Shown one piece after another: positions 1 through 39,138 of a stretch of 39,138 bases of DNA (positions within the stretch are counted from its first letter, which is position 1; each line of letters starts with the position of its first letter). The DNA is taken from positions 1-39,138 of IMG/VR virus record IMGVR_UViG_2541047828_000002. The stretch is one strand, 5' to 3'. Source of the DNA: a virus. Its lineage: Duplodnaviria > Heunggongvirae > Uroviricota > Caudoviricetes. The position numbers were made by a program, and so were the translations under genes. The notes under the pieces are model-generated. The model was not told where the DNA came from. It did no database searches and was given only the letters and a program-made list of their open reading frames with translations.

Positions 1-1254
1 ATGCTGGAACAAATGGGCATTGCCGCGAAGCAAGCCTCGTATAAATTAGCGCAACTCTCCAGCCGCGAAAAAAATCGCGTGCTGGAAAAAATCGCCGATG
101 AACTGGAAGCACAAAGCGAAATCATCCTCAACGCTAACGCCCAGGATGTTGCTGACGCGCGTGCCAATGGCCTTGGCGAAGCGATGCTTGACCGTCTGGC
201 ACTGACGCCCGCACGGCTGAAAGGCATTGCCGATGATGTGCGCCAGGTGTGTAACCTCGCCGATCCGGTGGGGCAGGTAATCGATGGCAGCGTACTGGAC
301 AGCGGCCTGCGTCTTGAGCGTCGTCGCGTACCGCTGGGGGTTATTGGCGTGATTTATGAAGCGCGCCCGAACGTGACGGTTGATGTCGCTTCGCTGTGCC
401 TGAAAACCGGTAACGCAGTGATTCTGCGTGGCGGTAAAGAAACCTGTCGCACTAACGCGGCAACGGTGGCGGTGATTCAGGACGCCCTGAAATCCTGTGG
501 CTTACCGGTGGGTGCCGTGCAGGCGATTGATAATCCTGACCGTGCGCTGGTCAGTGAAATGCTGCGTATGGATAAATACATCGACATGCTGATCCCGCGT
601 GGTGGCGCTGGTTTGCATAAACTGTGCCGCGAACAGTCGACGATCCCGGTGATCACTGGTGGTATAGGCGTATGCCATATTTATGTTGATGAAAGTGTAG
701 AGATTGCTGAAGCATTAAAAGTGATCGTCAACGCGAAAACTCAGCGTCCGAGCACATGTAATACGGTAGAAACGTTGCTGGTGAATAAAAACATCGCCGA
801 TAGCTTCCTGCCCGCATTAAGCAAACAAATGGAGGAAAGCGGCGTGGCATTACACGCAGATGCAGCTGCGCTGGCGCAGTTGCAGACAGGCCCCGCGAAG
901 GTGGTGGCTGTTAAAGCGGAAGAGTATGACGATGAGTTTCTGTCATTAGATTTGAACGTCAAAATCGTCAGTGATCTTGACGATGCCATCGCCCATATTC
1001 GTGAACACGGCACACAACACTCCGATGCGATCCTGACCCGCGATATGCGCAACGCCCAGCGTTTTGTTAACGAAGTGGATTCGTCCGCTGTTTACGTTAA
1101 CGCCTCTACGCGTTTTACCGACGGCGGCCAGTTTGGACTAGGTGCGGAAGTGGCGGTAAGCACACAAAAACTCCACGCGCGTGGCCCAATGGGGCTGGAA
1201 GCACTGACCACTTACAAGTGGATCGGTATTGGTGATTACACCATTCGTGCGTAA
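1..1254 (+). CDS. proA: gamma-glutamyl phosphate reductase (proline biosynthesis), full length 417 aa
   Basis: ORF starts at nt 1 ([16 protein letters not shown]...) and ends with TAA at 1252-1254. Sequence matches remembered E. coli ProA almost throughout. Lies immediately upstream of thrW, as on the E. coli chromosome. Confidence 0.95.
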
Positions 1255-1368
1255 ATAAAACCGGGTGATGCAAAAGTAGCCATTTGATTCACAAGGCCAT
1301 TGACGCATCGCCCGGTTAGTTTTAACCTTGTCCACCGTGATTCACGTTCGTGAACATGTCCTTTCAGG

Positions 1369-1444
1369 GCCGATATAGCTCAGTTGGTAGAGCAGCGCAT
1401 TCGTAATGCGAAGGTCGTAGGTTCGACTCCTATTATCGGCACCA
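1369..1444 (+). tRNA. thrW: tRNA-Thr (anticodon CGU)
   Basis: 76-nt GCCGATATAGCTCAGTTGGTAGAGCAGCGCATTCGTAATGCGAAGGTCGTAGGTTCGACTCCTATTATCGGCACCA. Has D-loop AGCTCAGTTGGTAGAGC, anticodon loop with CGT, T-loop GGTTCGACTCC and encoded CCA. Matches remembered thrW, a known phage attachment site. Confidence 0.9.
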
Positions 1445-1458
1445 TTTAAATCAATAAG

Positions 1459-2622
1459 TTACACATCATTAGTACCTTCCTTATTTTTTGACTGGGACAA
1501 ATTTGGGACCGATGGGTTCAGGATCGAGTCTATTTGCCGTGCGTGTTCGGTAAGGTGATTAGGTGCAAGGTGAGCATATCGACGAACCATTTCGATAGAC
1601 TCCCAGCCTCCCATTTCCTGTAACACTGACAACGGGACTCCGGCTTGAACCAGCCAACTTGCCCAGGTGTGTCTCAAGTCGTGAAATCTGAAATCATCAA
1701 TACCAGCCCGTCTCAGCGCCGCTTTCCAGGCTGTGTTTGCGTCATACCGCATCTTCCTTACTGTTGGCGCTTTCGTTCCGTCTGGTTTGGTACAGCTTTC
1801 CTTGTACACAAATACCCAACGGTGATGATTCCCGATTTGTTTTTTCAAAACGCGACATGCAGTATCATTCAGCGCAACGCCGATTGCGCGGTTTGATTTA
1901 CTCTCTTCCGGGTTTATCCATGCCACCCGGCGCTGCATATCTATTTGTTGCCATTCAAGGTTGATGATGTTCGAGCGTCTTAAGCCTGTTGCCAGTGCAA
2001 ATTCAACAACAGACTTTAATGGCTCCGGACATTCATCAATCAGCCTTTGTGCTTCATGGGGCTCCAGCCAGCGGATCCGTTTATTCTTTGGTTGAGGCAC
2101 TTTAATAATTGGTGCCTTATCCAGCATTTTCCATTCACGCTCTGCGGCTCTTAGTAGGGCCTTTATAAATGAAAGATGCGTAGCCTTCGTTGCAACGGAC
2201 GCTGGTTTTGGCGTGTATTCTGGAACAGGTTTCCCTTTTTTTCTGCATGCTTCTGCCCTGAGTTTCCAGTTTTCCTCATGACGCCGGTTCGTCATTTTCT
2301 GCATTGCTGAATAAATTTTTGATTCAGTAATGTCTCTTAGTTGCATTCCTGCGAAATGTTGAAGCCAGAATCCGATCCGGCTTTTGTCATCGTCCAGTGA
2401 TTTTTTATGTGCTTTCTCTTCAAGCCACCTGACACATGCTTCCTCGAACGTTATATCAGGTATTTCACCAAGTTTACTGACCCGCCATGCTTCAGCCTTT
2501 AGCTTGTCATGGAGTTCTGTCGCCTGCCTTTTGTCCTTTGTTCCAAGAGACTGTTTAAATCTTTTACCGTTCGGCAATGTGAAACTGGCGTACCATATTT
2601 CACCTCTGCGGAAGAGTGACAT
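1459..2622 (-). CDS. int: prophage integrase, tyrosine recombinase (P22/SfV-type)
   Basis: 387-aa [25 protein letters not shown]... ending ...[39 protein letters not shown], which carries the R..HxxR..Y catalytic signature of tyrosine recombinases. Strong resemblance to remembered P22 Int. Sits 15 bp from the tRNA 3' end. Confidence 0.93.
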
Positions 2623-2849
2623 TTTCTTTCCTCTGTTATGCCATCACCCGCGCTCACCTGGACAGTATGCAGCGGAGACTGAAGAGCCGCAATGCAGGCT
2701 TGTCGTGTTGTGAGGTAAGGAGATTTATTCTTAGTGGGATCTTTGCGTGTTGCCTGAAGACGCCCTGTGCGTATCCAGTTAATAGCAGTCGGTCTGGATA
2801 TCTTGAGAAAATGACAGGCCTCATCGAGTGTGAGGCTGTATGGCTCCAT
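2499..2849 (-). CDS. xis: excisionase (Xis, HTH DNA-binding)
   Basis: Internal Met start of ORF 2499..2933 gives a 116-aa protein [33 protein letters not shown]... with an excisionase-type HTH. Its 3' end overlaps the int 5' end as in P22/lambda. The start is chosen from remembered P22 Xis. Confidence 0.75.
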
Positions 2850-3193
2850 TATTTCACCTCTTGCTGTGACATTGTTGAAAAACGGATACCAGCTCGTTGC
2901 TGCCAGACGATCCAACCGAGAGTCATATCCCATGCCATGTATTCATTATCGCCGTTTTTTGCTCTCCGACGATCGACTGTTTTACCGAAACGCTTTTCCA
3001 TAAATAATTCATAGGCTGCGCGTTCATCTGGCTCAACTTCCAGAGATGCCAGTGCAATCCGTGCCAGTTCTAAATCATTTTCAAGCTCAGCGCGAATCTC
3101 AGCGAATGCACTCTGTGTTAAGGCGAACTCAATGCTCTGCACTTTATTCCGTGCGCGCTCAAGCAGTGCATGGTAGTTAATTTCGGTTGTCAT
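2849..3193 (-). CDS. hypothetical early-left protein (114 aa)
   Basis: ATG-initiated ORF that overlaps xis by 1 nt and the upstream gene by 4 nt (ATGA-type coupling). No family recognised. Confidence 0.5.
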   Translation of the reverse strand: MTTEINYHALLERARNKVQSIEFALTQSAFAEIRAELENDLELARIALASLEVEPDERAAYELFMEKRFGKTVDRRRAKNGDNEYMAWDMTLGWIVWQQRAGIRFSTMSQQEVK

Positions 3194-4068
3194 ACCCCTA
3201 CCTCTTCGAATTCCAATTTCAATTGATCACCCCAGATTTCACATGACTCTGAACACGAACCGGTATCGAATCGCCTGGCCTGTACCATCGCCTGATACAA
3301 ATTTCTGTAGTCGCTGTTGGCAGACATTCTGGCAATTCCGTCAAGCGTCAGGTGACCACGGTACATAATGTCTTTACCTGTTCTGCGATGACCATCCCTG
3401 ACGTGTTTGCCTGTAACCAGCTCATTAAAAACTCGCATCAGACCTGGTTCGTCTTTACATGCAAGCCCCAGCTTTTGCGTTGACTTTTTGATGCAGAAAA
3501 CACAGTTCCCGAGATGCTCCGGGATTTGCAAATCAAAAGGTTGTTTTCGCCACCACCGGATAACATCCGACTTATCAAAATCTGACAGCTCGGCAAGATA
3601 CCGGACGCCCGATTTCGGTTTCAGCCTACGGGGTTCGTCTGCACGAATACCCAGCCATGTGATGTAATTACCTCGCCCGAAATGGTTATCGCAGTATTTC
3701 GTGAAAGGGATGAGTTTTAGCCTGTCAGTACAGAACGCGCCGCCGATGTATGGCGTGCCGTACTTTTTAACCATGTCCATAAACGGTTTAAGCACCGGCA
3801 TTCGTGTCTGAATATCCTTTGGCTCCCATTCTGTATAACCATTTGGCTGCCCAAGCTCAGGATTTATATCGACCTGTAACACAGTTAGTGGTATGTCCCA
3901 GAACTTTACAACCTCCCGGATAAAGCGGTATGTCAGCGGATGTTCGCAACCGGTATCCATAAAGATATAGCAGACGTTATTGCCAGCCTTTCTTTGTTCT
4001 TCCATCAGGTGAACAAGATATGCGGATGTTCTCCCGCCAGAAAAACTAACTACATGAGTTATGCACAT
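3190..4068 (-). CDS. PAPS-reductase-like PP-loop ATP pyrophosphatase family protein
   Basis: Motifs SFSGGRTS (PP-loop-like) and FMDTGCEHPLTYRFIREV, comparable to CysH LTDTGYLFPETYRFIDEL. Start taken at the internal Met (MCITHVV...) with a 10-nt overlap of the upstream ORF stop; the longer 4185 start would overlap the upstream gene by 127 nt. Confidence 0.7.
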   Translation of the reverse strand: MCITHVVSFSGGRTSAYLVHLMEEQRKAGNNVCYIFMDTGCEHPLTYRFIREVVKFWDIPLTVLQVDINPELGQPNGYTEWEPKDIQTRMPVLKPFMDMVKKYGTPYIGGAFCTDRLKLIPFTKYCDNHFGRGNYITWLGIRADEPRRLKPKSGVRYLAELSDFDKSDVIRWWRKQPFDLQIPEHLGNCVFCIKKSTQKLGLACKDEPGLMRVFNELVTGKHVRDGHRRTGKDIMYRGHLTLDGIARMSANSDYRNLYQAMVQARRFDTGSCSESCEIWGDQLKLEFEEVGV

Positions 4069-4595
4069 TTGCGTAATTCCGATAACTCGTTGAAGCGTTC
4101 CATAAACATCCCGTAGGCATGGCCCGGTGCCAGTGGAATAACTTTGAACATCTCTGTTGCCGGGATACCTTCCAGTACAGGCCATAAAGAGCCATCATCA
4201 AGCCCGAGATCACGGCGTTCGGTTGCCAGCATAATGAGATCGGCATATTTCACGGGCGTGCTCATAACCGGGGGTAACCCGTATTTCTCACGGATTACGG
4301 CGTCTATTTTTTCTTCCATCCGTTTATAGCCAGGAAGAAGGCGTTTCAGTTGCGCGGGGATGTCCTGACAATACGCTTCTGTTGCATCATGCATTAACGC
4401 TTCAAAGGCGAACTCTGGCGCCACAAGTTGACTGCACAGAACGGAATGCTGCGCCACGCTGTAAAAATCCGGCAAGTGTCCCGCGAAGCGGCAGATATTT
4501 GAAAGCGCACCGGCGATATCCTCGATATAAATATCGTCAATGGTGGAGTTGATATAATTGAACTTCTTACCGGTAAGAGTCTGGATAAAACTCAT
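4059..4595 (-). CDS. HD-domain phosphohydrolase (YfbR/YfdR-like 5'-deoxynucleotidase family)
   Basis: 178-aa ORF with H...HD...D signature (SVAQHS ... LMHDATEAYCQDIP). RBS AAGGAGAAC lies upstream on the minus strand. Size and motifs match the prophage HD-hydrolase class. Confidence 0.7.
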   Translation of the reverse strand: MSFIQTLTGKKFNYINSTIDDIYIEDIAGALSNICRFAGHLPDFYSVAQHSVLCSQLVAPEFAFEALMHDATEAYCQDIPAQLKRLLPGYKRMEEKIDAVIREKYGLPPVMSTPVKYADLIMLATERRDLGLDDGSLWPVLEGIPATEMFKVIPLAPGHAYGMFMERFNELSELRKCA

Positions 4596-4752
4596 CGTTA
4601 GTTCTCCTTAATTGGTGCGCTGCACCGCACGATTTTTGGTTGCACGAATCCCTCGCCATAAGGCGATTAAAAGTTTTGGTTTCGTTTCAGTAAATGCCCC
4701 ATCCAGAGGCACTTAGTGCAACGGGCGGCTGCCATCGCCAGTTATTTTCCCC

Positions 4753-4837
4753 ACTCAATTGAAAGCGCGTTCCGGAGGTTTTGGACTTAACGAACTGGCA
4801 CTTAATGACAAGGGACAGAACGCGCTTTCAGTTGAGT
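4753..4837. repeat. 20-bp inverted repeat (1 mismatch) flanking a 45-bp spacer
   Basis: Left arm ACTCAATTGAAAGCGCGTTC (4753-4772) and right arm GAACGCGCTTTCAGTTGAGT (4818-4837). Not followed by a T-run on either strand, so not a canonical intrinsic terminator. Confidence 0.6.
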
Positions 4838-4990
4838 AAAAAGGTGGCTATTCATCAGAACATTGTCGCCTTCATTAGGTTTATCTGTTGAAGATCTGTA
4901 AGCCGCTTATAAATAAGTAGATATAAGATATTAGGAAAAGAAGAAGGACGTTATAGTTTTATTTGTGATGTGCAAAGTATATTTGAATAA

Positions 4991-5007
4991 AACCCGCCCA
5001 GCGGGTT
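4991..5007 (-). terminator. hairpin downstream of the 5018..5614 gene (putative intrinsic terminator)
   Basis: AACCCGC-CCA-GCGGGTT stem-loop, followed on the minus strand by TTATTCAAAT. Lies 11 nt past the stop codon. Confidence 0.45.
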
Positions 5008-5017
5008 CTAAAGTGTT

Positions 5018-5614
5018 TTAATGATTGTCGTGATAATTAATTGGCTCATCATTTTTTTTGTCTGGCATAGTTATGGACCACTTTATATTCTTTAGGCTGT
5101 TATGTTTTTTATTGACCTTAAGCTCTCTCTTTGCTTCAGAGATAATATCGTCTAGTAATACTTTTAATTTATCAAGTCTTGACTTGTGGGCATCTATCAA
5201 CTCTATACTATCAAACTCCCATTGTATAAATAGATTTTCTTCATTTTCAATGAATGAACGGATTTTATCCCCACACTCTTCTGTTAAGAATAATGAAGAT
5301 AGCTCACCTATTCTACTGAGTTTTTCAAGCTCATTAGAGAAAGATTTGCTAAGGATTTCATTTTCTTCTTTTGATTTGTAACTAAAGTAGGTTGGGAATT
5401 GTGAGGTGTGATGTAACTCCTGTTTATACCAATAGTCAGCTGTGTTTTTTAGAAGATAAACACAGTCAACTAATTGCGTATACAAATCTATTCTTTTGTC
5501 CCACCATTTTTCTTTATAATAACGGCCGAGTGCATATCGCGCAGTTAAGTAAGCTGCGATTGAGCCTGTAACAAGTCCGATAATTACCTTTGATATAAGG
5601 TCATGCCAATCCAT
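5018..5614 (-). CDS. hypothetical membrane-anchored protein (198 aa) in the immunity region
   Basis: Strongly AT-rich ORF MDWHDLISKVIIGLVTGSIAAYLTARYAL... with one N-terminal hydrophobic helix and a charged helical remainder. RBS AGGGA upstream. Flanked by hairpin terminators at 4991-5007 and 6074-6091. Confidence 0.6.
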   Translation of the reverse strand: MDWHDLISKVIIGLVTGSIAAYLTARYALGRYYKEKWWDKRIDLYTQLVDCVYLLKNTADYWYKQELHHTSQFPTYFSYKSKEENEILSKSFSNELEKLSRIGELSSLFLTEECGDKIRSFIENEENLFIQWEFDSIELIDAHKSRLDKLKVLLDDIISEAKRELKVNKKHNSLKNIKWSITMPDKKNDEPINYHDNH

Positions 5615-6066
5615 TTTTATTTTCCCTACATTATGTTATATAATTGTTCATATCATACAATTGTTGAGTATAGATGTCTCGTTATTCATCAACATTTACT
5701 CCTGTTAAATTAGGGGGAGGATGTATTAAAAATATTCATCTGGGTCGTCTAAATATTTTTGATAAACTAATAGCAATAACACTATCAGTATTGCCTGCCC
5801 TCACGTCGTTCTTGCTCTCGCGCGATTTTTAACTAAACACTAGCAGGATTTATCATGGTGCTACGCTACATTTACTTGTAGGGAGCTAAACAGATCATTG
5901 ACGCTGAAAATATTCAAATTGTTAAAGAGCGAAGCGTCCTATGGGCGTTTTGTTGCTAACGAATCATCTTGGACTTCATATGCCCCAGGCGGCTACTTCG
6001 TGGGCATCCTGCCTGTTTGTTGTTTCGTTTTGGTACATTATGTATCTGCGGGGTACATTGTCAAGT

Positions 6067-6091
6067 ATAAAAAAACCTGCCGAAGCAGGTT
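6067..6091 (-). terminator. intrinsic terminator after the repressor gene
   Basis: AACCTGC-CGAA-GCAGGTT hairpin (6074-6091), followed on the minus strand by a 7-U run. Lies 13 nt past the cI stop. Confidence 0.6.
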
Positions 6092-6103
6092 CATAAATAT
6101 TGA

Positions 6104-6778
6104 TTAGGCCTTTATTTTGTATCTTCTTGGTTTTCCCGAGAAAATCACAGTGCCAATTATAGAGCAATTACCGTTAATCTTAATGTAGGGCTCAGGCCAG
6201 TTTGGGTTTAATGCTTTGAGATAACGCTGTGTTCCATCTTCTATCAATCGCTTGAAGGTGGTTTCGCCTGTATCGTGCATCAACGCAATAACGTCGTCAC
6301 CGTGGCAAGCAGGGACTTCAGGATCAACAAAAATCATGTCTCCCGGACGGTACTCATCAATCATTGAATCACCAATCACCCGCAAGATATAAGTCATTTC
6401 GCCACAGGGTACAGGGCAGGGATAAGTTTCTGCTGTGCTCAAATCAACCTCAGAATAGCCAACTTCTTTCCATGCTCCGGCCTGTACCCATGATATGACA
6501 GGGACTAACGTTATTTGTTTGTTAGTGATTGAAACATCAGTTTTTTTTGTGATGTTCGTTGTCTGGTGTTCTTGATCGAGCCATCCGACAGGCAGGTCGA
6601 AACATTTTTCAATGTGTCGTGCCATGCTGTCACCGATATTTTTAGTAGCACCATCTCCCATAAACCTGCTGGTCTGGGTTGGCTCGCGATCAATCATAGT
6701 GGCAAAGGAAGAATTCCCGCCAACACCATCTCTCAGTTTTCTGGCGTTAGACCGCCGGATGTCATGGATTGTTTTCAT
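6104..6778 (-). CDS. CI-type prophage repressor (N-terminal DNA-binding domain plus S24 LexA-like autopeptidase domain)
   Basis: C-terminal VIGDSM (Ser nucleophile) and FKRL (Lys), with overall resemblance to the lambda cI C-terminal domain (VSGDSM...FKKL). Divergently oriented to a cro-like gene. Confidence 0.88.
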   Translation of the reverse strand: MKTIHDIRRSNARKLRDGVGGNSSFATMIDREPTQTSRFMGDGATKNIGDSMARHIEKCFDLPVGWLDQEHQTTNITKKTDVSITNKQITLVPVISWVQAGAWKEVGYSEVDLSTAETYPCPVPCGEMTYILRVIGDSMIDEYRPGDMIFVDPEVPACHGDDVIALMHDTGETTFKRLIEDGTQRYLKALNPNWPEPYIKINGNCSIIGTVIFSGKPRRYKIKA

Positions 6779-6793
6779 AACGAAATTAAAACC

Positions 6794-6814
6794 CTTGTAC
6801 CGCCAAGGTACAAG
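6794..6814. promoter_or_regulatory. putative OR operator 1 (palindrome CTTGTACC-GCCAA-GGTACAAG)
   Basis: Perfect 8-bp inverted arms in the 90-bp divergent cI/cro intergenic region, 16 bp upstream of the cI start. Confidence 0.5.
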
Positions 6815-6842
6815 TATCTTGAAGGTTCATTTTAATCATGTA

Positions 6843-6865
6843 ATATGTACACTGGAGGTACATAT
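6843..6865. promoter_or_regulatory. putative OR operator 2 (palindrome ATATGTAC-ACTGGAG-GTACATAT)
   Basis: Perfect 8-bp inverted arms sharing the GTACA half-site with operator 1. Overlaps the cro RBS GGAGG. Confidence 0.45.
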
Positions 6866-6868
6866 TGT

Positions 6869-7069
6869 ATGAAAGCGTATTGGGACTCTTTAACCAAAGA
6901 ACAGCAGGGTGAGTTGGCCGGAAAAGTTGGCTCAACACAAGGCTACTTACGGCTGGTTTTCAATGGCTATAAAAAAGCCAGTTTTGTGCTGGCTAAAAAA
7001 CTTGAGCAATGCACGTCAGGTGCAATTACGAAATCTGACTTAAGACCGGATATCTATCCGAAAGATTAG
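6869..7069 (+). CDS. Cro-like HTH regulator
   Basis: 66-aa product MKAYWDSLTKEQQGELAGKVGSTQGYLRLVFNGYK... with an HTH-like segment. RBS GGAGG 9 nt upstream. Divergent from cI. The upstream ATG at 6845 lacks an RBS. Confidence 0.7.
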   Translation: MKAYWDSLTKEQQGELAGKVGSTQGYLRLVFNGYKKASFVLAKKLEQCTSGAITKSDLRPDIYPKD

Positions 7070-7100
7070 CAGAACACTTTCAATTTTTAACCACAGAACG

Positions 7101-7664
7101 ATGAGGCTAATCGTGGGTAAGCATCACTGGAAAATAGAAAAACAGCCTGAGTGGTACGTGAAAGCTGTCAGAAAAACTATCGCAAAGTTGCCGGGTGGTT
7201 ACGCTGAAGCAGCTGACTGGCTCGATGTAACAGAAAACGCTTTATTCAACCGCCTTCGTGCAGATGGCGATCAGATTTTCCCGCTGGGATGGGCAATGGT
7301 TTTACAGCGTGCTGGTGGCACTCACTTCATTGCTGATGCTGTGGCGCAGTCTGCAAATGGCGTCTTTGTGTCTCTTCCTGACATCGAGGATGTGGACAAC
7401 GCCGATATCAACCAACGCCTGCTGGAGGTCATTGAACAGATCGGCAGTTATTCAAAACAGATTCGTTCAGCAATTGAAGACGGTGTAGTGGAACCGCATG
7501 AGAAGACAGCAATTAATGACGAGCTGTACCTCTCAATTTCGAAGCTGCAGGAGCATGCAGCACTGGTCTACAAAATTTTTTGCATTTCAGAAAGTAATGA
7601 CGCCCGCGAGTGTGCAGCTCCGGGCGCCGTGGCGTGTCGTGACTGTGGAGAAACTAACGCATGA
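7101..7664 (+). CDS. putative CII-like early regulatory protein (187 aa)
   Basis: Second gene of the rightward early operon. Segment [29 protein letters not shown] is reminiscent of the CP76/YdaT-type phage regulatory family. Call rests on position and memory. Confidence 0.4.
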
Positions 7665-7999
7665 ACAGTTTAACAACACACTACCGTCGCTCGCAACTGA
7701 TTGCACTTCCTGTACCGGGTGGAAAAGCGAAGGTGGAGTATTGCTATGCAGTAAATGTACCAGGTGACAGGGAAATTGTAACCCACAGCTTTGCAGAGTG
7801 GGCTGTGGGTGATTTCAACCGGCAAAAGGAGACAGTCCTTTGCGACAAGTTAACCGCTGGTTCAAAGATCACTACGGAGTACCCGTCAGAGTCATTCGTT
7901 GGGAGCCGGAAACACAACGGGTTATCTACCTACGCGAAGGCTATGAGCATGAATGCTTCAGTCCGCTCGAACAGTTTCGTCGTAAATTCAGGGAAATAG
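7661..7999 (+). CDS. hypothetical protein (112 aa)
   Basis: ATG overlaps the upstream stop (ATGA). Same frame as the following replication gene, separated by TAG and a fresh RBS. No family recognised. Confidence 0.4.
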
Positions 8000-8008
8000 A
8001 GGTCGGTC

Positions 8009-8950
8009 ATGAGCACTAAATTAACCGGCTATGTATGGGATGGTTGCGCTGCGTCAGGCATGAAATTATCCAGCGTGGCAATTATGGCCCGCCTGGCTGA
8101 TTTCAGTAATGACGAAGGTGTGTGCTGGCCATCAATTGAAACCATTGCCCGTCAGATTGGCGCGGGGATGAGTACCGTCAGAACGGCTATCGCACGGCTG
8201 GAAGCAGAAGGCTGGTTAACGCGTAAGGCGCGTCGCCAGGGTAACCGCAATGCGTCGAATGTTTATCAGCTTAACGTTGCGAAGCTTCAGGCAGCGGCAT
8301 TTTCTCAACTGTCAGATTCTGACCCGTCAAAATCTGATGCATCAAAATCTGACCCGTCAAAATTTGATGCGTCGAAATCTGGCAAAAAAGCGGGTTTTCA
8401 CCCGTCAGAATCTGGCGGGGATCCGTCAGTAAAATCAAAACATGATCCGTCAGATAAAAAAACTTCTCGTCCGGACGCTTCGCAACCGGACACGCAGACG
8501 GCTGAACAGGAGTTTTTAACTCGCCATCCTGATGCGGTTGTATTCAGCCCTAAAAAGCGCCAGTGGGGAACGCAGGATGATTTGACCTGCGCACAGTGGC
8601 TCTGGAAAAAAATCATCGCCCTGTACGAGCAGGCCGCCGAATGTGACGGCGAGGTGGTTCGTCCCAAAGAACCGAACTGGACAGCCTGGGCAAACGAAAT
8701 TCGCCTGATGTGTGTGCAGGATGGTCGTACTCACAAACAAATCTGCGAGATGTACAGCCGCGTCAGCCGCGATCCGTTCTGGTGCCGTAACGTGCTCAGC
8801 CCGTCGAAGCTGCGGGAAAAATGGGATGAGCTTTCCCTGCGCTTATCGCCGTCCGTCAGCACGTACACAGAAAAACGCGAAGATCCGTACTTCAAAGCCA
8901 GTTACGACAATGTGGACTACAGCCAGATCCCGGCAGGATTCAGGGGGTGA
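8009..8950 (+). CDS. phage replication initiation protein (N-terminal winged-helix, repeat linker, C-terminal DnaT-like domain)
   Basis: N-terminus ...WPSIETIARQIGAGMSTVRTAIARLEAEGWL is a typical replication-initiator HTH. Low-complexity linker SDSDPSKSDASKSDPSKFDASKS is encoded by the iterons. C-terminal domain resembles DnaT/primosomal-type domains from memory. Confidence 0.65.
   Translation: MSTKLTGYVWDGCAASGMKLSSVAIMARLADFSNDEGVCWPSIETIARQIGAGMSTVRTAIARLEAEGWLTRKARRQGNRNASNVYQLNVAKLQAAAFSQLSDSDPSKSDASKSDPSKFDASKSGKKAGFHPSESGGDPSVKSKHDPSDKKTSRPDASQPDTQTAEQEFLTRHPDAVVFSPKKRQWGTQDDLTCAQWLWKKIIALYEQAAECDGEVVRPKEPNWTAWANEIRLMCVQDGRTHKQICEMYSRVSRDPFWCRNVLSPSKLREKWDELSLRLSPSVSTYTEKREDPYFKASYDNVDYSQIPAGFRG
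8311..8460 (+). repeat. array of about 7 iteron-like 15-bp repeats (consensus about CCGTCAAAATCTGAT) inside the replication gene; putative origin
   Basis: Tandem 15-bp units at 8323, 8338, 8353 and 8368, with further copies CCGTCAGAATCTGG (8402), CCGTCAGTAAAATC (8423) and CCGTCAGATAAAAA (8447). Analogous to ori-lambda iterons within gene O. Confidence 0.6.
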
Positions 8951-8952
8951 GC

Positions 8953-9441
8953 ATGAGTCTTTTGAATGACGTTCAGAAATTCATTGAAGCCCATCCGGGC
9001 TGTACTTCCGGAGACATTGCGGATGCTTTTGCAGGTTACTCACGGCAGCGCGTTCTGCAGTCAGCAAGCAAGTTACGTCAGAGTGGGCGTGTGGCTCACC
9101 GTTGTGAAGGAGATACACGCAGACATTTCCCGCGCCTGACTGAGAGAGCGCAGGAGCCGGAACCACAACCAGTTCGTGAAACCAGACCTGTGCGCAATTT
9201 CTATGTCGGCACTAACGATCCCCGGGTGATTTTGTGCCTGACCCGCCAGGCTGAAGAACTGGAGTCTAGGGGCTTATACCGTCGTGCTGCAACGGTGTGG
9301 ATGGCGGCATTCCGTGAAAGCCACTCCCAGCCAGAACGAAACAATTTTCTGGCGCGTCGTGAGCGGTGCTTACGGAAAAGCAGCAAGCGCGCTGTATCGG
9401 GTGATGAGTGGTATCTGTCAGGGAATTACGTGGGGGCTTAA
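8953..9441 (+). CDS. hypothetical regulator-like protein (162 aa; possible PerC-like motif)
   Basis: ATG at 8953 directly after the replication gene. Segment LESRGLYRRAATVWMAAF resembles the PerC-family signature from memory. Weak call. Confidence 0.4.
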   Translation: MSLLNDVQKFIEAHPGCTSGDIADAFAGYSRQRVLQSASKLRQSGRVAHRCEGDTRRHFPRLTERAQEPEPQPVRETRPVRNFYVGTNDPRVILCLTRQAEELESRGLYRRAATVWMAAFRESHSQPERNNFLARRERCLRKSSKRAVSGDEWYLSGNYVGA

Positions 9442-10094
9442 TGAGTAATAAATATTGCCAGGCGCTGGTGGAGTTGCGAAACAAACCAGCCCATGAACTG
9501 AAGGAAGTGGGCGATCAGTGGCGCACACCGGACAACATTTTCTGGGGAATTAACACCCTGTTTGGCCCGTTTGTTCTGGATCTGTTTACTGACGGTGATA
9601 ACGCCAAATGCGCCGCGTATTACACGGCGGAAGACAACGCGCTGGCGCATGACTGGTCAGAACGTCTTGCGGAGCTTAAAGGTGCTGCCTTTGGAAATCC
9701 TCCATACAGCCGCGCCAGTCAGCATGAGGGGCAATACATCACCGGCATGCGTTACATCATGAAACATGCCAGTGCCATGCGTGATAAGGGCGGGCGCTAT
9801 GTTTTCCTGATCAAAGCTGCCACCAGCGAAGTGTGGTGGCCGGAAGATGCGGACCATATTGCTTTTATTCGCGGGCGTATTGGTTTTGAACTGCCTGCCT
9901 GGTTTATCCCGAAGGACGAGAAGCAGGTGCCGACAGGAGCGTTCTTCGCTGGTGCTATTGCTGTTTTCGACAAGACCTGGAAGGGACCGACAATCAGCTA
10001 CATCGGGCGCGATGAACTTGAGGCATGTGGTGAGGCCTTTCTGGCGCAGGTTCGCCAGCAGGCGGAAAAACTGGTCAGGGAGATGGCGGCATGA
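9441..10094 (+). CDS. phage DNA N6-adenine methyltransferase (Dam-like family)
   Basis: Catalytic (D/N)PPY motif present as FGNPPYSR. ATG at 9441 overlaps the upstream TAA (TAATG). Typical nin-region gene. Confidence 0.8.
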   Translation: MSNKYCQALVELRNKPAHELKEVGDQWRTPDNIFWGINTLFGPFVLDLFTDGDNAKCAAYYTAEDNALAHDWSERLAELKGAAFGNPPYSRASQHEGQYITGMRYIMKHASAMRDKGGRYVFLIKAATSEVWWPEDADHIAFIRGRIGFELPAWFIPKDEKQVPTGAFFAGAIAVFDKTWKGPTISYIGRDELEACGEAFLAQVRQQAEKLVREMAA

Positions 10095-10417
10095 CGACGT
10101 TAACTCAATGCCAGCAGCAGGTGCTGGATATGCTGATTTCTTACCAGAAAGAGCGTGGCTTTCCGCCAACCAATCAGGAGGTGGCAACCATGCTGGGATA
10201 CCGTTCAGTGAATGCAGCGGTAGAGCATCTTCGTGCACTGGAGAAAAAAGGCGTCATCACGATAAAGCGTGGCGTGGCCCGGGGGATAACGCTTCATACC
10301 GCGGTGAAGGACGACGACAGCGAGGCGGTCGGGATTATCCGCGCACTGCTTGCCGGTGAGGAAAACGCTAGGCTGCGTGCAGTCCACTGGTTACATGAGA
10401 GGGGCCTGAAAGTATGA
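10091..10417 (+). CDS. LexA N-terminal DNA-binding-domain homolog lacking the S24 peptidase domain
   Basis: LTQCQQQVLDMLISYQKERGFPPTNQEVATMLGYRSVNAAVEHLRALEKKGVITIKRGVARGITL aligns by eye with E. coli LexA 1-69 ([65 protein letters not shown]). The protein is only 108 aa with no SM/K peptidase motifs. Confidence 0.7.
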   Translation: MTTLTQCQQQVLDMLISYQKERGFPPTNQEVATMLGYRSVNAAVEHLRALEKKGVITIKRGVARGITLHTAVKDDDSEAVGIIRALLAGEENARLRAVHWLHERGLKV

Positions 10418-10803
10418 AGCTGATCTTGCCTTTCCCGCCCAGCGTGAACACGTACTGGCGACACCCCAACAAAGGGGCGTTTGCTGGTAAGAGTCTGATA
10501 AGCGCAGCGGGGCGCAAATTCCAGAGCGCGGCGTGCGCAGCAATAGTTGAGCAGTTACGTCGCCTGCCGAAACCAACGTCGGCACCTGCTTCAGTGGAGA
10601 TCGTGTTGTTTCCTCCGGATAACCGGATCCGCGATCTGGACAACTATAACAAGGCGCTGTTTGACGCCCTGACTCATGCGGGTGTGTGGGAAGACGACAG
10701 TCAGGTGAAAAGAATGCTGGTTGAGTGGGGACCGGTTATCCCGGGAGGGAAGGTCGAGATCACTATCAGTAAGTACGAGAAAACGGCGGGTGCAGCCGCC
10801 TGA
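10414..10803 (+). CDS. rusA: RusA-family Holliday junction resolvase
   Basis: LPFPPSVNTYWRH and RDLDNYNKALFDALTHAGVWEDDSQV match RusA signatures ([39 protein letters not shown]). Confidence 0.85.
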   Translation: MKLILPFPPSVNTYWRHPNKGAFAGKSLISAAGRKFQSAACAAIVEQLRRLPKPTSAPASVEIVLFPPDNRIRDLDNYNKALFDALTHAGVWEDDSQVKRMLVEWGPVIPGGKVEITISKYEKTAGAAA

Positions 10804-10822
10804 TCAAGAGGAGAAACGAAGT

Positions 10823-11620
10823 ATGAATAATCTGATGGTCATTGATGGTATTGAAGTTCGTCGTGATGCTTATGGGCGTTACAGCCTGAACGATCTGCAC
10901 AGGGCTGCCGGTTCTCTGGATAAGCATAAGCCTGCATTCTGGCTCCGCAATGAGCAAACTGAACGTTTAATAAGCGAGTTGCAGATTTGCAACTCGGTCA
11001 ATATAGAGCCAGTTAACGTTATTCGTGGCGGAAATAACCAGGGGACGTATGTCTGCAAAGAACTGGTGTATGCCTATGCAATGTGGATCAGCCCGTCATT
11101 CCATCTGAAGGTGATCCGTACTTTCGATATGGTAACCAGCGCATCGGAAAAATTATCCGGACAGGCTGCTGACAAGATGCAGGCTGGTGTGATTCTGCTG
11201 GACTTTATGCGCCGGGAATTAAACCTGTCTAACTCTTCAGTGCTTGGTGCCTGTCAGAAACTCCAGGAGGCTGTTGGCTTACCGAATCTGGCACCGCGCT
11301 ATGCCATTGATGCTCCTGCTGATGCACACGATGGCTCAAGTCGCCCGACACTGTCACTGAGTGCACTGCTGAAACAGTATGGTATACGCCTGACGGCTAA
11401 TCAGGCATATCACCAGATGGTGAAGCTGGGGATCGTCGAGCAGCGCGAACGATACAGCCGTACCGCGATTAACAACATCAAAAAATTCTGGTCGCTGACA
11501 GCGAAAGGCTGCATGTTCGGCAAGAACATCACCAGTCCCGCAAATCCGCGCGAGACGCAGCCGCATTTCTTCGAATCCCGATTCCCTGAGCTGTTAAAGC
11601 TGCTCGATACCGTTCATTGA
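10823..11620 (+). CDS. KilA-N domain protein (antirepressor-like)
   Basis: Start with RBS AGGAG. N-terminus MNNLMVIDGIEVRRDAYGRYSLNDLHRAAG...KPAFWLRNEQT is typical of KilA-N/Ant N-terminal domains. Confidence 0.6.
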   Translation: MNNLMVIDGIEVRRDAYGRYSLNDLHRAAGSLDKHKPAFWLRNEQTERLISELQICNSVNIEPVNVIRGGNNQGTYVCKELVYAYAMWISPSFHLKVIRTFDMVTSASEKLSGQAADKMQAGVILLDFMRRELNLSNSSVLGACQKLQEAVGLPNLAPRYAIDAPADAHDGSSRPTLSLSALLKQYGIRLTANQAYHQMVKLGIVEQRERYSRTAINNIKKFWSLTAKGCMFGKNITSPANPRETQPHFFESRFPELLKLLDTVH

Positions 11621-11621
11621 G

Positions 11622-12617
11622 GTGACCGTGAGAGCACTACTGACCCCTGAAATTGCCCCGCGTATGGGGATCGTATTGTTCAGGCCAGGTTCAGAGCTGA
11701 TGCCCCTGTTTATGCAGGGGCGTGTCCTGCTGGAGCCTGAGCCGGAGCGTTATTCATCTTTCGCCAGTGGTGCCGTTCCGGCGGCATCACAACCGCTGGC
11801 GGATGATCCTGCCGTTCGGGCCGTGTTCCGCAATGAGGCAGTGATCCGTCGTGCTGGTGGCGTGGAATGTCTTGAAAGCTGGTTACTTCGTGAAAAAGGC
11901 TGCCAGTGGCCTCATTCCAACTGGCACAGCGAGAACATGACTACAATGCGACACGCGCCTGGCGCAATCCGTCTGTGCTGGCACTGCGATAACCAACTGC
12001 GCGATCAGTTCACGGAACGGCTGGAATCAATGGCAACGGATAACTGTGCCCGCTGGGTGTTGTCTGTTGTGCGTCGGGATCTCGGTTTTGATGATAGTCA
12101 CGTTGTGACAATGCCGGAACTGTGCTGGTGGCTGGTTCGTAATGATCTGGCGGATGTCTTACCGGAAAGCGCAGCCCGTAAGGCACTGAGATTACCGAAG
12201 CCTGTTGTGCCGTCTGTCACCCGGGAAAGTGACCTTGTGCCTTCGGTTCCAGCCACCAGCATCATGCAGGATAAAGCGAAAAAGGTGCTGGCGCTGAAAG
12301 TGGAGCCGGAGTCGCCGGAGTCTTTTATGTTACGCCCCAAACGTCGCCGCTGGGTTAATGAAAAGTACACGCGCTGGGTTAAGACACAGCCGTGTGCATG
12401 TTGTGGAAAGCCTGCTGATGATCCCCACCACCTGATAGGCCACGGTCAGGGGGGAATGAGTACAAAAGCGCATGACCTCTTTGTGTTGCCTTTGTGCAGA
12501 AAGCATCACGACGAGCTGCATGCGGATACCGTGGCATTTGAAGAGAAGTATGGCTCCCAGCTGGAGCTGATATTTCGTTTTATCGACCGTGTGTTGGCAA
12601 TTGGTGTGCTAGCCTGA
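11622..12617 (+). CDS. DUF968-like protein with C-terminal HNH-like Cys/His motif
   Basis: GTG start. C-terminal CACCGKPADDPHHLIGHG...HDLFVLPLCRKHHDELH resembles a zinc-binding HNH-type motif found in prophage YdfU-like proteins. Confidence 0.5.
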   Translation: MTVRALLTPEIAPRMGIVLFRPGSELMPLFMQGRVLLEPEPERYSSFASGAVPAASQPLADDPAVRAVFRNEAVIRRAGGVECLESWLLREKGCQWPHSNWHSENMTTMRHAPGAIRLCWHCDNQLRDQFTERLESMATDNCARWVLSVVRRDLGFDDSHVVTMPELCWWLVRNDLADVLPESAARKALRLPKPVVPSVTRESDLVPSVPATSIMQDKAKKVLALKVEPESPESFMLRPKRRRWVNEKYTRWVKTQPCACCGKPADDPHHLIGHGQGGMSTKAHDLFVLPLCRKHHDELHADTVAFEEKYGSQLELIFRFIDRVLAIGVLA

Positions 12618-12634
12618 TTTGGTGGAGAAAGTTG

Positions 12635-13000
12635 ATGCGTGATATTCAGATGGTTCTGGAGCGTTGGGGGGCATGGGCGGCGAGTGATAGTTCAGGCGTT
12701 GATTATTCACCTATAGCCGCTGGGTTTAAGGGACTTCTTCCCTATACAAGCAAGAAACGCTTGGCTTGTTCGGATAGTGATGCCTTAATTATTGAAGGTT
12801 GTCTTGCTCGTCTAAAGCAAAAAAGGCCGGACGAACATTCGCTTCTTGTTGCCCATTACCTATACGGTATCTCTAAAAGAAAGCTCGCCAAGGCTCGTAA
12901 AAAAGATGAGAAATTGATACGTATAGAAATACAGCTAGCCGAAGGATTTATTGATGGCTGCCTTTCCATGCTAGATCTAACATTAGATTTGGACGTTTAA
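12635..13000 (+). CDS. late-gene antiterminator Q (short Q family)
   Basis: MRDIQMVLERWGAWAA...IAAGFKGLL... resembles the remembered short Q-type antiterminator family. RBS GGAG 7 nt upstream. Sits at the end of the early-right operon. Confidence 0.65.
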   Translation: MRDIQMVLERWGAWAASDSSGVDYSPIAAGFKGLLPYTSKKRLACSDSDALIIEGCLARLKQKRPDEHSLLVAHYLYGISKRKLAKARKKDEKLIRIEIQLAEGFIDGCLSMLDLTLDLDV

Positions 13001-13001
13001 T

Positions 13002-13026
13002 AATACGCCCCTGCATGGGGCGTATT
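13002..13026. terminator. bidirectional hairpin between convergent Q and KAP NTPase genes
   Basis: AATACGCCCC-TGCAT-GGGGCGTATT, a perfect 10-bp stem followed by TATTTACT on the plus strand. Lies between the Q stop (13000) and the KAP stop (13029). Confidence 0.6.
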
Positions 13027-13028
13027 AT

Positions 13029-14360
13029 TTACTGGATGAATGACATTTGATTAATATATTTTATCAATAACTCTCTGGGTGTAGTACTCCAAAAATTTAT
13101 GTGTTCATAATCAGTATAAACATTTGTGAATTTTTTAAGTTCTTCATCACTTTTAGGGGCAAATCGCTCATTAAGAGTAATACTGTCTTTAATTATTCCG
13201 AAGAATACAATGGATATTTCAGGGATTTGCGATCTTCTCTCATAAGAATAAGGTATTTCTTTTATGTTAAGCAGGTCTGCTAAATAAGATATAGATTCAG
13301 CGGTAATTTCTTGTTTTAGTTTTTCCTTGTTACCAAAGCAATGTATGAAGGCAGCTACGACAAAGATCATATTTATTAAAGGATCACTGCTTTTGTTCTC
13401 ATCGTCGTTTAACAGTTGAAAAATGTTAAGATTGCGTGAAAATGTTTGTGTTTCACGTAATGATAAGTTGGTTCGTTGAATTAAATCACGGATAAAGTAA
13501 CCTGATAATCTATTGATTTTATTCAATAACCTTGTTTTTTCTACAAGGTAATCCCAATATATAACAGAGGCTTTACATACGTTGTGACCATTTATCAAAC
13601 ATGTATCTGGAAGCGTGATGGTATATTTTATAAACTTGTCAAGATACTTTTGTGAGTTAATGCTATAACCATAAATATGATTTATAGATGCTTTTAATTG
13701 TTCTGTGTTTGTAACTAAAATAAAAAAGACATTATTGATGTCAAAAATGTGTTTTATTGTTTCAATGACATTTGTTGAAAAACTCGGCTTACATCGGTCT
13801 AATTCATCAATTATAATTACGATTTTTTGATTTTTTGATATGCTTTCGATGCAGGATTTAAGTGAATTTATGTTTTTCTCTGAGTCCATATGGTCTTCAA
13901 GCAAATTTTCAATAGTCCCATCTATTGCTGCATTGCTTGCTTTCTTCATCGCATCTTGGAATTCTTCGGCAACTTCACTAGCCTCCTGTCGTAAAAACCA
14001 ACCTGCACCAGCTTTTAGTACCGTTTTTAAACCAAAGCGAATTGCAGGAAGAGATCTCTTAATGAAGTGTTGTTTTTCTTCCTCAGGCAAAATGCTGGCA
14101 ATTGCAGAGGTTATGAGAAGTAATGGAGATTCTGCATGATCCCCTTTAAAGGCATCAATATAAACAACTTTAGATTCAGTTTCTTGCTCAATAATGAGAT
14201 TTTTCAGTTTGATACTAAATTCTGTTTTCCCTGTTCCCCATGCGCCGTCTATTACCAGTGGTGAAATGTCTGCCTCTGGTTTTAGCAACTTGATGATATT
14301 TTCAGCGATGTTTCTTCGTTGGAACTCGTCACGTTCAGTGAAAGATAGTGTATCTAACAT
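13029..14360 (-). CDS. KAP-family P-loop NTPase (PifA-like), candidate abortive-infection/defence protein
   Basis: 443-aa AT-rich ORF on the opposite strand to the phage backbone. Walker A VIDGAWGTGKTEF and Walker B-like KIVIIIDELDRCKP are hallmarks of KAP NTPases. RBS AGGAG upstream. Confidence 0.85.
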   Translation of the reverse strand: MLDTLSFTERDEFQRRNIAENIIKLLKPEADISPLVIDGAWGTGKTEFSIKLKNLIIEQETESKVVYIDAFKGDHAESPLLLITSAIASILPEEEKQHFIKRSLPAIRFGLKTVLKAGAGWFLRQEASEVAEEFQDAMKKASNAAIDGTIENLLEDHMDSEKNINSLKSCIESISKNQKIVIIIDELDRCKPSFSTNVIETIKHIFDINNVFFILVTNTEQLKASINHIYGYSINSQKYLDKFIKYTITLPDTCLINGHNVCKASVIYWDYLVEKTRLLNKINRLSGYFIRDLIQRTNLSLRETQTFSRNLNIFQLLNDDENKSSDPLINMIFVVAAFIHCFGNKEKLKQEITAESISYLADLLNIKEIPYSYERRSQIPEISIVFFGIIKDSITLNERFAPKSDEELKKFTNVYTDYEHINFWSTTPRELLIKYINQMSFIQ

Positions 14361-14484
14361 AATATAAACCTATTAACTCCTACAGTAAAAAACGAATAAT
14401 ACGACTTTGGGATTAAAAATCATTAACGCGGTCCGCAAAAATTCTTGTAATCTGTTAAGAGTGGTTACTTCGCCACACAGCTTA

Positions 14485-14515
14485 AACCCGCCGTCGAGCG
14501 GGTTTTGTCGTTTCT
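14485..14515 (+). terminator. tR'-like intrinsic terminator in the putative late promoter/qut region
   Basis: AACCCGC-CGTCGA-GCGGGTT hairpin followed by TTGTCGTTTCTG. Lies upstream of the holin gene, as the lambda PR'-tR' unit does. Confidence 0.5.
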
Positions 14516-14657
14516 GGGCTTTGGTATTCGTTGGGCTTGGTCTATCTAGCTCTTATCCATTGGCTCGGCTTCTTTTACGTTTCCGCTTCTGATTTGCGGT
14601 TCGTGGTACTCCCTCAATTTGCACCTCTTGTATCGGCGAGGTGAGAGATAACTACAA

Positions 14658-14984
14658 ATGCCTCATAACCCAAATACCTGGCTGGAGTTGGTCCAGAGCT
14701 GGTGGCGTGGAGACACACCGCTGGGCGCAGTGATTATGTCGATTGTTATGGCTGGTTTACGTATCGCCTATTTTGGCGGTGGTGGCGGTTGGAAGCGAAA
14801 AACACTCGAAATTCTACTCTGTGGCGCTCTGACGCTGACTTTTGCATCCGCTCTTGAGTATGTCGGATGGCCTAAATCACTATCTGTTGCCATTGGTGGT
14901 GGGGGGGGGCTGATCGGTGTCGATGCTATTCGTGGGGCTGCAATGCGAGTAATCGGTAACAAATTTGGTGGCTCTAAGGAGTAA
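14658..14984 (+). CDS. holin (lambda S-like size and topology)
   Basis: 108-aa product with hydrophobic segments and a charged C-terminus, immediately upstream of the endolysin. Contains two oligo-Gly runs, one encoded by a G9 tract. Confidence 0.7.
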   Translation: MPHNPNTWLELVQSWWRGDTPLGAVIMSIVMAGLRIAYFGGGGGWKRKTLEILLCGALTLTFASALEYVGWPKSLSVAIGGGGGLIGVDAIRGAAMRVIGNKFGGSKE

Positions 14985-14987
14985 TTT

Positions 14988-15464
14988 ATGCAGGTACTAA
15001 ATTCCCAGCGTAAAGCTTTCCTGGATATGGTGGCATGGTCAGAAGGAACGGATAACGGGCGACAACCGACACGTAACCACGGTTATGACGTTATTGTTGG
15101 TGGTGAACTGTTTACTGATTACTCCGATCATCCTCACAAACTTGTCACGCTAAACCCGAAACTTAAATCAACAGCTGCCGGACGTTATCAGCTTCTTTCC
15201 CGTTGGTGGGATGCTTACCGTAAACAGCTTGGTTTGAAAGACTTCTCCCCCAAAAGCCAGGACGCTGTGGCATTGCAGCAGATTAAAGAGCGTGGCGCTT
15301 TACCGATGATTGATCGCGGTGATATCCGTCAGGCAATCGACCGTTGCAGCAATATCTGGGCTTCACTGCCGGGCGCTGGTTACGGTCAGTATGAACATAA
15401 AATCGGTGACCTGATTGCCCGATTTAAAGAGGCTGGTGGGGTGGTAAATGAAGTTGAGCTATAA
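14988..15464 (+). CDS. R: endolysin, lambda R-type lytic transglycosylase
   Basis: NSQRKAFLDMVAWSEGTDNGRQPTRNHGYDVIVGGELFTDYSDHPHKLVTLNPKLKS... is near-identical to remembered lambda R. RBS AAGGAG. Confidence 0.92.
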   Translation: MQVLNSQRKAFLDMVAWSEGTDNGRQPTRNHGYDVIVGGELFTDYSDHPHKLVTLNPKLKSTAAGRYQLLSRWWDAYRKQLGLKDFSPKSQDAVALQQIKERGALPMIDRGDIRQAIDRCSNIWASLPGAGYGQYEHKIGDLIARFKEAGGVVNEVEL

Positions 15465-15915
15465 GTTGGTTATCGCTGCTTTCTTCGTTACTGTCATTGG
15501 TTCTTTTATCTTTTCAGCGAATCATTACCACAATAAAGCCATTGAATACAAAAAGCAGCGCGACGAAAACGCAATGGCATTAGATTCGGCTATGGCGACG
15601 CTCTCTGATATGCAGAAGCGTCAACGTGACGTAGCAGAACTTGACGCCAGATATACAAAGGAGCTTGCTGATGCTAACGCGACTATCGAAAGTCTCCGTG
15701 CTGATGTTTCTGCTGGCCGTAAGTGGCTGCGCGTCAAAGCAGTCTGTCCCGACATGCATAAAATCACCGCCGCCTCCGGCGTGGATGATGGCTCCAGCCC
15801 CAGACTTACTGACACCGCTCAACGGGATTATTTCGTTCTCAGAGAGCGCATTGAAACCATAACTAACCAATTGAATGGCCTGCAAGAGTATGTGAGATCA
15901 CAGTGTTCATATTAG
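15448..15915 (+). CDS. Rz: Rz i-spanin
   Basis: N-terminal transmembrane segment. RQRDVAELDARYTKELADA...ASGVDDGSSPRLTDTAQRDYFVLRER resembles lambda Rz. Overlaps the R 3' end. Confidence 0.85.
   Translation: MKLSYKLVIAAFFVTVIGSFIFSANHYHNKAIEYKKQRDENAMALDSAMATLSDMQKRQRDVAELDARYTKELADANATIESLRADVSAGRKWLRVKAVCPDMHKITAASGVDDGSSPRLTDTAQRDYFVLRERIETITNQLNGLQEYVRSQCSY
15671..15862 (+). CDS. Rz1: Rz1 o-spanin lipoprotein, embedded in the +1 frame of Rz
   Basis: Lipobox LLAVSGC, then proline-rich SKQSVPTCIKSPPPPAWMMAPAPDLLTPLNGII, similar to lambda Rz1. Start taken at the internal Met. Confidence 0.75.
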   Translation: MLTRLSKVSVLMFLLAVSGCASKQSVPTCIKSPPPPAWMMAPAPDLLTPLNGIISFSESALKP

Positions 15916-15953
15916 AAAAGTCTTACCATAAGATTTTTGTATATGGATGCATT

Positions 15954-16328
15954 ATGTCTCAATACGCGCGTGCTGCTTTAATTGCTTATTATTTGGTTGC
16001 TGATAATTCATTATCCCCTCGTGATGCATGGGAGGCTGCTGTCGCTGAGGTTACAGAAAGCGAATCGGCAAGAAAGAAAGGATGCCCAAGGGCAACGTTT
16101 CTCGCTCTGACGGATAGCGGTTATCTGAAGAATGTAAAACCACAGCATGGGGAGAGAAAGGTCGGTAAGTTGTACCAAAGGGCAATTGAAGTTGCGAATC
16201 TGATTCTTGATTTGCCCGGAATCAGCAAAGCTGAGTTAGTTGATAAAACTTGCTATAAAGACAGGCAAGGGTCTTATGACATTGTTCTGACACTCGCTCA
16301 GTACGGATTTCTTCAACGTCCTCAGTAA
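15954..16328 (+). CDS. hypothetical protein (124 aa)
   Basis: ORF after the lysis cassette, followed by a hairpin terminator. Start uncertain (alternative ATG at 15903). No family recognised. Confidence 0.45.
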   Translation: MSQYARAALIAYYLVADNSLSPRDAWEAAVAEVTESESARKKGCPRATFLALTDSGYLKNVKPQHGERKVGKLYQRAIEVANLILDLPGISKAELVDKTCYKDRQGSYDIVLTLAQYGFLQRPQ

Positions 16329-16345
16329 GATATCAAGTGATTTAT

Positions 16346-16370
16346 GGCCTCGCTTTTAGCGGGGCTTTTT
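16346..16370 (+). terminator. intrinsic terminator
   Basis: GGCCTCGC-TTTTA-GCGGGGCT hairpin with G-U pairs, followed by TTTTT. Confidence 0.55.
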
Positions 16371-16519
16371 CACATCTGAATTTCACTGCGCACCCCACGC
16401 GCACATTATCACCCGAGCCTTTCAGAAAGTTGAGCCTGAGAACTGCCGTATATGGTGGCGACCATCTCGGGGCGGCTTTTCTGTGGGGCAGGCTCAATTT
16501 TCTAAAAGGTAAAAGCGCT

Positions 16520-17017
16520 ATGAAAGCAATCACGCTTTTTAATACACCGATCCGTGTTGATGAATCAGGAATGATCTGCCTCACTGACATGTGGAAAGCT
16601 AGTGGTAAAAGTGAATCTGAATCGCCGTACCACTACCTGCGAAACAAGCAGACCAAAGAGTTCTTGGCTGAGCTGGAGAAAAACCACGAATCTGTGGTTT
16701 TTACGGAACGCGGTGTGCACGGTGGAACTTATGGAGGAAAGTTCGTTGCTTATGATTACGCAGCATGGCTAAACCCTGAATTTAAATATGCAGCCTATAA
16801 AGTCCTCGATGACTACTTCACCGGAGAGCTTCAGCATCGCAGCAGCTTAAGTGCACAGCTCAATATGAAGTGTCACGAGTTTGATCAGAAGAAAGATATG
16901 GCGAGCTTTTGCGGGCAGGGACTGGCTGCTTGGCGTTACACCAAGCCAGTTCTGATGGCTGAAATTAGTAACCTGGCTACCCAGCTGCAGCTCACAATAC
17001 CCGGGCTGCATTCATAA
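16520..17017 (+). CDS. KilA-N domain protein
   Basis: MKAITLFNTPIRVDESGMICLTDMWKASGK...YHYLRNKQTKEFL is a KilA-N-like N-terminus. ATG 16520 follows AAGG. Confidence 0.6.
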   Translation: MKAITLFNTPIRVDESGMICLTDMWKASGKSESESPYHYLRNKQTKEFLAELEKNHESVVFTERGVHGGTYGGKFVAYDYAAWLNPEFKYAAYKVLDDYFTGELQHRSSLSAQLNMKCHEFDQKKDMASFCGQGLAAWRYTKPVLMAEISNLATQLQLTIPGLHS

Positions 17018-17290
17018 GCGCTCGAATCAATATGCCTACCACACCGCTCGTGTGCGGATGAACAGTGTCAGCTCATGTAAGACAGCAGATTGTTCAACCA
17101 TATGTGGAAGTGTTCCAATATCCAATTTGCGCAAAGCTTTATTATCATCTTAAGTAAGATATTGATTATCAGATTGATTAAATAATCTTTTTTCATAGTC
17201 CCTCTTCAATATTCAGTTTTAATGGAGGGAAGAATGCGGAGTTTGTGATTTGCGTTGTAGACAGAGAAGAGTTAAACGAGTCGATTTCTC

Positions 17291-17641
17291 ATGCCTGCCT
17301 TAATCCCCAGAGCCTGCCGTGTTCGCGGCTGCCGCCATACCACAACTGACCCGTCAGGCTATTGCGAAAGCCACAAAAGCGAAGGCTGGAAGCAATACAA
17401 ACCTGGACAATCCCGTCATCAGCGCGGCTACGGTTCGAAGTGGGACAGTATCCGCGCGCGTGTCCTGAAGCGTGACAAAGGCCTGTGCCAGTTGTGCCTG
17501 CGTGCCGGTGTGGTGCGTGAGGCGAAAACCGTTGACCACATTATCCCTAAAGCGCATGGCGGCACTGATGCTGACTGCAATCTGCAGAGTTTGTGCTGGC
17601 CGTGTCATAAGGCGAAGACGGCCCGTGAACGGCTTAAGTGA
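17291..17641 (+). CDS. HNH endonuclease (terminase-associated)
   Basis: CxxC...HxxxH...N...CxxCH pattern: CRVRGC...CESH, then VDHIIPKAHGGTDADCNLQSLCWPCHKAKT. Sits immediately upstream of the terminase genes, as in HK97-like phages. Confidence 0.85.
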   Translation: MPALIPRACRVRGCRHTTTDPSGYCESHKSEGWKQYKPGQSRHQRGYGSKWDSIRARVLKRDKGLCQLCLRAGVVREAKTVDHIIPKAHGGTDADCNLQSLCWPCHKAKTARERLK

Positions 17642-17666
17642 TAATAATTCTCAACTGTTTGAGGGT

Positions 17667-17727
17667 AGGGGCGGGTCCAATCCCTGTGACCTGACGTCTT
17701 CCGGACTGCCCGCCCCATCGTTTTTTT
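17667..17727 (+). terminator. GC-rich hairpin plus T7 run between HNH and terminase genes (terminator and/or cos-region element)
   Basis: AGGGGCGGGTCC...GGACTGCCCGCCCC imperfect inverted repeat followed by TTTTTTT (17721-17727). Confidence 0.45.
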
Positions 17728-17766
17728 ATACCCGCGAAAAATGAAATTTAACCAGGAGTGCCGCAT

Positions 17767-18261
17767 ATGGCTGGAACGGCGGGGCGTTCCGGGCGTCGCC
17801 CCAAGCCAACGGCGCGCAAGGCGCTGGCCGGAAACCCCGGCAAGCGAGCCCTGAATAAAGATGAACCTGTTTTTACGCCCATCAAAGGTGTTGAGCCACC
17901 GGAGTGGTTCGCTGAAGAAGATCTCCCTCTCGCCACGATCATGTGGCAACTGACAACCAAAGAACTCTGCGGTCAGGGCCTGCTGTGCGTGACTGACCTC
18001 GCGGTGCTTGAGCGGTGGTGTGTGGCCTATGAGTTCTGGCGACGTGCCGTGAAAAATATTGCCAGACAGGGCAACACCATCACCGGCGCAATGGGCGGTA
18101 TGGTCAAAAATCCTGAGCTGACCGCCAAAAAAGAACAGGAGTCCGAGATGAGCAGTACGGGGGCAATGCTCGGACTCGACCCCAGCAGCCGCCAGCGTCT
18201 GATTGGCCTGGCGGGGCAGAAGAAAGCCACTAACCCGTTTCTGAAAATTATCGAATCATGA
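17767..18261 (+). CDS. terminase small subunit
   Basis: Positioned directly upstream of, and overlapping, the large terminase. Basic N-terminus [25 protein letters not shown] 8 nt upstream of ATG 17767; the ORF could also start at GTG 17758. Confidence 0.75.
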
Positions 18262-19991
18262 GCCGGAAATCTTACCCCAACGTAAATGCTGCCAATCAGT
18301 ATGCCCGGGATGTCGTTCGCGGAAAGATTGTGGCCTGCCAGTTTGTGATTCAGGCCTGCCAGCGCCATCTTGATGACCTGATGGCGGAAAAAAGTAAGTC
18401 GTTTCGTTACCGCTTCGACAAGGACCTGGCTGAACGGGCCGCCAAATTTATTCAGCTGTTGCCGCATACCAAGGGTGAGTGGGCATTCAAACGGATGCCC
18501 ATCACGCTGGAGCCGTGGCAGCTCTTTGTGATCTGCTGTGCGTTTGGCTGGGTCAATAAAGGTACCCGGCTGCGCCGCTTCCGGGAGGTGTATACCGAAA
18601 TCCCCCGTAAGAACGGCAAATCGGCAATCTCTGCCGGTGTCGCCCTGTATTGTTTTGCCTGTGATAACGAGTTTGGCGCGGAAGTGTATTCTGGTGCCAC
18701 GACAGAGAAACAGGCGTGGGAAGTCTTTCGCCCGGCGCGACTGATGTGTAAACGCACACCCATGCTGACGGAAGCGTTCGGGATTGAGGTTAACGCCTCA
18801 AACATGAACCGTCCGGAGGATGGCGCGCGGTTTGAGCCGCTGATCGGTAACCCCGGTGATGGTTCATCACCCCACTGTGCGGTGGTGGATGAATATCACG
18901 AGCATGCCACCGATGCACTTTACACCACGATGCTTACCGGGATGGGGGCGCGACGTCAGCCACTGATGTGGGCCATCACCACCGCCGGGTACAACATTGA
19001 GGGGCCGTGCTACGACAAGCGGCGGGAAGTTCTCGAGATGCTCAACGGTTCGGTACCCAACGATGAACTGTTCGGGATCATCTATACCGTTGACGAAGGC
19101 GATGACTGGACCGACCCGCAGGTGCTGGAAAAAGCCAATCCAAATATTGGCGTGTCGGTTTATCGCGAATTTTTGTTAAGTCAGCAGCAGCGTGCGAAAA
19201 ATAACGCCCGTCTGGCAAACGTCTTTAAAACAAAACACCTCAATATCTGGGTGTCGGCGCGTTCGGCGTATTTCAACCTGGTGAGCTGGCAGAGCTGCGA
19301 GGATAAATCACTGACCCTTGAGCAGTTCGAGGGGCAGCCGTGCATTCTGGCCTTTGACCTGGCGCGTAAGCTGGATATGAACAGCATGGCGCGACTTTAT
19401 ACCCGCGAGATTGACGGTAAAACGCATTACTACAGTGTGGCCCCGCGTTTCTGGGTACCGTATGACACGGTGTACAGCGTCGAGAAAAATGAAGATCGAC
19501 GGACAGCCGAACGCTTTCAGAAATGGGTGGAAATGGGCGTTCTGACCGTTACCGATGGTGCGGAAGTGGATTATCGCTACATCCTCGAGGAGGCCAAAGC
19601 GGCGAACAAAATCAGCCCGGTCAGTGAGTCACCCATCGACCCCTTCGGGGCGACCGGGTTGTCACATGACCTTGCTGATGAAGACCTGAATCCCGTCACT
19701 ATCGTCCAGAACTTCACCAATATGTCCGACCCGATGAAAGAGCTGGAAGCGGCGATTGAATCGGGACGTTTTCATCATGACGGCAATCCCATCATGACCT
19801 GGTGTATCGGCAACGTGGTCGGCAAAACCATTCCGGGTAACGATGATGTGGTGAAGCCCGTCAAAGAGCAGGCGGAAAACAAAATCGATGGTGCAGTTGC
19901 GCTGATTATGGCGGTTGGCAGAGCCATGCTGTACGAGAAAGAAGACACGCTGTCTGACCACATTGAGTCCTATGGGATCCGCTCGCTTTAA
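18258..19991 (+). CDS. terminase large subunit
   Basis: 577-aa product with an ATPase-like N-terminal region and a nuclease-like C-terminal region (DEYHEH..., DPFGATGL). Followed by the portal gene. Confidence 0.9.
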
Positions 19992-20002
19992 CTGAGGTAA
20001 TT

Positions 20003-20185
20003 ATGATCATGCTGATTCTCGCGCCTCTGGTGGGCGTGCTGGGGGCGCTTTTGCTGGCGTATGGTGCCTGGCTGATTTATCCCCCGGCGGGGTTTGTTGT
20101 TGCCGGGGCGTTGTGCCTGTTCTGGTCGTGGCTGGTGGCGCGATATCTCGACCGTACACAGTCGTCTGCCGGCGGAGGTAAATAG
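20003..20185 (+). CDS. small two-helix membrane protein (60 aa)
   Basis: RBS GAGGT. Exactly fills the terminase-portal gap and its stop overlaps the portal GTG start. Hydrophobic. Confidence 0.4.
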
Positions 20186-21426
20186 TGTTCTTTTCGGGAT
20201 TATTTCAACGAAAAAGTGACGCACCGGTGACCACGCCAGCAGAGCTGGCGGATGCTATCGGGTTGTCCTACGACACCTATACCGGAAAGCAGATCAGCAG
20301 CCAGCGGGCCATGCGACTGACGGCGGTTTTTTCCTGTGTCAGGGTGCTGGCGGAGTCGGTCGGGATGTTGCCCTGCAACCTGTATCACCTGAACGGCAGC
20401 CTGAAGCAGAGAGCCACTGGCGAACGTCTGCATAAGCTGATCTCCACGCATCCCAATGGCTATATGACGCCGCAGGAGTTCTGGGAGCTGGTGGTCACCT
20501 GTCTGTGCCTGCGGGGAAACTTTTACGCCTACAAAGTGAAAGCATTTGGCGAAGTGGCTGAACTGCTGCCCGTCGATCCCGGCTGTGTGGTACCGAAGCT
20601 TAACAGTAGCTGGGAGCCGGTCTATCAGGTCACATTCCCGGATGGCTCCACAGATGTACTGAGCCAAGAGGATATCTGGCATGTGCGCACGCTGACGCTG
20701 GACGGACTGGTGGGGCTGAATCCCATCGCCTATGCCCGCGAGGCAATATCGCTGGCGGCAGCGACCGAAGAGCACGGGGCCAGACTGTTCAGCAATGGCG
20801 CGGTGACGTCGGGTGTGTTGCGTACAGAGCAGACGCTGTCAGATCAGGCTTATGAGCGCCTGAAGAAAGATTTTGAGGAGCGTCACACCGGGCTTGGCAA
20901 TGCTCACCGCCCGATGATCCTTGAGATGGGGCTGGACTGGAAGTCGATGGCGCTGAACGCCGAGGACAGCCAGTTCCTGGAAACCCGCAGGTTTCAGCTT
21001 GAAGAAATCTGTCGTCTGTTCCGGGTGCCGTTGCACATGGTGCAGAACACCGATCGCGCCACCTTCAACAATATCGAAGAGCTGGGGCTGGGATTTATCA
21101 ACTATTCACTGGTGCCGTATCTGACCCGCATCGAACAGCGGATCAACACCGGACTGGTACGAAAAAGTAAGCAGGGCGTTTATTACGCCAAATTTAACGC
21201 CGGGGCGTTACTGCGCGGGGATATGAAGTCCCGTTTTGAAGCCTACGCCACCGGGATCAACTGGGGAATTTACTCTCCCAATGACTGCCGCGACCTGGAA
21301 GATATGAATCCGCGTCCCGGTGGTGATGTCTATCTCACACCGATGAACATGACCACGAAACCCTCCGATGGCAGTAAAGCCGGTAAGCAGAAGGATAACG
21401 CCAATGCAGACGAAACAACGTCTTGA
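20185..21426 (+). CDS. portal protein (HK97-family)
   Basis: 413-aa product. GTG start with RBS GGAGGT. Gene order terminase-portal-protease-capsid. Confidence 0.88.
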   Translation: MFFSGLFQRKSDAPVTTPAELADAIGLSYDTYTGKQISSQRAMRLTAVFSCVRVLAESVGMLPCNLYHLNGSLKQRATGERLHKLISTHPNGYMTPQEFWELVVTCLCLRGNFYAYKVKAFGEVAELLPVDPGCVVPKLNSSWEPVYQVTFPDGSTDVLSQEDIWHVRTLTLDGLVGLNPIAYAREAISLAAATEEHGARLFSNGAVTSGVLRTEQTLSDQAYERLKKDFEERHTGLGNAHRPMILEMGLDWKSMALNAEDSQFLETRRFQLEEICRLFRVPLHMVQNTDRATFNNIEELGLGFINYSLVPYLTRIEQRINTGLVRKSKQGVYYAKFNAGALLRGDMKSRFEAYATGINWGIYSPNDCRDLEDMNPRPGGDVYLTPMNMTTKPSDGSKAGKQKDNANADETTS

Positions 21427-22054
21427 TGTACCGCTGAGTCTGAAATCTGTCAGTGACTCCGGTGAGTTTGAAGGGTATGGCTCTGTCTTTGGTGTAAAGG
21501 ACAGCCACGATGATGTGGTGATGTCCGGGGCATTTGCTGCTTCCCTGCGGGCGTGGAGTGACAGAAAAGCGTTACCTGCACTGCTCTGGCAGCACCGTAT
21601 GGATGAGCCCATCGGTGTTTACACCGAAATGAAGGAAGACGATGTCGGGCTTTACGTCAGGGGGCGGTTGCTCATTGATGATGATCCCCTGGCAAAACGC
21701 GCACATGCACACATGAAGGCCGGTTCGCTAACCGGCCTTTCTATTGGGTACGTCCTGAAGGACTGGGAATACGACCGGACGAAAGAAGCCTTTCTGCTGA
21801 AAGAAATCGACCTCTGGGAAGTCAGTCTGGTGACGTTTCCGTCTAACGACGAGGCGCGGATCAGCGACGTCAAGAACGCGCTGGCCCGCGGGGAAATCCC
21901 CGAACAGAAAAAAATCGAAAGAGTCCTGCGTGATGTCGGACTCTCCCGTACCCAGGCCAAAGCATTCATGGCCGGGGGCTATGGCGCACTGTCCCTGCGC
22001 GACGCTGAGGATGTGGGCTCTGCACTGAATGCACTGAAAAATCTGAACTTCTAA
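21404..22054 (+). CDS. prohead maturation protease
   Basis: Internal Met start (MQTKQRLDV...) overlapping the portal 3' end. GYGSVFGVKDSHDDVVMSGAF resembles the HK97-type prohead protease N-terminal region. Confidence 0.82.
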   Translation: MQTKQRLDVPLSLKSVSDSGEFEGYGSVFGVKDSHDDVVMSGAFAASLRAWSDRKALPALLWQHRMDEPIGVYTEMKEDDVGLYVRGRLLIDDDPLAKRAHAHMKAGSLTGLSIGYVLKDWEYDRTKEAFLLKEIDLWEVSLVTFPSNDEARISDVKNALARGEIPEQKKIERVLRDVGLSRTQAKAFMAGGYGALSLRDAEDVGSALNALKNLNF

Positions 22055-22068
22055 TCAGGAGAAATACG

Positions 22069-23274
22069 ATGGCGGTTGATATTAAAGATGTCGAACAGGT
22101 CGCGCAGGAGCTGCAGCAGAAGTTTGACGACTTCAAAGCAAAGAACGACAAGCGCGTGGATGCGATTGAGCAGGAAAAAGGCAAGCTTGCCGGGCAGGTG
22201 GAAACCCTGAACGGGAAACTCAGCGAGCTGGAAAATCTCAAAAGCGACCTTGAAAAAGAGCTGCTTGAGCTGAAACGTCCGGCAGGTGGTGCGCAAAATA
22301 AACTGGCCACCGAGCATAAAGAAGCGTTTGTGGGCTTCCTGCGTAAAGGCCGTGAAGACGGTCTGCGCGATCTGGAGCGTAAGGCATTGCAGGTGGGCAC
22401 CGATGAAGACGGTGGCTACGCCGTGCCGGAAGCGCTGGATCGCAACATTCTCAACCTGCTGAAAGATGAAGTGGTGATGCGTCAGGAAGCCACGGTGATC
22501 ACCGTTGGCGGTTCCGACTACAAAAAACTGGTGAATCTGGGCGGCACGGCTTCCGGATGGGTGGGGGAAACGGATACGCGATCCCAGACTGCCACCTCCA
22601 GACTGGAGCTGATTGAACCTCTCATGGGGGAAATCTACGGCAACCCGCAGGCTACCCAGAAAATGCTGGACGATGCCTTCTTCAACGTGGAAGCATGGAT
22701 CAACAGCGAGCTGGCAACCGAATTTGCCGAACAGGAAGAAATTGCCTTTACCACCGGCGATGGTACCAAGAAGCCGAAAGGGTTCCTGGCGTATGAATCC
22801 ACGGATGAAACCGATAAGGTCCGGGCGTTCGGCAAACTTCAGCATATTGTATCCGGCGACGCGACTGCGGTGACTGCTGATGCCATTATCAAACTGATTT
22901 ACACGCTGCGAAAGGCTCACCGCACCGGCGCGAAGTTCATGATGAACAACAACAGCCTGTTTGCCATCCGTTTGCTGAAAGACACCGAGGGTAACTATCT
23001 GTGGCGTCCGGGGCTGGAACTGGGGCAGCCGTCCTCTCTGGCGGGTTACGGTATCGCTGAAAACGAACAGATGCCGGATATCGCCGCTGATGCGAAAGCC
23101 ATTGCATTTGGTAACTTCAAACGGGGTTACACCATCGTTGACCGTATCGGCACCCGCATTCTGCGTGACCCGTACACCAATAAACCGTTTGTCGGTTTTT
23201 ATACCACCAAGCGCACTGGCGGGATGCTGGTCGATTCGCAGGCCATCAAACTGCTGAAGATTGCAGCGGCGTAA
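22069..23274 (+). CDS. major capsid protein (HK97 fold) with N-terminal coiled-coil delta domain
   Basis: 401-aa product. N-terminal heptad-rich region (KFDDFKAKNDKRVDAIEQEKGKLAGQVETLNGKLSELENLKSDLEKELLELK). Follows the protease. Confidence 0.9.
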   Translation: MAVDIKDVEQVAQELQQKFDDFKAKNDKRVDAIEQEKGKLAGQVETLNGKLSELENLKSDLEKELLELKRPAGGAQNKLATEHKEAFVGFLRKGREDGLRDLERKALQVGTDEDGGYAVPEALDRNILNLLKDEVVMRQEATVITVGGSDYKKLVNLGGTASGWVGETDTRSQTATSRLELIEPLMGEIYGNPQATQKMLDDAFFNVEAWINSELATEFAEQEEIAFTTGDGTKKPKGFLAYESTDETDKVRAFGKLQHIVSGDATAVTADAIIKLIYTLRKAHRTGAKFMMNNNSLFAIRLLKDTEGNYLWRPGLELGQPSSLAGYGIAENEQMPDIAADAKAIAFGNFKRGYTIVDRIGTRILRDPYTNKPFVGFYTTKRTGGMLVDSQAIKLLKIAAA

Positions 23275-23281
23275 TCATTCA

Positions 23282-23301
23282 GGGGCGCGGAACCGCGCCC
23301 C
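23282..23301 (+). terminator. GC hairpin immediately after the major capsid gene
   Basis: GGGGCGCGG-AA-CCGCGCCCC stem 8 nt past the capsid stop. No T-run, so likely a stabiliser or partial terminator. Confidence 0.45.
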
Positions 23302-23323
23302 CTGTTCTGACGGATGAAGAATC

Positions 23324-23524
23324 ATGATCCTGAAACAAGATCTGAAATGGTCACCGGACGGTATGCGTGTTGAGGTCATTCGGGCCGGTGAGTATGACGA
23401 CGGGGCGCTGCCTGCCCGGGTGCAGGAGATTGCACTTCAGGCCGGGTTAGCAGAGCGCGGAACCAGTGCAAAAAGCAGTAAAGCGGCAAAAGAGAAAAAA
23501 GCCACGACCAGTAAAGAGGGCTGA
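23324..23524 (+). CDS. small hypothetical head-module protein (66 aa)
   Basis: ATG-initiated ORF between the capsid and connector genes with a Lys/Ser-rich C-terminus. No family recognised. Confidence 0.4.
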   Translation: MILKQDLKWSPDGMRVEVIRAGEYDDGALPARVQEIALQAGLAERGTSAKSSKAAKEKKATTSKEG

Positions 23525-23526
23525 GT

Positions 23527-23850
23527 ATGCTTCTGACAATGGAAGAGATTAAAGCCCAACTCCGGCTGGATGAGGATTTCGATACTGATGACCGTCATCT
23601 GCAACTGCTGGCCTGTGCGGCGCAAAAGCGGACGGAAACGTATCTGAACCGGAAGCTCTATGCACCGGATGAAAACATTCCGGACAGCGATCCGGACGGA
23701 CTACACCTGCCGGATGATATTCGTCTGGGGATGCTGATGCTTATCAGCCATTTTTACGAAAACCGCTCGTCGGTTACGGAAGTGGAGAAACTCGACATGC
23801 CGCAGAGTTTTGGCTGGCTTGTCAGCCCGTACAGGTACTTTCCGCAATGA
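23527..23850 (+). CDS. head-tail connector (gp6-like DNA packaging/connector protein)
   Basis: 107-aa protein in the canonical position after the capsid gene. MEEIKAQLRLDEDFDTDDRHLQLL is a typical N-terminus of this family. Confidence 0.65.
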   Translation: MLLTMEEIKAQLRLDEDFDTDDRHLQLLACAAQKRTETYLNRKLYAPDENIPDSDPDGLHLPDDIRLGMLMLISHFYENRSSVTEVEKLDMPQSFGWLVSPYRYFPQ

Positions 23851-24257
23851 AAATTCGTCAGGCGCAGACCAGCGCAACCTACATCCTGCCGGACCCCGGC
23901 GAACTGAATAAACGCGTCCTGATCCGCCAGCGGGTGGATATGCCCGCGGATAACTTTGGCGTGGAGCCTCAATACCCGGTTGCGTTCCGGGCATGGGCGA
24001 AGGTTATCCAGACCAGTGCCACCACCTGGCAGGAAACCGCGCAGACCGGAGACGCCATCACCCATTACATCACCATTCGCTACCGCCGGGGGATCACTGC
24101 TGATTATGAGGTGGTCTGTGGTGACAGTGTGTACCGCGTGAAACGTCAGCGTGATCTGAACGGAGCGCGGCGCTTTCTGCTGCTGGAGTGTACGGAGCTG
24201 GGCGAATTTACGCAGAGTCACGGAGGCAACAATGGCGACTTCCTTTTTGCACGTTGA
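23847..24257 (+). CDS. head-tail joining / head closure protein
   Basis: Position and size; overlapping starts typical of a morphogenesis operon. Confidence 0.6.
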   Translation: MKIRQAQTSATYILPDPGELNKRVLIRQRVDMPADNFGVEPQYPVAFRAWAKVIQTSATTWQETAQTGDAITHYITIRYRRGITADYEVVCGDSVYRVKRQRDLNGARRFLLLECTELGEFTQSHGGNNGDFLFAR

Positions 24258-24738
24258 TTTTCAGCAGCCCGCGGAGATGCGCTTTAACCGCGCCCGTGTC
24301 CGGCGGGCGTTTGTCACGATTGGTCAGCGTCATATGCGTGATGCCCGTCGGCTGGTGATGCGCCGTGCGCGGTCGGCACCGGGTGAAAACCCCGGTTATC
24401 AGACCGGACGCCTGGCTCGTTCGATTGGTTACATGGTACCCAGAGCCAGTAAACATCGCCCTGGTTTTATGGCACGTATAGCCCCTAACCAGCGTAATGG
24501 AGAGGGAAACCGCCGTATCACCGGTGATTTTTATCCGGCTTTTTTGTTCTATGGCGTGAGGCGAGGGGCAAAGCGTCGTCGCAGCCATCATCGTGGTGCA
24601 TCCGGTGGCAGCGGCTGGCGACTGGCTCCACGTAATAACTTCATGGTGGAAACTCTTGAAAAGAACCGCAGCTGGACACGCTATTTTCTGGCGCGGGAAT
24701 TGCGTAAATCACTGAAGCCGGAGCGACGACACAGATGA
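24232..24738 (+). CDS. HK97 gp10-like neck/tail component
   Basis: Position and basic composition; remembered family features only. Confidence 0.55.
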   Translation: MATSFLHVDFQQPAEMRFNRARVRRAFVTIGQRHMRDARRLVMRRARSAPGENPGYQTGRLARSIGYMVPRASKHRPGFMARIAPNQRNGEGNRRITGDFYPAFLFYGVRRGAKRRRSHHRGASGGSGWRLAPRNNFMVETLEKNRSWTRYFLARELRKSLKPERRHR

Positions 24739-25295
24739 AACTGACGCCTGTTATTGCTGCACTGCGTGCCCGCTGTCCGTATTTTGAAAACCGGGTTGCA
24801 GGCGCGGCCCAGTTCAAAAATCTGCCGGAGGTCGGAAAGCTGAAACTCCCGGCGGCATATGTTGTACCGGGTGATGATTCTCCGGGAGAAAACAAAAGCC
24901 AGACCGACTACTGGCAGGAGCTGAAAGAGGGTTTCTCCGTGGTTGTCATACTGAGTAACGGGCGTGATGAGCGCGGTCAGTTTGCCTCGTATGATGTGGT
25001 GGACGATGTCCGGCAGATGCTCTTTAAGGCTCTGCTGGGCTGGAACCCGGAGGCGTGCGGTAACCCGATTACCTATGACGGCGGCACGCTGCTGGATCTG
25101 AATCGTCATGAGCTGATTTATCAGTTCGATTTTTCGGTCATCAGCGAGCTGACTGAAGACGATACCCGCCAGCAGGATGATCTGAACAGTCTGGATGAAC
25201 TGCAAACGCTGGCGATTGATGTTGATTATCTCGAGCCCGGTAACGGGCCTGACGGCGATATCGAACATCACACCGAAATAACCCTTCCTTCCTGA
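24735..25295 (+). CDS. tail-associated protein (possible tail terminator/completion protein)
   Basis: Position upstream of the sheath gene. No specific motif recognised. Confidence 0.5.
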   Translation: MKLTPVIAALRARCPYFENRVAGAAQFKNLPEVGKLKLPAAYVVPGDDSPGENKSQTDYWQELKEGFSVVVILSNGRDERGQFASYDVVDDVRQMLFKALLGWNPEACGNPITYDGGTLLDLNRHELIYQFDFSVISELTEDDTRQQDDLNSLDELQTLAIDVDYLEPGNGPDGDIEHHTEITLPS

Positions 25296-25303
25296 GGATC
25301 CTC

Positions 25304-25474
25304 ATGTTTGTCAAACCTGTTAAAGGGCGGTCAGTTCCTGACCCTGCCCGCGGCGACCTTTTGCCCGCCGAAGGGCGAAATGTTGACGAGAACAACTACT
25401 GGCTGCGCCGTGAAGCAGCGGGTGATATCCGGCGCGTGAATAAAAAGGTGAATACCGATGACGATAAGCTTTAA
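25304..25474 (+). CDS. small ORF (56 aa) preceding the sheath gene
   Basis: ATG with GAGGA RBS. Below the 60-aa ORF-track cutoff. Overlaps the sheath start by 17 nt. Uncertain. Confidence 0.3.
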   Translation: MFVKPVKGRSVPDPARGDLLPAEGRNVDENNYWLRREAAGDIRRVNKKVNTDDDKL

Positions 25475-26954
25475 CACCATTCCGTCGAATACGCTGGTTC
25501 CGTTGTTTTATGCGGAAATGGATAACCAGGCGGCGAATACTGCACAGGACAGCGGAGCATCGCTGCTGATTGGTCATGCCAATAACGGTGCAGAGATTGT
25601 TGCCAACAGTCTGGTACTGATGCCGTCGGCAGACTATGCACGCCAGATTTGTGGTGCGGGAAGTCAGCTGGCGCGTATGGTCGAGGCTTATCGCCAGACT
25701 GACCCGTTTGGCGAGCTGTATGTGATTGCCGTTCCTGAATCCACAGGCGCGGCGGCAACGGTTACGCTGACGGTGACCGGGGCGGCAACCGAAACCGGCA
25801 CGGTGAATGTGTATGTGGGACGTACCCGCGTGCAGGCACCGGTGACTAACGGCGATAACGTCACGATGATTGCCAGCAGTATCCAGGATGCCATCAATGC
25901 CGTTCCGACCCTGCCGTTTACGGCTTCATCTTCGGCAGGCGTGGTCACACTGGCCGCGCGTCATAAGGGGCTTTGCGGGAATGAAATTCCTGTCAGCCTC
26001 AATTACTACGGCTTTGGTGGGGGCGAAGTGCTGCCAGCGGGCGTACAGATTGCCGTGGCGACGGGTACCGCCGGAACGGGTGCTCCGGTTCTCACCGGCG
26101 CGGTAGCTGCAATGGCGGATGAGCCGTTTGATTATATCGGCCTGCCGTTCAACGACACGGCCTCCGTTAACACGCTGGTGACCGAGATGAACGATACCAG
26201 CGGTCGCTGGAGCTATGCGCGTCAGCTGTATGGTCATGTGTATACGGCAAAGATCGGCACGCTGTCAGAACTGGTGACCGCAGGTGACCAGTTTAACCAG
26301 CAGCACATTACCCTGGCGGGGTACGAAAAAGACACCCAGACGCCTGCCGACGAGTTGGCGGCAAGCCGTACCGCCCGCGCAGCGGTGTTTATCCGCAACG
26401 ATCCGGCACGTCCCACGCAGACCGGTGAGCTGGTGGGTATGCTGCCTGCGCCGAAGGGGAAACGGTTCACGATGACCGAACAACAGACCCTGCTGTCTCA
26501 TGGCGTGGCAACGGCGTATGTCGAAAGCGGGGTACTGCGCATTCAGCGTGATGTCACCACGTACAGGAAAAACGCTTACGGGGTTGCGGATAACAGCTAC
26601 CTCGACAGCGAGACGCTGCATACCAGCGCGTATGTACTGCGCAAACTGAAATCCGTCATTATCAGTAAGTACGGGCGTCACAAGCTTGCCAGTGACGGTA
26701 CCCGCTTTGGTCCCGGTCAGGCGATTGTCACCCCGGCGGTGATCAAAGGGGAACTGCTGGCAACCTACCGTCAGCTCGAGCGTGCGGGGATCGTGGAAAA
26801 CTACGAACTGTTCAAGCAGTACCTGGTTGTGGAGCGTGATGCCAGCGATCCGAACCGCCTGAACACGCTGTTCCCGCCTGACTATGTTAACCAGTTGCGT
26901 GTCTTTGCCGTGGTTAACCAGTTCCGTCTTCAGTATTCAGAGGAGTCTGCATAA
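25458..26954 (+). CDS. contractile tail sheath protein (Mu gpL-like)
   Basis: 498-aa product immediately followed by a 118-aa tube gene; Mu-like order sheath, tube, chaperone, tape measure. Confidence 0.85.
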   Translation: MTISFNTIPSNTLVPLFYAEMDNQAANTAQDSGASLLIGHANNGAEIVANSLVLMPSADYARQICGAGSQLARMVEAYRQTDPFGELYVIAVPESTGAAATVTLTVTGAATETGTVNVYVGRTRVQAPVTNGDNVTMIASSIQDAINAVPTLPFTASSSAGVVTLAARHKGLCGNEIPVSLNYYGFGGGEVLPAGVQIAVATGTAGTGAPVLTGAVAAMADEPFDYIGLPFNDTASVNTLVTEMNDTSGRWSYARQLYGHVYTAKIGTLSELVTAGDQFNQQHITLAGYEKDTQTPADELAASRTARAAVFIRNDPARPTQTGELVGMLPAPKGKRFTMTEQQTLLSHGVATAYVESGVLRIQRDVTTYRKNAYGVADNSYLDSETLHTSAYVLRKLKSVIISKYGRHKLASDGTRFGPGQAIVTPAVIKGELLATYRQLERAGIVENYELFKQYLVVERDASDPNRLNTLFPPDYVNQLRVFAVVNQFRLQYSEESA

Positions 26955-27310
26955 TGGCTCGTATCGGGGGAACCTGTTATTTCAAAATTGACGGTCAGCA
27001 GCTATCGCTGACCGGTGGCATTGAGGTGCCCATGAACAGGACGGTCAATGATGACATCATCGGCCTGGACGGTTCAGTGGACCGCAAGGAAACTCACCGT
27101 GCGCCTTATGTCAAAGGGACCTTCAAGGTGCCGAAGAATTTTCCGGTGGGCAAAATCACCTCGTCTGATGAGATGACAATCACTGCCGAGCTGGCGAACG
27201 GTCAGGTCTATGTACTGTCGTCTGCCTGGCTGCACGGCGAAGCGAACCATAATGCCGAAGAAGGCACGGTTGATCTTGAGTTCCACGGTGAAGAAGGGGA
27301 TTACCAGTAA
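26954..27310 (+). CDS. tail tube protein (Mu gpM-like)
   Basis: 118-aa product; ATG overlaps the sheath stop. Confidence 0.8.
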   Translation: MARIGGTCYFKIDGQQLSLTGGIEVPMNRTVNDDIIGLDGSVDRKETHRAPYVKGTFKVPKNFPVGKITSSDEMTITAELANGQVYVLSSAWLHGEANHNAEEGTVDLEFHGEEGDYQ

Positions 27311-27579
27311 TGAAAGAGCTTGAGTTAAAGAAACCGATTACTGCTCATGGCGAGACACTCTCCGTACTGGAGTTTGATGAGCCCACCGGGAAGGATGTCC
27401 GCGAGCTGGGGTATCCCTACCAGATGAATCAGGATGAGTCCGTCAGACTTCTGGCGCATGTGGTGTCGAAATACATTGTGCGGCTGGCGAAAGTGCCGCA
27501 AAGCTCTGTCGACCAGATGTCTCCGGCAGACCTGAATGCAGCGGCGTGGCTTGTGGCCGGTTTTTTCCTCCAGGCCTGA
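27310..27579 (+). CDS. tail assembly chaperone (short form)
   Basis: 89-aa ORF directly upstream of the tape measure gene, ending just after a U UUU UUC slippery site. Confidence 0.65.
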   Translation: MKELELKKPITAHGETLSVLEFDEPTGKDVRELGYPYQMNQDESVRLLAHVVSKYIVRLAKVPQSSVDQMSPADLNAAAWLVAGFFLQA

Positions 27580-27728
27580 CGGCTGAATACCTCACTGATC
27601 GCTTCTTTGACTGCGCCAGCTACTGGCGCATTAATCCTTTCGAATTGCTGAATATGCCGATCAGTGAAATTCCCTTACTGGTCAGTCAGGCAAACAGGAT
27701 AGAGCAGGAGAAACGCACACATGGCTGA
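27310..27728 (+). CDS. tail assembly chaperone, predicted -1 frameshift fusion product
   Basis: Slippery heptamer T TTT TTC at 27561-27567. The -1 frame (ORF 27546..27728) continues to overlap the tape measure start. Confidence 0.5.
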
Positions 27729-29553
27729 ATTTGAGCTTAAGGCGTTGATCACCGGTGTCGACAGGCTTTCTCCCGCGCTGTCGAAAATGCAAAAGAAAAT
27801 CCGGGGATTTAAACGCCAGGCGGAAGAAGCGTCACAGGGTGGGCTGGCGCTTGGTGGCGGACTGGCAGCGGGTCTGACGCTTTCCCTGAAATCTTATGCC
27901 GATCAGGAAAACGCCGCCACCGGGCTGAAAGTCGCCATGATGGATGCGAACGGCGAGGTTGGAAAGAGCTTTCAGGACATCAATAAACTGGCTATTGGCC
28001 TGGGTAACCAGCTACCCGGTACAACGGCTGATTTCCAGAACATGATGCAGATGCTGGTGCGTCAGGGGATCCCGGCAGAAAACATTCTTGGCGGTGTGGG
28101 TAAAGCGACAGCTTATCTTGCGGTACAACTGAAAAAAACACCGGAAGCGGCTGCCGAGTTTGCCGCAAAGATGCAGGATGCTACCGGAACGGCGTCAGAA
28201 GACATGATGGGGCTGTTCGACACTATCCAGAAGGCGTTTTATCTGGGCGTTGACGATACCAACATGTTGTCCTTCTTCACTAAAACCAGCTCTGTTCTGA
28301 AGATGGTGAACAAGGACGGTCTTCAGGCTGCACAGAGCCTTGCCCCCATCAGCGTCATGATGGATCAGATGGGGATGAACGGGGAGTCGGCAGGTAACGC
28401 CCTGCGAAAAGTTATCCAGTCCGGATTAAGCGTTAAGAAAATCAGGGACGTCAATAAAATCATGGCCCGCCAGAAACTCGGGGTACAGCTCGATTTTACT
28501 GACGGCAAAGGGAGTTTTGGCGGTCTTGATAACATGTTCAGGCAACTGGCAAAGCTGCGACAACTGACCGACGTTAAACGAACTGGTGTACTTAAGGCAA
28601 TATTTGGTGATGATGCCGAAACCCTTCAGGTGGTCAATGCACTAATCGATAAAGGAAAGGATGGCTACGATCAGATCCAGCAGAAGATGAATAAACAGGC
28701 CAGCCTGAATAAACGTGTTCAGGCACAGCTTGGTACGCTGTCCAACCTGTGGGAGGCAATGACAGGGACCGCAACTAACGGCCTTGCGGCTATTGGCGGT
28801 GCATTTTCTGGTGACGCTAAAAATATCACGCAATGGCTGGGGGAGTTGGGGGAGAAATTCACGAAGTTTGCGGATGAAAATCCCCGGGTTATTCGCGGCG
28901 TCGTCGGGCTTGCTGCCGGTCTTGCGATTCTGAAACTGGGATTGATGGGCGTTGGCGGTGCCATCAGTATTGTCAGCAGGATCATGTCGATGACGCCGAT
29001 TGGCATGATTGCGACGGCGATAGCCCTGGCTGCGGGATTAATTATCACTAACTGGGATGTTGTCGGACCTTATTTTAAGAAACTCTGGGAAACCATTGGT
29101 CCTTATTTTGAGGCTGGCTGGGAACTCCTTAAGAAAGTTTTTGCCTGGTCGCCGCTGGGGATGGTGATCAATAACTGGGGGCCGGTTGTTAAGTGGTTTC
29201 AGGATATGTGGGACAAGCTGAAGCCAATTATTGAGTGGTTTACCGACAGTTCCGGTGACACGGTCGATGCCATTAACTCTGCGCAGTGGGGCGCGGGTGC
29301 TTATGATGCTTATGGGACGGGAATACCGGCGCGGGGATACACACCTTATCCGGCGGTGGATCTGGCTCAGTCAAACAACGCCTCCGATGCCACAGCCCCG
29401 AATCCCTTCATGATTAACAAAGCTTCTGCGCCAAAAGTTGATGGTGAGATCAAGGTCTCTTTTGTGAATTCGCCTCCGGGTATGCGGGTTATGGAAACAC
29501 GTTCTAGTGACATTGATATTAATCACGATGTTGGGTACACCAGATTTAGGTAA
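27721..29553 (+). CDS. tail tape measure protein
   Basis: 610-aa product with an Ala/Gly-rich helical N-terminal half and hydrophobic glycine-zipper segments (VVGLAAGLAILKLGLMGVGGAISIV). Downstream of the chaperone frameshift. Confidence 0.88.
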   Translation: MAEFELKALITGVDRLSPALSKMQKKIRGFKRQAEEASQGGLALGGGLAAGLTLSLKSYADQENAATGLKVAMMDANGEVGKSFQDINKLAIGLGNQLPGTTADFQNMMQMLVRQGIPAENILGGVGKATAYLAVQLKKTPEAAAEFAAKMQDATGTASEDMMGLFDTIQKAFYLGVDDTNMLSFFTKTSSVLKMVNKDGLQAAQSLAPISVMMDQMGMNGESAGNALRKVIQSGLSVKKIRDVNKIMARQKLGVQLDFTDGKGSFGGLDNMFRQLAKLRQLTDVKRTGVLKAIFGDDAETLQVVNALIDKGKDGYDQIQQKMNKQASLNKRVQAQLGTLSNLWEAMTGTATNGLAAIGGAFSGDAKNITQWLGELGEKFTKFADENPRVIRGVVGLAAGLAILKLGLMGVGGAISIVSRIMSMTPIGMIATAIALAAGLIITNWDVVGPYFKKLWETIGPYFEAGWELLKKVFAWSPLGMVINNWGPVVKWFQDMWDKLKPIIEWFTDSSGDTVDAINSAQWGAGAYDAYGTGIPARGYTPYPAVDLAQSNNASDATAPNPFMINKASAPKVDGEIKVSFVNSPPGMRVMETRSSDIDINHDVGYTRFR

Positions 29554-29560
29554 AGACGAA

Positions 29561-29582
29561 CAGGGAGGGCCGCCCCTCCCTG
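29561..29582. terminator. bidirectional hairpin between tape measure and a convergent accessory gene
   Basis: CAGGGAGGG-CCGC-CCCTCCCTG, a perfect 9-bp stem between the convergent stops at 29553 and 29586. Confidence 0.6.
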
Positions 29583-29585
29583 AAC

Positions 29586-30032
29586 TTACTGTGCGAACAC
29601 GCAATTTCGGCCTGATGGGGAGCCGACAATTCTGGACATTTTTTCGCAAATAACAGTTACCTGTTCTCCTTTTTTAAGAGCAGCAGCTGTTGATTTTTCA
29701 GAGTCTTGCATCTCCATTCTTGCTGGCATGAATTCATTTTCAGTTCTGAATTTAATAATTATAGAGTCAGTAAAGTCCTTATCAATGGATTGTACGATAC
29801 CTCTAACGGCGATTAATTTACCTTTTAACTGTTCATCGGTAGCGACTTCATTTTCTTCATACTCTTTAAACAGCTGTCGAGCAGTAGTGTTGTAGATTTC
29901 TTTTTGCGGTGCCGCAGCTTCCGTATCGGATGAGTATGAAGAATTAGAGCCTTTATCGTTATTGCCTGCAAAATATCCAATAATCACCAACCCGATGAAA
30001 ATATATAAAATCCATTTTAATAATTTCTTCAT
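29586..30032 (-). CDS. exported/membrane-anchored OB-fold protein (tRNA_anti-like family)
   Basis: AT-rich 148-aa ORF on the opposite strand. N-terminal hydrophobic anchor MKKLLKWILYIFIGLVIIGYFAG. Then ARQLFKEYEENEVATDEQLKGKLIAVRGIVQSIDKD...KKGEQVTVICEKM, which matches the remembered signature of the tRNA_anti-like OB-fold family. Confidence 0.6.
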   Translation of the reverse strand: MKKLLKWILYIFIGLVIIGYFAGNNDKGSNSSYSSDTEAAAPQKEIYNTTARQLFKEYEENEVATDEQLKGKLIAVRGIVQSIDKDFTDSIIIKFRTENEFMPARMEMQDSEKSTAAALKKGEQVTVICEKMSRIVGSPSGRNCVFAQ

Positions 30033-30142
30033 GTTATCACCTTAATGCTAATAATTTATATAGTTACAAATGGTAATGGCTACCACTACAAATTATGGCA
30101 TTACCAGTAAATATTACTACTGATAATAAATATGGGACTTAT

Positions 30143-31471
30143 ATGACGTGGAAAGACAGACTTCAGGATGCGTCATTTCGCGGCGTGCCGTTTAAGGTTG
30201 AAGAAGAAAGTGCGGGAACCGGTCGTCGTGTGGAAACACATGAATACCCGAACCGCGACAAACCCTATACCGAAGACCTGGGGAAAATCACTTTCCGCCC
30301 GTCCATCACGGCTTATGTGGTGGGAGATGACTGCTTTGACCAGCGTGATCTCCTGATTGAAGCGCTGAATAAACCAGGTCCCGGCACGCTTGTCCACCCG
30401 ACATACGGTGAGGTGAAAGTCTGTGTTGACGGGGAAGTCCGGGTCAGCACATCGAAGAGTGAAGGGCGTATTGTCCGCTTTGACCTGAAGTTTGTCGAAG
30501 CGGGAGAACTCTCTTACCCCACATCAGGCGTGGCGACGGCGCAGACGCTGATGTCATCCTGTTCTGCACTGGATGACTGCATCAGTGACAGCTTCAGCGG
30601 TTTCAGTATCGATGGCGTGGCGGATTTTGTGCAGAACGACGTTATCGGTAATGCCAGCACAATGCTTGGGTATGTTTCTGATGCGATGAAAGTGGTGGAT
30701 TCTGCTGTATCGGATGCCGCCAGGCTGTTGCAGGGGGATATCTCGGTACTTCTGCCGCCGCCATCGTCAGGAAAAAATTTCGTTGAGCAGGTGCAGAAAA
30801 TGTGGCGTACCGGTAAACGCCTTTATGGTAACGCCAGCGACCTGGTCACCATGATCAAAATGCTTTCTGGTGTCAGCCTCGGCAGCGATTTGCAACCGCG
30901 CGGCGTCTGGAAAACGGACAGTAAAACCACCGCCACAGCGACGCAGCAGCGTAACGTGGTTGCCAGCACTCTTCGTACGACTGCAATCAGCGAAGCAGCG
31001 TATGCCGTCACACGATTGCCTGCGCCAACAACTCCCGCGGTGATGCAGAATGCCGCAGTGGGGCAGTCAACAACACCCGCGCAGAGCACCGGCTGGCCTT
31101 CCGTCACGCATCCGGCACTGAACAATGCACCTGCGGTGAAAAACACGGTTGACCTGCCAACGTGGGAAGAACTGACCGACATTCGCGACACACTGAATAC
31201 GGCAATTGATAAGGAGTTGTCCCGTACAACCAGTGATGCGCTGTTTCTGGCGCTGCGCCGGGTGAAAGCAGATCTGAATGCGGATATCAACACGCGCCTT
31301 GAACAGTCTGCGCGGATCATTCAGCGCACGCCGGATGAGGTTTTACCCGCGCTGGTGCTGGCGGCGACCTGGTTTGATAACGCGGCGCGTGACGTGGACC
31401 TTATCCGGCGTAATGCTATTACGCATCCCGGCTTTGTGCCGGTGATCCCTCTGAAGGTGCCAGTGCAATGA
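30143..31471 (+). CDS. DNA circularization protein (Mu N / gp43-like)
   Basis: MTWKDRLQDASFRGVPFKVEEESAGTGRRVETHEYPNRD is the characteristic N-terminal domain. Internal Met chosen; the ORF track start at 30095 lies in the AT-rich promoter region of the neighbouring gene. Confidence 0.75.
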   Translation: MTWKDRLQDASFRGVPFKVEEESAGTGRRVETHEYPNRDKPYTEDLGKITFRPSITAYVVGDDCFDQRDLLIEALNKPGPGTLVHPTYGEVKVCVDGEVRVSTSKSEGRIVRFDLKFVEAGELSYPTSGVATAQTLMSSCSALDDCISDSFSGFSIDGVADFVQNDVIGNASTMLGYVSDAMKVVDSAVSDAARLLQGDISVLLPPPSSGKNFVEQVQKMWRTGKRLYGNASDLVTMIKMLSGVSLGSDLQPRGVWKTDSKTTATATQQRNVVASTLRTTAISEAAYAVTRLPAPTTPAVMQNAAVGQSTTPAQSTGWPSVTHPALNNAPAVKNTVDLPTWEELTDIRDTLNTAIDKELSRTTSDALFLALRRVKADLNADINTRLEQSARIIQRTPDEVLPALVLAATWFDNAARDVDLIRRNAITHPGFVPVIPLKVPVQ

Positions 31472-32547
31472 ACGACAATGTCACGCTACGGGTAAATGGC
31501 CGGGAGTGGAATGGCTGGACATCGGTGCGCATCGGTGCCGGTATTGAACGGCTGGCACGGGATTTCAGTATGGAGATCACCCGCCAGTGGCCGGGAGATG
31601 AGGGTATCACCACGCTTCAGCCGCGTATTAAAAACGGTTCAAAAGTGGAAGTTCTGATTGGTGATGAGCTGGTGATCACCGGCTGGGTGGAGGCGACGCC
31701 CGTTCGTTACGATGCCCGTTCGGTCAGCACCGGTATTGCCGGACGCAGTCTGACCGCTGACCTGATTGACTGTGCAGCCGAACCGACACAGTTTAACGGA
31801 CGATCGCTGGTACAGATTGCGCAGGCGCTTGCTGCGCCTTTCGGCATTGAGGTGGTGAACAACGGTGCGCCGTCGGGTGTTATTCCGGATGTCCAGCCTG
31901 ATCACGGCGAAACGGTGATCGAGGTGATCAACAAAATACTCGGTCAGCAGCAGGCACTGGCTTACGACGACCCGCACGGCAGGCTGGTGATTGGCGGTAT
32001 TGGCTCAACGCGGGCACATACCGCGCTGGTACTTGGGGAAAACATCCTTTCCTGTGATACGGAGAAGAGTATCCGGGAGCGGTTTTCAGTTTACCAGGTG
32101 GCGGGGCAGCGTGCCGGAAATGACGATGATTTCGGTGAGGCCACCACCACCGCGCTGCGGGCCCGCACAGAAGACGCATTTATTGCCCGTTACCGTCCGA
32201 TGTATATCAGGCAGACAGGGCAGGCTACGGGGGCAGGCTGTATTGCCCGTGCGGACTTTGAAGCCCGGCAACGGGCGGCGCGGACGGATGAAACCACCTA
32301 TGTGGTGCAGGGCTGGCGACAGGGTAACGGTACGCTGTGGCAGCCCAACCAGCGGGTGATTGTCTTCGATCCGGTCTGTGGTTTCGACAATACCGAACTG
32401 CTTGTCTCGGAAGTCACGTTTACTCAGGACCAGAACGGCACCCTGACGGAAATCCGTGTCGGCCCACCTGATGCTTATCTGCCTGAACCCGAAGCCCCCG
32501 GCGCGCGGAAAAAGAAAAAAGCCAGAGTACAGGAGGACCCGTTCTGA
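31468..32547 (+). CDS. baseplate hub protein (Mu P / gp44-like)
   Basis: 359-aa product; position after the N-like gene in a Mu-type tail module. Confidence 0.72.
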   Translation: MNDNVTLRVNGREWNGWTSVRIGAGIERLARDFSMEITRQWPGDEGITTLQPRIKNGSKVEVLIGDELVITGWVEATPVRYDARSVSTGIAGRSLTADLIDCAAEPTQFNGRSLVQIAQALAAPFGIEVVNNGAPSGVIPDVQPDHGETVIEVINKILGQQQALAYDDPHGRLVIGGIGSTRAHTALVLGENILSCDTEKSIRERFSVYQVAGQRAGNDDDFGEATTTALRARTEDAFIARYRPMYIRQTGQATGAGCIARADFEARQRAARTDETTYVVQGWRQGNGTLWQPNQRVIVFDPVCGFDNTELLVSEVTFTQDQNGTLTEIRVGPPDAYLPEPEAPGARKKKKARVQEDPF

Positions 32548-33095
32548 TGAGGACGATTGAAGCCATGCAGCGACAACTCCTCGGCCTGATTGGGCGGGCC
32601 GTGGTGAAAAGCATCAGTGCCGCCACGAAATGTCAGACCGTGGATGTGTCCCTGATTGCCGGTGAACCCAAAGCCGGGGTTGAACATCTTGAACCCTACG
32701 GTTTTACCGCAAGGGCAAACAGCGGTGCGGAAGCGGTGGTGTTGTTTCCGGATGGCGATCGTTCTCATGCGGTGGTTGTTACGGTGTCGGACCGGCGCTA
32801 CCGCCTGAAAGGGCTGCAGACGGGTGAGGTGGCTGTCTATGACGATCAGGGGCAGTCCGTGACGCTGACCCGGGAGGGGATCGTGGTGGACGGTGCAGGT
32901 AAAACGATCACGTTTCGCAATGCACCTGAAGCACGTTTTGAAATGGACCTTGAAGTGACCGGACAGGTGAAAGACCTGTGCGACTCCGGCGGCACCACCA
33001 TGTCAGCGATGCGGCTTGCCTATAACGGGCATCGTCACAGAGAGAACGGTCAGGGCAGTAACACCGACAAACCTGATAAAGCGATGGAGGCATGA
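32547..33095 (+). CDS. baseplate spike/assembly protein V-like (Mu gp45-like)
   Basis: 182-aa product; position and size; overlapping start. Confidence 0.68.
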   Translation: MRTIEAMQRQLLGLIGRAVVKSISAATKCQTVDVSLIAGEPKAGVEHLEPYGFTARANSGAEAVVLFPDGDRSHAVVVTVSDRRYRLKGLQTGEVAVYDDQGQSVTLTREGIVVDGAGKTITFRNAPEARFEMDLEVTGQVKDLCDSGGTTMSAMRLAYNGHRHRENGQGSNTDKPDKAMEA

Positions 33096-33520
33096 TGGAA
33101 CTGTGGCTGACGGTGAACGGTAAACGCACCTGCGCCAGCGCACCGCTGGATCCGCTGACCCGCGCCGTGGTGATTTCCCTGTTTACCTGGCGGCGGGCGG
33201 AGCCTGATGACAATGCCGACGTCCCGATGGGATGGTGGGGGGATACCTGGCCTACGGTACAGAATGACCGTTACGGCTCCCGACTGTGGCTGCTTCAGCG
33301 CAGCAAACTGACCAATCAACTGGTGCAGACGGTAAGGGGGTATATCCGCGAATGCCTGCAATGGATGATTGATGACGGCGTGGTGTCCCGCATTGATCTG
33401 GATATCCGCCGCACCGGGATTAATGAACTGGGTAACAGTATCACTCTCTGGCGTCGTGACGGACCGGTAATGATTTCTTTTGATGATCTGTGGAGTGCGA
33501 TAACGCATGGCGGACAGTGA
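33092..33520 (+). CDS. baseplate protein (Mu gp46-like)
   Basis: 142-aa product; position and size. Confidence 0.65.
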   Translation: MMELWLTVNGKRTCASAPLDPLTRAVVISLFTWRRAEPDDNADVPMGWWGDTWPTVQNDRYGSRLWLLQRSKLTNQLVQTVRGYIRECLQWMIDDGVVSRIDLDIRRTGINELGNSITLWRRDGPVMISFDDLWSAITHGGQ

Positions 33521-34565
33521 ATTTCAGCGCCCGACGCTGGCAGAAAATATCAGTATGCTCCGTAACGATTTATTCGCCAGGCTGGACGTCAGCGACACGC
33601 TCCGGCGCATGGATGAAGACGTGCGGGCAAAGGTGTATGCGGCGGCGCTGCATACGGTTTACGGGTACATCGATTATCTGGCAATGAACATGCTGCCTGA
33701 CCTGTGCGATGAGTTCTGGCTGGCGCGACATGCTGCGATGAAACGGTGTCCGCGCAAGGGAGCCACGGTTGCCAGCGGGTATATGCGCTGGGAAGGTGTC
33801 AGCGATGGCCTGAAGGTGACTGCCGGGAGTGTTATTCAGCGCGATGACCTGGTGCAGTACACGACAACTGACGATGCAATCAGCTCCGGTGGTGTCCTGC
33901 GCGTGCCGATCGCCTGCTCAAGTGCAGGTGCGGTCGGTAACGCTGACGACGGTACGGCATTAATCCTGGTCACGCCGGTGAATGGTCTGCCGTCTTCCGG
34001 TGTGGCTGACACCCTGACAGGCGGATTTGATACTGAAGAGCTGGAAACTTGGCGCGCCCGCGTCATTGAGCGGTATTACTGGACGCCGCAGGGCGGGGCT
34101 GACGGGGACTATGTCGTCTGGGCTAAAGAAGTGCCTGGCATTACCCGCGCATGGACATACCGACACTGGATGGGAACGGGGACTGTCGGTGTGATGATTG
34201 CCAGCAGTGACCTGATTAATCCCATTCCGGAAGAATCAACGGAAACGGCGGCAAGACAACATATCGGGCCACTGGCCCCGGTGGCAGGCTCTGATTTGTA
34301 TGTGTTCAGGCCGGTGGCACATACGGTGGATTTTCATATCCGTGTGACGCCGGACACACCGGAAATACGGGCTGCCATCACCGCGGAGTTGCGTTCGTTC
34401 CTGCTGCGTGATGGTTATCCGCAGGGAGAACTGAAGGTGTCACGTATTAGTGAAGCGATTTCCGGTGCGAACGGGGAATACAGCCATCAGTTGCTTGCAC
34501 CGGCGGACAATATCACCATTGCGAAAAATGAACTGGCGGTTCTGGGGGCGATTTCATGGACGTGA
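33507..34565 (+). CDS. baseplate J-like protein (Mu gp47-like)
   Basis: 352-aa product; position and size. Confidence 0.78.
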
Positions 34566-35140
34566 CAAACGATGATTACATCCGTCTGTTGTCAGCACTG
34601 TTGCCGCCCGGTCCGGCGTGGTCAGCCAGCGATCCGGCGATTGCCGGTGCGGCACCGTCATTAACCCGCGTTCATCAGCGTGCGGATGCCCTGATGCGGG
34701 AGCTGGATCCGCGCACCACCACCGAACTGATAAATCGCTGGGAGCGTCTGTGCGGCCTGCCGGATGAATGTATTCCCGCAGGGACACAGACCCTTCGCCA
34801 GCGTCAGCAACGACTGGATGCGAAGGTTAACCTGGCGGGCGGCATCAATGAGGATTTTTACCTTGCACAGCTTGCTGCCCTGGGCAGACCAGACGCTACC
34901 ATCACGCGATACGACAAAAGCACGTTCACCTGCTCATCTGCCTGTACTGACGCGGTGAATGCGCCGGAATGGCGGTATTACTGGCGGGTCAACATGCCAG
35001 CCGCCACCAACACCACCTGGATGACATGTGGCGATCCCTGTGATTCCGCACTGCGTATCTGGGGGGACACCGTTGTCGAGTGCGTGCTTAACAAACTCTG
35101 CCCGTCGCATACCTACGTAATTTTTAAATATCCGGAGTAA
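34556..35140 (+). CDS. tail protein (Mu gp48-like, DUF2313-type)
   Basis: 194-aa product between the baseplate J and tail fibre genes. Confidence 0.6.
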
Positions 35141-35143
35141 TTC

Positions 35144-36070
35144 ATGCATCGTATAGACACGAAAACCGCGCAGAAGGATAAGTTCGGCGCGGGTAAGAAC
35201 GGTTTTACCCGTGGTAACCCCCAGACCGGCACACCTGCCACCGATCTGGATGATGACTACTTTGACATGTTGCAGGAGGAACTTTGCAGTGTTGTGGAGG
35301 CATCCGGTGCCAGTCTGGAGAAGGGGCGGCACGATCAGTTGCTTACCGCACTTCGCGCGCTGCTGTTAAGCCGCAAGAATCCGTTTGGCGATATCAAATC
35401 GGACGGCACGGTGAAAACGGCTCTCGAAAACCTTGGTTTGGGAGATACAAGCGGATACGTGGGACGCTGGGTGAATACCCGGGTTTTCACGTCATCAGGT
35501 ACGTACACCCCGACGCCAGGAACAAAACGGATCAGGGTCACAATAACGGGCGGCGGTGGCGGAGGGGGCGGCTGCAAGGCTATATCCAATAATGAAACGT
35601 TTTTCGGTGCTGGCGGTGGGGCCGGTGGAACAATAATTTCAATAATGACCCCGACACAGAATAGTTATCCAGTCACTATCGGCGCAGGTGGGGCCGGTGG
35701 TGTTAGTGCGACGTACGGCATCAATGGCGGTAATAGCTTATTCGCATCGTTAATTGCTCCTGGTGGCGCAGGCGGCGGAAAGTCAGGAGTCACAAACACA
35801 AACGGTGGTAACGGAGGTGTGCCGAGTACTGGCGGTATCAACATCATTGGTGGAAATGGAGGCGACGGTCAGTCCGGAAATATCGGCGTCAGCGGTGAAG
35901 GCGGAACATCGTACTGGGGGGGCGGTGGACGCGCAGGCGCTGGCGGTGGTGTTAGTGGTAAGGCATATGGTTCAGGTGGCGGTGGCGCATACGATGCCGG
36001 CTATAGCGGAACCAGTATGACAGGCGGGAAAGGTGCTGCTGGGATTTGTATTATCGAGGAGTTTGCATAA
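35144..36070 (+). CDS. tail fibre protein with glycine-rich repeat domain
   Basis: 308-aa product with a conserved-looking N-terminus ([10 protein letters not shown]...) and then long GGxGG runs. Followed by a tail fibre assembly gene. Confidence 0.75.
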
Positions 36071-36486
36071 TGAATGCGTCATATGCAGTTATTGAAAATG
36101 GGATGGTTGTGAATGTCATTGTCTGGGATGGCGAGGCTGAATTCACAGTGCCGGATAATCAGCAGCTCATTGATATTTCTGATATCAGTGAGCATCCCGG
36201 AATCGGCTGGGGGTATTCAGACGGGGTATTTACTGCGCCGCTCCCTCCGGAACGTTCTCATGATGAACTGGTAGCTGACGCTGAACAGAAAAAACAGTCG
36301 CTGATAGACGCAGCAATGGCCAATATCAGCGTGATTCAGTTAAAGCTGCAGGCCGGGCGCAAACTGACGCAAGAAGAAACTACCAGACTTAACGTTGTGC
36401 TGGATTATATCGAGGCTGTGACGGCAACAGATACCAGCATTGCACCGGATATTGAGTGGCCGGATGAACCGTGCTTCGCTGAATAA
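36070..36486 (+). CDS. tail fibre assembly protein (Tfa-like chaperone)
   Basis: C-terminal ...TTRLNVVLDYIEAVTATDTSIAPDIEWPDEP matches the typical Tfa C-terminal signature. ATG overlaps the fibre stop (TAATG). Confidence 0.7.
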   Translation: MNASYAVIENGMVVNVIVWDGEAEFTVPDNQQLIDISDISEHPGIGWGYSDGVFTAPLPPERSHDELVADAEQKKQSLIDAAMANISVIQLKLQAGRKLTQEETTRLNVVLDYIEAVTATDTSIAPDIEWPDEPCFAE

Positions 36487-36692
36487 AATCTGTTGAGGAG
36501 AAGCGGTTTAATTGTAACTCAATTCTTTTTGTGTAATAAAAGTAGGATAAAACTGTGACACATAAAGCCTCGCAATGGTTTGCAAGGCTTTGAACGCTTC
36601 TATATTGAGGATGTGACGCGGTTTCGTTTATTTCCATTCTATATATTGATGTCGATTTTTATGAATATAGAGCATACGGATAAACTGCAGTG

Positions 36693-36729
36693 TGATTAGA
36701 GTCAAAGTAATAGTTGTTGACTCTAATCA
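36693..36729. repeat. 13-bp perfect inverted repeat (TGATTAGAGTCAA / TTGACTCTAATCA) with 11-bp spacer
   Basis: Lies 18 nt downstream (minus sense) of the acyltransferase stop. Possible terminator or protein-binding site. Confidence 0.45.
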
Positions 36730-36746
36730 TTGCAAAGTGACTTTAC

Positions 36747-37814
36747 TTAATGAAATTTATCTCGGATGAATTGTTGCGATGGCTTTTCAATGAATATATA
36801 TGACATATAGCTAATTGCCATTAATGTAAGCATGAATAAAATGAATACCTTGGGGCTGTAAAAAAGATCGCGTCCATAGCCAATCTTGTCAGCTAAATAA
36901 ACAACAATGATTTGCAAAGGAAAATGTAAAAGATAAGATGAATAACTGATATCACCCAACCATTCAATTTTCTTCCCAAAATCGTTTCGTATTGCGCTAA
37001 TTGATACAAGGAAAAAGATTATGGAGGTAAATCCGAATAAGATAATTGAGAATATATCTGCTACTTGCAGGGTAAAGATAACTCCCCATGAGATCAATAG
37101 AAAAACACAAGCAAAAATAAAAAATAATTTTGCGCTAATATTTTTTATGACCGCAATCGTAATTTTATAGGTCAGACCACCAATAAAGAAAGAGAATGCG
37201 CCGATCATTATGGGATTGTTAATTTTGAAAAAGTAGTACGACAATGCAACTATTAAAATTGATATGAATGTTGTTTTTGATGTGAACTTGCATAATATAA
37301 AAAATATCATGTACATAAGTACTTCAATCGACACGGACCATGTCGGGGCGTTGAAGGACCAACCTCGCTCAAATCCCCATGATTGAATCATCAATAAATT
37401 CAGAATGGCATGGTAAATGTCATTCATAGGATAAACAAAAAAATAATTATGACTTTTAAAGAAAATAATTTGTAATATTGCCACGACAGCAAATGTAAAT
37501 ATATAAAGTGGATATAATCTACTGACACGGTTAACTATAAAAGTTTTTGCTGAGGTTTTATTGCTGTGTATATTGTCAGCGTATAGATAAAAAAATATGA
37601 ATCCAGAAATCATAAAAAACAATTCGACAGCATATAAACCGTAATGATAAAAAACGGAAAAAAATTCATAAAAAGGTTGGCGGTTTATGATTATGTCAGA
37701 TGCAGCATTCTTTTTCATAAAAAAATGTTGCCAATGCCATAACACAACGGAAAGTGCGGCAAATCCTCTCAGAACATCCAGGGTATATATTCTCTTCCCA
37801 AAAAAATTCGTCAC
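36747..37814 (-). CDS. acyltransferase family 3 integral membrane protein (O-antigen acetyltransferase-like)
   Basis: 355-aa, very AT-rich ORF with about 10 hydrophobic segments. N-terminus LDVLRGFAALSVVLWHW is the characteristic acyltransferase_3 start. GTG start with RBS AAGAGG. Confidence 0.8.
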   Translation of the reverse strand: MTNFFGKRIYTLDVLRGFAALSVVLWHWQHFFMKKNAASDIIINRQPFYEFFSVFYHYGLYAVELFFMISGFIFFYLYADNIHSNKTSAKTFIVNRVSRLYPLYIFTFAVVAILQIIFFKSHNYFFVYPMNDIYHAILNLLMIQSWGFERGWSFNAPTWSVSIEVLMYMIFFILCKFTSKTTFISILIVALSYYFFKINNPIMIGAFSFFIGGLTYKITIAVIKNISAKLFFIFACVFLLISWGVIFTLQVADIFSIILFGFTSIIFFLVSISAIRNDFGKKIEWLGDISYSSYLLHFPLQIIVVYLADKIGYGRDLFYSPKVFILFMLTLMAISYMSYIFIEKPSQQFIRDKFH

Positions 37815-38364
37815 AACGAACCTCTTTTAATAAAGTCAAGTGATAATGAAAGATAAATATTGTAAACGAAAAAACACTGGACTGGAACATATATCTCTGC
37901 TTGTAATTTACCCAAGATAATTTTACTAACGCAGTCATAATTCGTTCATGTATACCAGATGAAAGTACATGTTCTATGAAATAGGGTTTTGCCTGGAGTT
38001 TGAAGGTTTTTAACGATTATACCTGTTTAATCGACTCCCCATGTTTTTTGACATTATCCACCGCACACGATACTGGATGCCAGGTAAACTGATTTGCTGG
38101 CATAAAGTCACTGAGAATTTTTTACCAACAATATCTTGCCACATCTTTTCCCGCACAGTTTCGGCAATAGAATCAGCGGGCAGCGGTCATCAATATTCAC
38201 CAGACATTGATCTGCCGCACTATCTGACCGGTGTCCTGCTGAGAATACTAATTTCTTTTTTTGCAAGTGCTGTCCAATCATGATTGGGGGGGGGCGGCGG
38301 AGTTGAAACCGCAGGTACGTTGTATGCAATAACGTGCTGCGGTTTAATCTTATCAATTGAATAC

Positions 38365-39138
<774 letters not shown>

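Follow-up and report, generated by a model that had tools for sequence, protein, structure and literature searches.

The overlapping PP-loop and HD-domain genes of an SfV-like prophage are copies of NinC and YfdR, probably placed side by side by recombination

Does the overlap of a PP-loop gene with an HD-domain gene in the early-left arm of a lambdoid prophage mark a dedicated enzyme pair, or have two separate prophage genes come to lie next to each other? The locus belongs to an SfV-like lambdoid prophage integrated at thrW, and the window referred to below is the whole stretch of 39,138 nucleotides that was analyzed. A sequence-only reading had described two genes, one PP-loop and one HD, sharing 10 nt, and had proposed that they act as a pair in nucleotide-pool control, nucleic acid modification or counter-defence; the reading frames and motifs are present as described, and both domain assignments, a "PAPS-reductase-like" PP-loop protein and an HD hydrolase, are correct. 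Our analyses identify the two as a NinC copy and a YfdR copy, both already catalogued prophage genes, and not as a dedicated two-gene system. We consider it probable that they are independent accessory genes put side by side by recombination, NinC being an ATP-using PP-loop enzyme.

Both open reading frames (Table 1) are real genes, since they match PHROG families with E values of 2e-90 (PP-loop) and 1.7e-101 (HD). Read mechanically, the PP-loop frame spans 331 aa from an ATG at 4185; the gene start was placed at Met40 of this frame, in agreement with the N-terminus of lambda NinC and with how RefSeq annotates a 99.7%-identical copy. The longer reading was rejected, its 39-residue extension having no counterpart in lambda NinC, and is also disfavoured by the 127-nt overlap with yfdR that it would create. 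The interval from int to the cI-like repressor holds xis, orf114, NinC, yfdR, and the low-GC orf198 and nothing else, with xis, orf114, and orf198 as the neighbours of the pair; the reported absence of exo, bet, and erf from this interval is confirmed, and the early-left arm likewise lacks recombination genes in SfV and E. coli 0H26. Rfam matched tRNA-Thr alone across the whole window, so the locus has no RNA element, and a promoter and terminator scan gave nothing informative within the NinC/yfdR pair. Copies of orf114 that are 98-100% identical adjoin NinC in loci L005-L032 and are absent from more distant NinC loci, orf114 being inherited together with the closest NinC alleles only.

Table 1. 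Features of the prophage early region discussed in the text (positions in the window)
Feature	Position	Strand	Remarks
int	1459-2622		
orf114, small protein	2849..3193	(-)	downstream of NinC, 4-nt overlap; phrog_660
NinC-family PP-loop ATP-pyrophosphatase-like protein	3190..4068	(-)	292 aa; database label "PAPS reductase family"
yfdR stop codon and downstream gene start, 10-nt overlap ATGTGCATAA	4059..4068	(-)	conserved mosaic junction
YfdR-family HD-domain phosphohydrolase (5'-deoxynucleotidase family)	4059..4595	(-)	178 aa; matches phrog_318, K-12 YfdR, PDB 2gz4
cI-like repressor	6104-6778		
Stand-alone phage N6-adenine DNA methyltransferase (Dam, PF05869)	9408..10094	(+)	early-right arm

Over 285 of its 292 residues, the PP-loop protein shares 79% identity with lambda NinC (Orf290, lambdap64), and by full-length homology it belongs to PHROG 424/33262, the lambda NinC family. 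Within it, SGGRTS occupies residues 10-15 and FMDTGCEHPLTYRFIREV residues 36-53, and its first three codons (MCI) come from the junction with yfdR. The family-invariant set comprises the PP-loop SxSGGxxS, E42, K118, D144-E145, and five cysteines (C113, C189-x2-C192, and C272-x3-C276); 105-108 of the 108 representatives (28-54% identity) keep these residues, as do 51 closer homologs, and the window protein and the equally sized lambda NinC have all of them. The loop (SFSGGRTS) is of the canonical ATP-binding type, and the C-terminus reads GSCSESCE. C126, also considered as a family-invariant cysteine, is invariant in close homologs but not conserved more widely. In lambda and P22-like phages, NinC is a gene of the rightward operon, placed in the nin region (the stretch between the replication genes and Q) with NinB and NinE on either side; in the window it belongs instead to the leftward early arm and lies between yfdR and xis. 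The nin-region location is a positional habit of the family and not a defining feature, because Stx2 phages, in which NinC also lies left of the repressor, and a Pantoea prophage have a left-arm NinC.

Profile and structure comparisons define how far the description "CysH-like" can be carried. It holds at the level of the fold: the best Foldseek matches among solved structures are CysH and APS reductase (E 7e-5, TM 0.37-0.49). It fails for CysH as an equivalog, the NCBIfam model NF002537 scoring 20.5 bits against a cut-off of 154. Unlike these enzymes, NinC retains an ATP-type PP-loop and differs in its C-terminal half; it has neither the degenerate, non-ATP PP-loop of CysH (SSSFG at the loop position in the aligned chains) nor the ECGLH motif, which carries the C-terminal catalytic cysteine of CysH. 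NinC is not a CysH-type PAPS reductase, and neither sequence nor structure places it nearer to QueC than to other PP-loop clades. Among defence-library profiles, the top match is SspD (52.6 bits, E 1.3e-14), but this match is confined to the N-terminal half, pairing NinC residues 5-152 with profile positions 2-125 of 277; BrxP matches more weakly than SspD, DndC reaches just 13.7 bits (E 5e-3), and a full-length match to either DndC or SspD was not found. SspD, DndC, and BrxP share a PP-loop domain and conserved cysteines with NinC, which at 292 aa is the smaller protein (DndC profiles have 468-481 positions and the BrxP profile 779). No BREX partner genes accompany the window NinC.

Elsewhere, the recurrent partner of the NinC family is a DNA methyltransferase. 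Adenine methyltransferase fusions occur in 6 of the 108 representatives (50%-identity), in both domain orders and with two methyltransferase families, whereas none of these 108 is fused to an HD domain. Of 47 diverse NinC loci, 21 carry a same-strand methyltransferase in the flank and 8 have one directly next to or fused to NinC; the corresponding counts for an HD gene are 2 (in the flank) and 1 (directly next to NinC). In the search of genome contigs for NinC, about 17 of 62 matches were excluded because they stem from lambda phage DNA contaminating unrelated assemblies (identity to the window NinC 79-83%, on 48-kb or tiny low-coverage contigs). Through residues 3-282, the window NinC is 55% identical to the PAPS domain of p0018 of Vibrio phage 44E38.1 (homolog P0074), a PAPS-Dam fusion whose PAPS domain likewise has the PP-loop and all five conserved cysteines. 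When p0018 and p0019 were moved together, the recipient phage escaped Dnd restriction (Piel et al. 2022, preprint 10.1101/2021.05.05.442762), the transfer having involved the PAPS-Dam fusion and a second gene, so that the share of the PAPS domain was not isolated. The JSS1_004 anti-Dnd paper was considered as a further PAPS-reductase-like precedent and dropped, its subject being a kinase. In p0018 the Dam domain is fused at the C-terminus, whereas in the window a Dam-family methyltransferase (Pfam Dam E 9.8e-46; PADLOC MTase_II E 3e-158) is encoded separately, 5.3 kb away and on the other strand. This protein shares only 28% identity with the Vibrio Dam domain, and other phages have members of its family fused to NinC domains; the same type is also present in the NinC-less relatives 0H26 and K-12 (yfdM). 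Because of the methyltransferase partnership and the 55% identity to the Vibrio fusion, a role in counter-defence or DNA modification, as suggested earlier for both genes, is plausible for NinC alone; a functional pairing of the two genes is not supported.

With respect to mechanism, NinC most likely binds ATP and adenylates a substrate, instead of reducing PAPS. Its conserved cysteines would make up a putative three-cysteine site (C113, C189-x2-C192) and, on a flexible C-terminal tail, a dyad (C272-x3-C276), an arrangement reminiscent of PP-loop enzymes that transfer sulfur with the help of Fe-S clusters and of the APS reductase/DndC lineage. Judged from its gene contexts, NinC may serve anti-restriction jointly with DNA methyltransferases, its point of action being either DNA or host restriction itself; the phosphorothioate-dependent Dnd/Ssp systems would be a possible target. 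We tentatively suggest, as a minority possibility, that the NinC family, lambda's included, consists of DNA-directed, cysteine- or Fe-S-dependent adenylating enzymes that, with phage DNA methyltransferases, serve an anti-restriction that works through modification, for example against Dnd/Ssp, and that this prophage carries, in NinC and the early-right Dam, a "split" form of the Vibrio PAPS-Dam protein. Weaker still is the idea that HD enzymes of the YfdR type may now and then join as a third partner, an example being the NinC-HD-methyltransferase-nuclease cluster of Aeromonas phage AeroV_348.

NinC might, on the other hand, be a self-contained DndC/SspD-type enzyme that puts phosphorothioate on phage DNA and so mimics host self-marking. 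The ranking of SspD above all other defence profiles, the conserved cysteine set with a terminal dyad of the kind described for DndC, and the homologous domain within the Vibrio anti-Dnd determinant are consistent with such an enzyme, whereas the partial SspD match, the low DndC score, and the lack of DndA/D/E or SspA/B/C partner genes beside the window NinC or in any homolog context examined argue against it; we regard it as unlikely. To our knowledge, no phosphorothioate has been described in lambda DNA.

Over all 178 residues, the HD protein shares 87% identity with E. coli K-12 YfdR, and RefSeq names homologous copies of its gene yfdR. Its HD residues H50, H69-D70 (with E73), D78, and D119 align with PDB 2gz4 (E 2.3e-13), and the H...HD...D metal-binding residues also align with the Aeromonas phage homolog. 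The model for YfbR-like 5'-deoxynucleotidases (PF12917) gives 17.7 bits against a gathering cut-off of 25.9; by this score, YfdR of the window is classed as a relative of YfbR proper and not as a member. K-12 YfdR has been reported to bind DnaA and to have weak nucleotidase activity, and its over-supply dampens oriC initiation (PMC4776307); that article, which reports dNMP phosphatase activity, also cites Zimmerman et al. 2008. In lytic phages, YfdR homologs lie inside replication and nucleotide-metabolism modules. For YfdR, action on dNMP pools or DnaA appears the more likely, and the phage would probably use it, at an early stage of lytic growth, to alter dNMP pools or host replication. The CPS-53 YfdR of K-12 shares its length, its HD residues, and its 10-nt downstream overlap with the window protein. 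The surroundings differ: in K-12 and SfV, yfdQ lies upstream of yfdR and yfdS/yfdT downstream, whereas in the window yfdQ and yfdP are absent, with the low-GC orf198 in their stead, and yfdS/yfdT are replaced by NinC and orf114.

How the two genes met can be read from the junctions. In K-12, SfV, and E. coli 0H26, yfdR overlaps unrelated yfdS-like genes, which start MRMNVF, by the same 10 nt, showing the overlap to be a property of the yfdR 3' end, whatever gene comes next. Homology between the window and 0H26 ends at 3058, within orf114, and restarts at 4061, the yfdR stop codon; the C-terminal part of orf114 is common to 0H26 and SfV, and 0H26 carries SfV orf28/29-like genes in place of NinC and the segment for the orf114 N-terminus. 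Compared with locus L007, the window is ~100% identical through NinC into yfdR to ~4200, from which point identity is 60-74%, and the yfdR allele of the window reads as chimeric. Of 63 close loci, 61 combine a NinC that is 93-100% identical with an adjoining YfdR that is just 86-88% identical. Recombination breakpoints are mapped by these comparisons at and inside yfdR. Homologous recombination, with the very common yfdR as a homology block, would have made the adjacency.

The counts bear on the remaining possibility that the PP-loop and HD proteins form a translationally coupled two-enzyme module on one pathway, with NinC, for instance, adenylating or modifying DNA or a nucleotide and the HD enzyme taking off a phosphate or the AMP by-product. 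Among 5,426 complete E. coli genomes, yfdR is present in 2,940, at 3,855 places, the allele group of the window NinC in 423, and the adjacent pair in 282; seen from NinC, about two-thirds of the genomes with this allele group have it beside yfdR, as do most viral contigs with the closest NinC alleles, which together with the 10-nt overlap speaks for a module. Seen from yfdR, however, NinC is the neighbour of only ~7% of copies. The overlap sequence serves unrelated downstream genes, HD adjacency and fusion are rare or absent in the wider NinC family, the alleles do not co-diverge (NinC 99% identical versus YfdR 88%), and the host distributions of the two families are largely different among sequenced phages; HD-free contexts of NinC include the nin region (NinB-NinC-NinE), the early-left arm of Stx phages, and others. 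Adjacency across divergent relatives, as expected of a conserved module, is not maintained, and co-occurrence in related prophages, the lack of which the sequence-only reading had named as speaking against a functional pair, is largely lacking. AeroV_348 has an independent NinC-HD adjacency in reverse gene order with a 4-nt overlap (NinC 38% and HD protein 43% identical to the window proteins), followed by a C5 methyltransferase and a nuclease, and in the Erwiniaceae locus L140 a YfdR homolog lies 1.6 kb upstream of NinC in the same arm. Because of these two loci, some functional synergy between NinC and YfdR is conceivable; a coupled module as such is quite improbable. That the PP-loop gene encodes a true PAPS/APS reductase, an auxiliary metabolic gene boosting host sulfate assimilation as its database name implies, is hardly credible given the comparison with CysH.

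The adjacency of NinC and YfdR is in itself a case of ordinary lambdoid mosaicism, and near-identical copies of both genes exist in hundreds of E. coli genomes. For the NinC family, the data have wider bearing. Because of the label "PAPS reductase", some authors have taken phage homologs for genes of sulfur metabolism; the evidence presented here argues against such a reading of NinC homologs and links the family with DNA methyltransferases and with the one homolog implicated by experiment, which is an anti-Dnd determinant. NinC has been in the lambda genome for more than 40 years with no assigned function; the lambda protein is non-essential and has no recorded interactions. From its ties to methyltransferases and to the anti-Dnd determinant follows a concrete and cheaply testable hypothesis for lambda NinC.

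A lambdoid prophage inserted at thrW has its left end in the left part of the window, and its early-left arm reads, leftward from the cI-like repressor, orf198, the HD gene, the PP-loop gene, orf114, xis, and int. The int-xis DNA is 93-94% identical to that of the Shigella phages SfV, SfII, and SfIV, and the absence of exo, bet, and erf from the arm, remarked on in the sequence-only reading, was borne out and is typical of SfV-like phages. A terminator-like hairpin (6092-6073) directly after cI is followed by a promoter-like site (TTGACA/CATAAT at 6064-6037, 11/12 matches), and orf198, which lies between cI and yfdR in the position of the SfV and K-12 yfdQ/yfdP, has the look of a moron expressed on its own. 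Other cargo was found further to the right. The KAP-family NTPase lies in a 31%-GC island directly after the Q antiterminator, matches the PADLOC candidate defense family PDC-S20 (E 4.5e-177) and more weakly PifA, and is probably a prophage-borne defense moron. The low-GC acyltransferase gene directly after the tail-fiber assembly gene (36-38 kb bins, 32-41%) likely encodes an O-antigen acetyltransferase, i.e. serotype-conversion cargo, at a site where SfV instead carries gtrABV. The ORF at the extreme right edge of the window likely lies at or beyond the prophage end.

Coordinates of features in the prophage and its flanks
Feature	Positions	Strand	Remarks
proA	1-1254		left end of window
tRNA-Thr(CGT), thrW	1369-1444		
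Tyrosine integrase (int)	1459-2622	minus	
orf114	2849-3193	minus	between xis and PP-loop gene
PP-loop gene (ninC)	3190-4068	minus	292 aa
HD gene (yfdR)	4059-4595	minus	
orf198	5018-5614	minus	35% GC; phrog_17948, function unknown
cI-like S24 repressor	6104-6778		right boundary of arm
Dam N6-adenine methyltransferase, PF05869	9408-10094	plus	stand-alone; PADLOC MTase_II, E 3e-158
Q antiterminator	12632-13000		
KAP-family P-loop NTPase	13029-14360	minus	Pfam E 9e-71
Acyl_transf_3 acyltransferase	36747-37814	minus	
ORF with LEM-3-like GIY-YIG nuclease domain	38365-39138	minus	

Both genes of the pair are already known. Read mechanically, the PP-loop ORF spans 331 aa, but a start at Met40 (position 4068) is preferred because the N terminus of lambda NinC and the RefSeq annotation of a 99.7%-identical copy agree on it. 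The protein is 79% identical to lambda NinC and ~93% identical to the product of a Stx2-phage gene annotated NinC, which also occupies a left-arm position, and it matches PHROGs 424 and 33262 (E 2e-90). The HD protein is 87% identical to YfdR of the K-12 prophage CPS-53, matches PHROG 318 (E 1.7e-101), and has homologs that RefSeq names yfdR. On these family matches the two proteins are catalogued members of the NinC and YfdR families. The domain calls made from the sequence alone were right, as were the motifs SGGRTS and FMDTGCEHPLTYRFIREV in the PP-loop protein and the HD residues H50, H69-D70, D78, and D119.

The sequence-only reading had called the PP-loop protein CysH-like, which holds at the level of the fold and not beyond it. 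The Pfam PAPS_reduct match is limited to NinC residues 5-71, the CysH equivalog model gives the protein 20.5 bits where the cut-off is 154, and the profile alignment to solved CysH structures, which stops near residue 100, sets the canonical SFSGGRTS ATP loop of NinC against SSSFG in CysH. NinC is thus a PAPS reductase by name only. Among 108 sequences that each represent a 50%-identity cluster and share 28-54% identity with the query, the PP-loop, E42, K118, D144-E145, C113, C189, C192, C272, and C276 are essentially invariant, whereas C126 is not conserved. This layout of a single Cys, a CxxC, and, in a C-terminal tail of low model confidence, a Cys dyad may liken NinC to APS reductase, DndC, and the three-Cys Fe-S PP-loop sulfur transferases. 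In the defense library, SspD matches best (E 1.3e-14), over no more than the N-terminal half, followed by weaker matches to BrxP and DndC.

The proposal that the two enzymes act as a functional pair was not borne out. Of 5,426 complete E. coli genomes, 2,940 carry yfdR-like DNA (3,855 places), 423 the NinC allele group of the window, and only 282 the adjacent pair; NinC lies downstream of ~7% of E. coli yfdR copies, the rest being followed by yfdS-like, Eae-like, or other genes. The stop codon of the HD gene and the start codon of the PP-loop gene do overlap by 10 nt (ATGTGCATAA), but K-12, SfV, and the NinC-less relative E. coli 0H26 have the same 10-nt yfdR overlap with an unrelated 120-aa gene starting MRMNVF; the overlap is a property of the yfdR 3' end. 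Across 80 IMG/VR loci, the yfdR genes that adjoin NinC alleles sharing at least 93-94% identity with that of the window are only 86-88% identical, and no yfdR was found near alleles of 92-93% identity. The nin region (NinB-NinC-NinE) houses NinC in E. coli prophages and lambda, and 72 of the 459 places of the allele group are on 90-100 kb plasmids at ~91% identity (e.g. NZ_CP077485.1, 91 kb), which, judged by their size, are probably P1-like plasmid prophages and another yfdR-less context. A set of 50,697 phage records has NinC relatives in 561 (Vibrio 340, Stx2a 62, Salmonella 62) and YfdR relatives in 294 (Bacillus, Caulobacter, Escherichia, Vibrio, Pseudomonas, and others).

Adjacency is rare among diverse relatives. 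Of 47 diverse NinC loci flanked by 1.5 kb or more on each side, 2 have a YfdR-type HD gene within the flank, adjacent in 1, and the Pantoea, Xenorhabdus, Oceanimonas, Moritella, Vibrio, Salmonella chi-like, Cronobacter, and Riemerella elements have no HD neighbor of NinC. The sole independent adjacency found is in Aeromonas phage AeroV_348 (L100 2420-5494), where overlapping genes for a NinC-like protein (358 aa, ~45-residue insertion, 38% identical to NinC of the window), an HD protein (43% identical to YfdR of the window, 4-nt overlap), a C5 methyltransferase, and a nuclease form a compact cluster; in an Erwiniaceae locus, a YfdR homolog is encoded 1.6 kb upstream of NinC. These exceptions leave a small probability of occasional NinC/YfdR synergy. 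Xenorhabdus bovienii carries a NinC paralog pair in a prophage remnant, two tandem PAPS_reduct-family genes of 252 and 283 aa (L091 2210-3852). Copies 79-83% identical to NinC of the window (loci L102-L112, L116, L127, L128, L146, L157, L161), in assemblies labeled Pseudomonas, Kitasatospora, Oceanobacillus, Bradyrhizobium, Enterococcus, and others, lie on contigs that are ~48.4 kb long or tiny, several of them at a coverage near 1; contaminating lambda DNA in GTDB species representatives is almost certainly their source.

The NinC-YfdR locus is an ordinary mosaic joint. E. coli 0H26 shares the HD allele, orf198, and cI, with homology to window positions 1-3058 and 4061-7000; relative to it, the window has NinC and the N-terminal part of orf114 in place of orf28/29-like genes, and the switch falls exactly on the yfdR stop codon. 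The viral contig L007 has int, xis, orf114, and NinC identical to those of the window, and its identity of ~100% up to ~4200 decays to 60-74% inside yfdR. The yfdR gene is itself chimeric, its 3' 140 nt being ~100% identical to the L007 lineage and its 5' part (4200-4595) 97.7% identical to the 0H26 lineage versus 60-74% to L007; yfdR more than 95% identical to it was found in only 18 E. coli records. The first codons of NinC derive from the yfdR junction; the protein begins MCITHVV, the Stx-phage copy MSTHHVV, and the lambda copy MINVV. Because both genes are known and their joint is ordinary, the locus is in itself of low interest.

For YfdR, the K-12 protein has low-affinity nucleotidase activity, and binds DnaA via Phe46, in moderate competition with DiaA and DnaB; its over-supply together with its neighbors inhibits oriC initiation (PMC4776307). 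Distant phage homologs are located within replication/nucleotide-metabolism modules, e.g. after primase and helicase genes and before a DNA polymerase gene in phiKT. A Bacillus phage has the HD gene in the company of genes for thymidylate synthase, DHFR, thymidine kinase, and Pol III alpha, and Pseudoalteromonas phage PY6 has a module in the order helicase, HD, nuclease, methyltransferase that resembles the AeroV_348 cluster but lacks NinC. The most economical reading is that YfdR would act on dNMP pools or in host-replication control, with no requirement for NinC.

Judging from fusions and neighborhoods, the real partner of NinC appears to be a DNA methyltransferase. Of the 108 representatives, 5 are fusions with a phage Dam (PF05869) and 1 with a D12-class adenine methyltransferase, and both domain orders are seen; the closer homologs P0074 and P0088 are likewise fused, and none of these proteins shows an HD-domain fusion. 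A same-strand DNA methyltransferase lies within the flank in 21 of the 47 diverse loci (adjacent or fused in 8), and an MT-A70 methyltransferase gene overlaps the NinC start in a Pantoea prophage. P0074 is p0018 of Vibrio phage 44E38.1, whose PAPS domain is 55% identical to NinC of the window over its full length. A sensitive phage that received p0018 and p0019 plated fully on a host with Dnd, an effect for which the authors credited the PAPS domain "at least in part" (Piel et al., preprint 10.1101/2021.05.05.442762). A 2026 paper gives the same reading for Aca-regulated PAPS reductases. Whereas Dam is fused to the NinC domain in Vibrio phages, in the window it is separate, 5.3 kb off and on the other strand, and is an SfV/CPS-53 backbone gene irrespective of NinC, of which K-12 yfdM is a truncated copy. 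The suggested role in DNA modification or counter-defense is accordingly not retained for the pair but, in view of the Dam fusions and the anti-Dnd homolog, is plausible for NinC on its own. The result of lasting use is the comparative evidence linking the NinC family to DNA methyltransferases and not to sulfur assimilation, which makes the orphan ninC of lambda directly testable.

Follow-up and report, generated by a model that had tools for sequence, protein, structure and literature searches.

Just downstream of the cI repressor of an SfV-like Escherichia coli prophage lies ORF198, a stand-alone gene whose product is predicted to anchor a cytoplasmic four-helix bundle in the inner membrane by one N-terminal helix, and which belongs to a larger family that has so far gone without annotation. 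The reading we favor, at about an even chance of being right, is that ORF198 is a lysogen-expressed single-gene defense factor, with abortive infection by membrane perturbation as the likelier mechanism. We infer that the lysogen expresses it, that it acts against phages and how it would do so from the position of the gene, the architecture of its product and the defense-gene neighborhoods of its distant relatives.

Genomic Setting of ORF198

The stretch of DNA analyzed (“the window”; 39,138 nucleotides) carries proA, a tRNA-Thr(CGT) gene (1369-1444) and an integrase gene, followed by a prophage resembling SfV, SfII and SfIV. ORF198 (5018-5614, minus strand) encodes 198 aa between an ATG start and a TAA stop, with a Shine-Dalgarno sequence, as read from the DNA, 8 nt 5' of the ATG (AGGGA, 5623-5627, minus strand), the AGG of which is kept in relatives. 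Its upstream neighbor is the cI gene (6104-6778, minus strand), encoding a Peptidase_S24 repressor (E 1.4e-26) of the SfV/e14 ymfK type that is 99% identical to SfV cI; beyond cI come cro (YdaS type) and then a CP76-type cII.

A first-pass annotation had described a 198-aa ORF just downstream of cI, AT-rich together with its upstream region and bracketed by terminator-like hairpins at 6074-6091 and 4991-5007, and this description holds up: the GC content is 33.5% in ORF198 and 33.9% in 4845-5910 versus 50.3% in the whole window, ORF198 lies in a trough of 32-34% GC between flanks of 45-55%, and both hairpins fold as minus-strand terminators. The cI terminator (6066-6092), also annotated as a terminator in SfV, has an 8-bp GC-rich stem followed by U7 (stem 6092-6073, -14.2 kcal/mol, z -5.0); the intrinsic-terminator-like hairpin directly 3' of the ORF198 stop (4988-5010) has a weaker U tract (-13.6 kcal/mol, z -3.3). 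The low-GC cargo segment (34%; about 4845-5918) sits between conserved non-coding flanks, whose homology stops at about 4844 and about 5919-5925, giving an island of about 1.1 kb at 34% GC downstream of an SfV-type cI. The AT-rich DNA upstream of ORF198 also holds a divergent 52-aa ORF (5674-5832, plus strand) with a hydrophobic C-terminal half, and nothing supports regarding it as a gene; over 5781-5931, it shares 73% identity with the corresponding upstream region of one homologue locus (L007).

Prophages with the same cI (99-100% identical) bear unrelated genes in the place of ORF198: orf33, between annotated terminators, in SfV; a 242-aa gene on the plus strand in PhiR29_1; orf35/36 in SfIV, whose proteins were reported as unique to that phage (PMC3851460); and genes of 170 and 171 aa, on the plus strand, in two E. 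coli prophages. Where the repressor of a related backbone is a different one, a tRNA-Arg and an ECs1072-family gene, or a gene for a BRCT-domain protein, stand at this point. ORF198 itself is present in 16 of 5,426 complete E. coli genomes, strain ECONIH4 and CX-series strains among them; the slot-flanking DNA has matches in 1,363 genomes. It shows the deviant base composition of a moron, has its own promoter and terminator, and is present or absent between homologous phages; it is therefore a stand-alone moron, one gene between its own promoter and terminator, on low-GC DNA gained by horizontal transfer.

The DNA next to cI is recognized as a mosaic hotspot, home also to rexAB and bstA (PMC8585504). 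The idea that this slot is a known hotspot for defense genes is not supported by a survey of its contents: ten further cargo genes, taken from it and from two related slots adjoining cI, match no established defense family, yielding two weak matches to PADLOC candidate systems and nothing informative in Pfam beyond BRCT and DUF7946/7947. Since the other cargos are also unknowns, the slot itself adds little evidence for defense.

The left edge of the cargo is marked by a conserved non-coding element (4617-4844) containing a stem of about 25 bp (arms 4753-4772 and 4818-4837; -35 kcal/mol, z -4.7). Unrelated E. coli prophages have a copy of it (about 91% identity) separating their cargo from the first early-left gene; in one of them, it adjoins a tRNA-Arg. 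It may be a recombination anchor or a terminator. An Rfam scan of 4400-7000 (E<=1) found no match for the element; its single hit, to rsmX, was judged a chance match.

Transcriptional Context

A second conserved non-coding block (5919-6103) begins at the cI stop and extends for about 190 bp, with about 91% identity in SfV, SfIV, PhiR29_1 and E. coli prophages, whatever the cargo beyond it. Besides the cI terminator, it includes a near-consensus promoter on the minus strand (TTGACA-16-CATAAT, 6064-6037, within a putative pL/OL at 6031-6064) overlapped by two GGTACAT sites. The hexamer found in these sites occurs in four more copies in the cI-cro operator region, and GTAC is enriched about 15 times at both places; in a related prophage with a different repressor, a different palindrome, CTACTWTAAGTAG, stands at both corresponding places. 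At the far end of the block, forming the right edge of the cargo slot, is an exact rrn-type boxA (GCTCTTTAACAA, 5919-5930, minus strand), the only exact match in the window to the rrn boxA consensus, TGCTCTTTAACAA. This boxA is inside a conserved GATTGTTAAAGAGC block in six of seven aligned related prophages, including one with a different repressor; SfV diverges here. In a lambda-like relative (L008), the order is operators, CGCTCTTTAACA, an arginine-rich N-like ORF, and then a homologue of ORF198.

The promoter at 6064-6037 is thus likely to be a cI-controlled early-left promoter, pL, with OL operators, followed by a boxA antitermination leader; the block as a whole looks like OL/pL with an N-independent, rrn-like leader. 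ORF198 would then occupy the first slot of the pL arm, within the early-left transcription unit. This bears on the “rex/sieB-equivalent position” that had been assigned to the gene: being downstream of the likely OL/pL and boxA, its position is sieB-like, and the rex half of the comparison falls away. The deduced order in SfV/e14-type prophages (cI terminator, putative OL/pL, boxA leader, exchangeable cargo, conserved hairpin element) gives testable predictions on the timing of cargo expression. A put-like structured RNA in the pL leader was also considered, and was dropped because the predicted fold is no more stable than shuffled controls (z -0.18).

ORF198 has in addition a sigma-70-like promoter of its own (GAGACA-17-TATGAT, 5652-5680, minus strand), located by promoter scanning. 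The Raoultella and Logan homologue loci retain the hexamers and their 17-nt separation, with a spacer of divergent sequence; the promoter is conserved across three backbones, and the promoter region travels with the gene. The expected pattern would be low constitutive expression in the lysogen, with read-through from pL on induction.

Predicted Structure of the Protein

The single N-terminal transmembrane helix and charged helical body first proposed for the ORF198 protein are borne out by hydropathy, composition and modeling. The best 19-aa Kyte-Doolittle window is residues 6-24 (1.71, only just above the usual threshold; the family median peak is 2.0), and the scan finds no second hydrophobic segment. 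The remainder consists of helices with many charged residues (22 K, 7 R, 15 D, 18 E; net charge -4). Hydropathy and positive-inside counts place the membrane helix at residues 6-27 (codons 5534-5599, minus strand), with a small-xxx-small motif, typical of helix-helix packing, at G13, G17 and A21; the extended small-xxx-small-xxx-small pattern is found in 55 of the 64 diverse members aligned from the wider 365-cluster family described below. Directly after the helix comes the main family signature (residues 29-41, LGRYYKEKWWDKR, codons 5492-5530, minus strand; family consensus ALxRFYxEKWWEKK), in which W38 is invariant and E35 is present in 97% of the 64; a second signature, AKKDLK, is C-terminal.

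An AlphaFold2 model built from the 64-sequence alignment has a pLDDT of 90.6. In it, helix 1 runs unbroken from residue 3 to residue 70, transmembrane segment included, and is joined in an up-down four-helix bundle by helices 82-104, 112-133 and 139-164; the C-terminal tail (residues 167-198), absent from most family members, is disordered. This model supersedes an earlier one made from eight sequences (pLDDT 61), with which Foldseek was uninformative. The four-helix bundle as modeled is a generic fold, and points to no function.

Which side of the membrane does the bundle face? An alternative to a membrane anchor is a cleavable signal peptide, which would release the bundle into the periplasm. 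This was rejected: K and R average 0.3 ahead of the helix and 4.1 over the 15 residues that follow, with more after than before in all 64 members, and because the N-terminal tail is nearly free of K/R while about four follow the helix, the segment is better read as an N-out transmembrane helix. Positive-inside prediction gives N-out/C-in for 64 of 64 members, and the ORF198 protein has the predicted features of a bitopic inner-membrane protein of this orientation, in which about five residues should face the periplasm and the body should be cytoplasmic. The best-conserved residues are those at the membrane interface, and the modeled architecture, in which a cytoplasmic bundle is rigidly fused to a packing-prone membrane helix, suggests a sensor directly coupled to the membrane.

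Family Membership and Distribution

The protein matches PHROG 17948 (function unknown) end to end (E 2.9e-94, residues 1-185 on 1-185 of the 185-position profile), so that the initial remark that no known family was recognized stands for Pfam, NCBIfam and PADLOC (PADLOC-DB 2.0.0, 5,027 models), where it has no match, and needs slight amendment for PHROGs. Screening all 64 aligned members against Pfam and PADLOC also gave no credible match, only scattered PADLOC hits (E 7e-4 or weaker), each in one or two members. Sensitive profile and structure searches, which had been proposed as a check, returned only PHROG 17948, uncharacterized phage proteins or non-specific helices: PDB sequence searches with the 8- and 64-sequence profiles produced only weak helical or coiled-coil matches, and the structural matches in BFVD were to uncharacterized phage proteins. 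An initial search among 5.8 billion proteins gave 10 close clusters; a profile made from these recovered 365 clusters at 50% identity (E<=1e-3), mostly of 150-200 aa, and sequence comparison thus places ORF198 in a larger unannotated family. The E. coli “hypothetical protein” WP_001764244.1 is 98% identical, and every database copy bears that label. A literature search found no mention of WP_001764244, PHROG 17948 or the accessions of neighboring cargos, and none of three accessions for the protein is in the DefensePredictor supplements; the gene is catalogued but uncharacterized.

The family (at least 365 clusters at 50% identity) has members in Enterobacterales prophages and reaches as far as Deltaproteobacteria and candidate-phyla bacteria. 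At least four other lambdoid backbones have a homologue, 44-72% identical to ORF198, in this slot downstream of cI; those at 71% (Raoultella), 65%, 56% and 44% identity are placed behind an S24 repressor in the same direction, in company with different repressors and replication modules. In lambda-like L008, the homologue is between the N-like gene and cIII, starting 30 bp after the N-like gene. The true rex-equivalent position of L008 (cI to OL, 6397-7263) is filled by a gene whose 288-aa product has DUF7946/DUF7947 and weakly matches PADLOC PDC-S42, and the ORF198 homologue is further left, after the N-like gene.

More distant homologues (24-30% identity) occur in two other prophage settings. 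In Proteus and Tatumella prophages, with flanks confirmed by Pfam, they directly follow a MuF-like head gene and precede scaffold and capsid genes, and ORF maps indicate the same order in Enterobacter and Kluyvera prophages; these post-MuF proteins are 170-184 aa long (L020, 7992-8546; L022, 7986-8498; L023, 7956-8471; L024, 7977-8492), and the place is a second recurring cargo slot of the family. In the temperate phages CobraSix and OS31 and two Enterobacteriaceae prophages, the homologue is next to xis/int. At the tblastn level, phage records are few: three, representing two distinct phages with integrase/excisionase genes, plus two plasmids.

Outside prophages, the neighbors of homologues include type III restriction-modification (RM) genes with PDC-S02; TIR-TM with a KAP NTPase; Shedu SduA; RM fragments with SLFN_AlbA_2 and AAA_21; Mrr; an MmeI-type RM enzyme with a weak PycTM match; and, in a Microgenomates bacterium, UvrD, a faint DUF5677 match and IS/integrase genes. 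The homologue in Salmonella enterica strain s1 (L019, 7986-8498; 170 aa, 28% identical over the full protein and 41% over the first 68 aa) is a lone chromosomal islet with no phage genes nearby, flanked by genes which, from their N-terminal sequences, we take to be ycgN and dsbB. No partner gene recurs in any context examined, which argues for a single-gene module. The family thus behaves as mobile single-gene cargo that favors temperate-phage accessory slots and defense neighborhoods.

Comparison with Known Exclusion and Abortive Infection Systems

SieB aborts the lytic growth of superinfecting phages and is kept from harming its own phage by an internal product, Esc. The P22 and lambda proteins (192 and 184 aa) are close in length to ORF198 (198 aa), and their genes are also in the early-left region near N and pL, P22 sieB with its own annotated promoter; the homologue in L008, between the N-like gene and cIII, is where lambda keeps sieB. 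The two differ in direction, sieB being transcribed against pL and ORF198 with it, and in sequence: hhalign of the ORF198 profile against lambda and P22 SieB gives a probability of 0.2% for both, and neither Pfam nor PHROG yields a SieB match at E<=1.

RexB is a multi-pass membrane protein, whereas the ORF198 protein is single-pass and without similarity to it (hhalign probability 0.5%). RexAB resembles ORF198 in being prophage-encoded and adjoining cI, and has a membrane component that was proposed to depolarize the cell (PMC8585504). It consists, however, of two genes between cI and OL that are co-transcribed with cI, while ORF198 is a single gene beyond a strong cI terminator and downstream of the putative pL.

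For the general design there is a precedent in the Staphylococcus aureus prophage protein PdpSau, which confers abortive infection with membrane depolarization on infection (PMC10127798). Like ORF198, PdpSau and lactococcal AbiP are encoded by single accessory genes (on prophages or plasmids) and combine an N-terminal membrane helix with a cytoplasmic body. The cytoplasmic domain in PdpSau/AbiP is a positively charged OB-like fold (PMC10127798), in contrast to the modeled acidic bundle (net charge -4) of ORF198, and the predicted orientation of PdpSau is N-in, that of ORF198 N-out. No homology between ORF198 and PdpSau/AbiP was detected in PHROGs.

HK97 gp15 is a moron-encoded inner-membrane block to phage DNA entry. 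It and SieA share with ORF198 their small size, moron origin and inner-membrane location, and their genes are inside virion modules, as are those of distant ORF198 family members; they differ in that the bulk of the ORF198 protein is predicted to be cytoplasmic rather than in the membrane or periplasm, and hhalign against P22 SieA gives a probability of 1%, over the hydrophobic helix only. BstA, an Abi protein of BTP1 with a KilA-N-type domain, shares the niche downstream of a prophage repressor, but is larger and soluble, while ORF198 is membrane-anchored and contains neither KilA-N nor any other Pfam domain. BstA is described as localizing to sites of phage DNA replication (PMC8585504). The four-helix sensor bundles of histidine kinases and chemoreceptors (NarQ, QseE, 4HB_MCP; 6-10% sequence identity) are periplasmic, with two flanking membrane helices and an output domain; that of ORF198 is predicted to be cytoplasmic, with one membrane helix and no output domain.

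Possible Roles

If ORF198 is a defense factor acting by abortive infection, as we think may well be the case, the lysogen would make the protein from its own promoter, and the cell would be protected against other phages. The product would insert in the inner membrane by its single N-terminal helix, leaving about five residues in the periplasm and the body in the cytoplasm, with the helix running unbroken into a bundle that is kept close to the cytoplasmic surface of the membrane. The bundle would detect an infection cue at the membrane; the Gly/Ala-rich membrane helices would then associate and disturb membrane integrity or potential, aborting the infection. Several points go against a defensive role in the lysogen: as far as sequence comparison reaches, the protein is unlike any known defense family; DNA of 34% GC may be silenced by H-NS; and the gene points the same way as a pL transcript that is probably antiterminated, so that lytic or early development, and not the lysogen, may be its main time of action.

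A broader version, which we advance tentatively and consider somewhat doubtful, is that the family as a whole is a widespread, unannotated group of single-gene immune proteins, in which the cytoplasmic bundle, rigidly joined to its one membrane helix, would be sensor and membrane effector at once, and which would move between prophage slots and chromosomal defense islands. If an anti-phage role were confirmed, this would be a compact membrane defense family of simple, confidently modeled architecture, and at about 160-200 aa its proteins would be easily dissected by mutagenesis and the mapping of escape mutants. Such a role would also go some way to accounting for the unknown genes in the cargo slot next to lambdoid repressors. 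The role would be of a known kind (prophage membrane exclusion or abortive infection), in a family and fold not previously linked to it. If ORF198 has no effect on phages, it is an ordinary uncharacterized moron.

Another possibility, which we regard as unlikely, is superinfection exclusion proper: the protein would block phage DNA entry at the inner membrane without killing the cell, as do P22 SieA and HK97 gp15, by interfering on the cytoplasmic side with an incoming phage's channel or ejection proteins. This would suit a predicted prophage-borne inner-membrane protein whose family occupies both known kinds of Sie slot (beside the immunity region, and inside or after virion modules), and SieA shows that a single inner-membrane protein can be sufficient for exclusion (PMC10883804). 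Set against it are the lack of homology to SieA, the mere five or so residues predicted to reach the periplasm, where injection conduits assemble, and the relatives found outside prophages beside RM, Shedu and TIR genes in distant phyla, a spread that fits general defense better than a block tuned to one injection machine.

ORF198 could instead be an early gene for the phage's own use, the first of the pL arm, modulating a host membrane component at infection or induction, with FtsH/HflKC, cell division or a host defense as examples. It is directly downstream of, and co-directional with, the near-consensus promoter with its repressor-type sites and exact boxA; the CobraSix and OS31 homologues adjoin xis and line up with the early-left operon, and the L008 homologue closely follows an N-like gene. 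We nevertheless consider this quite unlikely, since sporadic occurrence (the same 16 E. coli genomes, versus more than 1,300 with the flanking cI-region DNA), a self-contained unit with its own conserved promoter, terminator and foreign base composition, and relatives in non-phage defense islands and in the lone Salmonella islet make a pattern not expected of a core developmental function. Finally, cargo unrelated to phages, whether a lysogenic-conversion gene for an envelope or stress factor, a toxin-like membrane peptide, or a functionless selfish passenger, would agree with a fold from which no function can be read, with the other low-GC morons of this prophage that have non-defense roles (such as an Acyl_transf_3 acyltransferase) and with the predominance of unknowns among the cargos of the cI-adjacent slot, but is improbable given that the juxtamembrane motif and fold are conserved family-wide, which argues for a selected function, and that a defense- or restriction-type gene is within a few kb in every non-prophage locus examined.

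Other Cargo in the Same Prophage

ORF198 is one of several low-GC genes in this prophage. A second moron (33% GC; 13029-14360, minus strand), between the Q antiterminator and lysis genes, has as its product a P-loop NTPase of the KAP family (443 aa), with a match to the PADLOC candidate system PDC-S20 (E 4.5e-177) and a weaker one to PifA. Inside the tail module, on the opposite strand, is a 148-aa ORF (37% GC; 29586-30032, minus strand), probably another moron, with a hydrophobic segment at the N terminus of its product, which also contains a tRNA_anti-like (OB-fold) domain (E 2.9e-19). After the tail-fiber genes, near the right end of the window, comes the Acyl_transf_3 gene (32% GC; 36747-37814, minus strand), which looks like an O-antigen acetyltransferase gene for serotype conversion, in what is presumably an SfV-like placement. 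The early-left region also contains a PAPS-reductase-like gene (3190-4185, minus strand) with a moderate PADLOC match of the SspD/DndC type (E 1.8e-14); as listed, it begins within the HD-hydrolase gene (4059-4595), and this overlap of 127 nt suggests that its true start is probably further downstream.

Follow-up and report, generated by a model that had tools for sequence, protein, structure and literature searches.

A KAP-family NTPase of the catalogued PDC-S20 family as a prophage-borne anti-phage candidate in an exchangeable slot between Q and the late promoter

Introduction

Several P-loop NTPases of the KAP family have been found by experiment to defend bacteria against phages: PifA of the F plasmid, EF_KAP, three KAP fusions from gut metagenomes, and Reve. 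For PifA, the proposed action is the sensing of phage proteins, followed by a collapse of the membrane or the energy state. EF_KAP, from Enterococcus, and the three metagenomic fusions are protective and require their Walker B motif, and EF_KAP reportedly does not act by abortive infection (PLoS Biol 2026 e3003991; bioRxiv 10.1101/2025.10.07.681051). Reve is a single gene whose product combines ATPase and KAP P-loop domains and protects strongly against several phage families; it was chosen from loci that neither DefenseFinder nor PADLOC 2.0.0 flags (NAR 2026, gkag898).

Candidates of the same kind are also held in catalogues. PDC-S20 is one of 145 "phage defence candidates", whose models derive from genes that lie inside loci for BREX, DISARM or type I RM (Payne et al., bioRxiv 10.1101/2024.01.29.577857). 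Two other PDC candidates have been assayed in a native host and displayed no activity. In the literature that we searched, we found no published infection phenotype for members of the PDC-S20 family, no mention of PDC-S20 in the main texts, and no description of it in a prophage Q slot or, for its paralogues, in a cI-int context; nor is it among the entries in the PADLOC-candidate paper supplements that were searched.

In this report, we analyze a 39,138-nucleotide stretch of DNA from a tailed virus of the Caudoviricetes (IMG/VR record IMGVR_UViG_2541047828_000002), hereafter called the window. A preliminary description had singled out an AT-rich KAP-family gene, lying on the strand opposite the phage backbone and between Q and the putative late promoter, as an accessory insertion and the best candidate there for an undescribed single-gene defence function. 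The family, the composition, the strand, the placement and the accessory, single-gene character of the locus were all borne out (Table 1). The novelty was not, and we conclude that the gene is a good, fairly ordinary defence candidate rather than an undescribed one.

Results

The gene belongs to a catalogued family of KAP NTPases

The open reading frame begins with ATG and is intact. Its GC content is 0.329, compared to 0.503 for the whole window. The encoded protein matches the Pfam KAP_NTPase profile (PF07693) with an E-value of 9.4e-71 and a score of 238.9 bits against a cut-off of 20, with residues 15-317 aligning to positions 1-292 of the 293 in the profile. Because the match is so strong and nearly full-length, we do not regard the frame as a chance one. 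Walker A reads GAWGTGKT (residues 39-46, nt 14223-14246), and includes G39, K45 and T46. Walker B reads IIIDELDR (residues 182-189, within a segment delimited as 181-189, nt 13794-13820); it comprises D185, E186, L187, D188 and R189, and is followed by C190. An alignment of 54 homologues shows no variation in either motif.

Table 1. Coordinates of the KAP gene, its product and the flanking features in the window.
Feature	Position	Strand	Remarks
Antiterminator Q gene (PF06530 type)	12632..13000	plus	Pfam Phage_antitermQ E 1.8e-52; PHROG 79
Bidirectional intrinsic-terminator-like hairpin between the stop codons of Q and KAP	12999..13029	both	Perfect 13-nt inverted repeat
Variable cargo cassette (~1.41 kb): hairpin, KAP gene and short 5' leader	13004..14415		From pairwise breakpoints; GC 0.33 vs 0.50
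KAP-family P-loop NTPase gene	13029..14360	minus	443 aa; member of PADLOC PDC-S20 and PHROG 8614 by profile match
Variable all-helical C-terminal domain, residues 318-443	13032..13409	minus	Proposed specificity or sensor module
NTPase domain, residues 15-317	13410..14318	minus	Walker A, Walker B, sensor-1-like N218; conserved R189, R302, R309
Helical insert between Walker A and Walker B, residues 93-177	13830..14084	minus	Modelled as soluble helices
Cassette-specific 5' leader of the KAP gene	14361..14415	minus	Weak Shine-Dalgarno, weak promoter-like hexamers
Putative late promoter (pR'-like)/Q-utilisation (qut-like) block	14416..14506	plus	Conserved right flank of slot
Lambda-family holin	14658-14984	plus	Pfam Phage_holin_3_1 E 2.4e-23; RefSeq names under identical matches
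Lysozyme	14988-15464	plus	RefSeq gene names under identical matches
Rz	15448-15915	plus	Pfam Phage_lysis E 1.4e-42; RefSeq names under identical matches

The PADLOC model PDLC04956, of PDC-S20, matches the protein from end to end (E 4.5e-177, residues 3-442 against positions 4-449 of 450). The other PDC-S20 models, PDLC04959, PDLC04957 and PDLC04958, match with E-values from 7.8e-52 to 3.2e-29, and PHROG 8614 matches as well. By these profiles, the window gene is a member of the catalogued PDC-S20 candidate family. In RefSeq, the gene already goes by the name "KAP family NTPase" in 50 of the 5,426 complete genomes of E. coli, and each of the 53 copies in this species is chromosomal. Strains XH988 and W619, both natural lysogens, have an identical sequence. 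At E <= 1e-30 the family amounts to 3,430 clusters, and the best 150 of these are conserved in length (~435-470 aa). No close homologue was found in deposited phage genomes, where the best true phage match is 26% identical; the family is thus known mainly from prophages and metagenomic viral contigs.

Other described systems were considered and set aside. For QatA of QatABCD, the NCBIfam score is 34.4 bits against a cut-off of 600, the PADLOC QatA match is partial (residues 138-256), and no Qat genes lie nearby. Tmn (YobI-family) has no PADLOC match at E <= 1, and its two P-loop transmembrane helices are absent. No PD-T4, PD-T7 or PD-Lambda model in PADLOC, representing the PD systems of Vassallo et al., matches the protein; KAP, NTPase and P-loop go unmentioned there, and hence none of those systems is evidently of the PDC-S20 family.

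Predicted architecture of the protein

Canonical KAP proteins carry a transmembrane hairpin at the site corresponding to the insert of residues 93-177. Transmembrane helices in or near the P-loop domain are typical of many KAP members but are not obligatory, and PifA is without them. A membrane insertion in the P-loop domain, which the preliminary description had proposed to look for in a structure model, is not found here: no transmembrane segment was detected in the protein, in which the highest Kyte-Doolittle 19-mer mean is 1.53 and falls outside the insert. The protein therefore belongs with the soluble subgroup. The insert (hydrophobic moment 0.56-0.58, net charge +4 to +5) has a conserved cationic amphipathic segment at residues 99-117, which runs into an invariant-rich loop at residues 113-127; P105, A106, K116 and L123 are invariant among the 54 homologues. 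In the structure model, pLDDT is below 50 at residues 113-127 and 142-157.

Variability in the family is concentrated in the C-terminal domain, where the entropy is 2.5-2.8 bits as opposed to ~1 bit in the core; another variable stretch occupies residues 261-300. The protein lacks nuclease, TIR, protease and pore domains. A Foldseek comparison of the model returned modest TM-scores of 0.37-0.46 to RdrA (PDB entries 8fnt, 8fnu and 8hr8), values by which the modelled fold can be called RdrA-like. No link to RdrA at the level of sequence was found in PADLOC (E <= 1) or in PDB profile searches, and sequence searches of the PDB with the single protein and with a 54-sequence profile retrieved nothing (best E 0.47).

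The gene is under purifying selection

Between E. coli alleles of the KAP gene, dN/dS is ~0.24; the gene is under purifying selection. There are no nonsynonymous changes in residues 1-92, and the frame is full-length in every allele that was translated. Regional dN/dS values of 0.67 and 0.28 for the C-terminal domain, with counts too small for a claim, hint at relaxed or diversifying selection there. In one genome, an IS903B insertion is located near the KAP locus.

The gene occupies an exchangeable cassette

Pairwise comparison of this locus to the cdtI, TIR-TM, Kiwa and SDH-protease loci revealed sharp breakpoints, the left at 12976-13003 and the right at 14415-14426. Between the same Q and lysis flanks, other E. 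coli prophages have different cargo: Kiwa in one case (KwaA, 1.9e-83; KwaB, 2.3e-150), a TIR-TM protein in another (1.7e-57), and, in further loci that were opened, an SDH Clp protease and cdtI orf53/54. In five of the five loci opened, that of KAP included, the cargo lies on the opposite strand, antisense to the early-right operon. Annotation under matches adds TIGR04255, DUF6731, methyltransferases and an OmpC-like porin in still other loci. Since identical flanks hold other cargo elsewhere, the KAP gene counts as an accessory cassette rather than as phage backbone; a survey of the Q-lysis junction, as the preliminary description had suggested, found it to be variably present and not a conserved core of the late region. 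Direct repeats flanking the cassette amount to short, chance-level matches, and there is thus no evidence of a transposon-like or att-like boundary. In the literature searched, the coverage of which was limited, we found no description of the interval between Q and the late promoter as a defence hotspot.

The left flank of the slot is formed by the conserved Q gene, on which the KAP gene converges. On the right is a block with an A-rich upstream tract followed by TTAACG (14423-14428); the 17-nt spacer between this hexamer and TGTAAT (14446-14451) holds an invariant CGCGGTCCGCA. A conserved TAAGAGTGGTTAC and a terminator-like hairpin (14484-14505) are also within the block. All of six aligned loci, among them those of Citrobacter and Cronobacter, retain this block, but not the cassette to its left, and matches to phages SfII, SfIV and Stx2 (89-93%) start at ~14415-14424. 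From the known layout of lambdoid late promoters, we infer that the block comprises the late promoter and the Q-utilisation region. The lysis cassette (14658..15915, plus strand) follows downstream of the slot.

A hairpin at the 3' end of the KAP gene, earlier assigned to 13002-13026, is real but wider. Its arms (12999-13011 and 13017-13029) pair perfectly over 13 nt, and its GC core is flanked by an A-tract and a T-tract. The plus strand folds at -22.1 kcal/mol (z-score -4.8) and the minus strand at -20.8 kcal/mol (z-score -5.6), and none of 200 shuffled sequences was equally stable. Signals at the other end of the gene are less pronounced. The ribosome-binding site with which the gene had been credited consists of a weak Shine-Dalgarno sequence, in which AGG precedes the ATG by 8 nt and GGAG by 16 nt. 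A scan for sigma-70 promoters yielded no confident one for KAP, returning 8 sites as against 6.6 expected by chance; the sole nearby site on the minus strand ends at the KAP ATG itself. Because the scan does not exceed chance and that site abuts the ATG, we claim no promoter for the gene. An Rfam scan of the window detected tRNA only, and no known RNA in the Q-holin interval.

Two recurrent contexts

In all 79 informative IMG/VR viral loci, the gene either converges on Q (51) or sits between cI and int in 186/P2-like prophages (28). The latter position, in the lysogenic operon, is comparable to that of rexAB, which adjoins cI in phage lambda. The E. coli paralogues P0101, P0102 and P0110 likewise sit in 186/P2-like prophages, not in P4 satellites, and in the E. 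coli cI-int loci no gene other than KAP separates cI from int. In Serratia and Yersinia, the locus contains one more ORF (160-169 aa), which is not a conserved neighbour elsewhere. The two contexts have no neighbours in common, and this lack of a conserved partner identifies KAP as a single-gene unit. Among ~100 loci, sampled from prophage and viral contexts, none was embedded in a BREX, DISARM or type I RM locus.

Discussion

The company that the KAP gene keeps in its slot, where the alternatives include Kiwa and TIR-TM, supports a role in defence. On balance, we think that the protein probably defends against phages, and we favour, with the same measured confidence, the reading of the gene as a single-protein anti-phage candidate from the PDC-S20 family that the prophage carries as exchangeable cargo between Q and the late promoter.

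Another possibility is that the gene encodes an accessory ATPase with a role outside of defence, such as the control of plasmids, satellites or co-resident prophages, or of the phage's own lysogeny, induction or late switch. The gene is always found at a regulatory hub, either beside Q or beside cI and int. In hosts ranging from E. coli to Cronobacter, and over protein identities of 43-100%, it adjoins DUF968 and a Q of the PF06530 type, and the Citrobacter locus, with a KAP orthologue that is 65% identical, aligns contiguously across Q, KAP and the late promoter region at ~70% nucleotide identity. Such tight and ancient linkage to one type of Q could mean that the function is instead tied to that phage module. 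Even for PifA, phage exclusion may not be the primary function, according to the published literature. However, the same Q works with other cargo or without KAP, and that cargo includes established defence systems. Further, the two contexts belong to phage lineages that are unrelated and differ in their regulators, which makes a specific regulatory partnership less plausible, and no DNA-binding or regulator-like domain was found in the KAP protein. We therefore judge a role outside of defence to be rather unlikely.

That the gene is inert or decaying cargo, hitch-hiking with no current function, seems to us highly improbable. Its weak translation signals, the lack of an identified promoter and the IS903B insertion in the neighbourhood in one genome would suit this explanation, but the selective constraint on the E. 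coli alleles, with every translated frame intact and the first 92 codons free of nonsynonymous change, would not; nor would the invariance of the catalytic motifs across genera or the size and conserved length of the family.

Two further explanations retain next to no probability. An essential or core part in the late region or lytic cycle, as an ATPase for packaging, replication or the timing of lysis, might be suspected from the location directly before the late promoter and the lysis genes, and from a fold common to replication initiators and loaders (Orc/Cdc6, DnaA and TnsC). It is effectively refuted by the presence/absence survey: the gene occurs in only 50 of 5,426 genomes, as against 3,873 with matches to parts of the Q-to-holin stretch, and sister prophages with identical flanks swap KAP for unrelated genes. 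The gene also lies on the opposite strand, outside of the late operon and upstream of the conserved promoter block, has a GC content foreign to the backbone, and is without a close homologue in deposited phage genomes. Orthology to PifA, with sensing of T7 gp1.2 or capsid protein and consequent membrane leakage, draws on the common family, a PADLOC PifA match at E 6.3e-18 and the lack of transmembrane helices in both proteins, but is refuted, as a claim of orthology, by coverage and architecture, because that match is limited to residues 7-252 (positions 13-255 of 720 in the model) and misses PifA's ~470-residue C-terminal half, plasmid PifA-like genes are ~25% identical over the N-terminal NTPase half only, the divergent C-terminal domain (the expected specificity part) has no counterpart in PifA, and the context is a prophage rather than a pif operon. 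The link to PifA made in the preliminary description thus holds at the level of the family, and the PifA phenotype is not transferable to a protein that resembles it in the N-terminal half alone.

Returning to the defence reading, the protein's working might be envisioned as follows. A lysogen would make the KAP protein at a low level from the gene's own weak signals. By sequence and structure model, the product is a KAP/RdrA-like ATPase that is soluble and has its catalytic site intact. The pattern of variability suggests that the C-terminal helical domain, along with residues 261-300, would recognise a protein of the infecting phage. Given the similarity in fold, recognition could convert the protein to an oligomeric, ring-like active ATPase, as in RdrA and other AAA+/STAND-type switches. 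Because no nuclease, TIR, protease or pore domain accompanies the ATPase, the output would have to be supplied by the NTPase itself or by the insert with its conserved cationic amphipathic segment. The outcome that we favour is PifA-like, namely an energy or membrane collapse that would abort the infection; the main alternative would be the ATP-driven sequestration or remodelling of a phage target without cell death. We divide the defence reading about equally between abortive and non-abortive modes. Abortive infection, which the preliminary description had put forward, is accordingly one possible mechanism among others.

A bolder proposal joins protein and slot. It would hold that a soluble, partnerless, effector-less ATPase of 443 aa is a complete immune system, and that the slot is a defence "socket". 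The NTPase would then be the weapon, acting either by a trigger-activated depletion of nucleotides or by an attack of its insert on the membrane, with the cationic amphipathic insert taking the place of an ancestral transmembrane hairpin. As the cargo is antisense, read-through at prophage induction would silence the defence, and this silencing would constitute self-immunity by transcriptional interference. We offer this combination tentatively, and consider it decidedly unlikely as a whole.

Should the protein prove active, it would be among the smallest KAP-type defence proteins, and the catalogued PDC-S20 candidate family would have a first phenotype. When clustered at 50% identity, the members of this family form hundreds of clusters; they are spread across Enterobacterales and almost always borne by prophages. 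Having no recognisable effector domain, the KAP protein would also be a clean system in which to learn how a bare sensor-ATPase stops a phage. Beyond the gene itself, our survey defines a compact cargo slot, from Q to the late promoter, in a common lineage of lambdoid E. coli prophages. This slot swaps Kiwa, TIR-TM, KAP and unannotated genes, and could be mined for further defence genes in the manner of the P2 and P4 hotspots. The findings on KAP extend current ideas and overturn none.

How, then, does this locus compare to known systems? Among the KAP proteins, PifA is alike in its P-loop NTPase family, in being soluble and devoid of transmembrane helices, and in its carriage on a mobile element; it differs in size (>700 aa vs 443 aa), in its C-terminal domain, and in residing on a plasmid as opposed to a prophage. 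RdrA of RADAR, to which the fold was compared, has ~800-850 aa and a partner deaminase, RdrB, whereas the KAP protein is half as long and is encoded without a partner; its gene's neighbours are Q and the holin gene, not RdrB. EF_KAP and the KAP fusions are, like the protein described here, single-gene KAP NTPases with a C-terminal region of unknown fold. EF_KAP, however, is a Firmicutes protein with transmembrane helices, a C-terminal region of 322 aa and a link to serine recombinases; the KAP protein has no transmembrane helix and only ~125 aa past the NTPase domain. Reve resembles our gene in being a lone KAP gene and in occupying a hotspot on a mobile element of E. coli, in its case a P4 satellite. 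PADLOC-DB 2.0.0 flags the KAP protein, and the loci from which Reve was chosen were unflagged by PADLOC 2.0.0; judged by this flagging, Reve is probably of a different lineage.

The closest relative remains PDC-S20 itself, with which the gene shares an end-to-end match and the organization of a single-gene unit; what differs is the setting, here that of prophage cargo in the slot from Q to the late promoter. As for the slot, it resembles other sites of exchangeable defence cargo, such as the P2 and P4 hotspots, lambda rexAB and the morons at the Q-lysis junction, in its conserved flanks, sharp breakpoints and foreign GC content. Like temperate-phage hotspots, the KAP locus has its own terminator and alternates with the known defence systems Kiwa and TIR-TM. 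Morons between Q and the lysis genes are exemplified by stx and phage porins. Unlike these and the other temperate-phage hotspots, the KAP slot is situated upstream of the late promoter block, and its cargo stands outside of the late transcript.

Identity and anatomy of the KAP gene product

The KAP gene, located between the antiterminator Q and the lysis genes, encodes a protein that matches the Pfam KAP P-loop NTPase profile over its full length (PF07693; E = 9.4e-71, profile positions 1-292 of 293). This result bears out the family assignment made in the preliminary description, which had also placed the ORF exactly. The ORF starts with ATG. The Walker motifs named there are present: GAWGTGKT at residues 39-46 and IIIDELDR at residues 182-189. 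The same description had called the gene undescribed, and this label must be withdrawn. The protein matches PADLOC model PDLC04956, of the phage defence candidate family PDC-S20, from end to end (E = 4.5e-177), and the three remaining PDC-S20 models match as well. It belongs to PHROG 8614, a group without assigned function, and among 5,426 complete E. coli genomes, 50 have it annotated by RefSeq as “KAP family NTPase”. Thus, as far as these annotations go, the gene is already catalogued, though as a prediction only. The PDC systems are 145 candidates chosen because members were encountered inside BREX, DISARM or type I RM loci, and by their authors’ own statement they are untested predictions (Payne et al., bioRxiv 10.1101/2024.01.29.577857). 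The name PDC-S20 is not mentioned in the main text of papers across the literature searched.

The AlphaFold model, built with 54 homologues, is confident (pLDDT 81.5, pTM 0.78). No transmembrane segment was found in the protein, whose highest 19-residue Kyte-Doolittle mean is 1.53; the P-loop domain, which the preliminary description had suggested checking for membrane insertions, has none, and the insert there is modelled as helical. Canonical KAP proteins, in contrast, have a membrane hairpin at the position held here by this insert, between Walker A and Walker B; PifA, like the present protein, is a soluble KAP. Both low-confidence loops of the model (113-127 and 142-157) fall within the insert. 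So does the highly conserved LPAIRFGLKTVLKAGAGW, whose residues P105, A106, K116 and L123 are invariant. Residues 99-117, which overlap the start of LPAIRFGLKTVLKAGAGW, form a cationic, amphipathic stretch: its net charge is +4 to +5, and its hydrophobic moment (0.56-0.58) lies above the protein’s own 95th percentile. Conservation is uneven: column entropy is 0.8-1.2 bits in the NTPase core, about 2.5 bits at 261-300 and 2.5-2.8 bits in the C-terminal region (318-443). Comparison of E. coli alleles shows an intact gene subject to purifying selection (dN/dS 0.24); no amino-acid change falls in residues 1-92, and the C-terminal domain has higher ratios (0.67 and 0.28, from small counts).

The gene is AT-rich, as had been claimed (GC 0.33 against a window mean of 0.50), and its 500-bp bins are among the lowest in GC of the window. 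Between the stop codons of Q and the KAP gene lies a perfect inverted repeat with 13-nt arms (12999-13011 and 13017-13029), which folds at -22.1 and -20.8 kcal/mol on the two strands (z-scores -4.8 and -5.6). Given this perfect repeat and its stable folding on both strands, the earlier label of a bidirectional terminator-like hairpin is fair. The proposed ribosome-binding site fares less well: an AGG and a GGAG do lie 8 and 16 nt 5' of the ATG, and these signals are weak. A promoter scan of the region returned 8 promoter-like sites against 6.6 expected by chance, none convincing; the sole minus-strand site nearby is directly against the start codon.

The slot between Q and the putative late promoter

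Upstream of Q are DUF968/HNH and KilA-N genes; beyond the KAP gene come a lambda-family holin, lysozyme and Rz. A “cargo-deleted” query (11001-13000 fused to 14424-16400), searched against E. coli genomes, recovered prophages with matching RusA-KilA-N-DUF968-Q left flanks and holin-lysozyme right flanks that enclose different genes. Homology to these prophages ends at 12976-13003 and restarts at 14415-14426, which delimits a variable cassette of approximately 13004-14415. Three prophages from this search were opened together with phage cdtI, and in all four the cargo lies on the opposite strand, as does the KAP gene here (see table). The two-gene cassette in L010 is a complete Kiwa system by PADLOC (KwaA, E = 1.9e-83; KwaB, E = 2.3e-150), and the L009 protein is “TIR-TM” (E = 1.7e-57). 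Further occupants, by annotation, include TIGR04255, DUF6731, DNA methyltransferases, an “ATP-binding protein” and OmpC-like porins. The survey of prophages therefore upholds the notion of an accessory insertion. The cdtI genes orf53 and orf54 and the SDH-family protease have no PADLOC match; their location in the slot makes them further defence candidates.

The right-hand block (~14416-14506) is conserved even in Citrobacter and Cronobacter loci. It comprises TTAACG, a 17-nt spacer containing CGCGGTCCGCA (14427-14437), TGTAAT, a conserved TAAGAGTGGTTAC and a terminator-like hairpin (14484-14505). Lambdoid late promoters have a Q-binding element between -35 and -10, a promoter-proximal pause element and a downstream terminator. 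From the match to this established layout, we infer that the block is the pR'/qut region of the PF06530 Q type, in agreement with the earlier placement of the gene between Q and a putative late promoter. On this reading, the cassette would sit between Q and its site of action, outside the late transcript. CGCGGTCCGCA is almost invariant in the aligned prophages with this Q type, which come from E. coli, Citrobacter and Cronobacter (L002, L009, L010, L011, L016); the Kiwa locus L010 has a one-base deletion within it. The motif is a candidate Q-binding element of the PF06530 Q family.

Features of the prophage and of comparison loci
Feature	Sequence	Coordinates	Strand	Remarks
Aldehyde dehydrogenase fragment	window	1-1254		host DNA
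tRNA-Thr(CGT)	window	1369-1444		
Tyrosine integrase	window	1459-2622	-	
AT-rich ORF	window	5018-5614	-	198 aa; GC ~0.32
S24 repressor	window	6104-6778		
First KilA-N gene	window	10721-11620		
Antiterminator Q, PF06530 type	window	12632-13000		Pfam
KAP gene	window	13029-14360	-	443 aa
DUF6979 protein	window	15903-16328		downstream of Rz
Second KilA-N protein	window	16337-17017		with ORF11CD3 domain
OB-fold ORF	window	29586-30032	-	148 aa; tRNA_anti-like domain, E 2.9e-19
GIY-YIG (LEM-3-like) protein	window	38365-39138	-	after Acyl_transf_3
Slot cargo: orf53/orf54, unannotated	L001 (phage cdtI)	3422-4810		147 and 313 aa
Slot cargo: TIR-domain protein	L009			
Slot cargo: two-gene cassette	L010			
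Slot cargo: SDH-family Clp-fold serine protease	L011	2702-3697		331 aa
ORF between cI and KAP gene	L019/L020; L021/L022	6461-6970; 6494-6976		160-169 aa
Colicin-domain gene, GIY-YIG protein, SLATT_5 + reverse-transcriptase pair	L004	12240-17258		Citrobacter prophage

Distribution of the family

The 53 E. coli copies are all chromosomal (95.6-100% nucleotide identity). A 90%-clustered database yielded 2,189 family matches, mostly from Enterobacterales; at 50% clustering there are 3,430 clusters at E <=1e-30, the best 150 of which are nearly all full-length (~435-470 aa). Plasmid carriage is rare, with only three records at a coverage of at least 80%; the other ~680 plasmid matches are PifA-like, in the NTPase half alone. 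No close homologue was found in a search of deposited phage genomes.

In the loci sampled, two contexts recur. In type A, found in E. coli, Citrobacter (65% identity) and Cronobacter (44%), the gene is convergent on a PF06530 Q adjoining DUF968, upstream of varied lysis cassettes. In type B, seen in Serratia, Yersinia and three paralogue clusters of E. coli (43-44% identity), 186/P2-like prophages carry the gene in the interval from cI repressor to integrase, on the same strand as these two. An IMG/VR scan found 398 viral contigs that encode a relative; the 80 loci fetched comprise 51 of type A, 28 of type B and one that ends at the contig edge, with the type A count including one locus (L062) that the script scored separately and whose Q begins 64 nt past the KAP gene. 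The Q-side neighbours of the E. coli copies are constant and the lysis side is variable, and the Citrobacter locus aligns without a break over DUF968, Q, KAP and the promoter block (~70% nucleotide identity). These facts indicate that the KAP gene travels with the Q module.

The Serratia and Yersinia 186-like prophages have an additional ORF between cI and the KAP gene. The E. coli loci lack this ORF, which has no Pfam match; it may encode a partner specific to these lineages or be cargo in its own right. In four 186/P2-like loci with KAP paralogues (L006-L008, L012), the first ~1 kb contains another variable slot, past DinI and the replication gene gpA, whose occupants include an AAA_13 ATPase, AIPR, HEPN_LA2681 and GmrSD, consistent with the known P2 defence hotspot.

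Other possible accessory genes

The order of host DNA, tRNA-Thr and integrase at the left end suggests that the prophage is integrated at the tRNA-Thr gene. The 198-aa ORF, which has no Pfam or PADLOC match, lies between the early-left genes and the repressor, where accessory genes expressed in the lysogen are common among lambdoid phages. The OB-fold ORF, also without a PADLOC match, is opposite in strand to the surrounding tail/structural genes (local GC ~0.41) and looks like another inserted accessory gene. The AT-rich right end (36747-39138, minus strand; GC 0.31-0.33) encodes a 355-aa Acyl_transf_3 protein similar to an O-antigen acetyltransferase, and its gene may serve in lysogenic conversion. 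In the Citrobacter prophage with the 65% orthologue, the SLATT_5 and reverse-transcriptase pair is reminiscent of a defence module of the retron or DRT-like kind.

Function and comparison with known systems

The context of the KAP gene points to an accessory gene that benefits the lysogen, most probably in an anti-phage role. This view derives from the slot shared with Kiwa and TIR-TM, the cI-side lysogenic operon in which relatives reside, the foreign GC content and the gene’s own terminator. The earlier proposal of a defence gene stands in part: the hotspot is genuine and the gene a strong candidate within it, without being undescribed or specifically PifA-like.

The predicted catalytic site is intact and conserved, the modelled fold is that of the ring-forming/switch ATPases in RADAR, BREX and STAND immunity, and the protein diverges fastest in a small helical domain that shows no enzymatic features. 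On these grounds we propose a sensor-switch, and we infer all steps past an intact KAP ATPase in a defence hotspot. The C-terminal domain would bind a phage protein, upon which the ATPase would oligomerise and become active. Its output could be nucleotide hydrolysis or an action of the conserved cationic insert at the membrane, and the end state would be an abortive collapse like that described for PifA in the literature. Within defence, the main alternative spares the cell: the target would be sequestered or remodelled in an ATP-driven manner. EF_KAP, the tested Enterococcus protein, gives the same protection at low MOI as at high MOI and is non-abortive in the view of its authors (PLoS Biol 2026 e3003991; bioRxiv 10.1101/2025.10.07.681051). 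As an unusually bare sensor-ATPase, the protein of the proposed switch is worth an experiment. Further defence genes can be sought in the Q-to-late-promoter slot, where the cargo of all examined loci is antisense; this orientation is possibly a self-silencing arrangement during induction.

Tmn is dismissed, as the protein has neither a transmembrane helix nor a model match, and QatA gives only a fragment match, at 34 bits against a cut-off of 600. RdrA is rejected because the RdrB partner is absent, the protein is half the size and there is no sequence match. The PADLOC PifA model matches in its N-terminal NTPase half alone (E = 6.3e-18, positions 13-255 of 720); with this mismatch in architecture and coverage the protein is not a PifA orthologue, and the link to PifA drawn earlier shrinks to that shared half. 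KAP proteins of several unrelated lineages have been experimentally tied to defence: PifA, EF_KAP with three gut-metagenome fusions (PLoS Biol 2026 e3003991; bioRxiv 10.1101/2025.10.07.681051), and Reve, a single-gene KAP system of P4 satellites picked among loci without a PADLOC 2.0.0 flag (NAR 2026, gkag898). Since its loci were not so flagged, Reve is probably of a different lineage from the protein described here, which, on its sequence, is a member of PDC-S20.

What the first reader, a model, noticed from the sequence alone, without database searches (positions are those of the whole stretch)
29561..30094. Opposite-strand exported OB-fold protein inserted inside the tail operon
Between the tape measure and Mu-N-like genes lies a minus-strand, AT-rich 148-aa gene with an N-terminal membrane anchor and a tRNA_anti-like OB-fold body. 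It has its own AT-rich upstream region (30033-30142) and a perfect bidirectional hairpin (29561-29582). An envelope-localised protein expressed from the lysogen could block receptors or DNA entry.
Basis: partly seen in the sequence, partly recalled or inferred. Interest (0 to 1): 0.45.

Follow-up and report, generated by a model that had tools for sequence, protein, structure and literature searches.

The report
Sie2009-like exported OB-fold prophage moron
A small, separately acquired gene sitting backwards in the tail operon of an E. coli prophage encodes a membrane-anchored periplasmic protein distantly related to a lactococcal phage protein that stops other phages injecting DNA, so it is probably an ordinary, though untested, superinfection-exclusion gene.

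Summary
A 148-aa minus-strand gene (29586-30032, 37% GC) lies between the tape-measure gene and the Mu-N-like gene of an SfV/SfII-like E. coli prophage. It has an N-terminal membrane helix, a disordered Ser-rich linker and a confidently modelled OB-fold (PF12869). The 9-bp hairpin at 29561-29582 is real, but it looks like a terminator only on the minus strand.

The gene is accessory cargo. It is absent from SfV, SfII and SfI. In a spread sample of 60 E. coli records with this tail module, 5 carry it, 27 have an empty junction, and about 16 carry a different annotated gene (in phage SKA5, a signal-peptide protein).

It matches PHROG 8545 (E 1.5e-49). That family contains lactococcal Sie2009, a membrane protein that blocks phage DNA injection. 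A profile comparison with Sie2009 gives 97.8% probability over anchor, linker and OB domain. In other phages, relatives sit just downstream of the repressor or antisense next to a tape-measure gene.

The most likely function is superinfection exclusion at DNA entry from the periplasmic face of the inner membrane. Expression, topology and phenotype are untested. I class it as a new member of a known kind, of moderate-to-low interest.

The parts
29554..30142 (-). Moron cassette: all DNA between the tape-measure stop and the start of the N-like gene, about 585 bp. It replaces the ~45-70 bp spacer of SfV/SfII.
   Evidence: SfII/SfV/SfI match the window on both sides but are 526 bp shorter. Empty junctions span 375 bp against 901 bp here. 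GC is 37.2%. There are no flanking direct or terminal inverted repeats.
29586..30032 (-). 148-aa gene for a membrane-anchored OB-fold protein (PF12869, PHROG 8545; PGAP name 'OB-fold protein')
   Evidence: dN/dS is about 0.04 against the 71% allele, with dS saturated.
29967..30023 (-). Codons 4-22: hydrophobic signal-anchor helix preceded by MKK..K. There is no lipobox Cys and no good signal-peptidase I site.
29901..29963 (-). Codons 24-44: Ser/Asn-rich low-complexity linker, variable in length among homologues
   Evidence: pLDDT is below 50 for residues 25-39. The alignment is length-variable here.
29589..29900 (-). Codons 45-148: OB-fold domain with invariant Y..NEVA.D motif, QSIDKD, N.FMPA and two invariant Cys (129, 144). 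The domain is acidic (pI 5.2).
30037..30043 (-). Shine-Dalgarno AAGGTGA, 4 nt before the ATG. The stretch AGGTGAT.ACATG is identical in three diverged alleles apart from one base in the spacer of L037.
30092..30100 (-). Candidate extended -10 promoter TGcCATAAT (TGcTATAAA in the 71-73% alleles). It is an island of conservation in an otherwise diverged spacer. Unverified.
   Evidence: The generic -35/-10 scan found no minus-strand site in the spacer.
29561..29582 (-). Perfect 9-bp hairpin 4 nt after the stop codon. It is terminator-like only on the minus strand, with a weak T tail. The GGGAGGG/CCCTCCC stem is retained in diverged alleles.
27721..29553 (+). Flank: tail tape-measure gene (610 aa). 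Its last ~60 nt diverge from SfII.
30143..31471 (+). Flank: Mu N-like DNA-circulation gene, with the start revised from 30095

Best explanation
The gene is a horizontally acquired moron in a polymorphic cargo slot between the tape-measure and N-like genes of an SfV/SfII-like E. coli prophage. It is transcribed antisense to the late tail operon from its own weak, extended -10 type promoter and ends at its own hairpin, so it can be expressed while the prophage is repressed.

The product inserts into the inner membrane by an uncleaved N-terminal signal anchor (N-in, C-out). A flexible Ser-rich linker holds an acidic OB-fold domain in the periplasm. It is a remote homologue of lactococcal Sie2009 with the same architecture.

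It most likely acts as a superinfection-exclusion protein. After an incoming phage has adsorbed, the OB domain would interfere with the step in which the tail tip or tape-measure protein opens a path for DNA through the inner membrane. It could do this by binding a phage tail component or a host factor used for entry.

Shown here: gene anatomy, accessory status, foreign composition, purifying selection, fold, family membership, homology to Sie2009, and repressor-linked or tape-measure-linked positions of relatives.

Inferred: promoter use and lysogen expression, topology, the exclusion activity itself, and its target.
For: Accessory status. The gene is absent from SfV, SfII, SfI and vB_EcoM-689R6. 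SKA5 carries another gene at the site. In a spread sample of 60 of the 1098 matching E. coli records, 5 have this gene, 27 have an empty junction, about 16 have another annotated gene, and 12 match only the N flank. The gene occurs in 79 of 5426 complete E. coli genomes.

Foreign origin and selection. GC is 37% against 52-56% in the flanks. dN is 0.17 with saturated dS against the 71% allele found at the same junction.

Family. PF12869 E 2.9e-19. PHROG 8545 'superinfection exclusion Sie-like' E 1.5e-49. Tuc2009 orf2 (Sie2009) scores 1.7e-79 on the same PHROG and 3.5e-11 on PF12869. BLASTP of the window protein against Sie2009 gives E 1e-6. hhalign gives probability 97.8%, E 9.5e-13, over 135 columns covering anchor, linker and OB domain. 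Sie2009 is described as a membrane-associated blocker of DNA injection (PMC7693887).

Topology. MKK..K precedes the only hydrophobic segment. Among 165 homologues, 140 have the same anchor, 5 have a true lipobox and 8 have an N-terminal zinc ribbon followed by a TM helix. Others (P0073, P0080) appear to have a cleavable signal peptide. All of these arrangements place the OB domain outside the cytoplasm. Two Cys in the domain are invariant.

Lysogeny linkage in relatives. In Burkholderia phage Carl1 the order is repressor, a hypothetical protein, the OB gene, then a terminator. In the related locus L063 (with L069/L071/L074/L077 showing the same ORF layout) the middle gene is a PHROG 6521 membrane protein. 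In L085 a CI-like S24 repressor lies directly upstream on the same strand.

Tail-module linkage in relatives. In L057 the gene is antisense immediately 5' of a tape-measure gene. In Klebsiella phage ST405-OXA48phi1.2 it is antisense inside the baseplate module.

Own signals. The SD is conserved and a TGC[C/T]ATAA island is shared by three diverged alleles. Homologues in Pantoea, Serratia and Carl1 are followed by canonical terminators.

Precedent. HK97 gp15 is an inner-membrane exclusion protein encoded by a moron next to the tape-measure gene (PMC3594210).
Against: Identity to Sie2009 is only about 25% across a Gram-positive to Gram-negative distance. PF12869 is a very large family (7,798 clusters at 50% identity with E <= 1e-3), and almost none of its members has a tested function, so function may not transfer.

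The closest non-E. coli relatives in Pantoea lie in a chromosomal island with no recognisable phage genes. PADLOC has no model that matches.

The simple sigma-70 scan found no minus-strand promoter in the spacer. The terminator tail is weak.

Some lineages carry 5'-truncated remnants, so the gene is dispensable. No paper in the held library reports a phenotype for a Gram-negative member.
Confidence: 0.5

Rival explanations
1. It is a lysogenic-conversion or fitness factor unrelated to phage entry. A periplasmic OB-fold protein could bind an envelope ligand (oligosaccharide, peptidoglycan or LPS precursor, or a host protein) and alter envelope physiology or stress tolerance of the lysogen.
For: PF12869 is huge and mostly uncharacterised. 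Pantoea homologues at 61-65% identity sit in a chromosomal island beside copCD/yebY with no phage genes. OB folds commonly bind oligosaccharides. The domain is acidic, pI 5.2.
Against: The only characterised relative is an exclusion protein. Relatives recur directly behind phage repressors and next to tape-measure genes. IMG/VR holds 104 relatives on viral contigs.
Confidence: 0.25
2. It is an immunity or protection protein against periplasm-acting toxins (colicins, contact-dependent or T6SS effectors, tailocins) rather than against phages.
For: In Pantoea the homologue lies a few genes from a WapI-type immunity gene in a variable island. It is membrane-tethered and periplasm-facing, like many immunity proteins.
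Against: No cognate toxin gene lies next to it in the window or in the prophage contexts examined. It matches no immunity family in Pfam or NCBIfam.
Confidence: 0.1
3. It is an abortive-infection protein of the AbiP/PdpSau type. The membrane anchor would hold a cytoplasmic nucleic-acid-binding OB fold that senses infection and kills or arrests the cell.
For: AbiP and PdpSau are prophage- or plasmid-encoded, N-terminally anchored proteins with an OB-like domain (PMC10127798). The nearest structural neighbours beyond 3F1Z are anticodon-binding OB folds.
Against: The positive-inside rule, plus the lipoprotein, signal-peptide and zinc-ribbon-then-TM variants of the family, all put the OB domain outside the cytoplasm. 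The domain is acidic, whereas the PdpSau C-terminal domain is described as positively charged. Two Cys are invariant.
Confidence: 0.05
4. It is a structural or assembly component of the tail, or a spurious ORF in an AT-rich spacer.
For: It is located inside the tail operon.
Against: It is absent from the closely related phage genomes SfV, SfII and SfI and lies on the opposite strand. It shows strong purifying selection and has 90 homologous clusters above threshold. The fold is modelled with high confidence.
Confidence: 0.02

Closest known systems
Sie2009 (orf2 of Lactococcus phage Tuc2009) and its lactococcal P335-phage relatives; PHROG 8545
   Same: Same PHROG family and same Pfam domain (PF12869). 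Same architecture: basic N-terminus, one TM helix, Ser/Thr/Gly-rich linker, OB domain with the Y..N..A.D..KGK motif. Small size (148 against 173 aa). Encoded by a temperate phage.
   Different: Only about 25% identical. The host is Gram-negative, so the domain would be periplasmic rather than on the cell surface. Here the gene is antisense in the tail operon, not between repressor and integrase. The two invariant Cys of the enterobacterial clade are absent from Sie2009. No phenotype has been measured.
HK97 gp15 (YebO-like moron product)
   Same: It is a moron inside a tail operon next to the tape-measure gene, with deviant composition, in an E. coli temperate phage. Its product is an inner-membrane protein that blocks genome injection without touching the outer-membrane receptor (PMC3594210).
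   Different: No sequence relationship: BLASTP finds no alignment, and gp15 is a 62-aa PF13974 protein. gp15 is co-oriented with the operon and lies upstream of the tape-measure gene. It has no OB domain.
3F1Z, Klebsiella pneumoniae 'putative nucleic acid-binding lipoprotein' (a solved structure with the same OB fold)
   Same: Best structural match to the model (Foldseek E 5e-5, TM 0.65 normalised to the target). It is deposited as a putative lipoprotein.
   Different: 17-18% identity. It is named a lipoprotein, whereas this protein has a signal anchor. Its function is unknown.
Clostridioides difficile TcdC
   Same: The held paper on TcdC cites the PF12869/tRNA_anti-like family (PMC3575817). 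That TcdC is N-terminally membrane-anchored with an OB-type C-terminal domain is from my own knowledge, not checked here.
   Different: It is a toxin-locus regulator in a Gram-positive bacterium. It was reported to bind G-quadruplex DNA. No sequence comparison was run here.
AbiP / PdpSau membrane-anchored OB-fold abortive-infection proteins
   Same: N-terminal TM helix plus an OB-like domain. PdpSau is prophage-encoded. Both give anti-phage outcomes.
   Different: Their OB domain is cytoplasmic and basic, and the mechanism is abortive infection. Here the predicted topology is the opposite and the domain is acidic.

Membership tests
Pfam PF12869 tRNA_anti-like | Score above the curated gathering threshold | tested here: met
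   69.5 bits against a cutoff of 23.5, E 2.9e-19, residues 2-130
Pfam PF12869 tRNA_anti-like | OB-fold tertiary structure like 3F1Z | tested here: met
   AlphaFold model has pLDDT 95-98 over residues 45-148. 3F1Z is the top Foldseek PDB hit, E 5e-5.
Sie2009-type superinfection exclusion proteins (PHROG 8545) | Sequence membership of the family that contains Sie2009 | tested here: met
   PHROG 8545 E 1.5e-49 for the window protein and 1.7e-79 for Tuc2009 orf2. hhalign against Sie2009 gives probability 97.8%, E 9.5e-13. BLASTP E 1e-6 over 47 aa.
Sie2009-type superinfection exclusion proteins (PHROG 8545) | Small protein with a hydrophobic N-terminus that anchors it in the membrane | tested here: met
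   By prediction only: hydropathy 2.16 for residues 4-22 and a modelled helix at 2-23. The feature is as described in PMC7693887.
Sie2009-type superinfection exclusion proteins (PHROG 8545) | Gene located in the lysogeny module (between repressor and integrase) | tested here: not met
   Here it is antisense between the tape-measure and N genes. Relatives in Carl1, L063-type loci and L085 do lie directly downstream of the repressor.
Sie2009-type superinfection exclusion proteins (PHROG 8545) | Expressed from the repressed prophage | not testable with these tools
   Only a candidate extended -10 conserved in three alleles. The generic promoter scan was negative for the spacer.
Sie2009-type superinfection exclusion proteins (PHROG 8545) | Blocks DNA injection without impairing adsorption | not testable with these tools
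   Needs plating, adsorption and DNA-entry assays.
Moron (Juhala/Hendrix definition, as summarised in PMC3594210) | Present in some and absent from otherwise closely related phage genomes | tested here: met
Moron (Juhala/Hendrix definition, as summarised in PMC3594210) | Base composition different from neighbouring genes | tested here: met
   37% against 52-56% GC
Moron (Juhala/Hendrix definition, as summarised in PMC3594210) | Own promoter and terminator | tested here: inconclusive
   The hairpin with a weak T tail is on the correct strand. There is a conserved TGnTATAAT-like motif. There is no experimental TSS.
HK97 gp15 / YebO (PF13974) | Sequence homology to gp15/YebO | tested here: not met
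   BLASTP gives no alignment. PF13974 hits gp15 only.
Bacterial lipoproteins (source name 'OB-fold putative lipoprotein') | Lipobox with an invariant Cys after the signal peptide | tested here: not met
   The only Cys are at 129 and 144. Five homologues do have a lipobox, e.g. P0067 ALISGC and P0071 LLAACG.
AbiP/PdpSau-type abortive infection | Cytoplasmic, basic nucleic-acid-binding OB domain | tested here: not met
   By prediction only: N-in/C-out charge bias, extracytoplasmic variants of the family, and pI 5.2.
Catalogued defence systems (PADLOC-DB 2.0) | Match to any model | tested here: not met
   0 families at E <= 1

The most novel reading that the evidence does not exclude
PF12869 membrane-tethered OB-fold proteins would be a cross-phylum family of phage DNA-entry blockers. 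The E. coli member would be the first Gram-negative one. It would act in the periplasm against contractile-tailed, Mu-type-tail phages by capturing the emerging tape-measure or tail-tip complex. The tape-measure/N junction of SfV-like prophages would be a dedicated hot-spot for interchangeable exported anti-phage cargo. Supporting this last point, the alternative gene seen there in phage SKA5 (PHROG 8976) also carries a signal peptide.
Probability: 0.3. Interest if true: 0.55.

Novelty: new member of a known kind. Interest (0 to 1): 0.35.

Why it matters
If confirmed, this would give a function to a large domain family that is otherwise uncharacterised: about 7,800 clusters at 50% identity, usually annotated only as 'OB-fold protein' or 'putative lipoprotein'.

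It would extend the lactococcal Sie2009 mechanism, whose molecular target I believe is still unknown, to a genetically tractable Gram-negative host where DNA-entry assays and escape-mutant mapping are routine.

It would also mark the tape-measure/N junction of the common SfV-like E. coli and Shigella prophages as a cargo slot worth mining. As it stands, the gene is a well-behaved example of a known phenomenon: a tail-operon moron that probably encodes an exclusion protein.

Tried and rejected
- PADLOC gave no hit. NCBIfam gave only a sub-threshold spore_III_AG match.
- A sequence search of PDB chains gave only chance hits to coronavirus S2 constructs.
- Rfam on 29300-30400 gave one sub-threshold chance hit, MALAT1, so there is no evidence for a structured RNA.
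- A repeat search found no target-site duplication or terminal inverted repeats around the insert. Transposition is therefore rejected in favour of mosaic recombination.
- The generic sigma-70 scan found no minus-strand promoter in the spacer. Its two hits are a minus-strand site inside the gene and a plus-strand site overlapping the gene's 5' end. I therefore looked at conservation among alleles instead.
- The first MAFFT junction alignment misplaced the 3' end of the tape-measure gene. I took the insert boundaries from BLAST spans.
- The HK97 gp15 primary paper (PMC3430355) is not held, so I used the authors' commentary.
- Literature searches for tRNA_anti-like, PF12869, 'Sie-like', and OB-fold with exclusion found no study of a Gram-negative member.
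- My simple greedy ORF calling on IMG/VR loci is crude in high-GC contigs, so the context census is indicative and not quantitative.
Full report
**What is there**

The window is an SfV/SfII/SfI-like temperate phage of E. coli or Shigella, with a lambdoid head and regulatory genes and a Mu-like contractile tail. Megablast of 27721-31471 finds SfII, SfI, SfV, SKA5 and vB_EcoM-689R6 at 96-98% identity. About 1090 of 5426 complete E. coli genomes carry related flanks. A PGAP-annotated relative at about 98% identity gives the gene order sheath, tube, assembly protein, tape measure, 'OB-fold protein' (opposite strand), DNA circularization protein, baseplate.

It runs 29586..30032 on the minus strand and encodes 148 aa.
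- The gene is 37.4% GC and its 110-bp upstream spacer is 27.3% GC. The neighbouring tail genes are 52-56%.
- Only 9.5% of same-sized windows in the sequence are as AT-rich.
- The N-like gene almost certainly starts at 30143 (ATGACGTGG...), as in SfV, SfII, SKA5 and PGAP. The AT-rich in-frame ATG at 30095 is not the start.

**The protein**

Residues 4-22 are the only hydrophobic segment (mean Kyte-Doolittle 2.16) and are preceded by MKKLLK. Pfam gives PF12869 tRNA_anti-like at E 2.9e-19, 69.5 bits against a threshold of 23.5.

An AlphaFold2 model built on 51 homologues has mean pLDDT 86.7.
- Residues 2-23 form a helix.
- Residues 25-39 are a disordered linker (pLDDT below 50).
- Residues 45-148 form an OB barrel with pLDDT 95-98.

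Foldseek against the PDB puts 3F1Z first (Klebsiella 'putative nucleic acid-binding lipoprotein', E 5e-5). Anticodon-binding and RPA-type OB folds follow.

Despite the source name 'OB-fold putative lipoprotein', this protein has no lipobox. Its only cysteines are at 129 and 144, and both are invariant in 51 aligned homologues.

The anchor type varies across the family. Among 165 homologues, 140 have the same signal anchor, 5 have a genuine lipobox and 8 have a cytoplasmic zinc ribbon followed by a TM helix. Others (P0073, P0080) appear to have a cleavable signal peptide. All of these architectures, and the positive-inside rule, place the OB domain outside the cytoplasm, which in E. coli means the periplasm. 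The domain is acidic (pI 5.2, 17 D+E against 15 K+R). That argues against nucleic-acid binding and for a protein or glycan ligand. Topology is an inference and was not measured.

**It is cargo, not a tail part**

SfII, SfV, SfI and 689R6 match on both sides of the gene but are 526 bp shorter. Their tape-measure and N genes are separated by a short spacer, which in SfII is annotated as a rho-independent terminator. Phage SKA5 carries a different, plus-strand 170-aa gene at the same place (PHROG 8976, no Pfam hit). Its product begins with a typical signal peptide, MRIFVFFISALLSFNLAA/EEC.

I took a rank-spread sample of 60 of the 1098 matching E. coli records.

| Junction state | Records |
|---|---|
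| OB-fold gene (one is a ~75%-identity allele) | 5 |
| Empty junction (375-bp span) | 27 |
| Larger span with an annotated 'hypothetical protein' (mostly ~995 bp, the size expected for the SKA5-type insert) | about 16 |
| Only the N flank matches | 12 |

The gene itself occurs in 79 of 5426 genomes. In 72 of these it is at least 99% identical, in 7 it is 72-75% identical, and all copies are chromosomal. A 71%-identical allele (P0008) sits at exactly the same junction in the same orientation.

Against that allele dN is 0.17 and dS is saturated, giving dN/dS of about 0.04. The protein is therefore under strong purifying selection. Some lineages hold 5'-truncated remnants, as expected for dispensable cargo. 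No direct or terminal inverted repeats flank the insert. It probably arrived by mosaic recombination and not by transposition.

**Signals**

A strong Shine-Dalgarno sequence (AAGGTGA) lies 4 nt before the ATG. The stretch AGGTGAT.ACATG is identical in three diverged alleles apart from one spacer base in L037.

The generic sigma-70 scan finds no minus-strand promoter in the spacer. However, in an otherwise poorly conserved spacer, the three alleles share an island TGC[C/T]ATAA[T/A] at 30092-30100. This reads as an extended -10 element: TGcCATAAT here and TGcTATAAA in the others, which also have TGGTCA 17 nt upstream. I treat this as a candidate promoter only.

The hairpin at 29561-29582 is a perfect 9-bp stem with a 4-nt loop. 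Its free energy is -18 to -22 kcal/mol. It has a T-rich tail only on the minus strand (TTCGTCTTTA), and the plus strand continues AACTTACTG. It therefore fits a weak terminator for the moron and not a bidirectional one. That is also what a late operon needs if it must read through to N and the baseplate genes.

The GGGAGGG/CCCTCCC stem is kept in the diverged alleles with different loops. Homologues in Pantoea, Serratia and Burkholderia phage Carl1 are each followed by a canonical GC-stem plus T-run terminator. The gene thus travels as an autonomous transcription unit.

**What family it belongs to**

PHROGs assigns it to phrog_8545, 'superinfection exclusion Sie-like', with E 1.5e-49 over the full length. 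I traced that label. Tuc2009 orf2, the gene between repressor and integrase, carries this annotation. It scores 1.7e-79 on phrog_8545 and is itself a PF12869 protein, E 3.5e-11. I take it to be sie2009.

The direct comparison with Sie2009 gives two results:
- BLASTP gives 36% identity over 47 residues, E 1e-6.
- A profile of 51 enterobacterial homologues against Sie2009 gives hhalign probability 97.8%, E 9.5e-13, over 135 columns. These run from the basic N-terminus through the TM helix and Ser-rich linker into the OB domain, including the Y..N..A.D..KGK motif.

[quoted passage not shown] The window protein is therefore a remote but genuine homologue, with the same architecture, of an experimentally characterised DNA-injection blocker.

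**Context elsewhere**

IMG/VR holds 104 relatives on viral contigs.
- Twenty-five of the best 80 are the same junction in SfV-like phages.
- In Burkholderia phage Carl1 the order is immunity repressor, a hypothetical protein, the OB gene, then a terminator, convergent with the P2-like D/U/T genes. In the related locus L063 the middle gene matches PHROG 6521 (membrane protein). L069, L071, L074 and L077 show the same ORF layout by size and strand.
- In L085 a CI-like S24 repressor (E 2.6e-48) lies directly upstream on the same strand.
- In L057 a 52%-identical homologue lies antisense immediately 5' of a tape-measure gene.
- In Klebsiella phage ST405-OXA48phi1.2 a zinc-ribbon-bearing homologue lies antisense inside the baseplate module.
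- In Serratia the gene lies at a prophage end, after tail-fibre and acyltransferase genes.
- In Pantoea it lies in a chromosomal island next to copCD/yebY, with a WapI-type immunity gene nearby and no phage genes.

The family is very large: 7,798 clusters at 50% identity with E <= 1e-3. In BFVD one structural neighbour is a 352-aa phage protein named 'Host cell surface-exposed lipoprotein'.

**Mechanism**

The best-supported reading has four steps. The moron is expressed from the repressed prophage. Its product is tethered to the periplasmic face of the inner membrane. Like Sie2009 by homology and HK97 gp15 by analogy, it then blocks passage of incoming phage DNA across the inner membrane. It most likely does this by binding a tail-tip or tape-measure component or a host entry factor.

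HK97 gp15 is the closest E. coli precedent in logic. It is a moron in the tail operon beside the tape-measure gene, and its inner-membrane product blocks injection in a tail-dependent way (PMC3594210). It is unrelated in sequence: it is a YebO-like PF13974 protein and BLASTP finds no alignment. Recent work on SNIPE shows that defence proteins at the inner membrane can act through tape-measure proteins during injection (PMC13190303).

I put about 0.9 on 'accessory moron encoding an extracytoplasmic membrane-tethered OB-fold protein'. I put about 0.45-0.5 on 'superinfection exclusion at DNA entry'.

The rivals, in order of weight:
- An envelope fitness factor unrelated to phage (0.25).
- Immunity to periplasm-acting toxins or tailocins (0.1).
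- An AbiP/PdpSau-type abortive-infection protein with a cytoplasmic OB domain (0.05). The predicted topology and the acidic domain contradict this.
- A tail component or spurious ORF (0.02). Absence from related phages and purifying selection contradict this.

**Novelty and verdict**

The held literature contains no study of a Gram-negative member, and nothing links PF12869 to exclusion beyond the PHROG label. This is a new member of a known kind: a Sie2009-family prophage moron placed like HK97 gp15. The modestly new points are three. The Sie2009 family extends to Gram-negative prophages. The membrane tether is interchangeable. The tape-measure/N junction is a polymorphic slot that can carry alternative cargo, at least one of which also looks exported. 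Interest is 0.35.

Noticed in passing
window 30095-30142: The longest ORF for the Mu-N-like gene starts at 30095 inside the AT-rich moron spacer. PGAP and the SfV/SfII/SKA5 alignments put the real start at 30143 (ATGACGTGG). Its SD is GGGA here and GGAG in SfII, so the insertion has slightly altered the ribosome-binding site of N.
   Followed up: partly
L002 2415-2927 (phage SKA5); about 16 of 60 sampled E. coli records have a larger junction with an annotated hypothetical protein: In SKA5 the same tape-measure/N junction carries an unrelated plus-strand 170-aa gene (PHROG 8976, unknown function, no Pfam). Its product has a clear signal peptide (MRIFVFFISALLSFNLAA/EEC). In that phage the slot therefore also carries an exported protein.
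   Followed up: partly
L032-L036 around 6001-6399; E. coli 042 and others (query 72-447): Some prophages keep only a 5'-truncated remnant of the OB-fold gene, lacking the promoter, start codon and membrane anchor. L029 and L031 have a 134-aa version starting inside the anchor. This is gene decay in some lineages.
   Followed up: partly
window 13029-14360 (-): A 443-aa KAP-family P-loop NTPase (PF07693, E 9e-71) at 33% GC lies on the opposite strand, between the Q antiterminator and the holin according to the PGAP-annotated relative. It is another moron-like insertion and a plausible defence candidate.
   Followed up: no
window 36747-37814 (-) and 38365-39138 (-): After the tail-fibre assembly gene lie a 355-aa Acyl_transf_3 membrane acyltransferase (32% GC, O-antigen acetylase-like, fitting the serotype-converting SfV/SfII group) and a LEM-3-like GIY-YIG protein. 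Both are on the minus strand.
   Followed up: no
window 15723-17303: The segment between the lysis genes and the HNH/terminase genes differs from the otherwise ~98% identical prophage of strain WP8-S18-CRE-02. Here it holds DUF6979 (15903-16328) and a KilA-N/ORF11CD3 protein (16337-17017). There it holds a DUF6236 protein. This is a second variable cargo slot.
   Followed up: no
L014 4061-4807 (Carl1) and L063 5179-5940: In the P2-like Burkholderia-type phages the OB-fold gene follows a ~250-aa gene, itself downstream of the repressor. In L063 this gene matches PHROG 6521 (membrane protein, E 6e-81). The Carl1 gene was checked only against Pfam and had no hit. The two may work together as a two-component exclusion system.
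   Followed up: no
(P0091, P0096, P0129, P0147 and others) and rank 4 (A0A8S5U313): Some family members carry 2-5 tandem OB repeats. One 352-aa phage protein that is a structural neighbour of the model is named 'Host cell surface-exposed lipoprotein'. Whether it also contains an Ltp-type domain was not checked.
   Followed up: no
L001 2349-2387 (SfII) vs window 30100-30142: Empty junctions (SfII, SfV) contain a plus-strand hairpin with a T run (CCCACTCCGGTGGGATTTTTT) just before N. In SfII it is annotated as a rho-independent terminator inside the late operon. The moron cassette has replaced it in the window.
   Followed up: partly

Follow-up and report, generated by a model that had tools for sequence, protein, structure and literature searches.

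The window analysed here is the whole 39,138-nucleotide stretch, which holds a prophage integrated at thrW. The tRNA gene forms attL and is followed by the integrase gene (1459-2622), and a matching 25-nt attR core is present in DS26-1 (L001 17082-17106), approximately 2.3 kb beyond the end of the window. The tail genes and backbone share 97% identity with their counterparts in SfII, SfI, SfIV and SfV. An acyltransferase gene is located directly downstream of, and convergent with, the genes for the tail fibre (35144-36070) and its assembly protein (to 36486), with attR about 3.7 kb further on. The initial annotation read it as cargo carried at the tail-fibre/att end by a thrW-integrating phage of the serotype-converting type, and the adjoining fibre genes, the thrW attL and the backbone all agree with this. 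The relevant features are as follows.

1369-1444, plus strand: thrW, tRNA-Thr(CGT), forming attL (ARAGORN)
35446-36070, plus strand: glycine-rich C-terminal fibre tip of the gene at 35144-36070, first part of the cassette (Pfam Gly_rich_2; homology breakpoints)
36046-36486, plus strand: tail fibre assembly chaperone, middle part of the cassette (Pfam Caudo_TAP, 9.5e-21; PHROG 188; RefSeq annotation)
36533-36591, no strand assigned: terminator-like hairpin of about 60 bp between the convergent chaperone and acyltransferase genes (blastn; RNA fold -20 kcal/mol, z -4.2)
36693-36729, minus strand: perfect 13-bp inverted repeat forming a hairpin, 18 nt past the acyltransferase stop codon (repeat search; RNA fold -20 kcal/mol, z -5.0)
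36747-37814, minus strand: AT3-only membrane O-acyltransferase gene (intact ORF, GTG start)
37719-37725, minus strand: T7 homopolymer in codons 30-32 (alignment; T6 and a frameshift in DS26-1)
37815-38337, minus strand: AT-rich leader without coding sequence, presumed to hold the promoter and inherited together with the acyltransferase gene (95.5% identity to the IAI1 copy up to 38337)
37821-37826, minus strand: Shine-Dalgarno sequence AAGAGG (direct sequence reading)
38365-39138, minus strand: GIY-YIG nuclease-type anti-phage defence gene PD-T4-3, a neighbouring cargo gene (PADLOC E 3.3e-140, full length; Pfam LEM-3_GIY-YIG)

The acyltransferase gene and its flanking DNA

The gene had initially been described as an AT-rich minus-strand gene of 355 codons within 36490-37900, and this is what is found. 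The window carries an intact copy of 1068 nt, with a GC content of 31.8% compared to 54.8% for the tail region and 50.3% for the whole window. The GTG start codon at 37814 is preceded by the Shine-Dalgarno sequence (37826-37821) with a 6-nt spacer, and GTG is also the start codon of the IAI1, AH02 and Citrobacter alleles. Phenylalanine makes up 14% of the residues, so T-runs occur throughout the gene. The closest database copy, in DS26-1, is 99.9% identical and has T6 where the window has T7; the resulting frameshift accounts for the 396-aa ORF annotated in RefSeq, whose N-terminus is out of frame. Both this form and a 381-aa form in P0003 are rejected as artefacts of the frameshift or of an in-frame upstream ORF, because all 19 homologs start 8-10 residues ahead of the RIYxLD motif.

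We considered slipped-strand phase variation at the T7 tract and rejected it, as 47 of 50 records have the full 1068-nt length and just three are shorter, by 1 nt, one of these being a duplicate copy within a single assembly. The difference is treated as a sporadic mutation or a homopolymer sequencing error. The gene is under purifying selection, with dN/dS values of 0.15-0.20 measured out to 85% identity. That it is inert or decaying AT-rich cargo, acquired horizontally, silenced and heading to loss is thus very improbable, and the full-length records, the intact catalytic motifs described below and conservation across three phage backbones argue the same way.

A consensus promoter scan upstream of the gene gave nothing convincing; the leader contains one TATAAT at about 38014-38019. 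Dam/OxyR phase variation of the gtr type was also rejected, there being a single GATC (38209) in the 550 bp upstream. On the other side, copies of the hairpin element at 36533-36591 adjoin both attR (88%, L001 16925-16984) and the SfII attP, the SfII copy being an annotated terminator between gtrA and int to which the element is 89% identical (blastn). An 82-aa minus-strand ORF at 36389-36637 has no family match, overlaps the chaperone gene, and was set aside.

Family membership and the phage slot

Assignment to the acyltransferase-3 membrane family, first suggested from the sequence, is borne out by profile search. The product matches Pfam PF01757 (Acyl_transf_3) with an E value of 7.5e-25 and 88.1 bits against a cut-off of 31, with residues 10-334 covering positions 2-320 of the 326-position profile, and PHROG 3333 ('O-acetyltransferase') matches at 8e-41. 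It is polytopic, with about ten transmembrane helices as in transmembrane acyltransferases of this type. The motifs R-X10-H (R16 and H27) and RXXR (R96-V-S-R99) are invariant in 19 homologs; in AT3 proteins these are defined as lying in TMH1 and at TMH3, respectively, and their counterparts in OafB are the essential residues R14/H25 and R71/R74 (PMC9833829). The AF2 model resembles HGSNAT and GWT1 at 11-14% sequence identity. These eukaryotic proteins, for which structures are solved, differ in having extra domains and lysosomal or ER acceptors.

Searches of NCBIfam, of the PDB by sequence, of the PDB with Foldseek and of PADLOC returned no match to the acyltransferase, and BFVD gave a single unnamed, AT3-SGNH-like match. 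No near-identical DNA was found in phage records; in the search for an ortholog, the best match to a phage record is 38% identical and unannotated. PHROG 6705, a 647-position profile, matches weakly (3e-8) and within the AT3 part alone. OafA and OafB of Salmonella and OatA share the AT3 domain, both motifs and the proposed transmembrane presentation of acetyl-CoA with our protein, but are AT3-SGNH fusions, whereas it stops with the AT3 domain at residue 355. Having no SGNH domain, it would have to finish the transfer alone, as Oac and OacB do.

The location of the gene is that of the phage O-antigen acetylases: in a temperate phage, beside the receptor-binding tail genes and toward int and att. 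The initial annotation named gtr glucosyltransferases as the modification genes of SfV-type phages, which needs amending since SfII carries the acyltransferase gene oacD in the same slot. OacD (SfII_25) is likewise an AT3-only protein of about 350 aa, encoded on the opposite strand just past the tail fibre assembly gene, and it acetylates the O-antigen of S. flexneri at the 6-O position of GlcNAc (PMC9558356). SfII also carries gtrABC, which encode a flippase (GtrA), a glucosyltransferase (GtrB) and a serotype-specific protein (GtrC). None of these is found in the window from the fibre genes to its end, where the acyltransferase and PD-T4-3 genes stand instead. The two proteins share a slot with no detectable similarity (BLASTP E 0.09; no match to the clade profile), so the relationship is one of non-orthologous replacement. 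The hosts also differ, with Wzy-type O-antigens in those of SfII and Wzm/Wzt polymannose in most of those carrying our gene.

A second AT3-only O-antigen acetylase is Oac (OacA) of Sf6, a podovirus whose tailspike is an endorhamnosidase. The oac gene is on the opposite strand, with the receptor-binding tail gene on one side and int/attP on the other, and the enzyme acts on rhamnose. It is only remotely homologous, scoring 19 bits with the clade profile. Comparison with known O-antigen acetylases, as the initial annotation proposed, therefore yields a common family and slot and no sequence ortholog in either OacD or Oac. Sf6 Oac gives immunity to superinfection by Sf6 (PMC9558356), and we have adopted it as a functional model by analogy.

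Relatives, the mosaic cassette and the hosts

Among more distant relatives, homologs in P. savastanoi (44%) and X. albilineans (43%, between etfA and metB) lie inside O-antigen clusters with Wzm, Wzt (Wzt_C), methyltransferase, double-GT4 and rml genes. A similar arrangement is found at the P. aeruginosa locus for the common polysaccharide antigen (CPA, a D-rhamnan), where PA5458 encodes a putative membrane acetyltransferase whose deletion shifts the CPA bands (PMC3560663). This too is a Wzm/Wzt, WbdD-like-methyltransferase, GT4 homopolymer O-polysaccharide locus; PA5458 is chromosomal whereas our gene is phage-borne, the likeness rests on locus context, and no P. aeruginosa locus is among the best 80 homolog loci. 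Across these 80 species-level loci, 21 have an O-polysaccharide marker within 10 kb and 59 do not; the P. fluorescens-group homologs, for example, lie among housekeeping genes. The closer, enterobacterial homologs belong to the fibre or tailspike modules of prophages: in K. aerogenes and S. marcescens they are flanked by genes for tail fibres or beta-helix tailspikes, and in Citrobacter the homolog is at the fibre end of a prophage resembling SfV. We found no biochemically characterised member of the clade or close homolog.

In the fibre region, homology of the fibre gene to SfII and SfI stops at 35445 and homology to IAI1 begins at 35432, such that the fibre tip, the chaperone gene (whose RefSeq start is equivalent to 36070) and the acyltransferase gene form a 2.9-kb mosaic cassette present in at least three phage backbones. 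The same acyltransferase alleles occur in three backbones or integration sites (thrW, dusA and beside yfhH) and in both O8 and O9 hosts, and in AH02/CT01 a related phage was found excised, in the form of a circle of 43.7 kb.

Among 5426 complete E. coli genomes, 48 chromosomes carry the acyltransferase gene. The marker wbdC of the O8/O9 polymannose wbd cluster is present in 44 of these 48 compared to 14.9% of non-carriers (Fisher p 1e-31, clonal relatedness ignored); the O8 wzt is in 35 and the O9 wzt in seven, and O8 and O9 clusters are seen directly in IAI1 and a15. These counts were obtained by querying with concatenated markers and applying inclusion-exclusion to genome numbers, and take no account of relatedness between genomes. 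The gene is almost confined to O8/O9 E. coli and travels with a particular fibre tip. No such enrichment is seen for the SfV-like backbone, with 104 of 1399 genomes (7.4%) being wbdC-positive. The fibre tip is present in 293 genomes, 77% of them wbdC-positive, and where it occurs separately from the acyltransferase gene the figure is 182 of 244 (75%). Since the fibre tip alone is equally biased, the association of the acyltransferase could come from phage host range by hitch-hiking, and it does not identify the substrate. EJN001 and EBJ001 retain the gene despite removal of wzm and wzt by IS1.

Two other classes of acceptor have to be weighed. The first is a different glycan co-occurring with O8/O9, either a group 1 or group 4 K-antigen (capsule or K-LPS, encoded at galF-gnd) or colanic acid, which we regard as unlikely. 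Group 1 capsules of E. coli are known from a few O groups only, O8 and O9 among them, and a second polysaccharide cluster is found at galF-gnd in each of IAI1, a15 and EJN001; those clusters differ among the three strains, however, and the wbd cluster is the common feature. Likewise, the K. aerogenes homologs adjoin depolymerase-like tailspikes and Klebsiella prophage acetyltransferases track K loci (PMC13123978), but the Pseudomonas and Xanthomonas homologs are in O-antigen rather than capsule clusters, and a15 has kept its colanic-acid genes.

The second is a conserved envelope component, such as ECA, periplasmic glucans, the LPS core or peptidoglycan, with the O8/O9 bias reflecting the host range of the fibre tip, and this we consider equally improbable. 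It would accommodate the bias of the tip by itself, the uninformative contexts of many homologs, and the four carriers that are not polymannose strains, having no wbdC (one has an ordinary Wzx/Wzy rhamnose/Galf cluster). However, E. coli already encodes the chromosomal AT3-only enzymes WecH (for ECA) and OpgC (for periplasmic glucans), no homolog was found alongside ECA, OPG or peptidoglycan genes, and about a quarter of the distant homologs are in O-polysaccharide clusters. AT3 proteins are indeed diverse in function (PMC9558356), but the slot occupied here is the one that SfII and Sf6 use for O-antigen modification.

A proposed model for lysogenic conversion and its implications

We favour, with somewhat better than even confidence, a role in lysogenic conversion by O-acylation of the O-polysaccharide, most probably the O8/O9 polymannose made through Wzm/Wzt, giving an altered epitope and reduced phage adsorption. 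The initial annotation had proposed O-antigen modification and perhaps a block to superinfection, to be refuted by closest homologs that are non-LPS acyltransferases. The reading withstands this in part: the informative relatives (those in Wzm/Wzt clusters and prophage fibre or tailspike modules) are linked to LPS and the carriers are overwhelmingly O8/O9, while the substrate and any effect on superinfection are what we infer. The observations to be accommodated are the integrity, family and motifs, fold, purifying selection, cassette, host association and homolog contexts of the gene, and the mechanism is modelled by analogy on OafB, Oac and HGSNAT.

The following account of donor, acceptor, acylation site and exclusion phenotype is one that we infer. 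The protein would be a stand-alone AT3 enzyme of the inner membrane that the prophage expresses for lysogenic conversion. A transmembrane cavity lined by R16, R96 and R99 would take in acetyl-CoA (or some other short acyl-CoA) from the cytoplasm, and the thioester would be presented to H27 near the periplasmic face. Once the undecaprenyl-linked O-polysaccharide has been exported, and before it is ligated to lipid A-core, one of its hydroxyls would receive the acyl group; the O8/O9 polymannose is the likeliest substrate. The O-epitope would be changed, and adsorption would fall for phages using the same surface, including those with the co-travelling fibre tip. In the literature searched we found no report of O-acetylated O8/O9 mannan, and no experimental report of O-antigen O-acetylation or of a change in serotype or phage sensitivity by this acyltransferase.

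A bolder and more tentative scenario, to which we give rather less than even weight, is that the O8/O9/O9a mannan, or the shared adaptor made by WbdB/WbdC, is O-acetylated following Wzm/Wzt export. This would create O8/O9 subtypes so far unrecognised, and for E. coli O-antigens that depend on an ABC transporter it would be the first serotype conversion by a phage gene. The glycine-rich fibre tip would target the same strains that the acyltransferase modifies and move with it as one unit, so that the 2.9-kb cassette would be a receptor-binder and receptor-modifier pair that swaps between unrelated phage backbones.

In Shigella and Salmonella, serotypes and vaccine epitopes are defined by O-antigen acetylases that phages carry, and we know of no phage-encoded modification of the E. 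coli O8/O9 polymannose. O8 and O9 occur commonly among commensal, livestock and multidrug-resistant lineages, and textbooks use them as the model for O-antigen synthesis that depends on an ABC transporter. IAI1, a sequenced reference strain, carries the acyltransferase gene, and the hypothesis is directly testable there. The cassette of fibre tip, chaperone and modifier shows the joint exchange of host-range and, as we read it, exclusion functions. If the mannan is acetylated, this would account for antigenic differences hidden within O8/O9, would bear on how lectins and antibodies recognise these strains and on which hosts therapeutic phages can infect, and would provide a tractable model of an AT3-only enzyme acting on a polymer completed in the cytoplasm.

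The acyltransferase gene and its genomic slot

Beyond the integrase the window contains a complete temperate-phage genome, whose late region (~17300-35445) shares ~97% identity with four serotype-converting Shigella phages (SfII, SfI, SfIV and SfV) and with vB_EcoM-689R6, a phage of E. coli.

Features of the window
1-1254, end of the proA gene, at the start of the window
1369-1444, thrW tRNA-Thr(CGT), after proA
1459-2622, minus strand, tyrosine integrase
5018-5614, minus strand, 198-aa ORF in a 32% GC island of the early region
13029-14360, minus strand, KAP-family P-loop NTPase, 443 aa (Pfam 9e-71; PADLOC candidate defence family PDC-S20, E 4.5e-177)
29586-30032, minus strand, OB-fold (tRNA_anti-like) gene, 148 aa
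35144-36070, tail fibre gene
end at 36486, fibre assembly gene
36533-36591, ~60-bp hairpin element following the gene for the fibre chaperone
36747-37814, minus strand, acyltransferase ORF, 355 aa
38365-39138, minus strand, LEM-3-like GIY-YIG protein, 257 aa (PADLOC PD-T4-3, full length, E 3e-140)

The GC content falls from ~55% to ~32% past the fibre assembly gene, and the initial annotation, which had described an AT-rich minus-strand gene of 355 codons following the fibre genes, is correct in every particular. The ORF at 36747-37814 starts with GTG, preceded by AAGAGG with a 6-nt spacer, and the same start codon is present in the IAI1, AH02 and Citrobacter alleles. Its product, which had been assigned to the acyltransferase-3 (AT3) family, matches Pfam Acyl_transf_3 across the whole domain (E 7.5e-25) and PHROG 3333 'O-acetyltransferase' (E 8e-41), and has neither an SGNH domain nor any other additional domain. 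In an alignment with 18 homologs (39-96% identity) R16 and H27 (R-X10-H), R96 and R99 (RXXR), and N155-x-P157-x-W159-S160...E164 are invariant; the first two motifs have counterparts in OafB (R14/H25 and R71/R74), where those residues are essential and line a proposed acetyl-CoA cavity (PMC9833829). The AlphaFold2 model is confident (pLDDT 86, pTM 0.86) with about eleven long helices, and neither Foldseek nor sequence searches of the PDB returned a match. Among the window, IAI1, AH02 and Citrobacter alleles dN/dS is 0.15-0.20; the window copy is thus an intact enzyme under purifying selection.

The gene occupies the classical O-antigen-modification slot, as is evident from the gene orders in SfII (fibre chaperone rightwards, acyltransferase leftwards, IS, gtrII-gtrB-gtrA, attP, int) and Sf6 (tailspike rightwards, oac leftwards, int, attP). 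The SfII acyltransferase, SfII_25, is OacD, which catalyses 6-O-acetylation of GlcNAc (PMC9558356). The window gene is nonetheless no orthologue of OacD (BLASTP E 0.09), which a profile of the window clade does not match; against Sf6 Oac the profile reaches 19 bits, and against the acyltransferase of TL-2011b, itself uncharacterised, 65 bits. The window gene and oacD are non-orthologous replacements within the AT3 superfamily.

In E. coli DS26-1 (locus L001) the attR core, which consists of 25 nt from the 3' end of thrW, is ~3.7 kb further on; between it and the acyltransferase are the GIY-YIG gene, an AraC-type regulator and a remnant of an IS. The hairpin recurs, 88-89% identical, immediately ahead of attR in DS26-1 (L001 16925-16984) and in SfII, as the annotated terminator beside attP (locus L004, 10714-10759), which suggests that the cargo went in between attP and the terminator of the fibre region. 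The two copies flank the cargo region like a duplicated insertion boundary.

Other cargo is present. The GIY-YIG gene immediately precedes the acyltransferase gene in the same orientation and is its usual travelling companion; PD-T4-3 is a single-gene anti-phage system in PADLOC. The KAP-family NTPase gene lies in an island of 31% GC that separates antiterminator Q from the lysis genes. The 198-aa ORF has no match in Pfam or PADLOC and is probably another moron. The OB-fold gene is an opposite-strand insertion between the tape-measure and DNA-circularisation genes, and a tRNA_anti-like gene also lies near the Serratia plymuthica acyltransferase homolog (locus L015, 12428-12901).

A mosaic fibre-end cassette

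Homology to SfII and SfI ends at 35445, ~100 codons inside the fibre gene, and window positions 35432-38337 match, at 95.5% identity, a stretch of E. coli IAI1 that resides beside yfhH in another myovirus prophage with another baseplate. The shared parts are the glycine-rich fibre tip, the genes for the chaperone and the acyltransferase, and the 520 bp upstream of the latter. The window tail fibre (35144-36070, equivalent to L001 10745-11671) is one unbroken 308-aa ORF; in several genomes RefSeq cuts the equivalent region into a 'StfP' pseudogene and a separate 'glycine-rich domain-containing protein'.

An SfV-like phage that has a dusA-type integrase and encodes a type II restriction-modification system contains the block too, along with the GIY-YIG gene. 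In AH02 and CT01 it is additionally assembled as a 43.7-kb circle, and it can therefore excise. The AH02 circle (L017; NZ_CP081704.1, 43,680 bp, 'plasmid unnamed3') is an excised copy of a phage also present in the chromosome, as in CT01; its integrase is associated with a dusA fragment, and the restriction-modification pair lies between the GIY-YIG gene and int. Citrobacter freundii shares no more than the acyltransferase (85%), which there too lies at the fibre end of an SfV-like prophage.

The fibre tip and chaperone are present in 293 genomes, including ~90-kb phage-plasmids, and the acyltransferase in 49, such that it accompanies them in about one-sixth of cases. The module (87-93% identity) is also found on ~80-120-kb plasmid records (matches H332-H353), presumably phage-plasmids; if so, the tip would pass back and forth between prophages in the chromosome and phages outside it.

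Damaged alleles are seen. The closest database copy, in DS26-1, is 99.9% identical but has T6 in place of T7 at window 37719-37725, and because of this RefSeq calls a 396-aa 'acyltransferase family protein' (WP_233408252.1, L001 12348-13538). This product has ~70 out-of-frame residues at its start and lacks the catalytic R-X10-H helix. Three of 50 records of the gene are 1 nt short, P0004 (a cluster of 66 sequences) has two frameshifts, and in one genome the gene is reduced to 344 nt. We attribute these to sporadic decay or to sequencing errors in homopolymers rather than to phase variation; the single GATC in the upstream region argues against gtr-type Dam/OxyR switching.

Host O-antigens and distant homologs

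Among 5426 complete E. coli genomes we queried the acyltransferase gene joined to O-type markers and counted carrier records with a second match. O8-type wzt is present in 35 of 48 carrier chromosomes and O9-family wzt in seven. The gene wbdC, for the mannosyltransferase shared by O8, O9 and O9a, is in 44 of the 48, compared with 14.9% of non-carriers (odds ratio 63, Fisher p 1e-31, on raw genome counts that ignore kinship). Direct inspection showed an O8 cluster in IAI1 and an O9 cluster in strain a15. EJN001 and EBJ001 retain wbdA-B-C, with the rest of the cluster replaced via IS1 by a Klebsiella-like capsule locus. In EJN001 (locus L022, 24696-30473) IS1 cuts the O9-type cluster after wbdA, with loss of wbdD, wzt, wzm and the man genes and fusion to a capsule locus including rfbBADC; the acyltransferase prophage is nonetheless kept. 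The four carriers missing wbdC include CFSAN064035, which has the same phage end and an ordinary Wzx/Wzy rhamnose/Galf cluster.

A single clone cannot account for the pattern, although the counts ignore kinship, since carriers come from many animal hosts and countries, the same alleles are shared by O8 and O9 hosts, and the integration contexts number at least three. Two controls, by inclusion-exclusion on genome counts, locate the bias. Only ~104 of 1399 genomes (7.4%) with the SfV-like baseplate J gene are wbdC-positive, compared with ~227 of 293 (77%) with the fibre tip and chaperone, and 182 of 244 (75%) with these but without the acyltransferase. The bias therefore goes with the cassette rather than with the phage family, and it persists for the fibre tip where the acyltransferase is absent. 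The host range of the tip alone can explain it, and it is thus no proof of substrate.

A protein search returned 2032 matches, none of them characterised. Homologs in Klebsiella aerogenes (47%) and Serratia marcescens (49%) lie on the opposite strand between Gp53-like adaptor and large fibre/beta-helix tailspike genes of prophages, that in S. plymuthica adjoins a P2-like remnant, and that in Kluyvera is a lone insertion. Those in Pseudomonas savastanoi (44%) and Xanthomonas albilineans (43%, between etfA and metB) are within ABC-transporter O-antigen clusters containing Wzm, Wzt with a Wzt_C domain, a WbdD-like methyltransferase, an 831-aa double-GT4 protein and rml/GDP-sugar genes. These clusters resemble the P. 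aeruginosa PA5458 locus, a likeness at the level of the locus; PA5458 deletion alters the D-rhamnan CPA (PMC3560663). In a crude tblastn marker screen of 80 species-level loci, Wzm was within 10 kb of 10, a WbdA-like double GT4 of 16 and RmlA of 16, with at least one near 21; other loci are uninformative, such as P. fluorescens-group copies amid housekeeping genes.

Predicted role in lysogenic conversion

The best-supported reading is lysogenic conversion by O-acylation of the lysogen O-polysaccharide. The AT3-only enzyme would take cytoplasmic acyl-CoA as donor, and the acyl group would be placed on the O-polysaccharide at the periplasmic face. The most likely acceptor is O8/O9 polymannose, because the cassette goes with wbd strains, those distant homologs that are informative lie in Wzm/Wzt loci for mannan- or rhamnan-type homopolymers, and phage relatives use the same slot for O-antigen modification; capsule or K-LPS, ECA and OPG are possible acceptors. 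A plausible pay-off of O-polysaccharide acylation would be exclusion of phages with the same fibre tip, which would fit the adjacent PD-T4-3 defence gene and the restriction-modification system of the dusA variant. In the searched literature neither acetylated O8/O9 mannan nor this gene is reported, so that either the prediction is new or there is no such modification.

The proposal of an O-antigen-modifying cargo gene is supported and sharpened. The window gene is predicted to encode a new, uncharacterised phage AT3 surface-polysaccharide acylase, and its putative link to O8/O9 E. coli is specific and testable.
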